Source: Candidatus Poribacteria bacterium (GTDB taxonomy: Bacteria; Poribacteria; WGA-4E; PCPOR2b). From it: 64,000 nt of DNA. A program made the position numbers and the translations under genes. Location of the stretch: positions 1,440,001 through 1,504,000 of the forward strand of contig OZ244042.1 of the NCBI GenBank assembly GCA_965215015.1, in the 5' to 3' direction. Under the pieces are notes generated by a model that did not search any database, was not told the DNA's origin, and was given only the letters and a program-made list of their open reading frames with translations. Of this stretch, positions 1 through 64,000 are shown piece after piece (positions within the stretch are counted from its first letter, which is position 1; each line of letters begins with the position of its first letter).

Positions 1-1
1 G

Positions 2-286
2 CAGGAACGTGGCATCAACAATGTCATCCTGATGGGCGTTCACACCAATATCTGTGTTTCCGGACGACCTTTTGGGCTAAGGCAAATGGTCTACCACGGA
101 AAAAACGTCGTGCTATGCCGTGACCTAACAGATTCGCTGTTTCAACCCATGTCTCCTGAGTTCAGCCACTTTCGCGGAACTGACTTGATAGTCGAGCACA
201 TTGAAAAACGCCTGTGCCCGACGATTACCTCCATAGGGTTCACAACAGAGGCCGCGTTTCGCTTCAGGGAGGATACCACCACTTAG
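2..286 (+). CDS. Isochorismatase/cysteine hydrolase family protein, 5'-partial
   Basis: Frame is open from the window edge (QERGINNVILMGVHTNICV); GVHTNICV and VVLCRDLTD match cysteine-hydrolase motifs. Confidence 0.7.
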   Translation, partial: QERGINNVILMGVHTNICVSGRPFGLRQMVYHGKNVVLCRDLTDSLFQPMSPEFSHFRGTDLIVEHIEKRLCPTITSIGFTTEAAFRFREDTTT

Positions 287-311
287 GAGCAAAAGGTTAA
301 TCGCTTATATT

Positions 312-713
312 TTATTCTGTTTCGGGCGGTTCCGGTTCCGGCAAACGATGAACCTCGTTTTCTCCCACATTGGTCCCCAACATGATCAGTTCACACGGTT
401 CCGTCCCGAAGTTTCTAAAGATGTGATACGCGCCAGTCGGCTTAAAAACGGAATCACCTTGTTCAATATGATACCACTCTCCTTCAATATGGATGTGGCA
501 TGAACCGCTTAACACGTAGAACCACTCTTCCTCTTTTGTATGGGTGTGGTATTTGGTATTTGTTCCGCCGGGCGGAATCCGCGTCAGTCGCACTTCAAAC
601 TGTTCCGTGGCATGTTCTTGCCATAGTGGCTTGAATTCGCCATACTGTTGCTCTTCGCCGGGAAAGAACTTGGGCTGCCACGGCATCTCTTTGGTTTTTA
701 CGATGTATTTCAT
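312..713 (-). CDS. Cupin domain protein
   Basis: HTHTKEEEWFYVLSG and GDSVFKPTGAYH cupin motifs; GAGGAG RBS before ATG 713. Confidence 0.85.
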   Translation of the reverse strand: MKYIVKTKEMPWQPKFFPGEEQQYGEFKPLWQEHATEQFEVRLTRIPPGGTNTKYHTHTKEEEWFYVLSGSCHIHIEGEWYHIEQGDSVFKPTGAYHIFRNFGTEPCELIMLGTNVGENEVHRLPEPEPPETE

Positions 714-792
714 CGATTGGCTCCTCACAGAGTTATTGATTGTTAGATTATACAGACAGCGTCGGGTGCCTTTTTAATCCCCAACGAACCTT

Positions 793-1989
793 TCACATCC
801 ATTCAGAGAGGTCAACACGCTCGCCGGTTTCCGCCGCAATATAAGCCCCGTAGCACACAGCGAGGATGTCCCGCCCCAGCTCCACCGTGCTTTTGGGCTG
901 TCGCCCGTAAGCAATCGCCTCGCAGAAGTCAGTGAGTTCATGCGGGAAACCGTTCATCCAATCTTCGTCAGGATTAGTCAGTTGCCAACCGGCGCGGGTC
1001 TCCACCTTTTCCCGAATATAGGTATCACCCAAAACGTGATCGCGAGGCGTATAGGTCAACATCCCCGTGTTCGGGTTGATATTGCACTGCACCACAGCTT
1101 TGCTTGAATAAACTGCCATAACGTTCTGAATGCCGCCAAGTACAATATCTGATGCAGTAATCTGCGCGATGGTGTCGTCGTTAAACGTAATGATCATCGA
1201 TCCCCAATCCTCGCAATCCTTCCAACCTTCCTTAATCCACTTCTCATCTTCATTGACAAAGCTTTCAATATGCGTCAGGTTTGCTACCTCTGCAACAATG
1301 CTCTTGGGTTTGATGGGTTTCCCGTACTTCCGTTGACCCTCGTTGTATTTCAGGTAGAGCGTCGCGCCAACTGGATGGCAGCCCTTGTTGAAGAGCGCGC
1401 CTCCCCCGGAGTATCGCCATTCTTTCGCGTAATCAGAATGTGATCCGCTGTGCGACTCCTCAGCAATGATACGGAGAATAGTATTGTCGCTTTGTGCGAG
1501 GATGTCGTTTGCTTTCTGCACGCTTGGTGCGTGCACCCAGTTCTCCCCATAGCAGAACGTCACGCCATTGCGTTTAACAACATCCACCATTTCATCGGCT
1601 GCCTTTAACGCGGCTTCAAACATTTTGCACCGGGAGGTCTCGCGCCCTACAAGCGTTTCTCCACCGTCACCAAAATAGCCTGTCAGCGGTTTTTCACAGA
1701 TAATGTGTTTGCCGGCTTCGGCTGCCTGAACGGTTAGCGGATAGTGCAGGTAGTTGGGAACGCAGAGATCAACGACAGTTATTTCTTCGTCCGCAAACAG
1801 GGCTTCCGCTGTGGGATAAACTGTCTCCAGATTGTGTTCTTCAGCAAAGGCGGTCGCACTTTCTTGGCTCCTCGCAGTGACCCCTTTGATCTGGAGGTCG
1901 AGGCCGGGGACAAGGCGGTAGTTGTGGACGTGGAATGTTGCAGAAAAACCAGCACCGATCATGCCGATGACAATAGGATTGGTATTCAT
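793..1989 (-). CDS. Gfo/Idh/MocA family oxidoreductase
   Basis: N-terminal GMIGAGF Rossmann motif, HIICEKP, SGGGAL. Confidence 0.9.
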   Translation of the reverse strand: MNTNPIVIGMIGAGFSATFHVHNYRLVPGLDLQIKGVTARSQESATAFAEEHNLETVYPTAEALFADEEITVVDLCVPNYLHYPLTVQAAEAGKHIICEKPLTGYFGDGGETLVGRETSRCKMFEAALKAADEMVDVVKRNGVTFCYGENWVHAPSVQKANDILAQSDNTILRIIAEESHSGSHSDYAKEWRYSGGGALFNKGCHPVGATLYLKYNEGQRKYGKPIKPKSIVAEVANLTHIESFVNEDEKWIKEGWKDCEDWGSMIITFNDDTIAQITASDIVLGGIQNVMAVYSSKAVVQCNINPNTGMLTYTPRDHVLGDTYIREKVETRAGWQLTNPDEDWMNGFPHELTDFCEAIAYGRQPKSTVELGRDILAVCYGAYIAAETGERVDLSEWM

Positions 1990-2314
1990 AGCCTCTTTTT
2001 CTCCTCACTTGAGTCGTACAATGTCAGATAAAATCCGAGCATCTTGGGTACTTATTATAATTTCATTCGTTGTTAATTGGCAAATCCGCAGTGGATATGG
2101 GTTTTCAAATCGAGCCGGGCTGTGCTACTTAACAATTACCATCCGTCTTACAGTGGGGATAATCACCTGTGAAGACTTCATCTTGGAAACCGGTCTCGTC
2201 AAGGTAAAGTTTTGCCAGATGTTTCTGCTGTTGCGAGTTGCTGACGATAGGCTGCACGTTTTTGGGGCCCTCTCTCTTTATATTCGAGTGTTTTTTTCGG
2301 AATGAGCGTATTTG

Positions 2315-3657
2315 CTCATTTACCCCCATTTTTTTCAGGTATAGATTTGAGGTGTTTTTAGTAGCTAGGATAGTGAGAATAATTGTCATTAAGCGTGTAG
2401 GAGGGTATCTCCCCGGCACAGTGGCAGTGTGAACCAGGGATTGAGACACCCCCCACCCCACGCCTCAGCCACCACGCGCTTTATCACCGTAATCAGTGAG
2501 TAGATTTTTGTCTGTGTGTTGAATGCTTTTGCCTATCGGTCTCCTGACTTTTGATAGGTGATAAACAGTAAGCCATAACTGACACAGGCGAAGAGCCATA
2601 ACAGGTTGATGCGCGGTTTTGACGGTTTTTTGAGTATCAAGCTGCCAAAACCGGTCTTGATGTCCCGAAAACCATGTTCAATCTGCATTCTTCGCTTATA
2701 ATCGTGGTATATTTGAGGCCCCGTCAGATGGCTTGAAATCAGATACATCGGTTCAGCAAATCGGTTCAGCAAACCGCGCATCTCTCACAATATACAGGTT
2801 GAGTCGAATCTGATCGGTTAAGTGATAGAGAATCTGTGGATAGAACCCCGTTGCCTGCAACTGTTCTCCCTTTTTAACAGTTTCCCAGACGGTCAGGCGC
2901 GCGGTACGACACACGCGGAGGACAAACGGAATCTGTTATGCTTTGAGAAACTTTATCACATATTTAGCACGAGCGAAACCTCTATCGAATATCAACGTCG
3001 GTTCACGCGAATCCGGTAAAATCGCTGGTGTCTTTTGATACAGTGTGAGACAAAAGGTTGAATAATCTCATTATGACTGGTATAGGTCAACTGTTGAATC
3101 TCAGTATCGGTGTAGAGGTGCCAGTAGATAGGAAGCACCCGGCGCAGGAACGGCACCGCGGCAACAATCGCTTTGAAATTGCCAAATACCTGTGTTTCAT
3201 CCACTAAAATTAACCGGCGTGCTGTGTGAGGTTTACAGACCCGGCGGAGCACAAAGACCAGCCAGCTCCCCATCACCGCGTCAATAGGAAAGGGACGAGC
3301 TAAGAATCGAAGCAGACGTTTCTGTTTCGCCTTTTGATGCTTGACCGCTACCGGCAAGCGTGCGGCAATTTCGTTTATCCGAAACGTCTTGGCCAACACA
3401 ATGGCTAAGGTCGTGAGTATCCGGTTTTTTAACGCCGGTTTTTTCAATACGGGGTTGAAAATTTCGGTGAGAGGGGTTATCATAGAACTGGGATTCACCG
3501 GCTTATGGCGGTGTGTTCCTTTCATAATACCTCCTTGTTTAAGACAAGAGATAGTTTATACAGGGAGGTATTTTACCATATATGACAACCCTTCCTCACA
3601 TCTATACCTCAAAAAACAAACTCCATTACACATCTTTAAAAAATGGGGGTAAGTGAG
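2315..3657 (-). mobile_element. IS4-family-like insertion sequence (decayed), 1343 bp
   Basis: Terminal inverted repeats CTCATTTACCCCCATTTTTT (from 2315) and AAAAAATGGGGGTAAGTGAG (to 3657), 19/20 match; 9-bp direct repeat GCGTATTTG at 2306-2314 and 3658-3666. Confidence 0.9.
2533..3525 (-). pseudogene. DDE transposase (IS4-like), frameshifted with internal stop
   Basis: Fragments in different frames: ILVDET, IFDRGF (followed by in-frame TAA at 2936-2938), YKRRMQIEHGFRDIK (YREK-like); a 13-bp tandem duplication TCGGTTCAGCAAA at 2748-2773 shifts the frame. Confidence 0.85.
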
Positions 3658-3669
3658 GCGTATTTGGGC

Positions 3670-3699
3670 TTGAGAGATCTCCATAAAATATGCTATAAT
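3670..3699 (+). promoter_or_regulatory. Putative sigma70 promoter of the R-M gene
   Basis: TTGAGA-18 nt-TATAAT with extended -10 TG, 47 bp upstream of the ORF. Confidence 0.55.
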
Positions 3700-3746
3700 A
3701 TCCAGTATTTATAAGGGTTTGAGGTCTACTAATCCTTGGGGGAAAG

Positions 3747-6317
3747 TTGATGAAAATTAGTTCTTTTTACCGTATTAAACCTGAAGATTGGGTTTTCACA
3801 ACCAATGCAGATGTTGCCGCCGCTCAGAAAAGGGCGATGGAAAATCCCGAATTGGATGAGAGAAATATTGAAGAGTACGTCCGTCAATGGGTTCTTCAAG
3901 AACTGATTAAAACTTATGGTTACCCTGAAGAATGGCTAGGGGAACGAATCGTTGTTGAAGAAACTGTCCAAATGGGAACGATGAAAAAAGAAGCGGACAT
4001 ATCTATCAAGAATGAACGAGGAAAAACTTTTTTATTCGTTGAGACTAAAAGTCTAGGTGTTTCCGATACTGAATTTTTAAGTGCAGAAAGACAACTTGAG
4101 GGGTATCTTTCCTCAACGCATACGGCAACAATTGGTATGGTTACTGACGGAAGCCCTGCCAGAACTAAAGTGAAACTTAAAAAGGTAGATCCTAACGATT
4201 TTGATTACGTTCCAGACATCCCTTCTTATGAAGTTGGTGAACTTAGCCAGAAGGTAAAACTCCTTAGAGAACTGCCTACCGACTTTACCAAGGGTAAGCA
4301 AACAGGATTAAAACCAATTGGACAAGAATACACAGATGTTCTTTTTCGTTGTCATAAGGTAATTCGCTCAATTGATAACTTGCACGATGATGAGAGTCTT
4401 GACGAATTATGCAAGGTTATTTATACCAAAATCTACGACGAACGTCAGGTTATATCAAAAGCCGTTGGAGCGGCTTTTGCCTTTCAAACTTATGGTGGGA
4501 ACACGGAGGAAATGGCTTCTACTATTCGTGACCTTTATGAGGAGGCGCGAAACACGGATTTGGAAAAATATAGCCAACGGATTCCTGGTTATGAAAGTTC
4601 ACGAGGCGTTTTCAAAGATCAAATTAAGCTTAGCAGTGCTGCTCTGCTAGGTGTTGTTGAACTACTACAGAATTATAGTTTTGTTGATAGTACAACTGAT
4701 GTAAAAGGTCAAGCGTTTCAACAGGTCATTGGTGCGGCTATACGCGCTGGTATGGGACAATATTTCACACCAGACCCAGTTGTGCGAATGGTCGTGGAAA
4801 TTATTAACCCAAAACCAGATGAAATGATACTTGACCCTTTCTGCGGCAGTGGTCACTTTTTAAGCTGCTCACTTGAGCATGTGGAGAAAAATTATAAAAA
4901 CACGATTGATGAATACACTTATAGGCAATTTGCTTTCTTCCACTTGCACGGAATTGAAAAAGATCCCAAGATGGTTCGTGTTGCGATGACCGATATGATG
5001 TTACACGACGATGGTCATAGCAATATTCGTTGTCTTGATGCTTTGTTAAGTTTTGATAATTATCCAGATATACAAGTCCTAGGTGGAGAGGATAATACAA
5101 GTCCAGAGATATTTCATATATGTTTGACTAATCCTCCATTTGGAGCACTTCTCACTGGGGAGGTTATGCAGATACTTGGTAGGTTTGTGCTCGGTAAAGG
5201 CCGAGATTCACTGCCTCTTGAGATACTTGGTTTAGAAAGGACTCTTCAGTTCTTGCGTCCTGGTGGAAGGATGGCTATCGTACTTCCACAAAGTATATTC
5301 ACGAATGCATGGATGCAATTCGTTAGAGACTTCATTCTGGATAACTGTCAAGTAGATGCGATTATATCATTACCTCCACAGACCTTTGCTCCGTTCAAAG
5401 GTGTAGGTAAAGCGTCAGTACTTTTTTTGACGAAAAAGCCTACCAAAAGTTCTTCCTTAGATTATCCCGTTTTTACAGCAATCGCCAAACATGTTGGTTA
5501 TGACAATACAGGCAGAGGTGACCATCGGAACGACCTTCCTACAATCGTTCAAGATTTCAAAAAGTATCAACAGGGTAATATTGACCTGTCAAAACGCTCA
5601 TCCGTCACAAATGGACGAAAACTTATTGAACGAGGTTTCGCTCCTGATTTTTTTCTCCAAGGCAGTGGGCGTGAAGGTTGGGAAACAAAATCCCTTAACG
5701 AGTTATGTGATGAAGTGATTTTTAGTGGTTCAACCCCAGGGCGTAGAGCTTATGCCGATTCTGAGGGACGCATCGTCACCGATTCTGCGGTTCGCATCCT
5801 TAAATGGCGGAATGTTACGAATCGCGGTGTTGAATGGGGGTTGAATGACCGTGCCTTTGCAACCGAGGATTTCTTTCAGAAACATATCGCAAAACGGGTT
5901 CAGATTGGAGATATTCTTGTTGGAACCGCAGCACACAACCCAAAATACATTGGTGAAAAGATAGATGTCGTAGATTATATTCCAGAAGAATATCAAAATG
6001 AGGTTATCTGCACCGCTGAAGTTATGGTTATACGAATAAATCCAAAAAAAATAGATCCGTACTACGTTCTCATGTATCTTAGAACAGAAGAAGGGTATGA
6101 AGCTTTGCAAGGTTGTATCCGGGGACAAACAGCCCATATCTATCCTAAAGATGTGAAACTAATACAGATACCTATACCTCCAGAGGATGAAATGAACGCG
6201 CTTAAAGCCATCCTTGACGTGATGAAAGAGAGTTTGAAGAAACGAAGAGAATTTGAAAAGACGTACCATGATGCAAATACAGCATTTCTGGAATATGTTT
6301 ATCCAGACCAGCATTGA
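3747..6317 (+). CDS. Fused restriction-modification enzyme: HsdR-N-like nuclease + N6-adenine methyltransferase + one HsdS-like TRD (type IIG-like)
   Basis: EEYVRQ..ADISI..FVETK PD-(D/E)xK-like domain; GQYFTP, DPFCGSGHFL (motif I), NPPF (motif IV); C-terminal GSTP..GDILV..IPIPP TRD-like region. Confidence 0.85.
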   Translation: MMKISSFYRIKPEDWVFTTNADVAAAQKRAMENPELDERNIEEYVRQWVLQELIKTYGYPEEWLGERIVVEETVQMGTMKKEADISIKNERGKTFLFVETKSLGVSDTEFLSAERQLEGYLSSTHTATIGMVTDGSPARTKVKLKKVDPNDFDYVPDIPSYEVGELSQKVKLLRELPTDFTKGKQTGLKPIGQEYTDVLFRCHKVIRSIDNLHDDESLDELCKVIYTKIYDERQVISKAVGAAFAFQTYGGNTEEMASTIRDLYEEARNTDLEKYSQRIPGYESSRGVFKDQIKLSSAALLGVVELLQNYSFVDSTTDVKGQAFQQVIGAAIRAGMGQYFTPDPVVRMVVEIINPKPDEMILDPFCGSGHFLSCSLEHVEKNYKNTIDEYTYRQFAFFHLHGIEKDPKMVRVAMTDMMLHDDGHSNIRCLDALLSFDNYPDIQVLGGEDNTSPEIFHICLTNPPFGALLTGEVMQILGRFVLGKGRDSLPLEILGLERTLQFLRPGGRMAIVLPQSIFTNAWMQFVRDFILDNCQVDAIISLPPQTFAPFKGVGKASVLFLTKKPTKSSSLDYPVFTAIAKHVGYDNTGRGDHRNDLPTIVQDFKKYQQGNIDLSKRSSVTNGRKLIERGFAPDFFLQGSGREGWETKSLNELCDEVIFSGSTPGRRAYADSEGRIVTDSAVRILKWRNVTNRGVEWGLNDRAFATEDFFQKHIAKRVQIGDILVGTAAHNPKYIGEKIDVVDYIPEEYQNEVICTAEVMVIRINPKKIDPYYVLMYLRTEEGYEALQGCIRGQTAHIYPKDVKLIQIPIPPEDEMNALKAILDVMKESLKKRREFEKTYHDANTAFLEYVYPDQH

Positions 6318-6331
6318 GAACAGTGCCGGTT

Positions 6332-7099
6332 TCAGTCCAGCAGTCTCCAGAGTTGCTTTCGTTCGTCGCTCCAATCTTCCCATTCGTCAGGGAAAATGTA
6401 CTTCAAGGCCGCTACATCGCGCTTTTTGCCTCCGACGGGAAAGTAGTTCCAACCCATTGCCCGGCGAGGGCCGGCAGCCGTCTTGATGCCCGTCGCGTGC
6501 CAGCAGCTAGGTGTCCAAACTAACGTCCAGCGTGGATCGAGGAGGACCTCAACCTCAGTAGGGTGCTTCGCATAAAGTTCCTGCGGCGCAAAATCGTGCT
6601 GCCCTGTAGCGATTTCTAACTGTAATAGCTCTTCCCAGATTTCTTCCCTGGCTCGTAGATGGCTGCCCGGCAAGATACGCAATGGCGCATTCGTTGGGTC
6701 GTGTCGGTCTAGTCCCGTCCGGAACGAAACCTGTTTGACATCGGGACCGCCATCGGCGTGCCAATAAACTTGCCTGTGTGGACCTTGACTCTCGGAGATA
6801 GCCTTCAACGCATCTCCCAATCCACATGCCCCTACATGCACTTGCTCACAGTCTAGCAAGCGTTTAGCAATTTCGATGAGTTGTGGTTGTTCCACTATCT
6901 GGAGGATTGGCTCTCCTATCATAAGAAATTGACAAGCAAGCTTGTTGAGCCCATTGGGCCAATCTGTGCTCTCCCATTTCTCCTCGTTTCCTACAGCGAT
7001 CTGCTCAACTTCGCGCATCCGTTCTTTGCCAAAGGGATTAGGCATAAAGAAAAATCCGTGTGTTTGAAAATGATTCACCTGTGCCGTGGTAATTTCCAT
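6332..7099 (-). CDS. Phytanoyl-CoA dioxygenase (PhyH) family protein
   Basis: WHADG, LRILPGSH, distal WHAT, RR motif. Confidence 0.85.
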   Translation of the reverse strand: MEITTAQVNHFQTHGFFFMPNPFGKERMREVEQIAVGNEEKWESTDWPNGLNKLACQFLMIGEPILQIVEQPQLIEIAKRLLDCEQVHVGACGLGDALKAISESQGPHRQVYWHADGGPDVKQVSFRTGLDRHDPTNAPLRILPGSHLRAREEIWEELLQLEIATGQHDFAPQELYAKHPTEVEVLLDPRWTLVWTPSCWHATGIKTAAGPRRAMGWNYFPVGGKKRDVAALKYIFPDEWEDWSDERKQLWRLLD

Positions 7100-7146
7100 G
7101 ATTGTTTGACCTCCCTTCGCAAATGGCAGTGTCTATTTTATTCTCC

Positions 7147-7797
7147 CTATTGCGAATAACAAATCCGAAGGCAATATAACCGAGCCTTCGATTCCACAAG
7201 TTCGGCATGGTAGTCTTTGGGCAGCGCGAGTACGTTATTGTGATGGATATTTGTAGATCGGTCAAACGAATATACCTCGCTGTAAATGCGTTGAGAGGTG
7301 TGCTCTTCCGCGGGGGCGAAACGGTAGAAGCAAATCGCTTCGCCAGAGATTGAATGAATAGGTGTTTCGCTGACTGTCAACGCATGTTCGCTACGGTTGA
7401 AATCGTCGCCCGGTTCGAGGATAATAGCTGCCGTTTCAAGAAAGGAGGGTGCTTTGCAGACAGCGACCTCGACAGACTCCTCGTGCGCGAGAACTTCGTA
7501 TGTTGTCCGATACGGAATAGATGCACGATACGCTTCGCCGCCAAAGACATTTGCGCGTTCACCGATGAGTCCGTGAGCCTTATTCCCGTTATGCCCAACA
7601 AGCAATTCGCATTGACCGCCGAGTACGACCAGCATAACTTCGTTATCACCGGTATCCTCAAAGAAAGATTCACCAACGTTAAGATTGAGGATGCCGAACT
7701 CAAGGCACATTATCCCCATCTCACCGCCTTCGATAATTCGGGTATATCCTTTATCCGGTTCGTATTTCTTGTATAGGTCCATCTCTGATCCGTTCAT
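7147..7797 (-). CDS. IolB/KduI-like (5-deoxy-glucuronate isomerase-like) protein, shortened
   Basis: LEFGILNL, TGDNEVMLVVLGG, GERANVF, YRF..QRIY and LPKDYH resemble IolB; the central metal-binding segment appears absent. Confidence 0.6.
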   Translation of the reverse strand: MNGSEMDLYKKYEPDKGYTRIIEGGEMGIMCLEFGILNLNVGESFFEDTGDNEVMLVVLGGQCELLVGHNGNKAHGLIGERANVFGGEAYRASIPYRTTYEVLAHEESVEVAVCKAPSFLETAAIILEPGDDFNRSEHALTVSETPIHSISGEAICFYRFAPAEEHTSQRIYSEVYSFDRSTNIHHNNVLALPKDYHAELVESKARLYCLRICYSQ

Positions 7798-8006
7798 TTG
7801 CCCTGATAGTCGAGGCTTCGCGTTCTAACGCTTTACACTGAGAAGCTTGCGATGTTCATTGCACCCGATGCAATGAAGTGGACTTCATTAGTGGTTGCAT
7901 ATATTAACTGCATTATACCACCAAAGTCATTCGTGAACAATGAAAAATAGAACTAGCCTCTAGTTGCCCCACTTTTGATTCATGGGGAATCCATAAGAAT
8001 TGAGAA

Positions 8007-8035
8007 TTGACAACTCCTGTACGACTCGCTATAAT
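8007..8035 (+). promoter_or_regulatory. Consensus sigma70 promoter of argJ
   Basis: Perfect TTGACA (8007-8012), 17-nt spacer, TATAAT (8030-8035). Confidence 0.8.
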
Positions 8036-8104
8036 GGGGATACTCATTCGGGATATGATAGGAGCAAAAAAGGAAATCAAATCTTTACCCAATGGAGAAT
8101 GGTG

Positions 8105-9310
8105 ATGAAACAGATTGATGGCGGAATAACCGCAGTACCGGGGTTGAGGGCGACCGGTGTCCACGCAGGATTGAAGCAGGATAATGAAAAGGATGTCGCC
8201 TTGATGGTAGCGGATGTGCCCGCGGTTGCAGCAGGTGTCTTCACGCAAAATCGTGTTTGCGCCCCAGTTGTTTTGGTGTGCCGTGAGCATCTCGGTGACA
8301 ATACGGCTCAAGCGATTGTCGTCAACAGCAAGAACGCTAACGCATGTACGGGCGAGGTCGGCATGAAGAATGCCCGACAGATGGCTTCGCTAGTGGGGGA
8401 AGCACTTTGCATCGATCCAAGTCTCGTATTAGTGGCTTCGACAGGAGTCATCGGGCAGCAGTTGCCGATGGATAAAATTACTAACGGCATCCGTCTCGCC
8501 GCGGACGCTTTGGAACCAGATGGTGGACATGACGCTGCTCTTGCAATCATGACCACGGATACCGTTCCCAAAGAGGTCGCCGTTGAGGTTGAGATTAGAG
8601 GGCAAACCGTCAGGATTGGTGGCATGACGAAAGGCGCAGGGATGATTGCTCCGAATCTCGCCACGATGCTCGCTTTTCTAGCAACAGATGCGAATATCGC
8701 TAGTGAACCGCTACAGCAGGCGTTACGCGCTTCCGCTGCGAAGTCTTTCAATCGTATGACAATTGATACGGATAGTAGTACAAACGACACCGTGTTGATC
8801 ATGGCAACGGGCACCGCAAGGAACTCAGAAATTACCGAAACAACTGACGATGACTATGAGGCGTTCCGTGAAGGATTAGACTTTGTCTGCATCGAGTTAG
8901 CGAAGAAGATTGCACGAGATGGGGAGGGCGCAACGAAACTGGTTGAGGTAGCCGTGAAAGGGGCGAAGGACGAAGCAGAAGGGGAGATGGCAGCCCGCGC
9001 AATCGCGGAATCACCTCTCGTGAAGACCGCTGTCTTTGGAGCGGATGCAAATTGGGGACGTATCATGATGGCGGTTGGGAAATCGGGCGCGGAATTCGAT
9101 CCGTATCAGGTGAATGTTTGGCTAAGTGACTATCAACTAGTTAAGGATGGAATGGACGCAGGGTTTGATGAGGACAAAGCAACAGAACTCTTTTCCAAGG
9201 ACACCGTGACCATTTCCGTCGATCTGAATGCTGGTGATGCAGCTGTTACCATGTGGACGTGCGACTATTCTTACGATTATATTAAAATCAATGCGGATTA
9301 CCGGACATAA
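8105..9310 (+). CDS. argJ: Bifunctional ornithine acetyltransferase/N-acetylglutamate synthase
   Basis: GVFTQN, NANACTG, STGVIG, IMTTDT, KGAGMIAPNLATML autocleavage site, RDGEGATK, C-terminal INADYRT; GGAG RBS before ATG 8105. Confidence 0.97.
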   Translation: MKQIDGGITAVPGLRATGVHAGLKQDNEKDVALMVADVPAVAAGVFTQNRVCAPVVLVCREHLGDNTAQAIVVNSKNANACTGEVGMKNARQMASLVGEALCIDPSLVLVASTGVIGQQLPMDKITNGIRLAADALEPDGGHDAALAIMTTDTVPKEVAVEVEIRGQTVRIGGMTKGAGMIAPNLATMLAFLATDANIASEPLQQALRASAAKSFNRMTIDTDSSTNDTVLIMATGTARNSEITETTDDDYEAFREGLDFVCIELAKKIARDGEGATKLVEVAVKGAKDEAEGEMAARAIAESPLVKTAVFGADANWGRIMMAVGKSGAEFDPYQVNVWLSDYQLVKDGMDAGFDEDKATELFSKDTVTISVDLNAGDAAVTMWTCDYSYDYIKINADYRT

Positions 9311-9472
9311 TATCAGCGACTCATGTTAAAAGAAAGTGCAAAACCTAAAGGGCGTGAAACGTGAAAACCATTGGTTCATTAGCTCATTGGTACAGTCGGG
9401 TGAGAAAACCCTGTCCCCGATAAATCGGGATGTTAGAATACCTATCTTGCTGAGAATTCAGACCAAGGAGAA

Positions 9473-10213
9473 ATGACGTATATGCTCACATCTGACGAAA
9501 AGCAATTTTACGACGAGAACGGTTATGTTCTGAAGCAAGGCCTTGTCTCCTTTGAGGAGATAGAAAAGGTTCGAGAAGAAATCCACGACATCCACAACCG
9601 GATGGCAAAACAATCAATTGATGAGGTCGAAGTGGCGTGGGAGGAATTTGATGACCCAAACACGCCGCCGCGGATAAAGCAACTGATGCAAAGTGAGCGG
9701 GTCAGTTCAACCCTGAATAAAATCTTACGTTCGGACGCGATGCTAGACATTATCGAGCAACTGATTGGGCCCAACATTTCATTGTTTCATAGCAAACTGC
9801 TCCCCAAAGATGCCAAAAACGGCACAGCGATTCCTTGGCATCAGGATTATGCCTACTGGCATCTGGACGATAACCGTCCTCTGATGGTAAACTGCCAACT
9901 GGCAATTGACGCAACAACACAGGAGAATGGGTGTATCCAGTTTGTCCCGGGCAGCCATAAATGGGGGTTACAGGAACATGAACGGGGACAAGAGAAATTT
10001 CGCCTGTTTTTGCCGGGACACTATCATGAACGTGATGATGCTGTCCCAGTAGAGATGGAGCCAGGGGCTAGCGTCTTTTTTAATGCACTAATTATTCATG
10101 GATCTGCTGCCAACACATCAACACACCCTCGACGAATGAATACCTTTGCTTATAATGTTACAGGTAATGGCGTAACCCAATGCCGCGAGGCACTTCGGGG
10201 CAAACCCCTCTGA
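9473..10213 (+). CDS. PhyH family dioxygenase
   Basis: WHQDY, NGCIQFVPGSH, IIHGS..N. Confidence 0.9.
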   Translation: MTYMLTSDEKQFYDENGYVLKQGLVSFEEIEKVREEIHDIHNRMAKQSIDEVEVAWEEFDDPNTPPRIKQLMQSERVSSTLNKILRSDAMLDIIEQLIGPNISLFHSKLLPKDAKNGTAIPWHQDYAYWHLDDNRPLMVNCQLAIDATTQENGCIQFVPGSHKWGLQEHERGQEKFRLFLPGHYHERDDAVPVEMEPGASVFFNALIIHGSAANTSTHPRRMNTFAYNVTGNGVTQCREALRGKPL

Positions 10214-10360
10214 AAAGCAACAAAAATTGAGGCTTTCGAGCCGTGAAAGGTTCAGGGCTTAGAGCCATGGTTAGTGGGGCACCCGCCACTACCAGCCGCA
10301 TGACACCAAGCACCGTCTGCATCCTTACCAAACTCACGTTAATATACGAGGGCTTTGAAA

Positions 10361-12265
10361 ATGCAATCCATCGCACGAGCATGGATGATTGGGTGTGTGC
10401 TCATCGTTATGAATTGTTATTGGCTCATACAAATGGAGAGCCTCCGGAGTGCTTTTGGCGCAACGTTTTTTTCTTTGTTCTTTAATGCGGTCTTTACAAT
10501 CTGGATGCTCTTTTTATTGAATCGGCTGCTGCGCCGATTTACGCCGAAACTCGCCTTTGACAACAAGGAGCTATTGACCATTTATATCATGGTCAACATG
10601 GTGTCGTCACTCTGCTCCTATACCGCCCAGCTGACAGTCATACCCCATGCCATCACCTATCCCTTCTGGGGAGCGACGCCAGAAAATGACTGGCGACAAC
10701 TGTTCCACAAAGACCTGCCTCAATGGCTTGTTATTAAAGAGCCGGCTGTTCTGATAGGATATTACCGTGGCGAAGCCAACTTGTATACAGAACGCCATTT
10801 GGCAGCATGGCTACCTCCACTGCTTTGGTGGTCATTTTTTACCATTGTCCTCGTCTTTGTCATGTTGTGCATTAATATCATCGTCCGGAGGCAGTGGATT
10901 GAACACGAGAAACTCGCTTATCCGATTGCTGAGATGCCGCTGAATCTAGTCCAGTCAGGCGGGTATAGCCGATTGATGTGGATTGGATTTGTGATTACCG
11001 CAGGGATTAATATTATAAATGGACTCCATTTTTTGTATCCGAGCATCCCGGGATTAACATTTGTCAAATTTAGACATATCGGCTACATCTTTACAGAGGA
11101 ACCGTGGAACGCGCTCAGGGCAATGCGAGTCTCGTTTATTCCCTCGATGATTGGATTAAGTTTCTTCATGCCGCTTGATGTCCTGTTTTCGTGTTGGTTC
11201 TTCTATCTTTATTGGCAGGGGCTGCGGGTTGTGGGTGCTTTCGCAGGTTGGCACACATATCCGGGCTATGGTCGGCATGCCTATATTGTGCAAGAATCGG
11301 TTGGGGCATATTGTGCCGTGTTGGCGATTGCGATTTGGAGAGCCACACGACACGTGGTTCTATCCCGGAAACAATCCGTTATCGGAAATAGAGAGAGGGG
11401 GCCGACTGAGGCCCCAATGTCGTGTGTAACGGCATGGTGTGGAATGATCTGTGGGATGATCATTCTTATGTTATTTTGCTATAAGGCCGGCATGACAATA
11501 GGTGTGGCAATAGGCTTTGTTCTTTTTTACTACTACCTCTCGACATGTATTACTCGACTTCGCGCCGAATTTGGCTTTCCACTCCACGACGTTCACTTCG
11601 GGGGTCCGATTCAGATGATTACCTCCGCGTTCGGGACAGCGAATTTGTCGCAACGGACGCTTGTTGCCATGCCGTTCTTCTGGCATATCAGTCGTATCTA
11701 CCTGAGCCATATCATGCCGCATCAATTGGAGGGGTTTAAAATTGCATCAAGAAGCGGGCTGAGTCCCAAAAGAGCATTCTGGTCAATGCTGTTGGCGTGC
11801 GCTTTTGGAATCGTAGTAATTTTCTGGCTCCTACTCCACCTCAGTTATCGCTACGGTCTTGAGAATACGCCTTATCCACCCTGGGGGCAGGAGGTATGGT
11901 TTTACTTACAAGATTGGTTACGCAATCCGACAGAAGTGGATTATCATCACATGGTTCTGATGGGGTTAGGGGTTGTGGGCGCGTCCTTTTTGGCGTTCAT
12001 GAGGGCGCGATTTGTCTGGTGGCCCTTCCATCCGATGGGCTATGCGCTGGGAGGAAGTTTTGGGATGAGCTTTTTGTGGACCTGTTTGCTAGTGGCTTGG
12101 GTGTTGAAATGGCTGATTCTACGATATGGGGGGATTATGCGATATAGGCAAATTACGCCCTTGTTCCTCGGATTGATACTGGGAGAATTTACAGTGGCTG
12201 CCAGCTGGACAATTCTTGGTATCTGTTTCAATTGGCCCGAACTATTTAATTTTTGGCATCCCTAA
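10361..12265 (+). CDS. Polytopic membrane protein, DUF6785/DUF6784-like (putative transporter)
   Basis: Many hydrophobic segments; RRQWIEHEKLAYP, RLRAEFG, WWPFHPMGY, RYGG..PLFLGLILGE motifs. Confidence 0.75.
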   Translation: MQSIARAWMIGCVLIVMNCYWLIQMESLRSAFGATFFSLFFNAVFTIWMLFLLNRLLRRFTPKLAFDNKELLTIYIMVNMVSSLCSYTAQLTVIPHAITYPFWGATPENDWRQLFHKDLPQWLVIKEPAVLIGYYRGEANLYTERHLAAWLPPLLWWSFFTIVLVFVMLCINIIVRRQWIEHEKLAYPIAEMPLNLVQSGGYSRLMWIGFVITAGINIINGLHFLYPSIPGLTFVKFRHIGYIFTEEPWNALRAMRVSFIPSMIGLSFFMPLDVLFSCWFFYLYWQGLRVVGAFAGWHTYPGYGRHAYIVQESVGAYCAVLAIAIWRATRHVVLSRKQSVIGNRERGPTEAPMSCVTAWCGMICGMIILMLFCYKAGMTIGVAIGFVLFYYYLSTCITRLRAEFGFPLHDVHFGGPIQMITSAFGTANLSQRTLVAMPFFWHISRIYLSHIMPHQLEGFKIASRSGLSPKRAFWSMLLACAFGIVVIFWLLLHLSYRYGLENTPYPPWGQEVWFYLQDWLRNPTEVDYHHMVLMGLGVVGASFLAFMRARFVWWPFHPMGYALGGSFGMSFLWTCLLVAWVLKWLILRYGGIMRYRQITPLFLGLILGEFTVAASWTILGICFNWPELFNFWHP

Positions 12266-12351
12266 GGGGCGCAATCTACTGCCACTTAAAAAGTAGGCCG
12301 ACAACATTCAATTTCTTCGTGTAGCTAGAGTTATACAGTGTGCAGTCCGAT

Positions 12352-13014
12352 TTACGTGACGCTGTTGCGAACATAGTTGGGCGTCAGTGAGAAGTAATCG
12401 CCCGATTGTCCATTGAGCAATCGGGCGTAGCCAATTCGCGCAATGCTCGCGCCACGCGGCACGTTAAAAATCGGATCGGCGAGGGGTACATCATTACCGA
12501 ATTGCTTCAGAATAACGGGGGCATATCGCTGCAAACCATTGCCAACAAAGATCGCTGCGTCGTTAATCTGGCTCAAAAGTGACTCAATCGGTACACAGAG
12601 ATCGTCGGACTTTCGCAGAAGATTTTGTCCCCCACGAAAGACTGCACCGTACACTTCATCTTTTCGCGCATCGAGGATTGGGCAGATTAATTTGTCCGTG
12701 TAGCGAAGGTTATACGCGACTGCCTCTAGCGTTGAGACACCGATGATCGGTTTCTTGAGGGCATAGCAGAGCGATTTAATCGTGCCCACCCCAATCCGGA
12801 TGCCTGTAAATGACCCCGGACCTATCCCAACAGCACACGCGTCGAGGTTGTGTACAGTCAAATCCGCCCACTTTAAGATCCGATCTATAGCGGGCATGAG
12901 TCTAGACGAATGAGCTTTCACGATACTAAGGGTATGTTCAGCAATGAAACGCTCTCCATCAATCAAACCGACGCTGCCGCTGGGAGTTGATGTATCAATG
13001 CCAAGAATTTTCAT
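12352..13014 (-). CDS. tsaB: tRNA threonylcarbamoyladenosine biosynthesis protein TsaB
   Basis: MKILGIDTST, HSSRLMPAI, GPGSFTGIRIG, DARKDEVY, PNYVR. Confidence 0.95.
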   Translation of the reverse strand: MKILGIDTSTPSGSVGLIDGERFIAEHTLSIVKAHSSRLMPAIDRILKWADLTVHNLDACAVGIGPGSFTGIRIGVGTIKSLCYALKKPIIGVSTLEAVAYNLRYTDKLICPILDARKDEVYGAVFRGGQNLLRKSDDLCVPIESLLSQINDAAIFVGNGLQRYAPVILKQFGNDVPLADPIFNVPRGASIARIGYARLLNGQSGDYFSLTPNYVRNSVT

Positions 13015-13173
13015 GCCCGGCGAGCGATTAAAATCCATCGTCAAACTCTATCAAAAACTCGGAACTGTATATGCCTCTAGGGCCTTTCTGAGGACTGGCT
13101 TGCCTTTTCGGTTTATTCATTTGTCGGTACAAGGATTTGGATAAAAAATGGCGTATCACTCGTCAATTCTGTT

Positions 13174-13785
13174 TTAGAATCTTAAATCGCTCTCAAGTTG
13201 CTTCCAAAGCTGTACAGTCAAACTCGCTAACGGAAGACCTACCACGTTGAAGTAGCATCCCTCTATTCGCTCGACGAAAGCCCCAGCTTTCCCTTGTATC
13301 CCGTAAGCTCCCGCCTTATCCGATGATTCGCCGCTGCCGACATACGCCAGGATCTCCGATTGACACAATTCCCTAAAATAGACAGCTGTTTTTTCAGTCC
13401 ATACCACTTCGTTTTTCCGTTTGACATTGATTAACGCAACACCGGTGATCACTTCATGCCGGTTTCCGCTAAGTCGTGTTAAGACTTCGATGGCGTGTGC
13501 ATCATTTTCCGGTTTACCGATTGGCTGGCCATCAATGACAACAACGGTATCTGCCCCGATAACAAGCCCGACACCGAGCTTCGCAGCGACCGTTCTCGCC
13601 TTTGTAAGGGCAAGCTCTTGGACAGCATTCACTGGGGATATGCGTGAGATCTGTGGCTCTTCCACTCCGCTGGGGTATATCTCAAATTCGATACCAATCT
13701 GCTTGAGTAAATTTGCACGGCGTGGCGATTTTGAGGCGAGGACAATATTGGGAAAGGCGTTGTACAATTGGGGGCTTTCAATCAT
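13174..13785 (-). CDS. maf: Maf family nucleoside triphosphate pyrophosphatase
   Basis: LASKSPRR, IGADTVV, GKP, DKAGAYGIQG, NVVGLP. Confidence 0.95.
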   Translation of the reverse strand: MIESPQLYNAFPNIVLASKSPRRANLLKQIGIEFEIYPSGVEEPQISRISPVNAVQELALTKARTVAAKLGVGLVIGADTVVVIDGQPIGKPENDAHAIEVLTRLSGNRHEVITGVALINVKRKNEVVWTEKTAVYFRELCQSEILAYVGSGESSDKAGAYGIQGKAGAFVERIEGCYFNVVGLPLASLTVQLWKQLESDLRF

Positions 13786-14063
13786 TTAAGTTGAAACCAC
13801 CGGGTGTTGCGCTCAGTGCGTATCCGTAGCAATCCGGCCTCCATCAGTTCCGCGAATCCTTTCTCAATTTCCCACTTGGATAAACTAATCTGTTGTAGCC
13901 GTTTATCTAGCCGAGGTGCCCGGAACCAACCATCCTCCATTGGGGAGAGGTAGGTATCTCTAAAAACCTCTAGCGCACCATATAGACGAAGGGCTGTTGA
14001 TGAAAGCCCTACTAAAGGGTTAACTGCGCCATAGCAAGATGATAATGCTTGTGTCAGAGACAT
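13782..14063 (-). CDS. Small hypothetical protein, winged-HTH-like
   Basis: ATGA overlap with maf; C-terminal helix then ELMEAGLLRIRTE..WFQL wing pattern. Confidence 0.6.
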   Translation of the reverse strand: MSLTQALSSCYGAVNPLVGLSSTALRLYGALEVFRDTYLSPMEDGWFRAPRLDKRLQQISLSKWEIEKGFAELMEAGLLRIRTERNTRWFQLK

Positions 14064-14393
14064 CGTTCTTTCCTAGCTTAAAACCGATGTTCGGTCAACT
14101 TTTGTAAGCCGCTAACGCCGGTTGACACTACGCGAATATACAAAAAACTCTCAACAGTATAATACGTTCAGCTAGAGAAAACCGTTTCAAAAATAGGTAT
14201 GTGGGACTTTACCCATTCCAAGATCTACCTTCAACTGCCGTAATCTCCTCCTGTGTTTAATCAATGGTTAAAAAAGAATCAACTGCAAAATCACCGGGCG
14301 ATAAATGTACAAATGGGGTTACAGACTTCTCCAACCTTCCAAGTATTGCAAATATCTATCGTTGAGGCAAAGCGGCCTCTATTTTGACAACAT

Positions 14394-15263
14394 CTAGCTA
14401 TTTTCGACGTGAACTGTGCCATCTCTGTCTACCGTCAGCGTGGTGGTATGGAGCGATGAGCTCGGGCCATGCATAACGGCCCGTTGTGCTTCTGTCATAC
14501 CTTCTACCAGTTCCTCTCCCCAATAGATTTCTGGGGGTGCGATTTCTCTTCCTGCCCGCACGGAGGTCCGGTCAGCATATTTGAAGAGCACCGATCGGCG
14601 GCGATGTTCAGCGCGCCAAGGGAGGGTGCCGTGTGCTTGGGCGCCATCCATGAAAAAAATTACGTCTCCTGCTTTCATTTCAGGTTGGAGGACCACGCCC
14701 ATATCAGCGTCACAGGTTCGCACACCGTGAGGCATGGGAAACCTAGACTTGTGGCTGCCGGGGACGCAGGAGAACCCACCATCTCCTGCATTGATGTCGG
14801 ATAGTTGCCAAGTAACAGTCACCCCGCCGCAGTGCATTTTGTTGTTCTGATGATGATAAGCGACATAGGGTCTGTGTGGTTCACCTTGTCCGTGCATGAC
14901 CAGACCTTCGGTGCCTTTCACACTGTCGGTCACCCAAGGACCGTGATCAAACCGGAAGCCCACCCCACACATCACATTGAGGTGCATGATGACCTGTGGA
15001 TGCACAAGCATCTTGCGGAAAGGCTCACAATACGGTTCTTCCAGTTCAAGTAGACCATGGAGGACGCGTGTTTCAGTGCCTCGCAAAGACTGAGAGTCTT
15101 GAGCACCCTCGTTGGGTTTACCAACATAAATTTGGTCTGCATAGTGGTCAATAGCCTCATTGGCTGCCGCAATTTCATCGGCGGTCAGCACATTTCTGAG
15201 AATAAGGTATCCAGTGAGGTCCCAAAAGTAACGTTCACGTTTGTCCATTTTGCATATCTCCAT
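14394..15263 (-). CDS. PhyH-like dioxygenase (HGQG variant)
   Basis: DLTGYLIL, GDGGFSCVPGSHK, AGDVIFF..AHGTLPW..RRS. Confidence 0.85.
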   Translation of the reverse strand: MEICKMDKRERYFWDLTGYLILRNVLTADEIAAANEAIDHYADQIYVGKPNEGAQDSQSLRGTETRVLHGLLELEEPYCEPFRKMLVHPQVIMHLNVMCGVGFRFDHGPWVTDSVKGTEGLVMHGQGEPHRPYVAYHHQNNKMHCGGVTVTWQLSDINAGDGGFSCVPGSHKSRFPMPHGVRTCDADMGVVLQPEMKAGDVIFFMDGAQAHGTLPWRAEHRRRSVLFKYADRTSVRAGREIAPPEIYWGEELVEGMTEAQRAVMHGPSSSLHTTTLTVDRDGTVHVENS

Positions 15264-15278
15264 TTCGTTGATCAGAGT

Positions 15279-16157
15279 TTACTCCGCAATCCAAGTTTTC
15301 TTTCCGTCAGATTTAAGGGTGGGGAGTTTGCCTCCTGTGTGAACGCCTGGACCGTAAAGTACGGCATGTTGTTCAGGCGAAAGGGTTTTCGTCCACTCAC
15401 CGAAGCGTGTTTCAGGTGTAAAGAATCGGCCCACCGAGCGGGCAACACCGCGGGACGCGTATTTGTAAAGGAGGGAACGCCGTTCACCCTTTCCCTTCCA
15501 AGGAAGCGTGCCGTGAGTAGCTGTTTCTGCAAAGAAGAGGACATCCCCCGCCTTCATCGCCGGTTGGACAGTCAATCCCATGTCGTGTTCTACAGTCCGG
15601 ACGCCTTCGGGCGTCGGTTCACAAGCCTTGTGGCTGCCGGGAACAATTGCGAATCCTCCATCACCTTCATTGACATCGGTGAGTTGCCATGCTACAGTGA
15701 CGCCTCGACAGTAGATAGCCCCGTTCTGCTGATGATACCAAACAGCCGGGCTGAAGGGTTCTCCTGATCCGTGCAACTGGTGCCCTTCCGTTCCAGCTGT
15801 TGCCCCAATCATCAACGGACCATGGTCAAGACGGAATCCCTTCCCACACATCCCGTTTAGGCGAGAGACAACCACCGGATGGACTAGGAGCTCACGAAAC
15901 GGTTCGCGGTAAGGCTTCTCCCAACCCAGCATCCCCGTCAGTTCCAACCGTCCTGTTTGCCCCTGAAGCGTTGATGACCCACGAGCCAGCCCGCCGTCGT
16001 CAACCGAACGTGCGCGGATTTTATTGGCATAATGATCGATAGCTGCATTACATTTGTGAACATCTTCTGACGTCAACGCACCACGAACGACAAGATAGCC
16101 CGTGAGGTCGAAAAAATACTTTTCTTCGTCGGACATGACATATTTACTGCTTTCCAT
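15279..16157 (-). CDS. PhyH-like dioxygenase (HGSG variant), paralog of the adjacent gene
   Basis: DLTGYLVV, GDGGFAIVPGSHK, THGTLPW..RRS. Confidence 0.85.
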   Translation of the reverse strand: MESSKYVMSDEEKYFFDLTGYLVVRGALTSEDVHKCNAAIDHYANKIRARSVDDGGLARGSSTLQGQTGRLELTGMLGWEKPYREPFRELLVHPVVVSRLNGMCGKGFRLDHGPLMIGATAGTEGHQLHGSGEPFSPAVWYHQQNGAIYCRGVTVAWQLTDVNEGDGGFAIVPGSHKACEPTPEGVRTVEHDMGLTVQPAMKAGDVLFFAETATHGTLPWKGKGERRSLLYKYASRGVARSVGRFFTPETRFGEWTKTLSPEQHAVLYGPGVHTGGKLPTLKSDGKKTWIAE

Positions 16158-16270
16158 GGAATCTTCTCCTAAGTCTCTAAATATTAAGTGAAATCTCGAT
16201 TGGGAACTTCAAGCCAGGGTTAGATAAACTCCGAAACGCTGTATTGGTCAGTAAACGGAAGCTGAAGCAC

Positions 16271-16897
16271 CTACAAGCTTTCAATACGCTCAATGAGAAG
16301 CGTCGCGAGGATTTCAATCTCCTCCTCACCCGAAACAACCACATCTGCAAACGCCTTACTCGGCTCAACCCAAGCGAAGTGCATAGGACGAGTCGTCGCG
16401 TAATATTGCTGGATGCATGAATCCACCGTGCGCCCTCGTTCTTGGATGTCGCGTACCAATCGACGGATGAAACGGATATCGGCAGGCACGTCAACGAATA
16501 CCTTCAGGTTAAGCAGCGACCGGACAGATTCAAGTGCGAGCAGTAGAATTCCCTCAACCAACACGACCGGCTTGGCCTGAAGCGTGAGGGTTTCAGGGCG
16601 GCGCGTATGCGCCGTGAAGTCGTAGCAAGGCACCCCAACGGCTTTCCCATGTCTGAGTTGGCGCATCTGTTGGGTCAATAATTGGACATCTAACGCGTCA
16701 GGGTGGTCGAAATTCACTCCTGCTCGCTCGTCAGGGAGAAGGTGACTGAGATCTTTGTAATAGGCGTCAAGACTCAATACGGCGGACCTGTGGCTGCCAA
16801 GTCGTCCGTGAATTGCTGCGGCGAGGGTTGTTTTACCAGATCCACTTCCCCCTGAAAATCCAATGAGAGTGGGTATCAATCCGATTGAGGTATCCAT
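16271..16897 (-). CDS. udk: Uridine kinase
   Basis: GGSGSGKTT, DAYYKD, NFDHPDA, YDFTAHTR, IRRLVRDIQERGR, RPMH..VEPSK. Confidence 0.95.
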   Translation of the reverse strand: MDTSIGLIPTLIGFSGGSGSGKTTLAAAIHGRLGSHRSAVLSLDAYYKDLSHLLPDERAGVNFDHPDALDVQLLTQQMRQLRHGKAVGVPCYDFTAHTRRPETLTLQAKPVVLVEGILLLALESVRSLLNLKVFVDVPADIRFIRRLVRDIQERGRTVDSCIQQYYATTRPMHFAWVEPSKAFADVVVSGEEEIEILATLLIERIESL

Positions 16898-16976
16898 AAA
16901 GTCATGCTACCACCTAAACAAGGTAGCATACCTGTTGCAGGCAATGTCGAAAAACATCACGACCATCGAAACCAAG

Positions 16977-17489
16977 TTATACGCCTGTATCTCTATCTAA
17001 CTCAAAGTCCGCGAGTGCATCCCTTTCGTTCTCGTAGATAAAATTCTCAAGACTTGCCGCTCCTAGTTGTTTGAAAATGCGTGCTAGCATTGCAGACAAC
17101 CCGTAGACCTTCAGGTCACCACCGTTCCGTCTCAATTCATTGGATTTGCTGACCAATGTGCCTAATCCTGAACTATCAATTCGACGAGTCCTGCTGAGAT
17201 TGACAATGATTTTCATCGTGTTTTGGCTGATAAGTTGCTCAAGGACTTGACGTAACTGCGCTGATGAAAGTGCGATCAGGTCAGTATCGATATCAATGAT
17301 TTGAATCGTTGCCTTTTGACGTTGAATCTGACGCCACGTATCAACCGCGATTTGTACCTCCGCACTTGACAAGGGATCTGCTAACCCCATCACTTTATAA
17401 GATGCGATGTCGTCGGGAGGGGCATCTGATAAATCCATGTCGTGTCCTTCTGGAAGGTACTCACGAATTGTTATTGATCTTGTTGCCAT
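16977..17489 (-). CDS. STAS-domain anti-sigma factor antagonist with N-terminal extension
   Basis: IIVNLS..IDSSGLGTLV..GGDLKV; conserved phosphorylatable Ser. Confidence 0.85.
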   Translation of the reverse strand: MATRSITIREYLPEGHDMDLSDAPPDDIASYKVMGLADPLSSAEVQIAVDTWRQIQRQKATIQIIDIDTDLIALSSAQLRQVLEQLISQNTMKIIVNLSRTRRIDSSGLGTLVSKSNELRRNGGDLKVYGLSAMLARIFKQLGAASLENFIYENERDALADFELDRDTGV

Positions 17490-17715
17490 GAGGAATTCCT
17501 TTCTCGTATTTTAAAAAAACTTACCTCGCTTCAATCCGCCAATGGGTGAAGATCGAATGCTTTTATTTTATCTTAGTTCCTGGCAACAGGTCAAATAAAA
17601 TCTCGCAGGGCAATCGCATGTAAAGGTTGTCTAGGACTTGCCCACTGCGATTGCGAAAATTATGTCCTATTTCCTACTGTGCATGACTCTGACTTTGGCA
17701 TACGACAAAGGAAAT

Positions 17716-17756
17716 CCCATCGTGGGCACAGGTTAGAAACCTGTGCCCACGATGGG
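17716..17756. repeat. Perfect 19-bp inverted repeat (REP-like)
   Basis: CCCATCGTGGGCACAGGTT-AGA-AACCTGTGCCCACGATGGG between divergent genes. Confidence 0.85.
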
Positions 17757-17823
17757 GGTTCACCGAAGGTTCTGATTGTTCAATTGTCTACTATAACGGA
17801 TACAATTTCCCTATAAAATCCCG

Positions 17824-17852
17824 TTGTCCTCCCGGTTAAACTGTGTTACAAT
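17824..17852 (+). promoter_or_regulatory. Putative sigma70 promoter of the sulfatase
   Basis: TTGTCC-17 nt-TACAAT with extended TG. Confidence 0.4.
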
Positions 17853-17917
17853 GTTCGCATCACAGCAGTGGAGGACCCTGTGTTTATCCCTTGTTTTAAT
17901 TCTAAAGGAGTGCTTTC

Positions 17918-19321
17918 ATGAACGCCCCAAATCTGCCTAATATTCTGTTCATCATGTCCGACGAACATGCCCCGATGTACAGTGGACCGTATGGACACCA
18001 TCTAGTTAAGACCCCTTATATGGATCGCCTTGCTACCGACGGCGTCACGTTTACCAATGCCTACTGTAACTCTCCCCTCTGTATGCCTTCGCGGATGTCT
18101 TTCATGACAGGTCGCTACATTCACCACATCGGTGCTTGGGATAACGCTACCCCCCTCCCCGCCGACACCGTTACTTGGGCACACTTATTGCGCGGAGTCG
18201 GGTACGATGCGGTTCTCTCGGGGAAACAGCACTTTGAAGGGCTAGACCAACTTCACGGATTCCGCGCCCAACTTGCGCGGGACCTCCACGCTGAAAACGA
18301 TCACGGTATTATTGATTGGGAAAATGGCACACCGGCTGCAAATCGTCCCTGGCCCGGGCTTGAGGAGGCAGGTCCCGGCACCACCACGGAAATCGAAGTA
18401 GACGATCTGGCAGAGGAGCAGGCGTTGGCTTACCTCCGCGATCCGGCGCGCCAGGAGCGGCCTTGGGCACTCAACGTCTCTTTCATCGCACCTCACTTTC
18501 CGCTCGTTGTGCCACAACGATTCTGGGATTTGTATCCTCTGGATGAAATTGACCTACCGGAGATTCCGCAGGGACATTTGGAGGACCAGCATCCAGTTTT
18601 CAAGCGGATGCGGCGTATGTTCGGCTGTGTCGATTTCTCGGAAGAACTGGTACGGAGAGGACGTGCAGGCTACTACGGCCTGATTACTTATCTCGATGAA
18701 AAAATTGGCCGTCTCCTTGAAACCCTCGAAGAGACCGGACAGTTGGATAACACTGTAATTGTGTATACCAGCGATCACGGCGAAATGAATGGGGAACACG
18801 GCATGTGGAGAAAGTCTAACTTCTACGAAGCCTCCGTTCGCGTGCCACTTCAAATTGTCTGGCCTGGACATCTGCCCGCCGGACGTCGGGTTGATGAGGT
18901 GGTTTCGCTTGTAGACCTCATCGCTACCGTCGTTGATCTCGCAGATGCAACGCCAGTTACCCCGTTAGACGGCGACAGCTTGCTGCCTCTGATGCAAGGA
19001 GAGGGGGAAGGTTGGAAGGACGAAGCCTTTTCCGAATATTTGGCGCACGGAGTCGCCCGTCCAGTCGCAATGCTGCGGCGGGGTAGATACAAACTCATCT
19101 ACAGCTTGGGCGACTCGCCGCAACTTTACGATGCTCAGACCGATCCAAATGAATTCCATGATCTTGCGGGAGATACCGCATATCAGTCAATTCTTGAAGA
19201 CCTTCAAACGCAGCTGTTATCTCATTGGGACCCGGTTGATTTGGAACAACGCGTGCGACGGAGCCAAAAAGAACGGATGCTCATTAACGCTGCTACCGAT
19301 GGGGCGTGGCGCAGATTTTAG
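17918..19321 (+). CDS. Formylglycine-dependent sulfatase (choline-sulfatase-like)
   Basis: NILFIMSDEH, CMPSR (CxPxR), GKQH, APHFP, TSDHGEM, KSNFYEASVRVP. Confidence 0.92.
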   Translation: MNAPNLPNILFIMSDEHAPMYSGPYGHHLVKTPYMDRLATDGVTFTNAYCNSPLCMPSRMSFMTGRYIHHIGAWDNATPLPADTVTWAHLLRGVGYDAVLSGKQHFEGLDQLHGFRAQLARDLHAENDHGIIDWENGTPAANRPWPGLEEAGPGTTTEIEVDDLAEEQALAYLRDPARQERPWALNVSFIAPHFPLVVPQRFWDLYPLDEIDLPEIPQGHLEDQHPVFKRMRRMFGCVDFSEELVRRGRAGYYGLITYLDEKIGRLLETLEETGQLDNTVIVYTSDHGEMNGEHGMWRKSNFYEASVRVPLQIVWPGHLPAGRRVDEVVSLVDLIATVVDLADATPVTPLDGDSLLPLMQGEGEGWKDEAFSEYLAHGVARPVAMLRRGRYKLIYSLGDSPQLYDAQTDPNEFHDLAGDTAYQSILEDLQTQLLSHWDPVDLEQRVRRSQKERMLINAATDGAWRRF

Positions 19322-19406
19322 CAGGCCTTGAGGGAACCGCGGCATGGAAACCCTACATAGTCAGTGTAGACTTGAGAGCTTAACTTACCAGCTCAGTTTC
19401 AGTTTA

Positions 19407-20264
19407 CTAGAGGCCGGCAGGGTTCTCAAGCCCTAAAAGCCCCAGCGTATCACGATGCAAGATTTGGGAGGGGAGATCCGCCGGCAGCGGCGGCAGCCGC
19501 ATCTCTTGAGAAAGCTGAACAACATCGTGTAGCCCCTTGATGGATTCATCGAAAGTGGTTATAGGATAATCGGTGCCGAAAAGCAATTTGTCAATAACAC
19601 CGTATTCAACTGCCAATCTTAGCGAATTATAGTATTGCCAAGGACGATAGAACAGCGCAGAAATGTCCGCAAAAACGTTGGGCTGCTTTCGGATTAGGAC
19701 AATGGCTTCAGCTTCCCAAGGGTGCCCGATGTGGGCAATGACCATTTTCAGGTCGGGAAAGCGGAGCGCGATATCTTCGAGCAGGATCGGATTGGCGTAT
19801 TTCAGTGGTGCCTTGCGGGGGTAGGTTGTGCCTTGATGGAACATAATCGGCAGTCCAAGTTCCTCTGCCCGCGCAAAGATTTTCAAGGCGCGTGGATCTA
19901 GCGGATCCCAACCACCATAGATTGGGCTCATCTTCAGTCCACGAAGCCCTAGCTCTTGGACAGCACGATCTACTTCCACGAGGGCGTGGTCTTCAGTCGG
20001 GCAGATTGCCGCAAAGCCGATCAGCTTCTTCGGATCTGTGCGAATATATTCGGCAACGGTGTCGTTGACCGTAAAGAATCCTGTGAGCGGTGCGCGCAGT
20101 CCAAACACAATTGCACGGTCTACTTTCGCTACAGCTGAAGCGTGTATCTCCGGTGTGATGTCCAAGTCGACTTCTTGTCTACGCATGATAAAGGTCTCGC
20201 GGGCGAGCTCCTCAGTCAATTCCCCCGGATATCGCCAGAAATGGGTATGGCAGTCAATGATCAT
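19407..20264 (-). CDS. Amidohydrolase family protein (Amidohydro_2)
   Basis: IDCHTH, GLRGLK, MFHQG, AHIGHP, LFGTDYP. Confidence 0.9.
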   Translation of the reverse strand: MIIDCHTHFWRYPGELTEELARETFIMRRQEVDLDITPEIHASAVAKVDRAIVFGLRAPLTGFFTVNDTVAEYIRTDPKKLIGFAAICPTEDHALVEVDRAVQELGLRGLKMSPIYGGWDPLDPRALKIFARAEELGLPIMFHQGTTYPRKAPLKYANPILLEDIALRFPDLKMVIAHIGHPWEAEAIVLIRKQPNVFADISALFYRPWQYYNSLRLAVEYGVIDKLLFGTDYPITTFDESIKGLHDVVQLSQEMRLPPLPADLPSQILHRDTLGLLGLENPAGL

Positions 20265-20390
20265 GGGTATTCCAACCTTTTTGGTTCATTGGTTTACCTG
20301 TTCATTAATGAACGAATGTGCTCATGAACTAACACAGTTACATTGGTTCATCAACACAATAAATATTCGCTCATGCTAAGAAATTGATGC

Positions 20391-20430
20391 AACAGCCCCC
20401 GAATTTTTTCGGAAAAACTCGGGAGTTGTT
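20391..20430. repeat. Imperfect hairpin (possible terminator)
   Basis: AACAGCCCCCGAATTTTT-TCGG-AAAAACTCGGGAGTTGTT. Confidence 0.45.
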
Positions 20431-20470
20431 CGTGTTTTGCACTCTCTTTTTACATGAACCTAAATATTAA

Positions 20471-20723
20471 TAGGACTTACGCAGTTGAATGCTCAAAGGC
20501 CCGATGTTGTTGCGTTGGAATAACGCTTACAACATCGGGGATTCACGGTTATGTAAGGTTTCTAAATCGGAAACCAGCAGAACGGGAACCTGTAATTCGG
20601 TGATTCATCTCCGCACAATATAACTCACGACGCCCGATGAATCGGGCAATTACAGCAAGGACTCCATCAGGAAGCTCGTAGGGAACAACTATCGGTGTTC
20701 CCTACTGAAGTGCGTAGGTACCA
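20471..20723. mobile_element. Possible MITE-like element with nested palindromes
   Basis: Imperfect inverted ends TAGGACTTACGCAGTT / AAGTGCGTAGGTACCA; internal hairpin GTAGGGAACA..TGTTCCCTAC. Confidence 0.4.
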
Positions 20724-20724
20724 A

Positions 20725-21618
20725 TTAATTCGCTTCTCTCGTAGTTTGAGAATACTCGACAGCGAATGCAATCATCGCTTCTGCGACCTTGATTCCCGTA
20801 ACCGCTTCGATTTCTTCAAATCCCGGCGAGGGATTGACCTCTAACACCATTGGGCCCGCTAGCGTCTCCAACAGATCTACCCCCGCAATATCCAATTCCA
20901 TTACCGCCGCAGCTTGGATTGCTGTGGCACTATATTCACTGTGAAGCTCAATAGGATGTCCCTGTCCGCCACGATGGATGTTTGATCGAAACTCGCCTTC
21001 TTGTGCCGTTCTTCTCATGGCGGCAACAACCTTTCCGCCGATCACAATCACCCGCACATCATTCCCCGCCGATTCTGCGATAAAGGGTTGGATGACATAA
21101 TCTTGGTGAAGATTGCACATTGCGTCAATCGCTGATTTGAGCGATGTTGGAGTATCGAGCAATAAGATTGCGTTGCCGTGAGTGCCTTCAAAAGGCTTCA
21201 TTATAAAAGGGTATTCGCCGATCTGATGCACAGATCTATCCACGTAACGAGCTGAACCCGCAGCAAAACTGGGCGGGACAGGCAGACCATGCTGGGCAAG
21301 GATGCGGAGGGCACGGAATTTATTTCGGGCGTTTGCAATCGCGTATGATCGATTGATTACTGGAGTATCGGTCCATTCAAAATGTTCCACTACCTCCTCG
21401 CCGTATTGCGCTGTCGCCGCGCTTAAACGTGGGAGCACGACACCGAAATCTGCTGCGGAGGTTCCTTCGTAGTAAATACGTGCCCCTGAACCACCGATAT
21501 GCAGATAAAATCCGAATGGATTAAGAACTTTTGGTGTGTGCCCGACTGCGAGGGAAGCTTCAACCAATCGTCGGGTGGCGTGGTTTTGCGTGCCGAGGGA
21601 GATGATGCCAATTTTCAT
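20725..21618 (-). CDS. rimK: RimK family ATP-grasp alpha-L-glutamate ligase
   Basis: ARNKFR, KPFEGTHG, QPFIAES..DVRVIVIG, FRSNIHRGG, GVDLL, LEVNPSPG. Confidence 0.85.
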   Translation of the reverse strand: MKIGIISLGTQNHATRRLVEASLAVGHTPKVLNPFGFYLHIGGSGARIYYEGTSAADFGVVLPRLSAATAQYGEEVVEHFEWTDTPVINRSYAIANARNKFRALRILAQHGLPVPPSFAAGSARYVDRSVHQIGEYPFIMKPFEGTHGNAILLLDTPTSLKSAIDAMCNLHQDYVIQPFIAESAGNDVRVIVIGGKVVAAMRRTAQEGEFRSNIHRGGQGHPIELHSEYSATAIQAAAVMELDIAGVDLLETLAGPMVLEVNPSPGFEEIEAVTGIKVAEAMIAFAVEYSQTTREAN

Positions 21619-21723
21619 TCTAGTATAGATTCAAGTTCCGATTGCGTTGCCTCAACACTTTGACCGGGATGTATGGTGTTTTCTGCAATGTCCAAACAAG
21701 CAAACAGAGCCGAAGGCTATCTG

Positions 21724-22758
21724 CTAAATGCCTACTTGCTGATCTCCCAAAAACACTTCGAGTTCCTCAATGGTGTTAAAAATCCGTTCACACAGATGTT
21801 CAAAAAATGGGCTGCGTGCATGGGAGTATACGGCATAAACCGGTTTGTTATAGCGGGAAGCAAAGTTCATCTCACTTAAGACACCGGGAGAAAGCTTATC
21901 AGTTGGATAGATAACTATAATAAAATCGCTCTGGTGAATAAATTGGTAATCTCTGGAAATGGTGCGTGTTTTAATCTGCACACTGAAATCCCGATCGATA
22001 TCACTGACAGTTGTGATTTCACTGTCAGCTGTCTCCTCCTGAGAGGATTCCGAGGAATGGATCAGGCCCATATCCTCGATGTCGAGTGGATCAAATATGA
22101 TAAAGTCTTTCCGCATCTCTGAACCAAATGCGCGGATGCTTTCAATCTGATTCGGCACCTCTTGGCGTATAAGCGTGATCGGATAGCTCAAGTAAAATTT
22201 CTTCTTTTTTGAAAAAAGCAGGTCATAGAAGTTTTCCAGATTATGCTGCCGAGCGACGGTATAGTGAGACTGTCCTTTGAGGTTAGCGAGTTGTTTGGTT
22301 AGAAATTCTTCTTCATCGAGCCAGACATTGATTTCGTCGCGTCGCATGCCTGTCCACTGCGGATTATCCTCCATACGTTGAGCGATGTCCGCAAGATTGT
22401 CCACCACATTGATAAACACATCAGCCGGCAAGCTCTCCATATCTCGAAACGAGATGCCTTCAACCAGTTTTCCATTCCACCGGAAGCAAGCGTGCAAACC
22501 GACAAAGGTATGCTCATAGTCATGCGCGGTATTGGCAATCTCGTAGAAAGCCGATTGGCGTGATAACGAGAGGACAGCGGGGTCAGAATCGAGCACTTTG
22601 TCTGTGAATTTAACTCCAGATGCTGCAGCCGCGCTGTACATAAAATCTCCGACGTTGAAAAACCCAATCCGCATCCCTTTATCCCGGCAGAGTGCTTCAA
22701 ACTCCTGCATCAGTTCCTTTCTGCCTGAACAACTGATTCCTGTGCAGATGATATTCAT
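21724..22758 (-). CDS. P-loop (archaeal adenylate-kinase-like) domain fused to nucleoside 2-deoxyribosyltransferase-like domain
   Basis: TGISCSGRK and NVGDFM at the N-terminus; FYLSYP..FDP..RDYQFIHQSD..SPGVLSEMNFA..KPVY at the C-terminus. Confidence 0.65.
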   Translation of the reverse strand: MNIICTGISCSGRKELMQEFEALCRDKGMRIGFFNVGDFMYSAAAASGVKFTDKVLDSDPAVLSLSRQSAFYEIANTAHDYEHTFVGLHACFRWNGKLVEGISFRDMESLPADVFINVVDNLADIAQRMEDNPQWTGMRRDEINVWLDEEEFLTKQLANLKGQSHYTVARQHNLENFYDLLFSKKKKFYLSYPITLIRQEVPNQIESIRAFGSEMRKDFIIFDPLDIEDMGLIHSSESSQEETADSEITTVSDIDRDFSVQIKTRTISRDYQFIHQSDFIIVIYPTDKLSPGVLSEMNFASRYNKPVYAVYSHARSPFFEHLCERIFNTIEELEVFLGDQQVGI

Positions 22759-22820
22759 AGGAATGCTCCGGTTTGGGTGGGCACATCTGAGTTTGTTTAG
22801 CTAGCGCACCTGATTTATAC

Positions 22821-23960
22821 TTAGAATCGTAGAAGGAGGGAGATTCGGTGAGCGTTGCCGACACCTTGGTCTGGAACAAAGGCATAGTCAAACTGAAAAT
22901 TGACGTTTTCGAGAGAAGCCTCCCCAATTCGACGTAGTCCAAACCCAGCCGTTAACCCATTTTTGGGATTTTCTCCTTGGCTAAAGCTGTATCCAACGCG
23001 AAGGGCAAGCATACTATAAAACCAATTCTCTGCGCCCAAATGGAAGGTTGGAAATCCAGCAACAATCGGATAGTTGACATCGGCTGCCAATGCGAAAAGG
23101 TCTCGCGGTATTCTCGGACTGTTAGCATTAGACTTGGTGCGGATGTGGTAAGCGATGCCACCACGCACATTCATCGGCAGGTTTTCTTCTGTATCTAGAA
23201 AACCCAGGTTTTGTGCTGCGATCCCCATGCCGAGCCTGTTGTCTAGGATTTGTAAAAGCATTCCAACATCAACGGCAGCACCAATTGAATCCTCAACATC
23301 AAGTTGCTGAGAAATTGTTTTCGCTGTTGCCCCAACCGACAATCCTGGGGATAAAATATGTGCGATAGATAATCCTGCAGCAAAACCACCAACCGTGGCA
23401 GTGCTATCAGGTTCCTCTGTCGCCCGGCGACGGCGTTCAATCTCTGTAAACGCACCGAGGAAGCTTGCGCCCCAGGTGCTTTTGCCACTGAAGCGTTGTG
23501 CATAACCGAGAAATTGGTTACTGATATCCGCAATCGAGAAGTTCTGCATTGCAGTAAATTGGCGTTGGCCCACCGCTGTCAAGCCAGCAGGATTCCAATA
23601 TATTGTGTTGACATCATTAGCCAAGCCTGCGAATGCGCCTCCCATCCCAGCGGGGCGGCTGCCTGCTTCAATTTTAAGGAATGCAGCACCCACTGTACCG
23701 GCATCCTCGTGAATGTCCGCAGCAAAAGCGGGAAAAGCAATGATTGCAAAAAATACTGTCAGAATCAGGATTTTAGGATTACAAAAGCTCTCGTCTTTTA
23801 ATCTTATTAATCCTTTAATCCTGATTAATTCCTGTTTTGGGGGCATCTGTTTCTCCAATTCTTTGATTTGGTTCATAAATGAATACCTGAACTTTTGACA
23901 TATATTCAAAAAAAGGGGGTGCTCATACCTATTCAACCACGACAAGCTTTCCGACCGCAT
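22821..23960 (-). CDS. PorV/PorQ (UPF0164)-like outer membrane beta-barrel; true start probably downstream (23876 or later)
   Basis: Signal peptide ..AFPAFA; AFLKIEAGSRPAGMGGAF, YWNPAGL, ALRVGY, DYAF..HRISL and terminal Phe. Confidence 0.85.
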   Translation of the reverse strand: MRSESLSWLNRYEHPLFLNICQKFRYSFMNQIKELEKQMPPKQELIRIKGLIRLKDESFCNPKILILTVFFAIIAFPAFAADIHEDAGTVGAAFLKIEAGSRPAGMGGAFAGLANDVNTIYWNPAGLTAVGQRQFTAMQNFSIADISNQFLGYAQRFSGKSTWGASFLGAFTEIERRRRATEEPDSTATVGGFAAGLSIAHILSPGLSVGATAKTISQQLDVEDSIGAAVDVGMLLQILDNRLGMGIAAQNLGFLDTEENLPMNVRGGIAYHIRTKSNANSPRIPRDLFALAADVNYPIVAGFPTFHLGAENWFYSMLALRVGYSFSQGENPKNGLTAGFGLRRIGEASLENVNFQFDYAFVPDQGVGNAHRISLLLRF

Positions 23961-26900
23961 TGGTGCGGTTACTCGTCACCACATCCTCTGCTTCCAAGCG
24001 GAAGATATAGATTCCACGAGCAACATCAGTGCCGGACTGATTGGTCAAATCCCACATCACTTCACTGTCGATCCTACCAGGGCTCAGGTCTCTATATTCC
24101 TTTTCGTATACCAAGTCGCCTGCAAAATCATAGATACTTAGGACAATCCGCGCACCTTCCCCACCGGGAACGTTGACTTCAAAGGAGAAATGGGCAGTTT
24201 CACCGTTTGAACGTCTTGAGAGACTGAGTGGGTTGGGCCAAACATATGTCGGACCTTTGAAGATAAGTGACACTGAGAAATTGACAGTCACAGCATCGTA
24301 AATACCGGTATTACCGGCGCGATCGGTGACGCGAACATCTAGGTTGTATTCACCAGACTGAGAAGGCAGAAAATCGATTGACCAGCGACTCCAAGGATCT
24401 TCCTCCTCTTCACTGTCATCTTTTGCAGCAACCGGATCAATCAGTAGACCATCGGGCCCAGTACCGACAATTTCGACCAGCGCGACTTCAGAGGCAGGAA
24501 TATCGTTCTCTGATGGGTCCCGCGCAGTGCCTTGTAGGGGCAACGGTTCATCTTCAAAAGTTGTTTCCCCAACTAAATCCGTCAACTCAACAACCGGCTT
24601 TGTAGTTTCAAAGAGGAACTGCGTCGTGACCGAATCGGTCGGTTGGAAGCCAAGATTTGCAACATCCAAACCGACACTGGTAATGGTCACCTGATAAAGT
24701 CCCTGTTCATTGAGCGGGCCGGATTTGAAGCGGATGCTGTCAGTACCGTTCTGCGTCGTGGTCCCGGGGATAACCTCTCCAGAAGGGGAACGCACGACAA
24801 TCGAAGAATTGACCAAATCGGCTCCAAGGCCGGAGCTGCCATCGGGATTGACATCAGAGAACTTTGCATCAATGGTGATGCTGCCGCTTTTATTAGTTGC
24901 CGAAGGATAATACGGATCGTTTAAGTCAGTCAGTAAGGGTTGGCCATCAATGAACAACGAACCAGTGTCAATCGCCGGCGGGCGCGTGTCGTAGAAAAAG
25001 AGGTACTCAACGGCTTCGGTGGCGTTACCCGCACGGTCCTTCGGGGTAATTGTCAGTAGATATATACCATCTTGACTCCCATCGCTAGCGAGGGGCATTA
25101 TCAGGCTTAACAAAAGCACCTGTTCTTCATCGGTAGAAAGCGTTCCATCAAGCTTGCGTTTCCGCCTAACATCATCAAGCGTAATCCATGCCCCATCAAG
25201 GTTATCCCAATCGACTCCCGAACTTGGTTCGTCATCGGTGATAAGCGCACCGACCGAAATCAGCGAATTATTGACACCCGGTTCCGCAACGATCAATTGA
25301 ATTGAGGTTGGCTCCACTTCAGGTGCAACAGTGTCATAGACGAAGGTAAACTGCTCGGGCACTCCCTGCCGTCCCGCACTATTGACAGGGACTACTACAA
25401 TAGTATAAGTACCATCATCGGAGCCATCGGTAGCGAGTTGCCGCAAAAGTCGATAAATCAACATTCTTCCCTGACGCACCTGTTGTCCGGGGACGGTTGT
25501 GCCATCGGGGGCAAGCAATGCAATTGTAGAACGGTTCGCCGCCCCATCGTCCGATTGAAGCTCAACTGTGACCTGACGGAGCGGTTCATTTGTAAATGCT
25601 TCTTCCGCAGGCGTAGTTTTTGGAACGGTTGAAAGGACAACCGGCATACCGGATGAAAAGGTGAACTGTGTCTCAAACGGGGCGTTTGATCCGTTGCCTG
25701 CGCGATCGATTGCCTCCACACGGATTGTATAATTGCCATCTGCGACAAGACCGTTAATTTGCAATGTCAGTCTTTGATTTCCATCGTTGCTCTGTACGCC
25801 GTTAATTGGGGCTCCGGTTGGATCCAACACCGTCAACGCCGACGCAGCAAAGTCAATGCCGCTATCGCCAGAATCATTCAGACGCGCTGTAATCAACGTA
25901 ATATCATCACTGCGGAGGTCCCCATCGGTTGGATCGGTGCTAATAAGTATGGGTGCTTGGGTATCGTAAACAAGCTGATGCGAAAGCAGGTTAAGGTTAC
26001 CAGCTTTATCCGTCAAATCTAGACTAATGGTGTACACTCCATCATCACTTCCATCGGCTGTAAGGGGCTGTGAAAGCGTCAGAAAAATTTGGGCTTCCCC
26101 ATCATCGGATTGAATCGCTGGAACCACATTCCCCCCAGCATCGCGAAGTTGAAGGCGTTGATCTTCAACCTCCAAACCCGCCGGCCCCAAATCTTCAACC
26201 TGAGCGGCGATTTGGATAATCTGCTGACCGATATAGGATAGTGGTTGCGTCAGATCGATTGGCGTTACCGAAGCCACTTCAGGCTCTTGTGTATCAAGCG
26301 TAAATTGATACCGAGCAGGTATGCCCAATCTGCCGCCACTATTGACAGGTGTAACCGTCACGGTGTAAATACCATCTGCTGAACCATCTGTGGCGAGCTG
26401 TAGCGGACGCCACACAATCTGGTTCTTTCCACGCGAGGTCTGAACTCCTTCAACCTCACCAAAGGGGCCTGTTACGGCGATTGTCGAACCATCCGATGTC
26501 AAATTCAAACCGGGGGCACTGACATCTTCAAGCGTTGCAATGATTTCATCCAAGCGGTTCACAAATTCGGCCGGCACCATTCGACCACCAATTGTCACAG
26601 CAGAAACAGTACTGTACCCAAGCTCCAAACCGAATTCGTACTCAATGGCGTGGCTTGAGACATTGCCTGCCATGTCCCGCGGTGTAATTTCGAGTGTGTA
26701 AGTCCCCGGCTGATACAGCGACGCAAAGCTGACAATAATGGTATCGACCCCATCATCGCGGGTATTAATGCTGAGGGGTGTCTGCCCCGGACCAAGCAAT
26801 TGGGCACCGGTGCCAACCAGATCTATTCCGCTCACAGGTGTCGTTTCACCATTCGCATCAGAAAGCTTAATGGTCAATCCATTAAACGAGCTCTCAATAA

Positions 26901-29900
26901 CTGTCAATCCATTTGATGGGATAACTGTCGGTGGATTAGTGTCGGCCGTTACGGAAACGACCGTTGGGATAAGTGTGTCGTAGACGAATATGTGTTCAAC
27001 ATCTGCACGGTTCCCCACTTTATCGACAAGGGACAGTTGGATGGTGTATTCGCCATCCAACGAACCGTCCCGTGATAACGGCTGGTTTAGTTCCCAAGTA
27101 ATTAATGATTGCGCTTCCTCTACCGTTTGATGACCGGGAATTGTTGATTGGTCTGGAGCTTTTAAGAAAATTGTCGCACGATCAAAATCAATGCCTTCAC
27201 CGCTGTGGTCTTGCAATGTCGCACTGACTTCGGTGAGTTGGGTAACGGCTGCAAATTCAGCCGGTGTTGTGGAAATAATCTCCGGTTTACGCGTACCGTA
27301 GAAAAATTGAAATTCAGCTGGACTTGTAAGCGTGTTATCCGCTAAATCTGTGGGAGTCACTTGAACCCGATAGACCCCATCGTCGGAACCATCGGCACGG
27401 AACGGATTGAATGAAAGAAAAATTGTATCTGTCCCATTATCAGTTTGGTTTGAGCCAACCGGCGTTCCTTCAGGGCCGATGAGGCTTAGGGTCGTTCGCA
27501 AAACATCCATACCGCTGCCCGCTCCATCAGAGAATCCTACCGTAATCCGATTAATTGGGGACGTAATCAATTGAGTTTCCACTCCGGACAGTTCTATGAG
27601 CGTCCCATCGCTCTGTGTGACGAGGGGGGGATGGATAGTAGGTGCTTGTGTGTCGTAGCGTAGCACAAAGGTATCTTCTTCCACGTACCCAGCTTTGTCG
27701 ACAGCACTGACACGGAGCGAATACAGACCATCAAAGTTGCCCTCGCGAGTAAGTGGGGTTGCCAATTCCCAACCAATTATTGCTTCTTCGTCGTGATATG
27801 GTGTGCCGGGGACTACCTCACCTGCGGCATTCAGCAACTGAATTAACGACCGATCAAAATCAATGCCGGTGCCAACATCACTGACAGTCGCTTCCACCCG
27901 CGTCAGAAATTCACTCACATTGGAGACGGTCGCGGTCAATTCAATGTGACTCACGGCTTGGATGGTCGGTTCTTCGGCATCGTAAATAAATCGTTGTGGG
28001 ATACTGTGGTTGCCTGCTCGGTCCACCAGCGTAACGACAAGGGCATACATACCCCCCTCTGGAAGTATCTCAGAGCGGAACGTGAACCTACTGATACCAT
28101 CGTCCGTTTGTGCACCGTCAATCCTAGCGTTGTTAGCATCAAACAGTTCAAAGGTCGATGCGGCAGCGTCAAATCCACTTCCCTGTACACCTTCAAAATG
28201 GTCAGTCACTTCAAGGTCAACTTCAATTCGCTCTGTGGTAAGTGGGTTCGCAATCCGCGGACGGGAAGCCGCGGTAATCGCTGGGGGCTGGCTGTCGAAA
28301 GTCAGAATAAAATCTTCCGTGAACGCTTCACCGATGAGATCTGTATATTGAACGGTGACAGTGTATTGGCCATCTGTTGAACCGTCTCGGGAAAGGGGCC
28401 TGTCAACTGACCAGATGAGACGGGCATTCTGCTCATCTACTGTCACGGGTTTCGCTTCCACAACTGCCCCATTTCTGCTGACCGTTACCGTTGATTTTGA
28501 TTCGGAAAAATCAAGCCCAGGGCCGATGTAGTTGAACAGTTGTGCATCAATTGTAGTTAGGACATTGATTCGGGTTTCGGTGGGCGTATTCAAACGGATT
28601 TCCGGCATCCTCGATGCGACGAAAAATTGACGGCGAGCGATCGCCCTGGCATTGTTGGCACCGTCTACGGGAGTGATTTCAATGGTGTATTCACCGTCCT
28701 CCGAACCGTCGATTGCTAGTGCCTCTGTCAATGTTACAAAAACTGTGTCTCTACCGTTATTGCGTGCCTCCGCATTCACTTCACTTCCATCAGCACGGAG
28801 CACCCTCACACCGGTCGCAGAAAAATTAATCCCACTGACGGCATTCAGGACAACCGACACTTGTGAGAGGGCGGAAACGGTTTCGTTTTGAGCAGGATTT
28901 GTCGAAACGATGGCAGGAACTTGCGTATCGTACGCAAACTCAAAGTTCTCCGTTTGAGAATTGCTCGCCTTATCCGTCAATCTAACTCGAATGCGATAAA
29001 TGCCGTCCTGGCTCCCATTGTGGTGCTCCAGCGGTTGGGTCAGTCGAAATTGTAGTGTGTCATTATCCTCATCAGGCGTTAGAGTCCCCTGAACTGGAAT
29101 TGGCGTAACGCTAAGGTTACTCTCGAAACGAACCATTCCAATCGTTGTTGCACTAAAATCAATGCCACTGCCACTTTCATCGTTGAAAGTAGCTGTCACC
29201 ACGGATAGAGAACTATTTAGGAAGGTTTTTGCCCCCACCGAAGGGTTTAGTTGAACTCCCGTCTCTGAGGTCAGTGAAACTAACTCAGGGGCTTGGGTAT
29301 CGTAGGTGAAAGGAATCTGAATCTCAACCACATTCCCCGCACGATCTCGAGACTGCACTGCGATAGTGTAATCCCCATCGTCAGAACCATCCGTCGCAAG
29401 CGGTGCCCCCAGTGTCCAGCGAATCCTGTTTGCGCCGAATTGACGTTGGCTCCCAGCTACTACGGCTCCTCCCAGACCATTCAAGCGAATCGTCGAAGCA
29501 CTAAAGTTCACTCTAGAGTCTATGTTATCCGCCAAGGTCGCCTCAACAAAAGTGAATTTTGTGTTGGTACTTGCATCGGAGATCAACTCACCGTCATCGG
29601 TTGCAATGCTTGTTATCGTCGGTGCAATGTTATCAAAGGTGAAACTGACTTTATCTCGGACGATATTACCGGCTTTGTCTGCGCCAGAAACACTAATCGT
29701 GTAAACGCCGTTCTCGTCGCTGGAATCAAGCCCTCGATCGAGCGTCAGCACTATGCGACTTGCATCTTCATCATGAATGAGAATGCCATTAATCTGTGCA
29801 CCGCGCGTATTTTCTAAGATAATCTTGGTGAAGATTGAACGAAAATCAATAGGACTGCCATTCCCCGCGTCGAATATCGCCTCAACCTGCTCAACGGGTG

Positions 29901-30864
29901 TGTTCTGAAACGAATTCCGATTCGGCGTTATCTCGGAAATGGTTGGAGACTCTGTGTCAATTTGGAAAGTACCAATTCCAAAAGTCCCCACGTTGCCCCC
30001 CTTGTCGCTGCCATGCAGTTGGACGATGTAGGGACCGTCCCTTAGCAGCGTACCCAAACCATCACTTCCTATCCAAGTAAATGAGTGGGTACCTTCCGTA
30101 AGTCCGATCAGAGGAACTGCCGGCTGATCGGACGGATCGATAAATTTCAATTCAAGCTCCGCTAAATCCTCGGAAAGCCCGTAGCGGACCTGTGTTGCAT
30201 CCCTGATGGAGTCTCCATTCGGCGATAAATCATGTTGGGACACAGTAGCTGATAGCTGCGGGAGCGTATTGTCAATTACCGCTAAAAACTCACGTGCAGC
30301 GTACCCCGTCTCCGCACTACTCACGCTGTCATTGGGAATACCGTCAATTTCGATTTTAATCCGATACCTTCCATCATTAAGCAGGCGTGGACTTTTCTCT
30401 TCCTGATCGCTTGAAAAATCATTTCCGTCCCACGCCTTGCGGACGGCTCTTGGATCGTCCTCCGCATCAATACCCGCACCGAGTTCACCCATTATGACCC
30501 AATCTTCTTCAGGATTAAATCGGCCATCAGGTGTACCAATCCCACTTGGGCCGTGTGTATCAATGATAATACGGTAATCACCGAGCCCACCATCGCTAAC
30601 AAAGCTGATAAGGAGCGTATCTTGTACACCATCCCCATTTGGGCTAAAAACAGTATCTTCATTGATGTCATCAATCACCTGCGGCGGGGTTTGAAAGCGT
30701 AGTGCCCAAACGAGCGATTCGCCTTGCATAAAGAAGAAGGATGGGAAAAATTGGAACAAAAGAATAAGGATGAATAAACAGCACCCGTTTTTAGAAAATA
30801 GTGTAGAAAGAGCTTGTTTTTTCGGATATAGATGGTGTTGTTTTGCAGTTTTGATAATTCGCAC
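23929..30864 (-). CDS. Giant Ig-like repeat surface protein with FlgD/T9SS-type C-terminal domain
   Basis: Signal peptide; two SPNGD modules; about 16-17 repeats of ~110-120 aa with SGIDF..DGSxDGxY..DxAGN..YDT; C-terminal WPNP..IYDFAGDLV..WD..GIYIFRL. Confidence 0.88.
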   Translation of the reverse strand: MRIIKTAKQHHLYPKKQALSTLFSKNGCCLFILILLFQFFPSFFFMQGESLVWALRFQTPPQVIDDINEDTVFSPNGDGVQDTLLISFVSDGGLGDYRIIIDTHGPSGIGTPDGRFNPEEDWVIMGELGAGIDAEDDPRAVRKAWDGNDFSSDQEEKSPRLLNDGRYRIKIEIDGIPNDSVSSAETGYAAREFLAVIDNTLPQLSATVSQHDLSPNGDSIRDATQVRYGLSEDLAELELKFIDPSDQPAVPLIGLTEGTHSFTWIGSDGLGTLLRDGPYIVQLHGSDKGGNVGTFGIGTFQIDTESPTISEITPNRNSFQNTPVEQVEAIFDAGNGSPIDFRSIFTKIILENTRGAQINGILIHDEDASRIVLTLDRGLDSSDENGVYTISVSGADKAGNIVRDKVSFTFDNIAPTITSIATDDGELISDASTNTKFTFVEATLADNIDSRVNFSASTIRLNGLGGAVVAGSQRQFGANRIRWTLGAPLATDGSDDGDYTIAVQSRDRAGNVVEIQIPFTYDTQAPELVSLTSETGVQLNPSVGAKTFLNSSLSVVTATFNDESGSGIDFSATTIGMVRFESNLSVTPIPVQGTLTPDEDNDTLQFRLTQPLEHHNGSQDGIYRIRVRLTDKASNSQTENFEFAYDTQVPAIVSTNPAQNETVSALSQVSVVLNAVSGINFSATGVRVLRADGSEVNAEARNNGRDTVFVTLTEALAIDGSEDGEYTIEITPVDGANNARAIARRQFFVASRMPEIRLNTPTETRINVLTTIDAQLFNYIGPGLDFSESKSTVTVSRNGAVVEAKPVTVDEQNARLIWSVDRPLSRDGSTDGQYTVTVQYTDLIGEAFTEDFILTFDSQPPAITAASRPRIANPLTTERIEVDLEVTDHFEGVQGSGFDAAASTFELFDANNARIDGAQTDDGISRFTFRSEILPEGGMYALVVTLVDRAGNHSIPQRFIYDAEEPTIQAVSHIELTATVSNVSEFLTRVEATVSDVGTGIDFDRSLIQLLNAAGEVVPGTPYHDEEAIIGWELATPLTREGNFDGLYSLRVSAVDKAGYVEEDTFVLRYDTQAPTIHPPLVTQSDGTLIELSGVETQLITSPINRITVGFSDGAGSGMDVLRTTLSLIGPEGTPVGSNQTDNGTDTIFLSFNPFRADGSDDGVYRVQVTPTDLADNTLTSPAEFQFFYGTRKPEIISTTPAEFAAVTQLTEVSATLQDHSGEGIDFDRATIFLKAPDQSTIPGHQTVEEAQSLITWELNQPLSRDGSLDGEYTIQLSLVDKVGNRADVEHIFVYDTLIPTVVSVTADTNPPTVIPSNGLTVIESSFNGLTIKLSDANGETTPVSGIDLVGTGAQLLGPGQTPLSINTRDDGVDTIIVSFASLYQPGTYTLEITPRDMAGNVSSHAIEYEFGLELGYSTVSAVTIGGRMVPAEFVNRLDEIIATLEDVSAPGLNLTSDGSTIAVTGPFGEVEGVQTSRGKNQIVWRPLQLATDGSADGIYTVTVTPVNSGGRLGIPARYQFTLDTQEPEVASVTPIDLTQPLSYIGQQIIQIAAQVEDLGPAGLEVEDQRLQLRDAGGNVVPAIQSDDGEAQIFLTLSQPLTADGSDDGVYTISLDLTDKAGNLNLLSHQLVYDTQAPILISTDPTDGDLRSDDITLITARLNDSGDSGIDFAASALTVLDPTGAPINGVQSNDGNQRLTLQINGLVADGNYTIRVEAIDRAGNGSNAPFETQFTFSSGMPVVLSTVPKTTPAEEAFTNEPLRQVTVELQSDDGAANRSTIALLAPDGTTVPGQQVRQGRMLIYRLLRQLATDGSDDGTYTIVVVPVNSAGRQGVPEQFTFVYDTVAPEVEPTSIQLIVAEPGVNNSLISVGALITDDEPSSGVDWDNLDGAWITLDDVRRKRKLDGTLSTDEEQVLLLSLIMPLASDGSQDGIYLLTITPKDRAGNATEAVEYLFFYDTRPPAIDTGSLFIDGQPLLTDLNDPYYPSATNKSGSITIDAKFSDVNPDGSSGLGADLVNSSIVVRSPSGEVIPGTTTQNGTDSIRFKSGPLNEQGLYQVTITSVGLDVANLGFQPTDSVTTQFLFETTKPVVELTDLVGETTFEDEPLPLQGTARDPSENDIPASEVALVEIVGTGPDGLLIDPVAAKDDSEEEEDPWSRWSIDFLPSQSGEYNLDVRVTDRAGNTGIYDAVTVNFSVSLIFKGPTYVWPNPLSLSRRSNGETAHFSFEVNVPGGEGARIVLSIYDFAGDLVYEKEYRDLSPGRIDSEVMWDLTNQSGTDVARGIYIFRLEAEDVVTSNRTNAVGKLVVVE

Positions 30865-31088
30865 GCATTTCCCCCTACGATTGCTTGAATATTATTTTTA
30901 GAAATCTTTTTGACATTTCAGACAGAGGACGATTAACCGGTCAACTCACCAACAACGGAACACAAATTGATTCATTAGACTCGATCTGTGTTAGACGCAA
31001 AAATATCAGTTTGGTTGAGAGATTGGCTAGACCATGGAAAGGCGATTGTTTTAGGGTGGGTAAGTTTAGATTTGACACCCTTGGAACG

Positions 31089-31340
31089 TCAATTTTCCTC
31101 TCGTGCTGTTTGGTATTGTTTTTGAGTGAGCGATTTGAGACGCAGATTTCGCGTTTCCAGACACTGCGGACACCTCAATGCGATGTAATACTCCTCACTG
31201 AACATCTCATCGAGCCAATCATTTCCAATTGATGGTTCAGCCTTTTTTGCTAGAAACTCATCCATCACCTCATATTCCCGGTTGCAGTCGGGACAAACCT
31301 TCAAATCGTCTCCAATTTGGATAACATCTAGCCAACTCAT
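31089..31340 (-). CDS. Small zinc-ribbon-like protein
   Basis: CPDC...CPQC pairs; plausible RBS. Confidence 0.6.
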   Translation of the reverse strand: MSWLDVIQIGDDLKVCPDCNREYEVMDEFLAKKAEPSIGNDWLDEMFSEEYYIALRCPQCLETRNLRLKSLTQKQYQTAREEN

Positions 31341-31469
31341 GTCTACCCTTTCAAAGCTTACCGCAGATTCCAGATGTCAGCGGTAGAGTGTTACTTGGCA
31401 TAATTGAATTCTATCATTTTTTTTGACTAAAGTACGCTCTTCTTATAACATTTTGACGGGAAGCACTTT

Positions 31470-34400
31470 CTATTGAAGTTGATTCATAACGAGACTTATC
31501 CTTCGGATAGTATCAAAGATGTTGATAAATTGGTCTCCACAAAAGTCCGCAAGTGGGTGATGCAAAATGAAGGTTTTCCCCTGTGCTTGAAACTCAAAAG
31601 TAGGAACGCCATCACGATCGTTACGTTCAAGACCGGACCGAAGTTGCACGAGATTTTTACCCACTCGATCAACGAGAGAAATCCAGTAGTCTTTTTGGAG
31701 ATCCACCTGATAGTCTTTTTCAAGGCAGAGACGTGCGACATCTAGCCCTAACCGCCAATCCAAGAAGGGATGATAGGGCATGTTGGAGTAGTCACGCATG
31801 CAACCTTTGCTGTAACAGGACGAATCGCAATCTTTTCCATGTGCAATCAACTCCTTTGCAAAATCTTTTCCCGGATCAATCATATCACGTAAGAGTTTAA
31901 GCAGTCGGAATGGCTCCCCTTTATCATTATGTTCACCCAGATAGCGACAATAGCCCGCACCATTTGCTAAATTATCAGCAAGAAAAACTTGCTGTTTTTG
32001 AGTTTCACCTTCCGCCACAGGTCTAAGCTCAACGCGTAACTCGTTTGGCGAGATGTCAAGTTGACTGGCTGCAAACTGGCGTAACAAGAAACCAAAAGAA
32101 TAAAGTGCGGCTCGCCAGTATTCGTTTTTCTGATTAGGCATAATACCAACTGGAATCTCGTCAACCTCAATTAACAGCACATCGGTCGTCTTGGAAGCAT
32201 AAAGTGCTACCTCCCGTGGAGGTCCTATCAAGTCGTTTTCCTCGTTGAAGTTGTACCTTTCGTGTTTTACAGCCAATTCATAACAGACTTCAGCCGATAC
32301 AAGTGCTTCGCTTTCACGCTGTTTTTGGAGGACGAACAACTGGTTGTCATTGGTGTTGATCGAAAACAGTTTTAGTTTGCTAGCAGTACTCAATCGGAAA
32401 TTGAGTTGCTTTTCTAGCATCGTAGGTGAGTCCGAAGGTAAACGGGGATATGTGGATCGCGGTGTCCAATTGAAGGACTCATGGGCATCATCAGGTTTGA
32501 AATTAGTCAGAAATCCTTTCGGTTCAATTCCTTGAATTAGTTTGAACTCTTCAGAACCGCAAATTTGGCAGTTATTTTTCTTGTTAGCGAATTCAAAAAC
32601 AGCTTTACAGCTTTCACAGAATCCTATCAATTTTTCATGCGCGATTCCACTTTCAGATACCAAACCTCCCTGCTCCGGTTTGTAGGAGACGATACCTATC
32701 GAAGTGTGAATTTTTTTATCCTTGATGGTCTCTGAGCCGGGAGCGAATTGACTAATGGCTATCTCGATATCTCGATCAACAACACCTGATGTGGGAGGCC
32801 AATTGGTAACCCGCGGAGGTTGATGATACAATAAACGAACACCGGTTGGGAAACCAAACATCGGCAAAATTCCGGATTCCGCAAGGGACTGGCTCAACTC
32901 GTCATCTTCAAAAGGATGCACTCCGGCACAGCAATCAATCTCACCAACGAGGTCATTCAGCACCCAATCTATGAGTTCTTCCTTTTTGTCTTCCAGTTCA
33001 GTCTCTGTGGCAAGTAATTGCACAATCTGCTTAATCTTCTTTTTGTTATTTAGCCTCCATTCTACAACCCTTTCTCGATTCGTTTCCCAATCAGAAACTT
33101 TTCCAAATTCGCCATGGACATTTTTCTCGTTGTCTGTCACCACTCTTGATAACCGTGAAAAGGCATTGCATAAAACCTCTTTAGCCAAAACTCGTTTGAG
33201 AATGTCCGGGCTCCGCATATCAAGATATGGTGTCGGTGTCGCGGCGTTTGTGATCTCGTCCGTGTGGGTAAAATAGTGGTCATCATGGGTTTGTAGGCGG
33301 CAGAGCGTCAAAGCATGGGCGATCGGTTCTCCACGTCGTCCAGCGCGCCCAACACGCTGTTGATAGTTGAAACGCTGTGGTGGGACATTCCCCATCAAAA
33401 CTATTGAAAGCGCACCGATGTCAACCCCAGCTTCCATTGTTGTTGTTACGCTGAGGAGGTCAATCTCATTCGTTCGCTGATTTTCACCATCAAGGATAAC
33501 CCCTTGGAACCAGCGTTGACGGTTTGGCCGTTCCTCCGAATCGGTTTGTGCAGTTAACTCTTCGCAATGAAAACGGTAAGGCTGAATCCCAAGTCTGTCT
33601 GAATCGGCTTGATAGGCGTAGTAACCATATTCTTGTAATTCGTCCGGTATAAATTTCTCTAACTCCGAGAGGCAATTCGTATTTGTGCAAATTCCCCCTG
33701 CCTTGTAAAGATGTTTACGACGGCATGTGACACACCGGAAGATTATGCCCCCTTGAGGGCGACGCAGGTTAAGTCTTTCAACAAGGATGAGATAGTCCTC
33801 AAAACTGTTTGATGATTCTAACTGTTCCTGGATTGCTCTGATAAGCTCTTCCTCAGAGCACCTAATCTGTTCCGCCGATTTTTCCAAGTAGACTCGGAGA
33901 AATTTGGGCATCGACTTTTCTTCGGCGTAGGGACGGTAAATTTTGGTATATCTCCGTTCGCCAAGGATTCGGGCAACGGCAGACATTATTTCAGCGGGAT
34001 TTACTCCTTTAATTAACCACTTGTCCGGATCAGTATTAGGTTCACACCACGCGAGTCCAAGACCCTCTAAGCCCATGTTTCTTCTTGCAAACAGAAGTTG
34101 TTCAGCAATTACTTTTTTTAATTGGGTTTCAATCTCTTGCAAAAGCCGATCTTGATGAGGTTCAAGCAGCTGTGAATCGCGTAGTGTTACGGAACTCTCT
34201 CCCCATTGACAGATCTCCTCCCACTTATGTTCTATCTCCTTATTATTTCTACCTTTTTCCCGAGAAAATTCAACCTTATCACCGTATCCGCCGGGATTCA
34301 TGCCAAGTTTGATAAATTCGTTAAAACAATCCTTCTGAAGAGCGGTAAACGGATAGTTGCTTCCAAGTGTGGCTAGCTGATTTGCCTGATCTAATGTCAG

Positions 34401-36815
34401 AGGTTCATCGTCATAAAAAGCGTCCTCAATTGAATCAAGTAATTGTCGTTGGTCTGGATATTTTTCTCTCAAATGACGAATTGCATGTCTAAATTTGGAT
34501 CCTGGGCTTTTAGGATTACGAATGATCGCCAGGGCTGGATCTACTGCTTGTTTTTTCATCGCTTCAACCGCGATGAGTCGAATCATGTCCTGATAGTGAG
34601 ACCACTGAATCCCAACTGCATATTTTGCCGCATCCTGTCGACTATCTGAGAAGATGATGGTCTTTCGTTCGGATTGTACTTGAACAGTTGCTTGTAAGGT
34701 TTGGGTGAGGATTTGGATTACTTTTTGCAAACCTGTTCTACTATTACGGAGTGGTGAACCTACCTGCTCTTTGCCATTGACAACAATCTTTTCCCTGGAT
34801 AAATCCCATACATCTCCACAGTATGGGCAATACTTAGGAATTTCTGAGCACCAATCTTCTGGTTGGTGAATCTTGTAAAAATAACCATTGGAGTTCGTCG
34901 TGGAATCCGGGATAAGTTTTCCATCGGATGGAGAAAACTGCGCGGAATGCCAACTTCTCTTGAGACCGTTTTGGCTCCAACCCCCACGGGGTTGATTAGG
35001 AGTTTTCTTCCTCGGCCAAAAGATAGCGTAAGTTTCGTAATTCCGATCTTTAACCCCCTTTTCAGGTAAACCCCTCAATTCTTGATAGTCACCACTGAGA
35101 TACCAACCTGGAGCCTCGTCCGAGATTAGCTGTTTATATCCACCAAAAAAGAGATCTCCGCACGTTTCGCAGGTTAACAATTCTAGCACTCGTGAACCAC
35201 ATTCATCACACAAAACACGTCGATTTGCGAACAATTTTCCAATGAAAATGTCGTTGTTTTCCCCTCGACAATTCGGATTGCTACATGCCCACAATCCCTC
35301 AAAGTTTTTGAAGAAGTAATGGACACGAAACGGTAATAGGGCCTGATCTTTTTTTATGTCCTTCTGTTGAATTGTGTAGCGAATAAGACCACGGATAGTA
35401 TCCTCAGAAAGTGGTGTTGGACTTACTCGGTTTGCGGCTTTCAGCATATCCCCGATCGTCGAGGCATTTAACTTTCCATTATTATTACAAAGTTGTACCA
35501 CAGCCGACTTGATGAGTTCCTTTGGAATTTTGTCCAACTGAGTGGCATCTCTATTTTGATCGAACGCTTCAAACTGTGCAGCGTGTTTGAGGGATTCCTG
35601 GAGCTCAGTACTTTGATCAGGGTGTTGTGGTGAACTAATGATTTTGAATTTTCTCCTTCGCGCAAAAAATTGACGGAGGTATTCGCTTCCTTCATCGCTT
35701 TCAAGTGAAGCACTTGATGCAATGATTCGCAGTTTTGGCGATTCAGGTTCAAGGCCAAGCCGATTAAACAGTGTCCGAAGAAGATAAGCAACCTCCGATC
35801 CTGCTGTTCCGCGGTAGGAGTGTAATTCATCAACAACAAGATGGAAAACACTGTCTTTTCTTTCTAGCCATGCTTTAGTTTTTTCAAAGATAGGCTGTTC
35901 TAGGTTGCGGATGAGCATAATATTCAGCATTGAGTAGTTTGTGATTAGGATGTCCGGCGGGTGATCCTGCATGTCCCACCGAGACCACATCTCAGCTGTG
36001 TCAACATCGGTTGAAGGAAAAAAATAACGCTTCTGCTCGGAATCGCTAACTTTTTCAGCTTGCCTATGTAACTTCTCTAGTTGTTTTTGAAATCTTTGGA
36101 GGTTTTCCAGCTTTTTTTCACCTGGGACCGGTGTCAAACCAGTATAGCGACCAAAGTAAAATCGATTGTTACCCCGATTTTCATGGAGCCATCTCCGTGC
36201 TGCCGGACTGTCACAAGCCCGGCGTAGACGCATGAGTTGATCTTCAACAAGTGCGTTGAGTGGATACAAAATTAACGCACGAAGGGCAGCAGGACGTTCT
36301 TCGTCTTGACGCTGTGGAATAGGCTTTTCTGTTTTACTCTCAAAATTTTGCCACCACGGATGATTTGAATTCCGATAGCCGTAGCTGTTCCATTTCCGTG
36401 ATTCTTCGACGAGATAGTTGAAGATTGGAAGTAAAAAACACTCTGTCTTTCCAGAACCTGTGCCAGTCGTGACAACGACATCCTCACCATCAATAACCGA
36501 TGCTTTAATTACCTTTGCTTGATGGTCATAGAGCAGGCGGTCTTTTGGTGCAAGTCCATCATCACCACCTCGCGCGAGAAAATCACCAAGTTCGTAAGAC
36601 AGTTGTAAATGGTTGCATAACTGCGACAGAGTTTTCCCGGAGGAGGGATAAGGAACAATTGGTTCAAAGCGTGGGTCTTGGAAAAGCAGCCCGTTTTCCC
36701 GCAATAGTTTGTTACGTTCCTCTTCGAGTTCCGTACTATTAAAACCCAAAATTGTTTGGATGTAGCGAATGTAAGAATCACAAAGCAGTTCATAAGTTTC
36801 AAATGGATCTGACAT
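31470..36815 (-). CDS. DExH helicase with C-terminal DUF1998, DruE-like (Druantia)
   Basis: [30 protein letters not shown], several Cxx[57 protein letters not shown]; TGATG coupling to the upstream gene. Confidence 0.88.
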
Positions 36816-37711
36816 CAAATAACCTCCCAATCTTGATAGAGTGATTTAGTCAATCGGTATGCAATACCAACTGGTACATCGGAGTAGCAAGCCCAATCAC
36901 CCCTCCATTTTGGTGGAAATCCTGAGCATAGGGTCGCGCACCGATCAACAATTAGCGGCACAAGCAAATTTCGATTGACACACCATGTCTGAGATTTTTT
37001 TTCGTAAAAAATCAGTCTAGTCTTTCTGACGAAGGTAGAAAGTAGAAGCCATTCCCCCCAGTCACGCGGGACTTTTCGTTGGTCGTAACCAGATTTTAAG
37101 ACGTAGACATCGGGACCGTATTGAGGGATTTCGTAAAGCTCATCATAATCTAAAGAATCGTTATCCTTTTCGTATTTCAGGTTATTGATATTGAACTTGT
37201 TCAGCGAATCGGAAAACGGTATTTCGACTTGCGGAAAATTGGCGCGCTTGGGGGACGGCAATACGCTCGATAACTTGGCAGAAAATGCTCGACTAATGTG
37301 AATGCCCCAATTTTCAATTTTGGTGAAAGAAGTTTCCGTCAGTCCGGTCAACACAATGGTCGTTGGGGCGTATTGCTCTAGAATCAAATGCGATTTTCCT
37401 CCCATTTTGGAAATATAACTTTTGATTTCTTTAAGAAAGTCGGGAGACCGACTTCCGACAAGTACATATCGATCTTCCACCGCCGCTTCAACCAAGACAG
37501 TAGGCGCAATTACAACCTTGTCCAAATTCATAGGATTGTAATCAAGGTGTCCAAGTCGTGCTAGTGATGTCAGGTAAGTAGAATCTTTCAAGTTGGATTC
37601 ACCTTCTGCAAGATTTTCAACTGCCTCTTTGAATTTTTCCCAACTCAGTTCACCGACATGTGACAAGTAATAAAGGAGTCTATCAAAGATATTTGTTTCC
37701 GTTTGGTTCAT
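36815..37711 (-). CDS. Druantia accessory-like protein (possibly DruD/DruH C-terminal-like)
   Basis: [34 protein letters not shown]; overlaps both neighbours. Confidence 0.6.
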
Positions 37712-39645
37712 TCATCTTCCTCGCTTGCTTGTAGTAATCCATCTCGGAAATGCGGCAATTCACGATTTTCATCGTCAATCAAATTTTGCACTATCTCGAT
37801 TAAATCGCGGCGGTTCTCAATCCACGGCAAAAGGCGTAAAGTCAAAGCCCAATCAAGAGCTCGGGACGGTGCTAGAATATCATGATGTGAAAGTTGAAGA
37901 TAACGTTGAATATCCCGAAAAAGCACTGTTGGGACTTGCAAACCTGTATCTTTGATCTTTGTGCAAAGTGGATCAAGGAATGTGAGTTGACTATTGTGCT
38001 GTGGATTAGCATCAGCACCTGGTCGACACCAAGATTCCCATTCAGACTTTGTAACAATAACACCCGACGGTTTCAATTTTAGGGACTCAATCGGTTCTCG
38101 GTTTTGTTGTGGTTCTGGCAGACGTGTAACCCAAGTATAAACGTCCTCATTCGTTTCACAACGATTCATTCCGGAATAACGGGTGAGAAAAACTTTGATA
38201 GCACCCTCGGAAAAATCATTGATCCATTTAAGAAATTGTGGCAGATAACTATCTGGAAATGACCGATCGCAATTGTTCAAATGGATTGCCCAAGGCATAT
38301 TGCCTATTTCAAGCATCCTCCTGACCGAGATATCAAGATCCATTTGTCTCAATTGTTCCCCAAAACATTCTTGAGAAAAGAGCTGAGGAAACCAATCTTG
38401 TAACCCGAGCCAACCCATTTCCACATCGATTTCTGTAACGTACAAGTGATTATCGCACATCAGCCGCCAAACATCAATTATTCGTGTATCAGCAACCTCA
38501 AGTGCAGGAAAAGCCTTCAGAGCAACATGAATAGCATTTGCGGTCTCCTTAGAATCCGTTACACCAAACCTTCGTAGGCAATACGCAAAACTGTCCAAGT
38601 AGTCCTCATTTTCATCGTTGTAATGCTCTTCTTCCGCTTCCAATTTGACAGCATAATGTTTCCCAATCTGTACAGATTGATGGGCGATTCGCGGTGCATG
38701 GGTCATTTGATGTTGTTGTTCTTCTTCTATTTTAATTTCAATAATTGCTCTGTCCATACCATCAAGCCGGACTTCAATAGATTCGACATGTTTTTGGAAA
38801 CGTTGATCGAGTTGCGCGATTTTCAGCTCCATATCATTAATATTAAATTCGGCAGCCGAAAGTTGAGTCGCAAGAGATATAACTGATTCCTCTACCTTGG
38901 TAAGCCGTGAATTGATCAATTGGCTAATTCTTTTGTTAAAATTTAATTTTATTTTAGAAAGTTGAGACTCGAAAGATTTGGTTACCTCTGTAATTTGTTG
39001 ATCGAGCTTCTGTGCTGTTTTGTCGGTGGAGGCAATTTCAGAAATTCGCGAATCAAGTGAATTGATAGTTTCAGATAGCTGATTGACCTGATCAGGAAGG
39101 ACCGCTAGCTGCTGCTGTCGTTTAATTTCTGCCTGGGGAAGTGCCTTTTCAATGAGGGTTTCGATCTCATCTGAAGGAAGGAAGTAACCATAGTCATAAA
39201 AGCGTCGAATTGTCTCCCGATCAATCTGGTTGTTGCGACTTGCTTCCAACAAGGTTTTGAAACACTCGATATCGAGTTCGCTATTTGATGGTGCGACGCA
39301 CTGGCGGTTTTCATCAAAGTCCGATGAGTTGTCAAACTCAAGTAAGAGCTTATTTAGTTCACGATGCGATTCAACCCAAGCGGTCCAAGCCGTTTGGAAC
39401 ATGTCCCAAATGACGGAATTGGTAAATTTTCGTTCCTTTTTCAACCTTGAAATCAACATTGGGACTGTTCGTGTTAGTGGAGCATGCCCCTTTCGGAATC
39501 CTGGCACTTGACTTTGAAGCAACTTCTCCCGTATAAACTGTTTTCCTGTTTTATCTGTTATTTCTTCCAAGAAAGTAACAAAATCTTTTGCATTCCGTTC
39601 TATTAAAATACCCCGCTTCTCTTCTGAGTACGGTTTTGCTTCCAT
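37708..39645 (-). CDS. Coiled-coil protein with degenerate McrB/AAA-like C-terminus (Druantia accessory-like)
   Basis: Long heptad region around aa 175-310; C-terminal ALDWALTLRLLPWI; no Walker A; ATGA overlap with the next gene. Confidence 0.6.
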   Translation of the reverse strand: MEAKPYSEEKRGILIERNAKDFVTFLEEITDKTGKQFIREKLLQSQVPGFRKGHAPLTRTVPMLISRLKKERKFTNSVIWDMFQTAWTAWVESHRELNKLLLEFDNSSDFDENRQCVAPSNSELDIECFKTLLEASRNNQIDRETIRRFYDYGYFLPSDEIETLIEKALPQAEIKRQQQLAVLPDQVNQLSETINSLDSRISEIASTDKTAQKLDQQITEVTKSFESQLSKIKLNFNKRISQLINSRLTKVEESVISLATQLSAAEFNINDMELKIAQLDQRFQKHVESIEVRLDGMDRAIIEIKIEEEQQHQMTHAPRIAHQSVQIGKHYAVKLEAEEEHYNDENEDYLDSFAYCLRRFGVTDSKETANAIHVALKAFPALEVADTRIIDVWRLMCDNHLYVTEIDVEMGWLGLQDWFPQLFSQECFGEQLRQMDLDISVRRMLEIGNMPWAIHLNNCDRSFPDSYLPQFLKWINDFSEGAIKVFLTRYSGMNRCETNEDVYTWVTRLPEPQQNREPIESLKLKPSGVIVTKSEWESWCRPGADANPQHNSQLTFLDPLCTKIKDTGLQVPTVLFRDIQRYLQLSHHDILAPSRALDWALTLRLLPWIENRRDLIEIVQNLIDDENRELPHFRDGLLQASEEDE

Positions 39646-39647
39646 GG

Positions 39648-41657
39648 TTACCTACTTCCTTGCTTGCGAAGATCTGCATAGGACAAAGCCGTTTCGTGGT
39701 ACTGCTCTAACTTCTTTTGAACGATAGATTGCAAAGCAACATTCTGATCTAGATGTTCGATTATCTCGCCCAACCACTTCGGGACCAAAGTCTTGTCCTG
39801 TTTGAGCTCTATCGCGGTCTTCACGACCAATGAGATAAGCTCAGCAGGGGCTTTGGAGGATAAATCACTATCCTTTTTGGGAGTCGAGGGTTCAATTTGT
39901 ACATCATCCCATGTAGTTTCGGGAATGTCTGTTCCAAGGAATTTTGTGCCCGTGAGCCACATTCCGGATTCCGCTGTAGCCTCCACAATTTTCTTTGTAG
40001 AATAGATTGGCATCTCCGAAACATCTTGAGATAAGGTAACGATTAGAGTTCGATTATTGTGTTCCAAGCAACGCTTTGGGGTTATGATTCGTAAATCACT
40101 CGTTTTACTTCCGTAGGAAATTCTATGAACTCCTGAACCTAGTATGCCATCCAACGTAACAAGCCGGTCCTTACCTACTGACAGCTCTTGGGAGTCTATC
40201 TTTAAAGGCTCTTCACTGGAAAGCCCAAGGTCGGGAACGAACACGGTAGGAAGGCAGATGTTGAGATAGGCTCTGTGACCGTGTTGGTCTCGAACCGATA
40301 ATCCACCAATGAGACGAATCCGTTTGCTAGAATCAATAGACAATCGCCAAAGTTCTTGGTTGGAAACAGATAAGGGTTTGGTAGGTGTACCCCGCAGGCA
40401 GACCCAACCATCATAGATGGGACTTGGCGTCTTAGTCTCTAGTTCACAAGTCTGTTCTACACAAGCAATAACTGGATTAGCAAGCCGTTTGCGGAAGACA
40501 ATCAGGTGATCTTCATACAGTTGCATGTTTCGTTGGGAAAGCCAACTGTCGTCACGTTCTGAATCTTTTCGGAAAACCCAGATATCAGAACGACTTAGGG
40601 TGTAAATTATTGGTTTGACTTCAACCGTTTGTAATTGTAGACGATCTGGCAAATTCCAAAACATGCCTCTCGCATCAATAACTGAACGAAACCACTTTTC
40701 TAGACCAGATGTTTGCAAACACTTAATCCCTAAAGGGTTAGTTTCGCAGTTTGTTGCGCCTCTACCATGTCTTGGGAGCCAGTAGCGCACTCCTACCTTG
40801 TCGAACGGATTCAATCGGAGTTCAACATTAATTGATGCTATTGTGTAGCTTTTGGAAGCAAGGGCTGCATCAGGTGGAATTTCACCATTCCAGTGTTTTA
40901 GAAGTGATTTGACCTGGCTAAGTATGGACCTTTTATAGGATTCATTGGAAAGGTAACGCTTTATTTTAACAGATCCCGTTGATGATATACACCAATAACG
41001 AAGTTGGTGTTCCAGTTGAGGATCAGGGAGATTTGAAAACGGTGTAAGGTTATTCTGATGAAAAAATTGGTAAACAGCACGTCGATCTTGTTCGCTAATC
41101 AAGCATTGTGAAATCGGGTACCAAACATATCTACGATTTAATGGACCTTCGGTCAGATATAGTTCAATATTGTAATGATCGCTTACCCACTTCTGAAGAT
41201 GTTTCCAAAGTTTCTTGAATTCTTGACGCTTAATTCCTTTTGGAATTCCTTGATCAGATTTGTCAAACAGGAGTTCATTTAACCGTAGGTAGTAGTTCGT
41301 ATGAGAAGCACTAACTGAAGATTCCATTCGCGACGCGGCAAGAACAGCTAGGGCGAGGAAAGCCACTTGAGGTGGTTCTTCTTCCGAAGTGGCCCACCAT
41401 GAATCCCGTAAATTTGTTGGATTGATTCGTTGGAGATTCACACGATCGTCAGTAACAACTTTGTTCCTGACAGCTACTTTCAAACTTATGACAGCATTTG
41501 CCAGCTTGAAATTAGACAGCTCCGCTATTTCAGAAAGTTTTTCAGCATTTGTTTGCAAGAAGACAATTTCACCGGGCTCACACTCTTGAAAAAAGTAGGA
41601 GATAATGGCTCGGTTCCACTGTTCATAGTGCATGATGATAAATATGATCTTCCTCAT
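39648..41657 (-). CDS. Druantia accessory-like protein (possibly DruC/DruH N-terminal-like); start may be 41633
   Basis: YEQWNRAI..FF, PP..AFLALAVLAASRM, NYYLRL, LWKHL..W, YVWYPISQCL; first gene of the coupled operon. Confidence 0.6.
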   Translation of the reverse strand: MRKIIFIIMHYEQWNRAIISYFFQECEPGEIVFLQTNAEKLSEIAELSNFKLANAVISLKVAVRNKVVTDDRVNLQRINPTNLRDSWWATSEEEPPQVAFLALAVLAASRMESSVSASHTNYYLRLNELLFDKSDQGIPKGIKRQEFKKLWKHLQKWVSDHYNIELYLTEGPLNRRYVWYPISQCLISEQDRRAVYQFFHQNNLTPFSNLPDPQLEHQLRYWCISSTGSVKIKRYLSNESYKRSILSQVKSLLKHWNGEIPPDAALASKSYTIASINVELRLNPFDKVGVRYWLPRHGRGATNCETNPLGIKCLQTSGLEKWFRSVIDARGMFWNLPDRLQLQTVEVKPIIYTLSRSDIWVFRKDSERDDSWLSQRNMQLYEDHLIVFRKRLANPVIACVEQTCELETKTPSPIYDGWVCLRGTPTKPLSVSNQELWRLSIDSSKRIRLIGGLSVRDQHGHRAYLNICLPTVFVPDLGLSSEEPLKIDSQELSVGKDRLVTLDGILGSGVHRISYGSKTSDLRIITPKRCLEHNNRTLIVTLSQDVSEMPIYSTKKIVEATAESGMWLTGTKFLGTDIPETTWDDVQIEPSTPKKDSDLSSKAPAELISLVVKTAIELKQDKTLVPKWLGEIIEHLDQNVALQSIVQKKLEQYHETALSYADLRKQGSR

Positions 41658-41833
41658 ATAGTGAGGGATGTAAAAATGTCTTAGGTGAATAAGTCGTGCA
41701 CTCCTTAGAATAAAGGCCTCTAGCAGCCAACTTATTGTCTAGTACGCCGGAAGGGGGTCAAAGGCCTCCATCAATGTCTATTAGAACAATCATCACTATC
41801 TGGTCTCCTTATAATTTTCGGTGAAGTCTGACT

Positions 41834-42808
41834 TCAACCTCGTTCAGCTTCCGCACAAAGCTGTGCAGCGTATTGGACTCGGCGCATCACGTCAATATTT
41901 GCCCGGGGACTACCTCCCGCATGGATGGAATCAAAGAACCCTCGGAGGCTTTCGCGCATACCCACGAACCCGTAAGTGGGTGGCGAGGCAGGGGTGTGTT
42001 CACGATGCCAATCATCTGTTTCACCACGCCATCCCCACCTCCCGGTCTGTAAATCGGCGATAATTTCTCCGGATCGACAGGCAACAGTCAGCTCAATGAC
42101 GGTCCCCTGTGGTATCACCAAGTTAAATTCAAGCTGACCGATTCCTCCGCCAGAATAAACTAGCGATGCCCAACCGGCATCCATCAGTGTCCCGTTACTG
42201 TGGTGAACTCCTATAACAGATGCTTGAATTGCAGTCTGTGTGAAGATGCAATCTAGGACATCAAGATACCAACAGCCTAGCCAAAGAAAGAAACTCTGCC
42301 CCTGAACTTCCTCATACCACGCGCCACCTCCATATCCCCAGGCACACCACAGACGGATTTTCGCCATCAACGGTTCACCTATCGCGCCGGACCGGAGAAG
42401 TTCTAATACACTGTCCATCACCGGCAGGTATCGGAGCTCCAAATCGGCTTGAACCACGCATCCACTTGATGCCAGTGCGTCCAGTACGTGTGTGACTGTT
42501 TCCGAATCTTCTGCAACGGGCGGTTCAAAAAACAGATGCTTCTGGGATGTTGCCGCCGCTTGAAGGACCGGCGCATGAAGGGAATTAGGGAGCGCAATCA
42601 AGATAGCGTCAACGGTTGAATCATTCAACAGGTCGTGATAGTCCTCAAACGTCTTCGTCCCTTTCCCGAACGTCTGTTTTGCAAGAGCTCTTGTGGTATG
42701 ACTCCGAGCGGAAACAGCCACAACCCGAACCTGTGATATCTCTGCAAGCAAAGGTGTGTAGGCTTGGCGAGCCCACTGACCGAAACCAATGATTCCAATA
42801 TTTGTCAT
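41834..42808 (-). CDS. Gfo/Idh/MocA family oxidoreductase
   Basis: IGIIGFG, DAILIALPNSLH, HLFFEPP (EKP variant), GAIGE. Confidence 0.85.
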   Translation of the reverse strand: MTNIGIIGFGQWARQAYTPLLAEISQVRVVAVSARSHTTRALAKQTFGKGTKTFEDYHDLLNDSTVDAILIALPNSLHAPVLQAAATSQKHLFFEPPVAEDSETVTHVLDALASSGCVVQADLELRYLPVMDSVLELLRSGAIGEPLMAKIRLWCAWGYGGGAWYEEVQGQSFFLWLGCWYLDVLDCIFTQTAIQASVIGVHHSNGTLMDAGWASLVYSGGGIGQLEFNLVIPQGTVIELTVACRSGEIIADLQTGRWGWRGETDDWHREHTPASPPTYGFVGMRESLRGFFDSIHAGGSPRANIDVMRRVQYAAQLCAEAERG

Positions 42809-42861
42809 GGTATCATTCTACTTTATACCTTTCTGCGATTAATCCCTGATAGGCTTAACCC

Positions 42862-43179
42862 CTATTGCATTGGTGAGAAGGAAGTCGGAATCAGGGTGTC
42901 CGAAATAACTTCCGCAACGATTGGCCCATTCGCTTCGGTTTGTTCGCGGGCTTTAATCCATTCAGGATCTGCGCGGAAGCCATCCCATGCCGCCTCCATC
43001 GCTGCTTCGCTTTCATATCTACAGATATACACTAGTTCGTTGACCTCTGGGTGTCTCCAGAATCCAACGACTTCTATGCCATGCCTTTTGAATAGACCAA
43101 AGGTGATATTTTCAAACCGGTTGAGGATGTCCGGCATTCGACCTTCCGGAATTATATAAGTACGAAGTTCGTAAACCAT
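42862..43179 (-). CDS. NIPSNAP family protein
   Basis: MVYELRTY, FKRHGIEVVGFW, AWDGFRADPEW, PTSFSP; AGGAG RBS before ATG 43179. Confidence 0.9.
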   Translation of the reverse strand: MVYELRTYIIPEGRMPDILNRFENITFGLFKRHGIEVVGFWRHPEVNELVYICRYESEAAMEAAWDGFRADPEWIKAREQTEANGPIVAEVISDTLIPTSFSPMQ

Positions 43180-43298
43180 TGTTATTCTCCTTATGTAAAT
43201 GTAATACGTAGGTTGTCCGACAGCATGGAAATTGAACACCACCGGTTGAAACGGCGTCTCAATGCGACGGATATTTGGGACAAACAGTCCGATTAAAT

Positions 43299-44333
43299 CT
43301 AACCCAGTGGAGTAACCATAACCCAGAACGGTTGACTTCCAACGGCGTAGTCTTGAAGCGGCTGCAACTCGCCGGTTTCTGCATCCACACGATAGCAAGT
43401 CATTGTGTCCGCAGCCTCGCCAGCACCGTAAAGATAAGCACCTGTCGGGTCAATATTGAATGATCGCGGACTCGCCGAGATCGGAAAATGTCCAAACGGA
43501 CTGATTGACCCATCGGTGTCAATGTTGAAGCCGACAATACTGTCGTGCCCCCGATTGGATGCATACGCCCATTTCCCATTCGGATGTACCTCCACATGAG
43601 CTGTTGCTCCGCCCTCTGTATAGTCCGAGGGCAAGGTCGAAATATTCTGGAAAATCTCGAGTGTGCCCTTTTCGGGGTCGTAGCGGTGGGCAGTCACTGT
43701 GTTGCCCTGCTCATTGACGATGTAAGCGACATCCCCTTGAGGCCGAAAACAGATATGGCGGGGACCCGTTTCATCGTCGGGCGGTGCCAGTTCGGCGGGG
43801 GTATTAGGGGTGAGTTGACCCGACTCGCTATCAAAGCGGAATTGGCTGGTCTTGTTATTCGGGCAGACGTGCGGGACAAAGACGAAGCGATCTTCGGTCG
43901 CTGAGAGGATTGCGTGAGCCTTCTCGCCGGTATCGACATATTGCACTAGTTCTCCGATTGCCCCGTCGTCTCCTAGCCGATGTACGGTGACGCCGCCCCC
44001 ACCGTAGTAAGCAGTGAGCAGGAAACGTCCGTGCCTACCCGTGGTGAGATGGGCAGGAATACCGATGCCGGTATCTACCTTGTTGATGAGGGTGAGTTCA
44101 CCTGAGTCAATATTAAGACGAAAACTTGCCAACGTGGTTGATCCCACGTGACCATCATACATTACGTTTCCAGACGGATGCAGACAGAGAGCCCCTGAAG
44201 GTCCGTGCGCGTTGCTAGTTGAATGCAGCTTTAATGCGCCTGAATCGGGGTCCATGTCATAGCATTTAATCTGTTCGTCCCCGGTAAGAGAAACAAATAC
44301 GACACATCGGTTTTTATCGTTTGGCATATACAA
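43299..44333 (-). CDS. Lactonase family beta-propeller (6-phosphogluconolactonase-like)
   Basis: AYYGGG, KAH, GPRH..F, YIVNE, HPNGKWAYASNRGHDSI, PRSFNIDP. Confidence 0.9.
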   Translation of the reverse strand: MYMPNDKNRCVVFVSLTGDEQIKCYDMDPDSGALKLHSTSNAHGPSGALCLHPSGNVMYDGHVGSTTLASFRLNIDSGELTLINKVDTGIGIPAHLTTGRHGRFLLTAYYGGGGVTVHRLGDDGAIGELVQYVDTGEKAHAILSATEDRFVFVPHVCPNNKTSQFRFDSESGQLTPNTPAELAPPDDETGPRHICFRPQGDVAYIVNEQGNTVTAHRYDPEKGTLEIFQNISTLPSDYTEGGATAHVEVHPNGKWAYASNRGHDSIVGFNIDTDGSISPFGHFPISASPRSFNIDPTGAYLYGAGEAADTMTCYRVDAETGELQPLQDYAVGSQPFWVMVTPLG

Positions 44334-44571
44334 TAAACTCCTATTTTGTGACGGTTTACTTAAAGTCTATATAATCCATTCGGGCAGCGAAAATTCAGCG
44401 CAAAAATGACTGGCACATCATTACAGACGGCACCGTAGTTTCACACACTCTAACTTCGTACCTGAATGGCTCAAATTCTACCATTTTAGACCAACCGAAT
44501 GCCAATCGAATTTTATGCGAACCCAGTACGCTCGCAAGGGCGACTTGAGCACCGTACAATCGCGGATAGGC

Positions 44572-46101
44572 CTATTCGATGACTGACTGTGAGCGAATCT
44601 GCCACATCGTAACCTCCGGTGGGTCTAGAGTCAAGGAGTAGAATTTGGTCCCCGAAAAAATATAAAACCGCAACTTGATGTAGAACTCGTTTTTAGGAAG
44701 ATTGGGGTAACTCGCTTCGCGTTCTTCGCTCACACCAGGCCAGCCGGGAATGCCATTCCACGACAGCACGCTGTCAAGGGTGTCCCCGCGGATAGGATCG
44801 CAATCGGCGGCGGTGAAACCGGGGATGGGCGCGCCGGTGTCTTCTAATACTTCATATCGTAGTTCGCCCGCTGTGGCATCCACGTTAGCCGTCACCGTTC
44901 CCCCTGATTCTTGACGGAAGCGATGAGTGGTCAGAATCCCCGGCGCATACGAATCTGCTTCCACGCTGACATAACCATCGGGCCGGAGTTGTGCAACCCC
45001 GATTCCTGTCTGTTGTTCTTTTGGGGTCCCTGCATAGCGCAACTGTGGTGTACGGTTGTTATGGGTTACGCCGACCCCATTGTAGTAAAACCAAAGCATC
45101 CCATTGTGATGAATAGGACCAGAGACGTACATGGACCCCCAATCCCATGCGCCGGGTTTGCCACGAGGAATAAATGGTTCGCGGTACCGCTTCCATGAGA
45201 CCGTATCACGGCTTACAGCTAGTTGTGGTTCAACGACTCCATCTACCCGCGCTGGCAGTGCTACTGCCCCCGTGGCGTTGCCCCAGTAAAGTTCCGGTTG
45301 TTCTATCGCGTATGATTCGGCCAAATCAGTAAAAAAGACACTGAGCATGATTATATGTAATCCACCGTTTGTGCGGTTGGCCGTATCATAGCCTGCAGCG
45401 TAAAACTCCGTCCCCGGCGGGTCATCGAGGTCTTGATCAATGACTGTGCGTAGGCCGGACCAATTGAGGAAGTCCTGACTGTCACGCCGTCCGAGAACAC
45501 GGGTTCGACGACTTGAACCGCGCTGGCTATAAGATATGTAAGGCGCTTCGGGGTTGATGGAGCCGCCGAAGGTTTCTGCGGGAGAGCCGAAAGCGAAGAG
45601 CTGTTTCTGATGATTGTGGGGGCCGGAGGGATAGTGACACCAGTTGTATCCATCCGCCGAATAGAGTGCTTGCCAGATGCCTTCATGGGGGACATGGGCT
45701 ATCCGCTTCCACCGATAGGTTTCATCTGTTTCATGGGGGTCGTACAGGATGCTCCCAAGTGATGGGCAGTCCCTCGGCCAATTGATGATGTTGTTGTTTT
45801 TGGAGGCTTTAAACTCGACGATACCCAAATTAGGACGTTCCCAATGAATGCCATTGTGGGACTCTAAAACGCACATTACGGAGTTTACGCCCGGATAGTA
45901 CATCCGAAAGGTGTGATTTTTCTCATCGTAGATGATTGCTCCTTGAACGACCTCGCTTTCCCACGGCCGATCCGGCTTAACCGTGTGAAGCGGTTCGTCA
46001 ATAGTGATTTTCTCTGGACAATTGAGGACGCGATGCGCTCCAACCATCGATTCGATGAAGAAATCGTCTATAAATACCTGCTTTCCTGGATGCATTTCCA
46101 T
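44572..46101 (-). CDS. Glycoside-hydrolase-like beta-propeller protein (GH32/43/130-like), substrate unknown
   Basis: QVFIDD, DRPWE, S.NGIHWERP, SADGYNW, SQDFLNWS, SRDTVSW, GAWD, LRPDGYVS Asp-box-like repeats. Confidence 0.7.
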   Translation of the reverse strand: MEMHPGKQVFIDDFFIESMVGAHRVLNCPEKITIDEPLHTVKPDRPWESEVVQGAIIYDEKNHTFRMYYPGVNSVMCVLESHNGIHWERPNLGIVEFKASKNNNIINWPRDCPSLGSILYDPHETDETYRWKRIAHVPHEGIWQALYSADGYNWCHYPSGPHNHQKQLFAFGSPAETFGGSINPEAPYISYSQRGSSRRTRVLGRRDSQDFLNWSGLRTVIDQDLDDPPGTEFYAAGYDTANRTNGGLHIIMLSVFFTDLAESYAIEQPELYWGNATGAVALPARVDGVVEPQLAVSRDTVSWKRYREPFIPRGKPGAWDWGSMYVSGPIHHNGMLWFYYNGVGVTHNNRTPQLRYAGTPKEQQTGIGVAQLRPDGYVSVEADSYAPGILTTHRFRQESGGTVTANVDATAGELRYEVLEDTGAPIPGFTAADCDPIRGDTLDSVLSWNGIPGWPGVSEEREASYPNLPKNEFYIKLRFYIFSGTKFYSLTLDPPEVTMWQIRSQSVIE

Positions 46102-46228
46102 GTGGTTTTCCTTTTGATCAATTCCACGTACCGGATGTAGTGTTAAATCCGTTGACAGGTTGTCAATTGCTGTGCTATGATGATGATGTTTTCTCCTTGC
46201 TAAGTATACGCAAGTTGCTGTTATCTGA

Positions 46229-46449
46229 GGGGTGCTCATAATTATTGTCTGAATCGCGGATTAAACAGATCCAGCAGATTGCTAGGTGGTAGATGGGGCA
46301 AGATGCCCTACCTATGGGGTTGGGGATATTTTGTTTTTCCCCATTCGGGTTGGGAGTTTAATGAAAGTTGCGTGTTAGCCAAGCTATATGCCATAACGAT
46401 TGTGTGATTTATGGCACGCGGAGTGTGCCTACTTCTTTATGAGCACCCC
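46229..46449. mobile_element. MITE-like element, 221 bp
   Basis: Perfect 13-bp inverted ends GGGGTGCTCATAA / TTATGAGCACCCC; flanking 11-bp imperfect direct repeat CTGTTATCTGA / CAGTTATGTGA. Confidence 0.65.
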
Positions 46450-46910
46450 CAGTTATGTGAGGTGTGATAAAAGTCAACCTCCTATATCCCTTGGTCGGGC
46501 AGCCCTGATAAATCAGGATTTCGCTTACGCTCAACTTGTTCGACTGCCAAAGTCCCAGTTGCTTTGAATCCCAATCTTATCAGAAAGAAATGCTATCAAT
46601 AGGGGGCGCAGATTTCCCAATCTATGATCGCAGACATGGCAGGTTAGGAAACCCGAATTGCATCGAGGACAGGCTCTGCGCCACGATTGGATTGTGATTG
46701 TCAGATGGCAGTAAGTATAATAGTAGTTCCTTGTGTTCAAGCAGCTACGATCACTGTTGCATGAAACACTGTTGCATGAAATGGAAAAACGTATCCATTC
46801 TCCACGCGAAAACGGAGTATGTTTTCTAGTGTAACTCAAGTTGCTAGGTTCTGAGGTTACGGCTACTAGCAACCTATGTTAAGTATACAGAACTAAAGGA
46901 CGAAGAGGCA

Positions 46911-48035
46911 ATGAAGGACTCAAATGCACAAAAACAAGCTGATAATGGCGCGTTAGCAGCCCATGTGGACGATTTGTTGCGCCCGGAGGTGCTGGAGGCC
47001 TTTGACCGCACAGCCTTCGAGCACAATGGATATTGGGTATGGGAGGACGTACTGACCGACGCCGGTCGAAAACAGTTCACCGCCAGTCTACAGAAATTGC
47101 AGCACATGAACGACTGCATCCTTACGGATACCGACTGGGCTTCCATCGACTTTGAGGCGCGTGGATTGACATCCCCTCCTCCAGAGCAAATCACTCCAGA
47201 GTTTTTGACATCTTGCTGCGGTGGATCAGAGCAGATGCCCAACTTCCTTAGATCAGAGACGCGTGCATATATGCACGACCATGGACTTTTCGGTCCGGGC
47301 CCTGCGTTAGTTACACGCGGATACGAGTCGCTGGGCGTCATGCCGGAATATTTTCCTGCCGGATACGATGACTTCATTATGGATATTACCACCGCCCATC
47401 CCCAGATGATGGAGCTATTCAAGAAACTCTTCGGCGACCGCTTCGTGCTTGACCACTGCTTAATGCTTAACCGGGGAGCTGGATCGCCAGGCAGGCGTTG
47501 GCATGCTCACCAGTATCGAGACGGGCAGTACGAGGTCGAAGACCCTATCGGCACCGGTAAGGCATTAACCCCTGAGTTTCTACAGCAGCAGTGCATCCGA
47601 ACACTGTGCTATCCGGAAGGTGCAGAAAGTGGAGGCGGTGCGGAACTTGGGGTTATCCCGGGATCCCATCTTTACCGCATCCCGTACAAGTGGAACACAG
47701 AGCGACCTGATGAAGACGCCGACATGCAGGCAAATTGGCTGATGGGAAAGACCCACGCCATCACAGGCAAGCCGTTGGAAATTGTACATCTATCGCTACC
47801 CCCCGGGAGCATGGTTTCCTTTGTTCACCATATGCCACATCACGTCCAACGCCGGCCGCCGGGGGCACCCACCCGGTGGGGGTTGCTGATGGCGTATCGA
47901 ACGCCAGATCCCGCAGCCTCGCCAGCTAAGTGGACAAACGGTGTGCCAACCCATTGGGTAAAGCGTACTGCGGCAGCAGGAAAACTCTCCGATGCAGAGC
48001 GTCGCGTGTTCGAGGCGGACAACCCCCTTAACTGA
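46911..48035 (+). CDS. PhyH-like dioxygenase (HxH variant)
   Basis: FEHNGYWV, WHAH, LGVIPGSH, PGSMV..PHHV..TRW. Confidence 0.8.
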   Translation: MKDSNAQKQADNGALAAHVDDLLRPEVLEAFDRTAFEHNGYWVWEDVLTDAGRKQFTASLQKLQHMNDCILTDTDWASIDFEARGLTSPPPEQITPEFLTSCCGGSEQMPNFLRSETRAYMHDHGLFGPGPALVTRGYESLGVMPEYFPAGYDDFIMDITTAHPQMMELFKKLFGDRFVLDHCLMLNRGAGSPGRRWHAHQYRDGQYEVEDPIGTGKALTPEFLQQQCIRTLCYPEGAESGGGAELGVIPGSHLYRIPYKWNTERPDEDADMQANWLMGKTHAITGKPLEIVHLSLPPGSMVSFVHHMPHHVQRRPPGAPTRWGLLMAYRTPDPAASPAKWTNGVPTHWVKRTAAAGKLSDAERRVFEADNPLN

Positions 48036-48039
48036 TCCA

Positions 48040-49269
48040 TCAAGACTGTGAATCCACAGTCCGCCCGCCCGTCAACCCCTTGTCGTAGCTCGGTCGAAAT
48101 AACTCGGTGAGAACAGCTGGTAGTTCGCCCCGTTGCGCTTTCATCGCCCATACCGGCGGGATTGAATGCGATGGCTGGGCGTAACCGGTCACATCACTGG
48201 GTTTCTTGTAGCAGTAAAGTGAGCACCAGCGAGTCTTTCTGCCCAAGGCTTTGGGTGCTACTGCATGTGCGGCATGCGACAAGCAGCAGACCACTGACCC
48301 CGGAGGAATCGAGAGATATTCAATTTGAAGCGGCTCGGAAGTAACAGGATGCACTCGTCCTGCCAACCAACCCTGCCGCATCTCTTCGTCGGTGTCAGCC
48401 CGGCAACCCGCTGGATCTCGAAAAAGATGGCTGCCCCGAATGATTTTGAGGCCCCCGTCGTCCTCGGCTTCAAAACCTTGGGGGTAACAAAGCGTAAGAT
48501 TGAAATTCGGTTGTGCCTGGTACTCCGACAGATTTGCTATGCCGCAGTTGTCCGCCCCACCCCCGATCTTATGACTGTGCCACGCGCCACCGGGATAGCC
48601 TGGGGGTCTAGTCAATAGCTGGTTGTGATCGAAATAGATGGTGTTGCTGCCGAGGCACATCCGCTGCAGTCGGAGCATCTGTGGGTGTATGAGGACGTTC
48701 ATTAAGTACGGGACGTGCCCTGCCGGAAAATACTCGGCAAAAACACTATGCTGCCGCAACGTCTTCACGCCAGCCTCATCGTCCGATTGCGGCACCCGCT
48801 GGCTTCCTCCGAGGGCGTTATTAATCTCCTCAACGGTGAGACATTTTGTTGGTAGTTTGCGCCCAAGAACGCCCCAATCAATTTGGGTCCAGTCTGATCT
48901 CAGCAGTCTATCGTTGAGTTGCTGACCATATTTCAACGCCGCTGTCCAGTCTTCGATAGCTTTGGGTGTCATGACTTCTTTTAGAACAGCATATCCATCC
49001 CTCGAAAAACTGGCGTCGTCGAATTGTGCAATAACCGCAGACATGTCGAATAGCGGTTCGCGATTTGCTTCTAACCGGCCCCAATCGCTATCAAACCACT
49101 GCACAGGAGAGTGCCCATTGGCCAGGAAGCTGGGGCGGGTGGCACCTGCAAGTTCACCGGTTGAGCGCAGCAGGAGCTGGGCTAATGTCGGATCTGACAC
49201 TCCGGGGACGAGAAGTGGGTTCTGGGGCATTGTGGGAGCAGAATCAGGAGATGACACTTTTTCCTTCAT
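48040..49269 (-). CDS. PhyH-like dioxygenase (HxH variant), convergent paralog
   Basis: FSRDGYAV, EYFPAG, WHSH, LKIIRGSH, PGSVV..AHAV..TRW. Confidence 0.8.
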   Translation of the reverse strand: MKEKVSSPDSAPTMPQNPLLVPGVSDPTLAQLLLRSTGELAGATRPSFLANGHSPVQWFDSDWGRLEANREPLFDMSAVIAQFDDASFSRDGYAVLKEVMTPKAIEDWTAALKYGQQLNDRLLRSDWTQIDWGVLGRKLPTKCLTVEEINNALGGSQRVPQSDDEAGVKTLRQHSVFAEYFPAGHVPYLMNVLIHPQMLRLQRMCLGSNTIYFDHNQLLTRPPGYPGGAWHSHKIGGGADNCGIANLSEYQAQPNFNLTLCYPQGFEAEDDGGLKIIRGSHLFRDPAGCRADTDEEMRQGWLAGRVHPVTSEPLQIEYLSIPPGSVVCCLSHAAHAVAPKALGRKTRWCSLYCYKKPSDVTGYAQPSHSIPPVWAMKAQRGELPAVLTELFRPSYDKGLTGGRTVDSQS

Positions 49270-49572
49270 AGCTGACCTCTTTTCCCAAAAATTATGGGCG
49301 GATTTTCTAGGAAAATCCGATTGTTGGCATATTAACCTGATAGTTTACATCATCCCAACAGGTAACGAACTTTTCCTTGATTTGTTAGATTGATAATGAT
49401 AGTATCTTGTTGCAGTTTAGCACCTTGTAAGTAGACTGTCAAGCCGAAAAAACCACACGGTATAGACGGGCACCGGAGTTCATATAACTTATCTCTCCGG
49501 AGCCTGAATAACTCCCTGAATTCGCACACATTCAGTTACGTCCAAATCAAGAAAGGAGCGAATCTTGATCCG

Positions 49573-49821
49573 ATGATAAACATTGTAATGGTCGGTGCTG
49601 GAGGGATTGCCAGAACACATGCTAGCTCGCTGATGTGCATCCCTGGTGCAGATATCGTTGGCGTCATTGACCCGCATAAAGAGCGTGCTGAAACCCTTGC
49701 AAGTACGGTTAGGGCAACAGTTTATCAGAACTTAGAAGATTGTATGGATGGAGCCGATACGGACTGGCTGCCCTCAAAGTCTCGCATGCCATACTCGATT
49801 CTCACTACAAAAAAGAGGTGA
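49573..49821 (+). pseudogene. Gfo/Idh/MocA N-terminal fragment
   Basis: AAGGAG RBS, MVGAGGIARTH Rossmann start; similarity lost after about 63 aa. Confidence 0.65.
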
Positions 49822-49832
49822 TTACTTTATGA

Positions 49833-50471
49833 TTGTGGAGAATCGGTGAACCGTCGGGACTGTCAAGTTTAGTGATGGGGACTATCTGGATGTACCACAA
49901 CATGCTGTCAACCATCAAGCAGGGAAACGACGGGAATTTCTATGTCGGGGATACTGGATGGCATCCGGACCTGGGGTGGGATCCGCACATCCCGGATGGG
50001 GAAAATGACCCCAACCGCAACATTGCACAGTGGCAGTATCACTACCGTCCGAGTATCAAGGTTGCGTTCTATCTGGATTCTGTCCGTAAAGATACCGGCT
50101 GCCTTCGCGTTATTCCGGGTGCACATCGGAATCCGTACCACGACCAGTTATGGTCGCTCCATCTGAATGTCCCTTCCGCTATATCCGAAGACGACTCCTA
50201 CAAGTTCGAGAATGTGCGTCCAAAACTCCTTAAGATGTGGGAGCAGGCGACGGGTGATAAGGAAGGTGGGAGGCAATTTCTGTCGAATCCCGATATGAAT
50301 CACTTTGGACTCGCACCATGCGATATTCCGAGTTTCCCCATTGAATCTGAGCCGGGCGATGTGGTCTTCTTCAGCCATCAACTCTGGCATGCGTCGTTTG
50401 GGGGGCGTGTAGGTAGACGGATGTTTACGCTAAACTTCCGAAGCGCACTAACTGAAAGTGATTGTGTATAG
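49833..50471 (+). pseudogene. PhyH family dioxygenase lacking its N-terminus
   Basis: DGNFYVGDTGWHPD, GCLRVIPGAH, PGDVVFF..LWHAS..RR; the usual N-terminal GY/GF helix region is absent. Confidence 0.65.
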
Positions 50472-50507
50472 TATCTTCTCTAGAAAATTTTAACGGAAAG
50501 GTTTGTT

Positions 50508-51368
50508 ATGGAATATCGTGAACTTGGAAGGACAGGGATGCGGTTGAGCGTCATCGGGACGGGCGGCCTTCTAGCACACTATTGGGAGGGAGAATCGGGC
50601 CATCCGCCACCCGAAGAGAAGCGGCAAATCTATCTGCGGGCAGTCGAATCTGGGATAAACTTATTTGATATGGGCTACGGGGACGAGATTCATATTCCAG
50701 AAGAATTGAAGGGCAATACAGACGAGCGTTACTTCTCCCTGAAAGTCGGCGCACCCGCAGCAGCAGGTTTGGAAGGGATAATTGACAAACATCTTATGAA
50801 CCTACGTAGAGATGCGATTGACATCCTCCGGGTACACTATTATGCCTACATGAACGACATCCAACTGAGGAAGCGAATTACCGATCTCAAGCAGATGGGG
50901 AAGGTGCAATCGCTCTGTCTGATACGCCACTTTGAGGAGGACCAAAATGCCTATGTAGCGCGCGGTCCAGAAAAGGCCGCAGACGCAGACTTGGTTATCT
51001 ACAATTACGTCTGTCGTGGTCAGGCTCCGGGTATTCGAGCATCGTCCAAAGCTGGAAAGGGAGTCTTGGTAATGAAGGCACTCGGTGGGCAATACTTAAG
51101 CTGGAAACATAAAACTGGGACGGACTGGACCAAAGCGACGGAGGAAACTCTGGTGAAGCTTTCACCCCTCGGTGAGAATATGCGCAGCGAATTACCACTT
51201 GTCTACTCTTTTACCGCCGGTCCCTGGAGTGAGTTAGTTGAGTCTAAAGAGAAGATTTCGCCGACCGGGAAGGCATTATCATGGGTGCTTGAGAACCAAG
51301 GTGTGAGCAGTGCGCTCGTGGCGGTTGCCAGTGTCAAAGAACTTGAGGCTGTCTTGGAGGGTATATAG
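50508..51368 (+). CDS. Aldo/keto reductase family protein
   Basis: MEYRELGRTG, GINLFD..YG, NLRRDAIDI..H, GKV, MKALGG. Confidence 0.85.
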   Translation: MEYRELGRTGMRLSVIGTGGLLAHYWEGESGHPPPEEKRQIYLRAVESGINLFDMGYGDEIHIPEELKGNTDERYFSLKVGAPAAAGLEGIIDKHLMNLRRDAIDILRVHYYAYMNDIQLRKRITDLKQMGKVQSLCLIRHFEEDQNAYVARGPEKAADADLVIYNYVCRGQAPGIRASSKAGKGVLVMKALGGQYLSWKHKTGTDWTKATEETLVKLSPLGENMRSELPLVYSFTAGPWSELVESKEKISPTGKALSWVLENQGVSSALVAVASVKELEAVLEGI

Positions 51369-51577
51369 AAAGTCTCTAATAACCAATGGGGCGTTGATAC
51401 AATCCCCGGTCAAAGACTGAGAGTGAAAAGTGACAACAATCTGTTCATTGGTATATTAGTTGATTGGTTCATTCATGAACTAATGGACCAAGGGGTAGAA
51501 ACGTCATCCTCACCGATTGGCACCAAAAAATTAATACAAATTACGAGACTGCTACAAGATTGTTAAGCGAGGTTTTC

Positions 51578-52333
51578 ATGGATATACAACTGACATCGGT
51601 TCAAAAAGAAGAATATCAGCGCGATGGTTATACTATCGCCACAGGTGTGTTCGATCCGGATGAGTGCGATCGGTTTATTGAGTATATGATGGACCTACAT
51701 GCTGGGCGCAAGATCGTCGAGGGTTATCCCCCACGGGAGCCGAACGACTGGAGGCGGACACATAATCGCTCCCTTCACGAGCCTGTAGGGCTAGAGTGGA
51801 TGCTCGATGCTAGATTGTACCAACCGTTGCGGACGCTCCTCGGCGATGAGCCGGAGGCGGTACAGAGTATGTATTTCTATGTAGGTTCGGAACAACGCCG
51901 GCATCAGGATGCGTACCATCTACCGGGCTGTATGTCCGCATGGATTGCCCTTCAAGAGGTTGGCGCATGGAACGGGAGCATCCACGTCCAACTCGGTTCT
52001 CACAAAGGACCAATTATTGATAAGAGGGATTTTAGAACGGACGAAAACGGCAGCCGGGGACCTTGGTATGGCTGGCATCCCGAAGACGCATTCGATGCCC
52101 TGTTTGAACGTAACGGGCTTCCAGAAATCACTGTCGAAGCCTCAAAGGGAGACGTGGTATTCTTCCACGGTAGGCTCATCCATCGCGGCGGTCCCATTTT
52201 GGAGCCGGGGGCATTTCGCCACAGTTTTGCGTGTCACTACATCCCCCAGTCTTTTAACCCCTGGCCCTATGAAGAGCTGCCGAGGTTGCGGATCTCATTC
52301 GATAGGGTCTGCCGATTTACGCCGACCCATTGA
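51578..52333 (+). CDS. PhyH family dioxygenase
   Basis: YQRDGY, QSMYF, HQD, SAWIAL, NGS..GSHK, GDVVFFHG.LIHRG. Confidence 0.9.
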   Translation: MDIQLTSVQKEEYQRDGYTIATGVFDPDECDRFIEYMMDLHAGRKIVEGYPPREPNDWRRTHNRSLHEPVGLEWMLDARLYQPLRTLLGDEPEAVQSMYFYVGSEQRRHQDAYHLPGCMSAWIALQEVGAWNGSIHVQLGSHKGPIIDKRDFRTDENGSRGPWYGWHPEDAFDALFERNGLPEITVEASKGDVVFFHGRLIHRGGPILEPGAFRHSFACHYIPQSFNPWPYEELPRLRISFDRVCRFTPTH

Positions 52334-52454
52334 GCACGTCGGGAACGGGATTTCCCTCCCACGGTGAGAGAGGCAGTCCTGCCTCGTCAAGTCCACACCT
52401 TACAAAGTCTCTAGAGACCGAATTTTGCCAAAAACTCGGTTTCTCTGCCCTTTA

Positions 52455-54101
52455 CTACTTCTTCATCGTCGTAAGTACAAGCTGTGCCTCGCTCTGTTGG
52501 ACGTCAGGCCGTTTCTGTTTCTTTTTCATACCGCGAAAATCACGCGCTGCTTGTCCGGCATCTTTGGCACTCAGGAAGTGATACCCCTCGCTTTCATACG
52601 TCTGGATCGATGGAAACTCCTCAGTCCGTGCAGCAACAATCAAGAGCTCCGCACCAAACGGCGGGGCACACTCAAACTCCTCCGGAATTTCAACAACGCG
52701 GTTCACCTTCGACTGGTCAATGTAGTGGGTGTCGTAGAGAAGCGTACGCCTGCCATCGGCAAGGATATAGAGCAACCGGAGGTAGGCTTCTCGATTGACG
52801 CGAACGAAAACCTTCATTGTCTCGCCCTCGGTGTAAAGCAGGTGCTCACTTCCCTTGTCTGTCCACATCTCGACCTGTAAGCCGCTAACGAACTCGCCTT
52901 CGGCGAAAGCGTTCTGCTCAATGAGGGCTTGCTTATAATTTTGCGGTTTGAAGTTGAGGCCTTTCATCCCCCGGTCAAACTTCACAACAACTCCCGCCCT
53001 AACTTCACCTGTTTCCACATCCCGCAATGGCGCCCGAATCGTGATTTCATCGCTGTTTTCCCAATAGGTGCCCGAAAGGAGCAGTGTCGCCCCCGTATCT
53101 TTTGCAAAATCGCGCCTGTGCTGGACTGAACGAGGACGAAAGTTGCCGCGTGAACGGTGCGTCTGATTGACAGTCTTCCACTTGGCTAGCTGCCCAAGTT
53201 GCGCCTCAAGCGCGGCGAGGAGTTGACGGGAAAAACGACTGGCCATCTGGGTATCTTGGTAGGTGAACGGTGCCAACAAGACTTTGCCCTCCGGTTGTTC
53301 AACCTGCTTTGAGAGTTGAAGCACGACAGCGCGGGCAACGCCATCAACGGAAGTGAGCGATTCTGATACGAGTTGCTCAACGCGATTGATGACCTCTGTA
53401 TGCGACAGGATCGGTGCGACATCGGGTTTGCCAGAAAGCTTCTTCGTGGCAAACCTCAACTCATCGAAGGCGACATCGCTCGGACTGCTGTCATGTTTTG
53501 TCACCAACAAAATAATCTTGGCCTCTTTCAATGCCTCGTAAAGTGGATAGGTGCTCAGGTATTTCTCCACTGCTATATCTATTTTTGAAGCTTTTTCTGC
53601 CGCTTCAGCATCGGCAAGGATTCGCCTTATTTCTTCATGCAGTTCTGACACCTGTTTGGTGTAGATATGTTTGAGTTTAGCGCGGCGGACGTAGGCGAGA
53701 ACGTATGTGGTTGGATTGCGTCCGGAATCAATGTAGGCTTCCGTTTCAAGCCCTAACAGTTTTAGTGCTGTCTCACTCTGGGTGACTCCGCTATACTGCT
53801 GGGATAGCATCCCTTCCATTTCTGATTCGGAGGTGCGAATGACACTCCTGACCTTTGTGACGATGTTGCGGGATACATCCGCTCGTGCGTTGTCCGCAGC
53901 AATTTGGCGAGGTTCCGCCCCGTCACCCCAAGCACTCCCGAAGCCAATGAGGTAAATGTGAACAGGCCGCTCTTCAGAACGCCCATAGTTCTTGACCCAA
54001 TCAGGTTTTGCGGCGTAGCCAGTTATTGTGAATAGAATTAAGAAACAAACAAGCGGTTTGCACATAATTAGCGATATGTTGTTTAAGTGCATCGTAATCA
54101 A
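52455..54101 (-). CDS. Exported protein: LPP20-like N-terminus, FlgO/CsgG-like middle region, C-terminal DUF4384-like domain
   Basis: Signal peptide then KPDWV; A..NARADVSRNI; LLSGTYW..RDVETGEV; WTDKG..YTEGE..AYLRLLY..PPFGAE. Confidence 0.7.
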   Translation of the reverse strand: MITMHLNNISLIMCKPLVCFLILFTITGYAAKPDWVKNYGRSEERPVHIYLIGFGSAWGDGAEPRQIAADNARADVSRNIVTKVRSVIRTSESEMEGMLSQQYSGVTQSETALKLLGLETEAYIDSGRNPTTYVLAYVRRAKLKHIYTKQVSELHEEIRRILADAEAAEKASKIDIAVEKYLSTYPLYEALKEAKIILLVTKHDSSPSDVAFDELRFATKKLSGKPDVAPILSHTEVINRVEQLVSESLTSVDGVARAVVLQLSKQVEQPEGKVLLAPFTYQDTQMASRFSRQLLAALEAQLGQLAKWKTVNQTHRSRGNFRPRSVQHRRDFAKDTGATLLLSGTYWENSDEITIRAPLRDVETGEVRAGVVVKFDRGMKGLNFKPQNYKQALIEQNAFAEGEFVSGLQVEMWTDKGSEHLLYTEGETMKVFVRVNREAYLRLLYILADGRRTLLYDTHYIDQSKVNRVVEIPEEFECAPPFGAELLIVAARTEEFPSIQTYESEGYHFLSAKDAGQAARDFRGMKKKQKRPDVQQSEAQLVLTTMKK

Positions 54102-54480
54102 TGGACAGGGGGCCCGGGGACCGGATTTCTGATAGGCGAAGGGGTCAGAGGCATTCAGCTATTTATAGATAGTGGTACGTGAAACGGAGAACCGTCGGCA
54201 AGCCTCGGCTTTACTCCCTCCTGCTTCGATGAAACCAAGGACGCGTTTCCGTAAATCTGTTGAATATCTCATAATACTTGAAGTTTAACAGATTTCTAAT
54301 ACAATGTCCACTTACTTTCTATACTTCACCATAAATAAACGTTGAGATTTCAAGTAGAGATATGTTTTGTACCTACCCAACGAGAGTAACACAAGTGCTA
54401 ATGGAGTCCAACACTCTATCTTACCGGGGCAACCTCTCTTGATGTAGTCGCACAATTCGTTGGGCTAGTTATTGCACTAT

Positions 54481-56166
54481 TTATTTTATAATGGTAACAA
54501 AGGTAATTGTCTGTTGCTTTCTATTATTAGCACCATCCTTGACGTCAATTTCAATCTTGTAGGTTCTTGAGTTGACAAGTTCCTGTCCCGGAACCACAGT
54601 CAGCGTTGCTGTTTGACCCAACACGTTTGCAATCCAATTAAGGTCCGTTCCCACCTCATTGGTCAGCTTTATGCTTCCAATGATTGGTTCGTCGAAATCA
54701 AATCTGAAACCGCTAGCATTGATTGGTCCAATATTGACCCTTGTGTTTCCATCTGACACCGTTCCACTTACAATTGATGGCCCCGTCGTATCCGGGACAG
54801 TAATGGTAACAAGCTGTGAAAAAAGGCCGCCTGAACTCGCTCTGACAGTCGTTCTACCATTACTCCGGGCGGTGACAAGTCCGGTTGGACTGATAGCTGC
54901 TACAGACGGATTACCGATCACCGCATCTGTGATGAGGTAGTTGTTGGCATCGCGCACAGCGGCACTCAGCTGCAACGTCTGGCCCGCGACGATCGGAAAT
55001 AGGTTGACTGGGCTGATTTCGATTGTGGTCGGTAACTGTACCACGGTTATGGAAGCTGTTGAGGATTCGGCACCAGATGTCGCTTTGATATAAACTGCCC
55101 CGTTACCCCGGGCGGTAACGAGTCCCCGAGGACCCACACTAACTACACTGGGATTGCTGCTTGACCAACGCACAATCGCGCCTGGTATGGGTTGGTTTTT
55201 CCCGTCCTTTATTGTAGCATTTAACTGAATAGTGTCTCCAAGTGCTATCAACTTCGCCGCCGCGGGGGTGATGTTGACAGTAGTTGATGCCTGCTCCACC
55301 GTTATCGCCACGGTGGTTGACACCCCCCCAGATGTCGCTCTGATAGTAGCTGTCCCGTTACCCCGGGCGGTAACGAGTCCCCGAGGACCCACACTAACTA
55401 CACTGGGATTGCTGCTCGACCAACTCACAATCGCGCCTGGTATGGGTTGGTTTTTCCCGTCCTTTATTGTAGCATTTAACTGAATAGTGTCTCCAAGTGC
55501 TGTCAGCGTTGCAGCGGCGGGGAGAATGCTGATTATGGCAGGCGATCCGATAATGACCAGTTGGAGGGTATCATTGCTACCCTCCGCTGCTGTCCACGCG
55601 ATGTTGAGAGTAGTTGCGCCCGGAGCTAGACCGGACGGTCCCCAAATAGCAGTGTGCCCTTGCACCACAGCATGCCTACCATTTATCGTTACAACGCCCG
55701 GTGGCGCACTAAAATTGAGAGTTAGCAATCCACTACTGAGCATCTGGGCACCCGCCTTCGGCTCACTGCTGAGAAGTTCTGCTACTTTTTCTACGTTCAT
55801 CGCAAGCTGATTCCCACCGCTTGAAATATTAACCGTGCCAGAACCCACGAATAAACGGTTCCCTGTCTTAAAGACTTCTACCTTGACTTCCCTCCGGTTG
55901 CCAACCGGAACATCGTTAACCGTTACTTCATAAGTTTGTTTGTGCCCTTCGACAATTGCAAGATGTTGTTCCTTTACAATCTGATTTGGAATGTCAGCTG
56001 CTGTTATTATTATTCTGAGGGTATAATCCCCAGCTGCCATTGGACTCAGAAAGGCGAGAGGAATATCTATTGAAGAAAAATCGTCTACATCGTCGCCGCT
56101 GCAGCTTAAGAAAAATAGAGTGAACCCCATAGCAAACCCTATCATCGAAACCAAACTTTTTGACAT
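54481..56166 (-). CDS. Lipoprotein with bacterial Ig-like group 2 (Big_2) repeats
   Basis: Lipobox FFLSC; repeats I.PAAA.L.ALGDTIQLNAT..WSSSNPSVVSV..GLVTARGNG. Confidence 0.85.
   Translation of the reverse strand: MSKSLVSMIGFAMGFTLFFLSCSGDDVDDFSSIDIPLAFLSPMAAGDYTLRIIITAADIPNQIVKEQHLAIVEGHKQTYEVTVNDVPVGNRREVKVEVFKTGNRLFVGSGTVNISSGGNQLAMNVEKVAELLSSEPKAGAQMLSSGLLTLNFSAPPGVVTINGRHAVVQGHTAIWGPSGLAPGATTLNIAWTAAEGSNDTLQLVIIGSPAIISILPAAATLTALGDTIQLNATIKDGKNQPIPGAIVSWSSSNPSVVSVGPRGLVTARGNGTATIRATSGGVSTTVAITVEQASTTVNITPAAAKLIALGDTIQLNATIKDGKNQPIPGAIVRWSSSNPSVVSVGPRGLVTARGNGAVYIKATSGAESSTASITVVQLPTTIEISPVNLFPIVAGQTLQLSAAVRDANNYLITDAVIGNPSVAAISPTGLVTARSNGRTTVRASSGGLFSQLVTITVPDTTGPSIVSGTVSDGNTRVNIGPINASGFRFDFDEPIIGSIKLTNEVGTDLNWIANVLGQTATLTVVPGQELVNSRTYKIEIDVKDGANNRKQQTITFVTIIK
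55099..55501. repeat. Intragenic duplication, 255-bp period (Big_2 domains)
   Basis: About 150 bp nearly identical starting at 55099 and 55354. Confidence 0.85.
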
Positions 56167-56263
56167 TGTCTATCCTCTTCTCCTTTGTTGTTTACCAAAT
56201 GTTTATCCGCGAGATGGATCTCCCACCTGCCTAAGAGCTTGTTACTGGACAATTCACCACACG

Positions 56264-56328
56264 GTTTGTAGTCGCGCAATCGATTGCATATCTTGAAAAA
56301 GCTGGCGAGATATCAACAGACTACAAAC
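56264..56328. repeat. REP-like inverted repeat
   Basis: GTTTGTAGTC ... GACTACAAAC; related half copy TGTAGTCGCACAATT near 54443. Confidence 0.5.
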
Positions 56329-56461
56329 GGGCGAACAATTGTCCTACTATGAACCTCGACTGGCGCAGTTGCAAAATTCGTTGTGAGTATTAACCGGCGC
56401 GGATTTGACAAACTTTCGACACACAATACCATCCCTGTTGGGGAAAGAAGGTTACCGTTTT

Positions 56462-57781
56462 TTACGGAATACTTATTGAAATTTTTAAGTTCCCGGTCTG
56501 TAGTTGACTTGCCTGGTCGCTTCCACCATCGCTATCGTTTCCATCATCGCTATCGTTTCCATCGTTGCTACGATTAGAGAGTACGAACGCGGCGACACCA
56601 GCTCCAGATGCTGCAACAAACCCTCCGATAATAAAAGGCCATTTTGATCTGCCGCTTCGGATCGCTGGCAACCGTTGGAGCATAGGGTTGACTTCCACCT
56701 CTCGGCCCGCTTTGATACTGATTTCCTGTGTATAATCCTCGTAATCCTCAAGGGTTAATTTCAACATGTGTGTTCCAACCATCACATCTTGAATCCGCAC
56801 CGGTGTGCGTTGTGCTTGCAAAACATCAGCAAGCATTACTTGCGCCCCAGTGGGCTGGGAGTTAACAAAAATCGAGCCGGTTTGCCCCGGTGGCACTGGA
56901 CCCCCAGGAAGCACAAAAATGAAACTCCCTTTGTTCAGTTCCGGACCCATAATTTTACCATGCTGTGGATGTTGCGCTCCATTGTTGTATTCAGGCACTT
57001 TCCTCGCTAGGTGTGCTCCCAACTCCTCTCCTGTTATGTAACCATCAGGGAATGGATCTTTTGCCTTGCCTTGGATGAGGTCTAAGAACTCCTGCTTAAA
57101 AACACTATAGTTGGGGAGCTGTTCATTAGCACGGCCCGCAGTGATGAACTGCCGTACCGGTTGTTTGACACGAGCTGAGATGTGTTCGGAAGTTACCCCG
57201 GCTCGTAAGCTGAGAATCATGCCGGAAAAGCAGCTGTCAAACACAAGCAACATATGCCGTGATTGTACCAACCTCACTTGTTTAATCAGCAATGTCAGAT
57301 CCATAGCTTTGAGTTTGAAGTTGATTACGTCTTTTTCTGGCAACGGCGCGTCAATCATTACCAGATAGCCAAGGTCTTCGCCGGTTGCCATCTTCTGGGT
57401 GTAGCCATGCCCTGCATAATAAAACAGGAGGCGGTTGTCTGGATCTCCACCGGCGTTGACGATGAAATCAGCGAACACCTTTTCAAATTCCTGCTTCGTC
57501 AAATCTTTTTTTAACGTTACGGAGAAGCCGTGCACCTCAAGGACATCTGCGACTTCATCCACGTCCTGAAGCACGCCTGAGAGCTGGGACCAACCCTCGG
57601 TGTAGCTTCCGTTGCCAACGACGAGAGCGTAGGAGTCTTTATACAGTTCAATTTCTTCGCCCTGCTGCGTGCGGACTGAGATGGTTTTTATATCGCGAAT
57701 TGCCTGTGCAAACAACTCTCCTGCGGCGACCAAATATAAACAAAGCGGCGTAACAAGTAGGGAAATCAGGCGTTTTGTCAT
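56462..57781 (-). CDS. Exported caspase-like (peptidase C14) protein with PEGA domain and C-terminal hydrophobic helix
   Basis: AAGGAG RBS, signal peptide, SYALVVGN, FYYAGHG, FDSCFSG, VNSQPTGAQV PEGA domain, WPFIIGGFVAASGAGVAAFVL. Confidence 0.88.
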   Translation of the reverse strand: MTKRLISLLVTPLCLYLVAAGELFAQAIRDIKTISVRTQQGEEIELYKDSYALVVGNGSYTEGWSQLSGVLQDVDEVADVLEVHGFSVTLKKDLTKQEFEKVFADFIVNAGGDPDNRLLFYYAGHGYTQKMATGEDLGYLVMIDAPLPEKDVINFKLKAMDLTLLIKQVRLVQSRHMLLVFDSCFSGMILSLRAGVTSEHISARVKQPVRQFITAGRANEQLPNYSVFKQEFLDLIQGKAKDPFPDGYITGEELGAHLARKVPEYNNGAQHPQHGKIMGPELNKGSFIFVLPGGPVPPGQTGSIFVNSQPTGAQVMLADVLQAQRTPVRIQDVMVGTHMLKLTLEDYEDYTQEISIKAGREVEVNPMLQRLPAIRSGRSKWPFIIGGFVAASGAGVAAFVLSNRSNDGNDSDDGNDSDGGSDQASQLQTGNLKISISIP

Positions 57782-57925
57782 AATAATCTCCTTTGAAGGC
57801 TGCGAACGCGCAGTCAAGGTTCATTCTTTCCACAGTTTACCGTTCCGTTAGGATTTCAAGCGTTTTACCATCGTAAAAATTGCCTTTCATTTCTACTCAC
57901 TGTAAAGGCATAAAAAGGTAAAAAT

Positions 57926-60775
57926 TTAAGGGGGTGCAGTCCTCGCACAACGAAACCTGAAGTAGGGATTTGTGAATGTTGGAGCATTTCCGCGGCGATC
58001 AGCGACGCGCAGGGACCTCGAATTACCGACCCACGAGCCACCGCGCAACACTCTATTATTTTTAATATTTGTGAAATTACTTGTAATATCTGTAATACTA
58101 TTCACCCTTGCAATCGGATTGCGACGCGGTGAGATTTTATAGTAATTCCCTTGATATTCGTCTAAGCACCACTCCCACACATTGCCCGCTATATCGTAGA
58201 GCCCATAAGGGTTAGGGGCATAGCTCCCCACAGCAGTCGTGCCTCCAAGATTACTATTGTAGTTTGCCTTGTTTGCATCTATCGAATCCCCCTCCCACGG
58301 ATACTTTTTACCCGACAATCCACCCCGTGCTGCCCTTTCCCACTCTGCCTCCGTTGGCAAATGCTTGCCCGCCCACTCCGCATACGCCATGGCACCGTAC
58401 CAACTCACATACACAACGGGGTGATTTCCTCTACCGTAACTGTTTCCAGTCCAGTGTTTTAGATAATTCCCATCGTGGTACCTTCTAGGTATCTGGTCTT
58501 TCCCCCACCACGGGTTGGCATCAACGAACTCCTTATATTGTACATTGGTCACCTCGTATATGTCTATATAGAACGCATCGACATAGACGGTATGCACCGG
58601 CTTTTCGTCAAAATTACCATCGTTACTTCCCATCTGAAAGTCGCCTGCGGGAATAAAGACCATGCCCTCAAGCGAGTCACTACTTTGGCGTATCTTTGTC
58701 TCCTCCAAGCGGACCTCCCACAGCGTTTGTTGGCCGCCTCTCAGCATTAACCTTTCCACGTGGCTCTTGTAACCCGAAAGCTCTAAGCGTATCTCAATCT
58801 GTTTTTCACGCGCCCTCCCGGTGTCAATCTCATAGTCATGTAACGGCGTTTGTCCAATCGAGTCACCCTCACCCTCAATGTAGACAAGTGCCCCGCTCGG
58901 TATGCTAGTAACCGTCAACGTTCCGGTTCGAGAGATGATTTTCTCCAAGGGGATATCCCGCAGCGTTTGTTGGCCGCCTCTCAGCACTAACCTTTCCACG
59001 TGGCTCTTGTAACCCGAAAGCTCTAAGCGTATCTCAATCTGTTTTTCACGCGCCCTCCCGGTGTCAATCTCATAGTCATGTAACGGCGTTTGTCCAATCG
59101 AGTCACCCTCACCCTCAATGTAGACAGACGCACCGCTCGGTGTGCTAGTAACCGTCAACGTTCCGGTTCGAGAGATGATTTTCTCCAAGGGGATATCCCG
59201 CAGCGTTTGTTGGCCGCCTCTCAGCACTAACTTTTCCACGTGGCTCTTGTAACCCGAAAGCTCTAAGCGTATCTCAATCTGTTTTTCACGCGCCCTCCCG
59301 GTGTCAATCTCATAGTCATGTAACGGCGTTTGTCCAATCGAGTCACCCTCACCCTCAATGTAGACAGACGCATCGCTCGGTGTGCTAGTAACCGTCAACG
59401 TTCCAGTTCGAGAGATGATTTTCTCCAAGCGGACATCCCACGGCGTTTGTTGTCCACTTCTCAACGTTAATTGTGTTATGGCGCGCTTGTAGCCTGAAAG
59501 TTCTAAGACGACCGTCACCCGTTTTTCGTGCCGTACACCTATATCCATCTTATGGCTCGTCAGCGGGGACCTCCCAATCAAATCATTGTCAACGTAAATA
59601 TCAGCACCGCTCGGTGTGCTAGTAACCGTCAACGTTCCGGTTCGAGAGATGATTTTCTCCAAGCGGACATCCCACGGCGTTTGTTGTCCACTTCTCAACG
59701 TTAATTGTGTTACGGCGCGCTTGTAGCCTGAAAGTTCTAAGACGACCGTCACCCGTTTTTCGTGCCGTACACCTATATCCATCTTATAGCTCGTCAGGGG
59801 GGACTTCCCAATCCAAGCATTGTCAACGTAAATATCAGCACCGCTCGGCGTACTAGTAACCATTAACAGCGGAGGCGTGGGAGGGAGGGGCTCCGCTGGC
59901 AGCACAAACACAAAATCACCCTTGTCCAACTTCGGATTGCGAATTTTGCCATACTGCGGGTGTTGCGTGGGGTTGTAGACCGGCACCTGATTTTTCAGAT
60001 AAAACCCTAACTCCTCACCCGTTATGTACCCATCACGAAACGGCTCATCTGCACGTCCCTCAATTAGATCTAAGAACGCTTGTTTAAAATCGCTGTGGTC
60101 TGGCACTACTTCCCCCGCCCGCCCCGCTGTAATAAACTGCCGTACTGGATACTTAACGTTGTCCGAAATGCTTTCAGAAGGACGACGGAGGCGATCCCGC
60201 ACATTGAGAATTGTCCCGGAGAAGCAGCTATCAAATATAAACAGCACATGCCGCGCCAAGATTTTCTCTGCCTGCGTCACAAGCGATTCCATAGGGATAC
60301 TTTCAAGCTCAAAATCGATCTTATTTACCTCCGGTGTAGGCGCATCTACCATGACAAGGTATCCGAAGGCTTCACCGGTTGCACCTTTGCGAGTGTAGCC
60401 GTGGCCAGCGTAGTAAAACAGGAGCCGATTGTTAGCGGCTTCACCAGACTTCAAGACAAACTCCGCAAAAGCACGGTCAAATTTAGCCTTCGTCAAATCC
60501 TTTTTTAATGTAACGTTAAAGCCATGTTTTTTGAGGGCGGTTTCAACTTCCTTCACATCCTTGAGGGCACCCTCCAGCGGATCCCAGCCCTTTGTGTAGG
60601 TTCCGTTGCCAACAACGAGGGCATAGGAATCTTTATACAGTTGAATCTCGCCAGCCGTTGTGTGGACGGTGATAGGTTTCATGCCACGGCCTGTCTGCGA
60701 AAATAGATCTCCAATGATGATTAGACAAAAAAAGGAGACCATCGCAACGCATTGGAAAATCGGAGGTTTTGTCAT
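57926..60775 (-). CDS. Exported caspase-like protein with five PEGA domains and C-terminal FGE-sulfatase (SUMF1) domain
   Basis: Signal peptide, YAGHG, DSCFSG, five VTS.PS repeats, IPAGDFQMGS, YEVTN, LPTEAEWERAARGG, GNVWEW, RGGSW. Confidence 0.92.
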   Translation of the reverse strand: MTKPPIFQCVAMVSFFCLIIIGDLFSQTGRGMKPITVHTTAGEIQLYKDSYALVVGNGTYTKGWDPLEGALKDVKEVETALKKHGFNVTLKKDLTKAKFDRAFAEFVLKSGEAANNRLLFYYAGHGYTRKGATGEAFGYLVMVDAPTPEVNKIDFELESIPMESLVTQAEKILARHVLFIFDSCFSGTILNVRDRLRRPSESISDNVKYPVRQFITAGRAGEVVPDHSDFKQAFLDLIEGRADEPFRDGYITGEELGFYLKNQVPVYNPTQHPQYGKIRNPKLDKGDFVFVLPAEPLPPTPPLLMVTSTPSGADIYVDNAWIGKSPLTSYKMDIGVRHEKRVTVVLELSGYKRAVTQLTLRSGQQTPWDVRLEKIISRTGTLTVTSTPSGADIYVDNDLIGRSPLTSHKMDIGVRHEKRVTVVLELSGYKRAITQLTLRSGQQTPWDVRLEKIISRTGTLTVTSTPSDASVYIEGEGDSIGQTPLHDYEIDTGRAREKQIEIRLELSGYKSHVEKLVLRGGQQTLRDIPLEKIISRTGTLTVTSTPSGASVYIEGEGDSIGQTPLHDYEIDTGRAREKQIEIRLELSGYKSHVERLVLRGGQQTLRDIPLEKIISRTGTLTVTSIPSGALVYIEGEGDSIGQTPLHDYEIDTGRAREKQIEIRLELSGYKSHVERLMLRGGQQTLWEVRLEETKIRQSSDSLEGMVFIPAGDFQMGSNDGNFDEKPVHTVYVDAFYIDIYEVTNVQYKEFVDANPWWGKDQIPRRYHDGNYLKHWTGNSYGRGNHPVVYVSWYGAMAYAEWAGKHLPTEAEWERAARGGLSGKKYPWEGDSIDANKANYNSNLGGTTAVGSYAPNPYGLYDIAGNVWEWCLDEYQGNYYKISPRRNPIARVNSITDITSNFTNIKNNRVLRGGSWVGNSRSLRVADRRGNAPTFTNPYFRFRCARTAPP
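58703..59865. repeat. Tandem PEGA-coding repeats: 3 x 240 bp and 2 x 234 bp
   Basis: Identical 60-mers at 58801, 59041 and 59281; second unit type recurs at 59421 and 59655. Confidence 0.92.
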
Positions 60776-60838
60776 GGAAGGGGCCTTACTATAAAAATAT
60801 AAAACCTGAATTTGGACTGAAGGGGTATTCCCTGGTTC

Positions 60839-61624
60839 TTAGGTAAGTGATGTGCGGAGAAGGACATGACAGACGCGTTTCTGCACATCATACCATCGTT
60901 CAACCGTCTCTATTCCCTTTAAGGTGACGTCAATATGAGTGCGGGTGATTATCCTCAGGGATCCTCTATGCAATTTTTTTAGAATAGAAACGTTTGATTC
61001 AATAGTGAGTGCAAGATTGACTCGGGCTCGGTGTTCTGCTCTCGCCCACGCTTTGTCGGGATAAGCCCCCATATGGCTTTGTCCGTGCGCGTAAGTATAC
61101 CCCGGCTGACTTGGAAGATTTTCAAGCCAGTTAGGAGGGGAGGGACTAGCGGTTGTGACGTGGTTGGGCAGGTTGGGTGTCGTGCCTAACCCCACAAATA
61201 TCATCGTTAACGCTTCGCCATGATAGGTTGCCAAGTGTTCGTGTTTCTCTTGGACGTGTTCTTTTACACCGGCATCTAGTTCTTCCCGAAATCTTGGTAT
61301 TAGCTGCCCATTTATCGAAATCTGCTTTCCATGTATGCGGACACGGGTAGATTTCGCTACGCTCTCAATTCCATCATCAATAGCCTTCTTTAAGGCTTTT
61401 TCAGGATATCGCCCGGTCAATGCGTACCCTACAGCGGTCGGAAACGGGAGATCAAGTAGTGGCTGCCAAAACCAATATGGATACGCGATGTTTGCGTTCT
61501 CTGTGCGGGATGGGGAGACGGAAGGACCGGAAGCCACCACCGACGTGTCCCAATCAACTTTTGAGGATTGGCAACTCATGAGCAGAAATATAAAAAAAAC
61601 AGACAAATATCTGTATTTTCCCAT
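60839..61624 (-). CDS. LPP20-like lipoprotein
   Basis: Lipobox LLMSC; YPYWF and PPNWL modules, AWARAEHRARVNLA. Confidence 0.65.
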   Translation of the reverse strand: MGKYRYLSVFFIFLLMSCQSSKVDWDTSVVASGPSVSPSRTENANIAYPYWFWQPLLDLPFPTAVGYALTGRYPEKALKKAIDDGIESVAKSTRVRIHGKQISINGQLIPRFREELDAGVKEHVQEKHEHLATYHGEALTMIFVGLGTTPNLPNHVTTASPSPPNWLENLPSQPGYTYAHGQSHMGAYPDKAWARAEHRARVNLALTIESNVSILKKLHRGSLRIITRTHIDVTLKGIETVERWYDVQKRVCHVLLRTSLT

Positions 61625-61865
61625 AAATCCATGTTCTTTATCACGAATTACGCGAGTTGGTATGCACAGACTCTTTTGAGCCCGAGTATTCATAAGGAGA
61701 GTGCCTCGCCTAATAATATAGGGAGGAGGTCACTGTCCCGCTGTTTGAAGTTAGGAAAATTCTTCTTACTTCATCGCGGCACGGTGATTAAGGTGAGCTC
61801 CGGTACAACAGGGTTATCCCCATTGTACCGGAGTAACGGTGGCGTACCTCGTTTACAGGCAGTTC

Positions 61866-62516
61866 TTATTGAGTCTGCGACGTAGCTGGATCCCCATCCT
61901 GACCTATTGGACTGGGAATAGAGGGTTGCCCTGACTGTTCTTCCCGCTCGCGGAGGTCCTTAATCTTTTCTGCCAGTTCGTTGTGCCCCTTCCAGGCCTG
62001 GAACTCTTGATACAAGGCTGCCTCATTGCTAATCTGTTTAACAAGCGGATCCTCAATATTGCTCTTTATAGGCATTCCCAACATAAGTTGCACGTCGTAT
62101 AATCCACTTTTTTCCGTAGCTTTTGTTGTGATAACGGCAGTATCTTGTAATGTCTCATCGGCAAGACTCTCGGAGACTTGACTAAAAACGGCATTAATTC
62201 TTGCGTCGGCCTCTCCGCCGAGCTGTTGCTGAAAATCCTTGGAAAGCGCAGTAACCTGTGCCTTCGCTTTAAGTGCCATGGCCGCCCTTGCTCTTTGCAT
62301 TGCCATTGACCTTGCCATGTTCAGGTTTCGCGAATTACCGAGGCCGATGGTGTAGAGAAAGCCGTCAGTGCCATCGGGGTGGGGTTCGAGTATGTGAACC
62401 TCGCGCGCTCCTGGGTCGATAACTGATTGGGCGACCTCTTTACCACCGCAACCTACCAAGACCAACCCCGCGCCAACGCAGAGGAGAAGTGTTATATTTA
62501 AAATCTGTTTCATCAT
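61866..62516 (-). CDS. LPP20-like lipoprotein
   Basis: AAGGAG RBS, lipobox VLVGC, YTIGLGNSR..ARSMAMQRARAAMA. Confidence 0.75.
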   Translation of the reverse strand: MMKQILNITLLLCVGAGLVLVGCGGKEVAQSVIDPGAREVHILEPHPDGTDGFLYTIGLGNSRNLNMARSMAMQRARAAMALKAKAQVTALSKDFQQQLGGEADARINAVFSQVSESLADETLQDTAVITTKATEKSGLYDVQLMLGMPIKSNIEDPLVKQISNEAALYQEFQAWKGHNELAEKIKDLREREEQSGQPSIPSPIGQDGDPATSQTQ

Positions 62517-62679
62517 TTTGAAACTCCTTTTTCAACTTGAAGGTTGGCACGGATGCCTTATGCACCCGTGTGAGTTTCAGCCGCAAAGGCTGAAGATTAA
62601 CAGTCAGGCGATCTAACTGACATCTGTTATTGCCCCGCGATGGAACTTGCTTAAATAAGTTGACCTCAACTTACTCTAA

Positions 62680-63109
62680 AGAATCAGGATTCTCAAGATG
62701 GAAGGATTTTCGGGATAGCGAATGGCAATGGATAGAGTCAATCCTGTGAATCCTAAAATCCGGTAAAACCAGATTCAGACAAATGTCGCGATGATTTTGG
62801 AGGCTGAGGTGTAACTTGTCAGAATCAGGATCTTCAAGATGGAAGGATTTTCAGGATAGTGAATGGCAATGGATAGAGTCAATCCTGTGAATCCTAAAAT
62901 CCGGTAAAACCAGATTCAGACAAATGTCGCGATGATTTTGGAGGCTGAGGTGTAACTTGTCAGAATCAGGATTCTCAAGATGGAAGGATTTTCAGGATAG
63001 TGAATGGCAATGGATAGAGTCAATCCTGTGAATCCTAAAATCCAGTCAATCCCGATTCAGACAGAATGCGGCGATGATTTTGGAGGAGGGTGTGTAACTT
63101 GTCAGAATC
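62680..63109. repeat. Intergenic tandem repeat, 3 x ~141 bp, each unit an imperfect palindrome
   Basis: Units start at 62680, 62821 and 62962 (AGAATCAGGAT..GATTCAGACA..GTGTAACTTGTC). Confidence 0.92.
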
Positions 63110-63207
63110 TACTTTCCGGAGGCAACCTTCTTCAGATAGGCCTTTGTCTCTGTAGGCTTTTTCGCAATAAGTCGTTACATACCTATTTAACGCGCAGAAG
63201 AATCCGG

Positions 63208-63248
63208 GTGGAAGGATGGGCGACTCACTTCGTCACCCATTCTTCCAC
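63208..63248. repeat. Hairpin downstream of lipoprotein gene
   Basis: GTGGAAGGATGGGCGAC-TCACTTC-GTCACCCATTCTTCCAC. Confidence 0.6.
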
Positions 63249-63302
63249 TACTGTAGAGATACTGTTCGTTGAGGAGATGCTAACCCCTCCTGCTCGCTGC
63301 GT

Positions 63303-63836
63303 TTACCGCTCGCGAAGTTCTAGAACCTTTTTTGCTAAGTCGTTATGTCCTTTCCACGCTTGGAACTCTTGATATAAAGCTTCATCTTGACCGATTTCCT
63401 TAACAAGTACATCTTCGATATTATCCTTTATGGACATTCCCAACATCATGTGTACGCTGTACAGCCCATTTTTCTCCGTCACCTTCGTTTTGATAATGCT
63501 AGATTTTATTAACCGTTGATCGGCGAGGGCCTCGGAAACTCGAGTAAAAGCGGCGTTGATTTGTCCGGTAGCTCCTGCGCCGAGTTGTTGCTGAAAGTCC
63601 TTGGACAGCGCGGTGACATGCGACTGAGCCACAAGTGCCATGGATGCCCTTGTTCTTTGCGTTGCCATTGCCTTCGCTAAGCTTAAATCGCGCGATTCAC
63701 CTATGCCAACAGCGTAGAGCAATCCATCTTTGCCATCAGGAAAAGGCGTAAGTGTATCACTTTTACCGCAGCCGACGAAAACCAGCCCCGCGCCGATACA
63801 GAGACAAAATATGAGAGTTAAAATGGATTTCAACAT
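63303..63836 (-). CDS. LPP20-like lipoprotein, paralog of 61866-62516
   Basis: Lipobox VFVGC; shares VTALSKDFQQQLG and ALYQEFQAWKGHN with the paralog. Confidence 0.8.
   Translation of the reverse strand: MLKSILTLIFCLCIGAGLVFVGCGKSDTLTPFPDGKDGLLYAVGIGESRDLSLAKAMATQRTRASMALVAQSHVTALSKDFQQQLGAGATGQINAAFTRVSEALADQRLIKSSIIKTKVTEKNGLYSVHMMLGMSIKDNIEDVLVKEIGQDEALYQEFQAWKGHNDLAKKVLELRER

Positions 63837-64000: not shown

Follow-up and report, generated by a model that had tools for sequence, protein, structure and literature searches.

Why do seven genes for apparently exported proteins, two of them caspase-like proteases, lie side by side in a Candidatus Poribacteria bacterium, a sponge symbiont (GCA_965215015.1, contig OZ244042.1)? 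In the window that we analyzed (64,000 nt, positions 1,440,001–1,504,000 of the contig), the ORF list places seven co-directional minus-strand ORFs, g1 to g7, at 52455–63887 (Table 1). The original prediction had described seven consecutive minus-strand genes encoding three LPP20-like lipoproteins, a caspase-PEGAx5-FGE protein, a caspase-PEGA protein with a hydrophobic tail, a Big_2 lipoprotein and an LPP20/FlgO-like/DUF4384 protein, all with a signal peptide or lipobox. The ORF list and Pfam agree with this layout, and our own hydropathy and lipobox heuristics, on which the localization of all seven products rests, point to a signal-like N-terminus or a lipobox-like motif in 7/7 proteins (a lipobox-like motif in g2, g5, g6, and g7; a hydrophobic N-terminal segment without a lipobox in g1, g3, and g4). 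The suggestion that the cluster might extend past the window did not hold: g7 is its last gene and lies inside the window, with the ORF reaching 63887 (63836, previously given as the end, is an internal ATG), and is followed by genes for a DUF1611 protein and a YhgA/Rpn-like transposase and by an inserted defense-type island. Among the cluster's seven genes we found neither an NTPase nor a toxin nor any other evident downstream effector, and the only recognition by PADLOC on the cluster was of its generic caspase model.

Table 1. Features of the cluster, in window positions
Feature	Position	Strand	Basis or remark
g1, predicted exported three-domain protein, 548 aa	52455..54101	-	Pfam, AF2, fold comparison
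g2, predicted Big_2/Big_5 lipoprotein, 561 aa, lipobox-like FLSC	54481..56166	-	Pfam, lipobox heuristic
g3, C14 caspase-like, one PEGA, C-terminal hydrophobic segment, acidic repeat tail	56462..57817	-	Pfam, hydropathy
g4, signal-like N-terminus, C14 caspase-like, five PEGA, predicted non-catalytic FGE/C-type-lectin-fold head, 949 aa	57926..60775	-	Pfam
g4 FGE-fold head, residues 702-945	57941..58672	-	Pfam, alignment to solved FGEs
g4 PEGA stalk, residues ~297-695	58691..59887	-	TRF tandem repeats
g4 caspase domain, residues 29-300, YAGHG His and DSC Cys	59876..60691	-	alignment A2
g5, predicted lipoprotein, lipobox-like LMSC, two tandem Lpp20-like halves	60839..61693	-	likely start 61624
g6, predicted Lpp20-family lipoprotein, lipobox LVGC	61866..62516	-	Pfam, lipobox heuristic, profile
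141-nt repeat, three tandem copies	62680..63109	.	between g7 and g6
g7, predicted Lpp20-family lipoprotein, lipobox FVGC	63303..63887	-	likely start 63836

Both proteases carry a Peptidase_C14 domain by Pfam (62.4 bits in g3, which also has a PEGA match, and 65 bits in g4). The YAGHG and DSC motifs, in which the original prediction had recognized a His/Cys dyad, are present in both, and H97, G98, D154, and C156 are invariant in 41/41 caspase domains (alignment A2). An export signal was called heuristically in 34/41 of the caspase homologues, the seven without one including two cut by contig ends, two with doubtful starts and two borderline cases. A phmmer search of the PDB recovered chains of MALT1 only (10 distinct sequences, best E 8.7e-7), with the YYAGHGY stretch aligned; MALT1 is a C14 protein combining a caspase domain with Ig3. 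Consistently, the best Foldseek matches of the g3 AF2 model (pLDDT 71.4; <50 from residue 386 onward) were MALT1 caspase-Ig3 structures, spanning the caspase domain and the next β-sandwich (~400 columns, E 9.4e-13). Judged by sequence and predicted structure, g3 and g4 are C14 enzymes with a MALT1-like caspase and β-sandwich core and an intact His/Cys dyad. They differ from MALT1 in being bacterial, with a signal-like N-terminus, and in the sandwich after the caspase domain, which is PEGA rather than Ig3, at an identity of about 15–20%; Pfam found neither a death domain nor N-terminal Ig domains, both features of MALT1, in g3 or g4. Activity and specificity are predicted only: the residue two positions ahead of the catalytic Cys is always Asp here, an Asp also present in MALT1, whose pocket presumably ties it to basic-residue specificity, and we therefore propose that these proteases may cut after a basic residue. 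Hydropathy further predicts that a hydrophobic segment near the C-terminus (residues 394–414) anchors g3 in the membrane; the tail carries an 18-nt tandem repeat (56517–56563).

In g4, Pfam detects PEGA in five stretches and an FGE-sulfatase domain (206.8 bits). The stalk contains near-identical tandem units (TRF: period 240 nt, 4.2 copies, 89% matches, 58703–59697; period 234 nt, 2.1 copies, 96%, 59370–59861), and PEGA units number from 1 to 5 among g3, g4 and their homologues, with two in the g4 orthologues at L010 and L011; the stalk thus varies, as had been supposed, and was lengthened in g4 by recent tandem duplication in the window's genome. When aligned to solved FGEs, the head lacks both catalytic cysteines, and the C-x4-C pair occurs in 0/28 related C-termini. 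Because both cysteines are absent, we regard the g4 head as a predicted non-catalytic binding domain of C-type-lectin fold (FGE-fold) rather than an enzyme, in line with the lectin-fold receptor of the original prediction. Non-catalytic FGE-fold proteins are also found in the periplasm as the T9SS lipoproteins PorK/GldK and GldJ; PorK chains are among the PDB matches, and g4 reaches 128.9 bits with the NCBIfam GldK model, far under that model's cut-off of 350. However, the cluster is without other T9SS genes, and the likeness is one of fold alone.

The same pair of caspase and FGE domains was reported in 33 metacaspase/orthocaspase-FGE-sulfatase fusions, whose N-terminal helices were taken as possible signal peptides (Asplund-Samuelsson et al. 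2012, PMC3501461). In the accessible part of that report, the FGE portion is viewed as a sulfatase-modifying enzyme, unlike the g4 head with its missing cysteines, and PEGA is not mentioned. Atlas clusters with caspase and FGE domains are found in Planctomycetota, Bacteroidota, and Pseudomonadota. Lectin-fold sensors that are diversified by DGRs and paired with caspase-type effectors, in some cases with a predicted periplasmic location, have likewise been proposed, as FGS domains in conflict systems (PMC7159879) and as the DGR proteins termed "antigen sensors" (PMC10907252), according to the accessible parts of both papers, and orthocaspase-type DGR targets are known in cyanobacteria (PMC7517822). 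In view of these fusions and proposals, the term "undescribed" in the original prediction calls for qualification: caspase-FGE fusions with probable signal peptides were already listed in 2012.

The g4 head shares the fold of DGR variable proteins (TvpA of Treponema denticola, 2y3c, is among its PDB matches), and its last ~35 residues line up with the stretch that is a DGR variable region in relatives. One of these, a distant member of the Poribacteria (L027), has bAvd and RT genes as well as a template repeat that matches two caspase-FGE genes at their 3′ ends; template adenines account for 21/22 mismatches, marking the C-terminal stretch of the head there, by its sequence signature, as a true DGR variable region. 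At L019 (same genus), two paralogues differ almost solely in the variable stretch, and a bAvd gene adjoins; in other clusters a WD40 propeller takes the place of the FGE-fold head. In contrast, neither a reverse transcriptase (no RVT_1 match) nor a template repeat was found in the window's own genome, and the g4 head is therefore not undergoing diversification at present. The logic of sensor plus caspase is that of DGR systems, yet MoxR, vWA, and STAND NTPase are absent from the cluster, and in g4 the putative sensor and the protease form a single, predicted exported polypeptide coupled to lipoproteins.

As for those lipoproteins, Pfam returned no match for g5 and below-cut-off LPP20 scores for g6 and g7 (18.8 and 19.7 bits). 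Their assignment as three LPP20-like proteins is borne out by a profile of 16 g6-like proteins, which matches solved Helicobacter pylori Lpp20 (5ok8) over its full length (E 3.6e-6), by the match of the g5 C-terminal half to the g6-family profile (hhalign probability 95%, E 3.4e-8), and by a g5 orthologue (L016:6193-6963) that passes the Pfam LPP20 cut-off (31.2 bits). A P-x-W ... A-E-x-x-A-R pattern is repeated in g5 (alignment A4), and g7 is a paralogue of g6 (57% identity), one copy rather than two being present at the four sister-species loci examined. In g1, an Lpp20-like domain (~31–151) is followed by a helical linker, an LpoB/FlgO/CsgG-type α/β domain (~250–378) and a DUF4384 β-sandwich (~405–548). 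Pfam gives DUF4384 35.8 bits (cut-off 27) and LPP20 a weak 18.5 bits, under its cut-off of 25.9; the AF2 model (pLDDT 83.4, pTM 0.82) matches Lpp20 (5ok8) at Z 9.6 through its N-domain, LpoB (4q6l) at Z 12.3 and other β-sandwiches at Z ~8.5 in VIA-align, with further fold matches to PelC, FlgT, TolB-N, and HP1454. The modeled folds are thus suggestive of a scaffold type (Lpp20, LpoB, PelC, FlgT). Several adjoining Lpp20-type genes recall the H. pylori Lpp20 operon (Lpp20/HP1456, HP1454, HP1457) and the flagellar FlgP/FlgO/FlgT proteins; unlike these, g1 joins Lpp20-like and LpoB/FlgO-like domains to DUF4384, and we know of no protease associated with that operon or with the FlgP/FlgO/FlgT ring proteins. 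Among the literature matches listed as naming both LPP20 and caspase, none was relevant by title.

The neighborhood is conserved in part: the caspase/g1-like pair and Lpp20-type lipoproteins alongside it recur, whereas the Big_2 protein is confined to same-genus loci. Of 71 g1-like loci across 176 Poribacteria genomes, at least 37 lie ≤10 kb from a caspase match, as do 21/24 inspected loci, which were partly chosen for it. Among metagenome loci of ≥8 kb, 16/34 contain a caspase gene (the immediate neighbor in 12 of the 16), and the contigs with the pairing range in G+C from 0.33 to 0.64, so that its general role is probably not one specific to sponges. g1-like genes lie beside two unrelated caspase architectures, C14-PEGA-FGE and WD40-Ig-C14, and g1 is the most faithful neighbor of the caspases, proteins of its kind being found with them in many lineages. 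The patchy presence of g1-like genes in the genus (7/19 other species), the long intergenic gaps (295, 379, and 786 nt), and the absence of operon evidence, with terminator-like sites at shuffle level (15 versus 13.1 expected), would suit unrelated exported genes that are chance neighbors in an accessory region. We consider this very improbable, and already disfavored, since the adjacency recurs across the phylum's families, on metagenome contigs of differing composition and with both architectures, and since fusions of DUF4384 with orthocaspases exist in cyanobacteria (accessible part of PMC7475262).

The pairing is not obligatory. The neighbor scan, which comprised seven home-made profiles and Pfam on 86 chosen ORFs, found no caspase near the g1-like gene at 18/34 long metagenome loci or at L029 and L030; an FGE-only gene adjoins the g1-like gene at L031, which has no caspase gene; a triad of g6-like, g5-like, and g1-like genes occurs at L057 and L082, with no caspase seen on the contig; and solitary g1-like genes occur among the metagenome loci. 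The lipoprotein would therefore function independently of the caspases, which may be optional additions. Beneath the outer membrane, flagellar relatives of the Lpp20/FlgP-FlgO-like proteins assemble into a ring or sheet; PelC is a dodecameric ring, and some other clan-CD enzymes act as transpeptidases. The triad, the solitary genes and the resemblance of g1 domains to Lpp20, LpoB, PelC, FlgT, and TolB-N would accordingly suit such a ring or sheet here, with the caspases as maturation proteases or transpeptidases; this is distinctly unlikely, as a protease dedicated to maturation would hardly call for paralogues in tandem, DGR mutagenesis or variable heads of lectin or WD40 type, and the constant part is the lipoproteins, the variable part the caspases.

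We tentatively favor, with somewhat less than even confidence, an accessory cell-envelope module in which proteolysis, set off by the binding of a ligand, takes place on a scaffold of lipoproteins; the original interpretation, a cell-envelope proteolytic sensing or host-interaction system, is partly supported. The lipoproteins would form an outer-membrane-tethered periplasmic scaffold that positions or restrains the proteases. MALT1 and caspases are activated by proximity and dimerization, and by analogy a ligand bound by the lectin-fold head may bring protease domains together and switch them on, upon which the protease would cleave envelope proteins after a basic residue. Because tandem paralogues carry different heads, the stalk varies and the head is hypermutated by a DGR in a relative, the module may serve to recognize changeable non-self ligands (molecules of phages, competitors or the host) and not a housekeeping role.

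Alternatively, secreted or surface caspase-like proteases may digest surrounding glycoproteins (here the sponge matrix) for nutrition or niche remodeling, held on them by FGE/lectin-fold, NPCBM, and Big_2 modules, with the lipoproteins merely as anchors. We find this rather unlikely: no means of crossing the outer membrane is encoded in the cluster, C14 proteases tend to be processing enzymes of narrow specificity, recognition fits DGR diversification and WD40 heads better than does bulk digestion, and the pairing also lies on contigs of widely differing G+C, outside sponge symbionts. Digestion would agree with the presence of NPCBM as an insertion in two caspase-FGE homologues and as a separate protein nearby, with exported M10 metalloprotease-TPR proteins adjoining in 4 Pfam-checked loci, with the enrichment of caspase domains in Poribacteria among eukaryote-like domains (accessible part of PMC7081726), and with the cluster's own Big_2 lipoprotein. 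The latter, g2 (Big_2 in three stretches, plus Big_5), has orthologues at the same-genus loci L010–L013 and no match at the other Poribacteria loci whose maps were read (L014–L033); it is genus-specific and outside the conserved core. Likewise, the 141-nt repeat between g7 and g6, without a match in an Rfam search, is one of a family of repeats spread over the genome and probably lies outside the protein module.

The seven minus-strand genes g1 to g7 lie in a genome that consists of a single contig (5.94 Mb, 98% complete), and ORF calls together with Pfam searches agree with the consecutive order and the domains that the original prediction had assigned to them, the LPP20 membership of g5 to g7 being settled by further tests. 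More specifically, g3 carries Peptidase_C14 and PEGA, g4 carries Peptidase_C14, five PEGA and FGE-sulfatase, and g2 carries Big_2 and Big_5, with two Big_2 units that are near-duplicates of each other. A signal peptide or lipobox had been proposed on all seven proteins, and our own heuristics find one on each, i.e., lipobox-like motifs in g2, g5, g6, and g7, and signal-like hydrophobic N-termini on g1, g3, and g4; because the basis is hydropathy and lipobox heuristics, we treat the proteins as predicted to be exported. The cluster had also been thought to continue possibly past the window, but it ends at g7, which is followed by DUF1611, then by a transposase-like gene of the YhgA/Rpn type, and by an inserted island. 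In the continuation of the same contig (C1:1,503,001-1,520,000), the DUF1611 and transposase-like genes are duplicated (at 1277-3640 and 12322-14636), and the block between the duplicates (3679-11202) codes for a PLD-HEAT protein, a ThsB-type TIR and an N6/N4 DNA methylase. In addition, the C-terminus of a 768-aa CARDB protein (14675-16981) is duplicated as a fragment of 201 aa. This block looks like a defense island that was inserted with target duplication.

Coordinates of the cluster genes, of the structural domains of g1, and of the diversity-generating retroelement at locus L027
Feature	Location	Coordinates	Strand	Length or remark
g1	window	52455-54101	-	548 aa
g2	window	54481-56166	-	561 aa
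g3	window	56462-57817	-	451 aa
g4	window	57926-60775	-	949 aa
g5	window	60839-61693	-	284 aa
g6	window	61866-62516	-	216 aa
g7	window	63303-63887	-	194 aa
g1, first domain	g1 residues	31-151		Lpp20, Z 9.6
g1, middle domain	g1 residues	250-378		LpoB C-domain 4q6l, Z 12.3, rmsd 2.8, 122 aligned; PelC 8.2, GNA1162 8.0, FlgT 7.6, TolB-N 7.3
g1, DUF4384	g1 residues	405-548		beta-sandwich like RbmA and macroglobulin-type domains, Z ~8.5; common arrangement only
bAvd	L027	11526-11876		
Reverse transcriptase	L027	11949-13046		
RNase H-like gene	L027	13090-13572		
Template repeat	L027	11335-11468		134 nt, matches 3' ends of both target genes

None of 17 listed sequencing runs was an RNA run. Contigs of four runs over 56400-61700 were near-identical, breaking in the PEGA repeats, and displayed no insertion or deletion and no joint that could be used. 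Promoter-like sites were about twice as frequent as in shuffled sequences, with uninformative placement, and terminator-like sites stood at shuffle level, so that operon structure could not be drawn from these two scans; a search of 52000-64000 against Rfam returned one sub-threshold match (aceE-II, 23.8 vs 100 bits), which we took as chance.

Bacterial caspase homologues are numerous, and to our knowledge the few characterized ones act in the cytoplasm. Both g3 and g4 score well above the Peptidase_C14 cut-off (PF00656; 62.4 and 65 bits, respectively; cut-off, 21.4), share 49% identity, and are each other's sole paralogues in their genome at E ≤1e-5, with the caspase domain directly following the signal-like segment. 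The His/Cys dyad that both proteases had been said to keep is borne out by an alignment of 41 caspase domains drawn from this and related loci, in which the His, the next Gly, the Cys and the Asp at position -2 from this Cys do not vary (41/41), three sequences having D-C-C or D-V-C around the catalytic Cys. By sequence, the solved relatives found are exclusively chains of the paracaspase MALT1 (10 distinct sequences; best E, 8.7e-7; YYAGHGY aligned). Consistently, the AF2 model of g3 (mean pLDDT, 71.4; mostly 80-97 over approximately residues 61-190, lower and patchy at 44-88 over residues 191-300) has the caspase-Ig3 unit of MALT1 as its best Foldseek match (~400 columns; E, 9.4e-13), followed by fungal and trypanosome metacaspases, Geobacter GSU0716 and animal caspases (overall E, 1e-12 to 1e-7). 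The profile results place g3 and g4 in the C14 family, the model of g3 has a caspase-haemoglobinase fold, and peptidase activity is predicted. Their caspase-PEGA unit resembles the caspase-Ig3 unit of MALT1, but the N-terminal death and Ig domains of MALT1-type paracaspases have no Pfam match in g3 or g4; because these defining domains are missing, we ruled out filing the two proteins as paracaspases. Searches against NCBIfam gave sub-cut-off matches only (caspase_w_EACC1, 58.5 and 51.3 vs 140) and assigned no family. At its C-terminus, g3 has a hydrophobic segment (residues 394-414) and then an acidic repeat tail; a PEP-CTERM-type sorting signal was considered here and dropped, as NCBIfam gave no such match. 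An 18-nt tandem repeat of 2.6 copies (56517-56563) codes for this Asp/Gly/Asn/Ser-rich tail, on the putative cytoplasmic side. That the exported proteases simply digest extracellular or host-matrix material is an explanation we regard as rather unlikely.

The C-terminal head of g4 had been described as a lectin-fold domain. It matches FGE-sulfatase (PF03781) at 206.8 bits and aligns to solved FGEs (6s07, 2q17) at E 6e-37; relative to these structures, the first active-site Cys is replaced by Gly, and a deletion of three residues takes in the second. The C-x4-C pair (after GGS[FY]), which we take to be the catalytic, copper-binding pair of FGE/SUMF1, was found in 0 of 28 related C-termini in the examined loci. 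Because this cysteine pair is missing, we ruled out that g4 is a true FGE enzyme serving the many sulfatases of Poribacteria. Public caspase-FGE proteins (Atlas clusters near L077:3493-5403, a metagenome locus) are commonly auto-named "SUMF1/EgtB/PvdO family nonheme iron enzyme" or "formylglycine-generating enzyme"; these names are probably misleading, since the members examined here lack the catalytic cysteines, and the annotation of such proteins calls for correction. Solved matches of the head include PorK/GldK and TvpA, the Treponema variable protein of a diversity-generating retroelement (DGR). A role of g4 as a T9SS component was dropped, because it shares with that system the FGE fold alone (NCBIfam GldK, 128.9 vs a cut-off of 350).

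The kinship with DGR proteins is borne out at L027 (G007:C52, 9077-15784), a locus from another family of the phylum, in which the bAvd and reverse transcriptase genes of a complete DGR lie between two caspase-FGE-type genes. Its template differs from the targets at 22 positions, 21 of which are template adenines (the DGR signature), and the targets, a caspase-FGE and a caspase-PEGA-FGE gene, have variable regions identical to each other. The C-terminus of g4 aligns with this variable region, and both have the GGSW ... GFRC frame. Two more reverse transcriptases (RTs) of DGR-like size occur on other contigs of G007. In the genus of the window, a locus with caspase-PEGA-FGE paralogues (L019, G056:C1) presents the same frame: the paralogues are identical over the 44 codons preceding the variable stretch and then differ almost solely inside GGSW ... 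GFRC, and bAvd (11834-12181) directly follows a caspase-PEGA-FGE gene. Because neither a template repeat beside bAvd nor a DGR-sized RT was found in G056, whose sole RT is a 583-aa frame elsewhere, this orphan bAvd may belong to a decayed or trans-acting DGR. A 167-aa ORF without a Pfam match (9170-9673) and a 115-aa ORF lie between the two caspase genes of L019. In the 98%-complete genome of g4 itself, we found no RVT_1 match and no template repeat for the 3' end of g4, the sole other match being a 76%-identical paralogue. The lectin-fold assignment therefore stands, and the head appears to be a binding domain of the DGR-diversified kind that is now static in this genome.

The stalk between protease and head varies, as had been proposed: g4 has five PEGA copies, compared with two in the same-genus orthologues scanned (L010, L011) and one in most homologues of other families. 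In g4, the near-identical tandem units (Tandem Repeats Finder: 240 nt x 4.2 at 89%; 234 nt x 2.1 at 96%) point to recent duplication. Caspase-FGE homologues bear one to three FGE domains, with an inserted NPCBM in two of them.

We next consider the lipoproteins. The claim that g5, g6, and g7 are LPP20-like holds on profile, hhalign and orthologue tests. For g6 and g7 (lipoboxes LVGC and FVGC, respectively; 57% identity, i.e., an Lpp20 gene duplicated in this genome), Pfam LPP20 (PF02169) scores 18.8 and 19.7 bits, under the cut-off of 25.9; a profile of the g6 family (16 proteins) matches the solved Lpp20 of Helicobacter pylori (5ok8) along the full length (positions 1-157; E, 3.6e-6), and a g6 orthologue (L026:5682-6344) passes the Pfam cut-off with 28 bits. 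In g5, which itself has no Pfam match and whose profile matches nothing in the PDB, two tandem halves each display a P-x-W ... A-E-x-x-A-R pattern; its second half matches the g6 family (hhalign of our alignments A4 against A3: probability, 95%; E, 3.4e-8), and a g5 orthologue exceeds the LPP20 cut-off (31.2 bits).

Likewise, the LPP20/FlgO-like/DUF4384 label given to g1, whose DUF4384 domain is single-copy in the genome, proved right by structural matches and by the DUF4384 profile (PF14326; 35.8 bits vs a cut-off of 27). The AF2 model of g1 (pLDDT, 83.4; pTM, 0.82) was split into domains by a VIA-align run on the Foldseek match list, and its middle domain is predicted to adopt the FlgO/CsgG/LpoB (TolB-N-like) fold. 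By Pfam, the LPP20 match of g1 is sub-threshold, and neither FlgO nor CsgG appears among the matches listed at E ≤0.01; a short g1 homologue (L027:7797-8900) matches CsgG with 26 bits (cut-off, 20.8), and FlgO or CsgG occurs in 11-56% of the members of Atlas relatives. The Atlas neighbors of g1, to be taken as leads only, are unnamed clusters with DUF4384, CsgG, FlgO and LPP20 from Bacteroidota, Myxococcota, Verrucomicrobiota, Spirochaetota and Nitrospinota. A complex prediction pairing the g4 caspase domain with mature g1 (31-548) scored 0.00 against a mark of 0.32 and, being run with no controls, weighs neither way. Lpp20-type lipoproteins form the constant part of the cluster and have the folds of periplasmic scaffolds and adaptors that are tethered to the outer membrane; what varies is the protease, which bears a binding head on a stalk. 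Another explanation, that the proteases serve the maturation of an envelope structure, seems to us distinctly unlikely.

Co-occurrence had been named as a check on the cluster, and the caspase/g1-like neighborhood does recur, both in Poribacteria and on metagenome contigs. The four closest public loci are from Candidatus Poribacteria MAGs (71-75% identity to g3). Four sister-species loci have the order Lpp20, caspase-PEGA-FGE, caspase-PEGA-tail, Big_2, g1-like, with the same flanks as here, one Lpp20 gene and no g5. Of 176 Poribacteria genomes, 75 contain a g3-like match (E ≤1e-10) and 56 a g1-like one (E ≤1e-5). A caspase match lies within 10 kb of at least 37 of 71 g1-like loci (in 34 genomes), a lower bound because L032 and L033, two loci scored as caspase-negative, have a divergent caspase adjoining; conversely, of the 123 caspase matches, at least 55 lie no more than 10 kb from a g1-like match. 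On inspection, a caspase gene was near the g1-like gene in 21 of 24 loci, which is not an unbiased rate because fifteen were picked with both matches known and five because none was known; all of these linkage counts are inflated by kinship. Two arrangements were seen: (i) type A, in which Lpp20, in some loci joined by a g5-like gene, stands with g1-like and one to four signal-C14-PEGA-(NPCBM)-FGE genes in tandem; and (ii) type B, in which g1-like is accompanied by a lipoprotein that has Ig-like domains, a protein of ~870 aa with the architecture signal-WD40 propeller-Ig-C14, and an M10 metalloprotease-TPR protein that is exported. The M10-TPR protein was Pfam-checked in type B loci L022 and L023 and beside type A in L015 and L016. 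A locus from a G+C-rich family (L026) has g1-like, Lpp20 and g5-like genes with four caspase genes. That the genes are mere neighbors, with no system behind them, is very improbable in our judgment; the strongest point against chance is that two different caspase architectures stand beside the same g1-like partner. An AAA_15/AAA_21 ATPase adjoins three caspase clusters (L016:4000-5361, L015:17696-19081, L022:15148-16617); its best PADLOC match in L016, the one locus scanned, is AriA of PARIS (114.5 bits), and it may be an unrelated defense gene in the same variable region.

Beyond Poribacteria, the g1 alignment was used to scan metagenomes and matched 79 loci (23-63% identity), whose called ORFs were scanned with seven home-made profiles; family size is judged from this one scan and two Atlas look-ups. 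A caspase gene is present in 16 of the 34 loci of at least 8 kb, adjoining the g1-like gene directly in 12 of the 16. These caspase-bearing loci span a G+C of 0.33-0.64, and 26 of their 29 caspases have a signal-like start (hydropathy threshold, 2.0). The g6-like, g5-like and g1-like trio occurs in L035, L036, L052, L054, L057, L082, and L104. Because the remaining 18 of the 34 loci have no caspase on the contig, the g1-like lipoprotein is not tied to the caspases, which seem to have been added to the lipoprotein set often and in varying form. In a caspase-less subfamily (L039-L049, like the Poribacteria locus L030), the seven profiles match nothing else except one FGE-type ORF in L039, and the neighbors look unrelated to the module.

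By sequence comparison, with export judged by heuristics, the cluster is an accessory, patchily distributed set of proteins predicted to be exported. It matches no catalogued anti-phage system in PADLOC 2.0, which returned a generic "caspase" model (~51 bits) and one sub-threshold repeat match, and no model for the five other cluster proteins. Our tentative reading, to which we give somewhat less than an even chance, is that ligand binding by the head would activate the MALT1-like protease at the lipoprotein scaffold or close to it, and that the system would recognize changeable non-self ligands. A more far-reaching version, which we hold to be speculative and on the unlikely side, is a widespread NTPase-free, immune-like surveillance module outside the cytoplasm: antigen-type lectin-fold sensors, DGR-hypermutable in some lineages, would be fused straight to a MALT1-like paracaspase, FlgP/FlgO-type lipoproteins arranged as a ring or sheet beneath the outer membrane would serve the fusion as a dock, and contact with an invader protein or glycan in the envelope would trigger proteolysis there. 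If true, it would be the first caspase-based defense or recognition system outside the cytoplasm.

Several elements have been reported previously, as far as the consulted portions of these papers go. Thirty-three metacaspase-FGE fusions were described, with N-terminal helices that are maybe signal peptides and a suggested extracellular action (PMC3501461); FGE-sulfatase and DUF4384 are among the fusion partners of cyanobacterial orthocaspases (PMC7475262); orthocaspase N-termini occur on DGR variable proteins (PMC7517822); the FGE-type lectin-fold domain is a DGR-linked part of conflict systems, with PEGA called peptidoglycan-associating (PMC7159879); and a pairing of caspase- or trypsin-type effectors with lectin-fold "antigen sensors" that DGRs diversify has been proposed, in some cases with a predicted periplasmic location (PMC10907252). 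The original prediction of an undescribed system therefore stands in part: caspase-FGE fusions and DGR lectin sensor-protease systems are already known, and the linkage to the lipoproteins was not found described. In the consulted portions of the literature, no description of a caspase/Lpp20-FlgO-DUF4384 linkage appeared, and exported architectures of a similar kind may be among those tabulated in the supplements of PMC3501461, PMC7517822 and PMC10907252. By title and abstract, no DUF4384 paper appears to be on gene neighborhoods; among the matches listed, papers naming LPP20 and caspase concern, by title, host caspases or Legionella gene names, and none combining the domain terms of the module includes LPP20. 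The module is set apart from these related kinds by predicted export, direct sensor-protease fusion, lack of an NTPase, and conserved lipoprotein partners.

Exported caspases, noted in surveys since 2012, hereby gain a parts list, i.e., a protease resembling MALT1, a stalk, a lectin-fold head that is not an enzyme, and lipoprotein partners of the Lpp20 type, and the class becomes testable because this list recurs across lineages. The DGR link in a relative suggests that the head offers a surface for ligand recognition and that this surface is under pressure to diversify; if so, the idea of an antigen sensor plus protease would extend from the cytoplasm to the envelope. Poribacteria, a phylum of uncultured bacteria, are best known as sponge symbionts. 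For these symbionts, the cluster is a concrete candidate behind their reported enrichment in caspase domains (PMC7081726, as consulted in part).

Two further features were observed. Between g7 and g6 (62680-63109), a 141-nt unit without an Rfam match is present in three tandem copies; elsewhere in the genome, it forms tandem arrays of up to ~14 copies (86-97% identity), located on C1 near 1,699,439-1,701,443, 1,753,215-1,754,183, 51,223-51,470, 4,809,404-4,809,802 and 3,333,036-3,333,145, and it may be MITE-like, a structured RNA or something other. Upstream in the window, two very long minus-strand ORFs (23929-30864 and 31470-36830) code for 2311 and 1786 aa, respectively.
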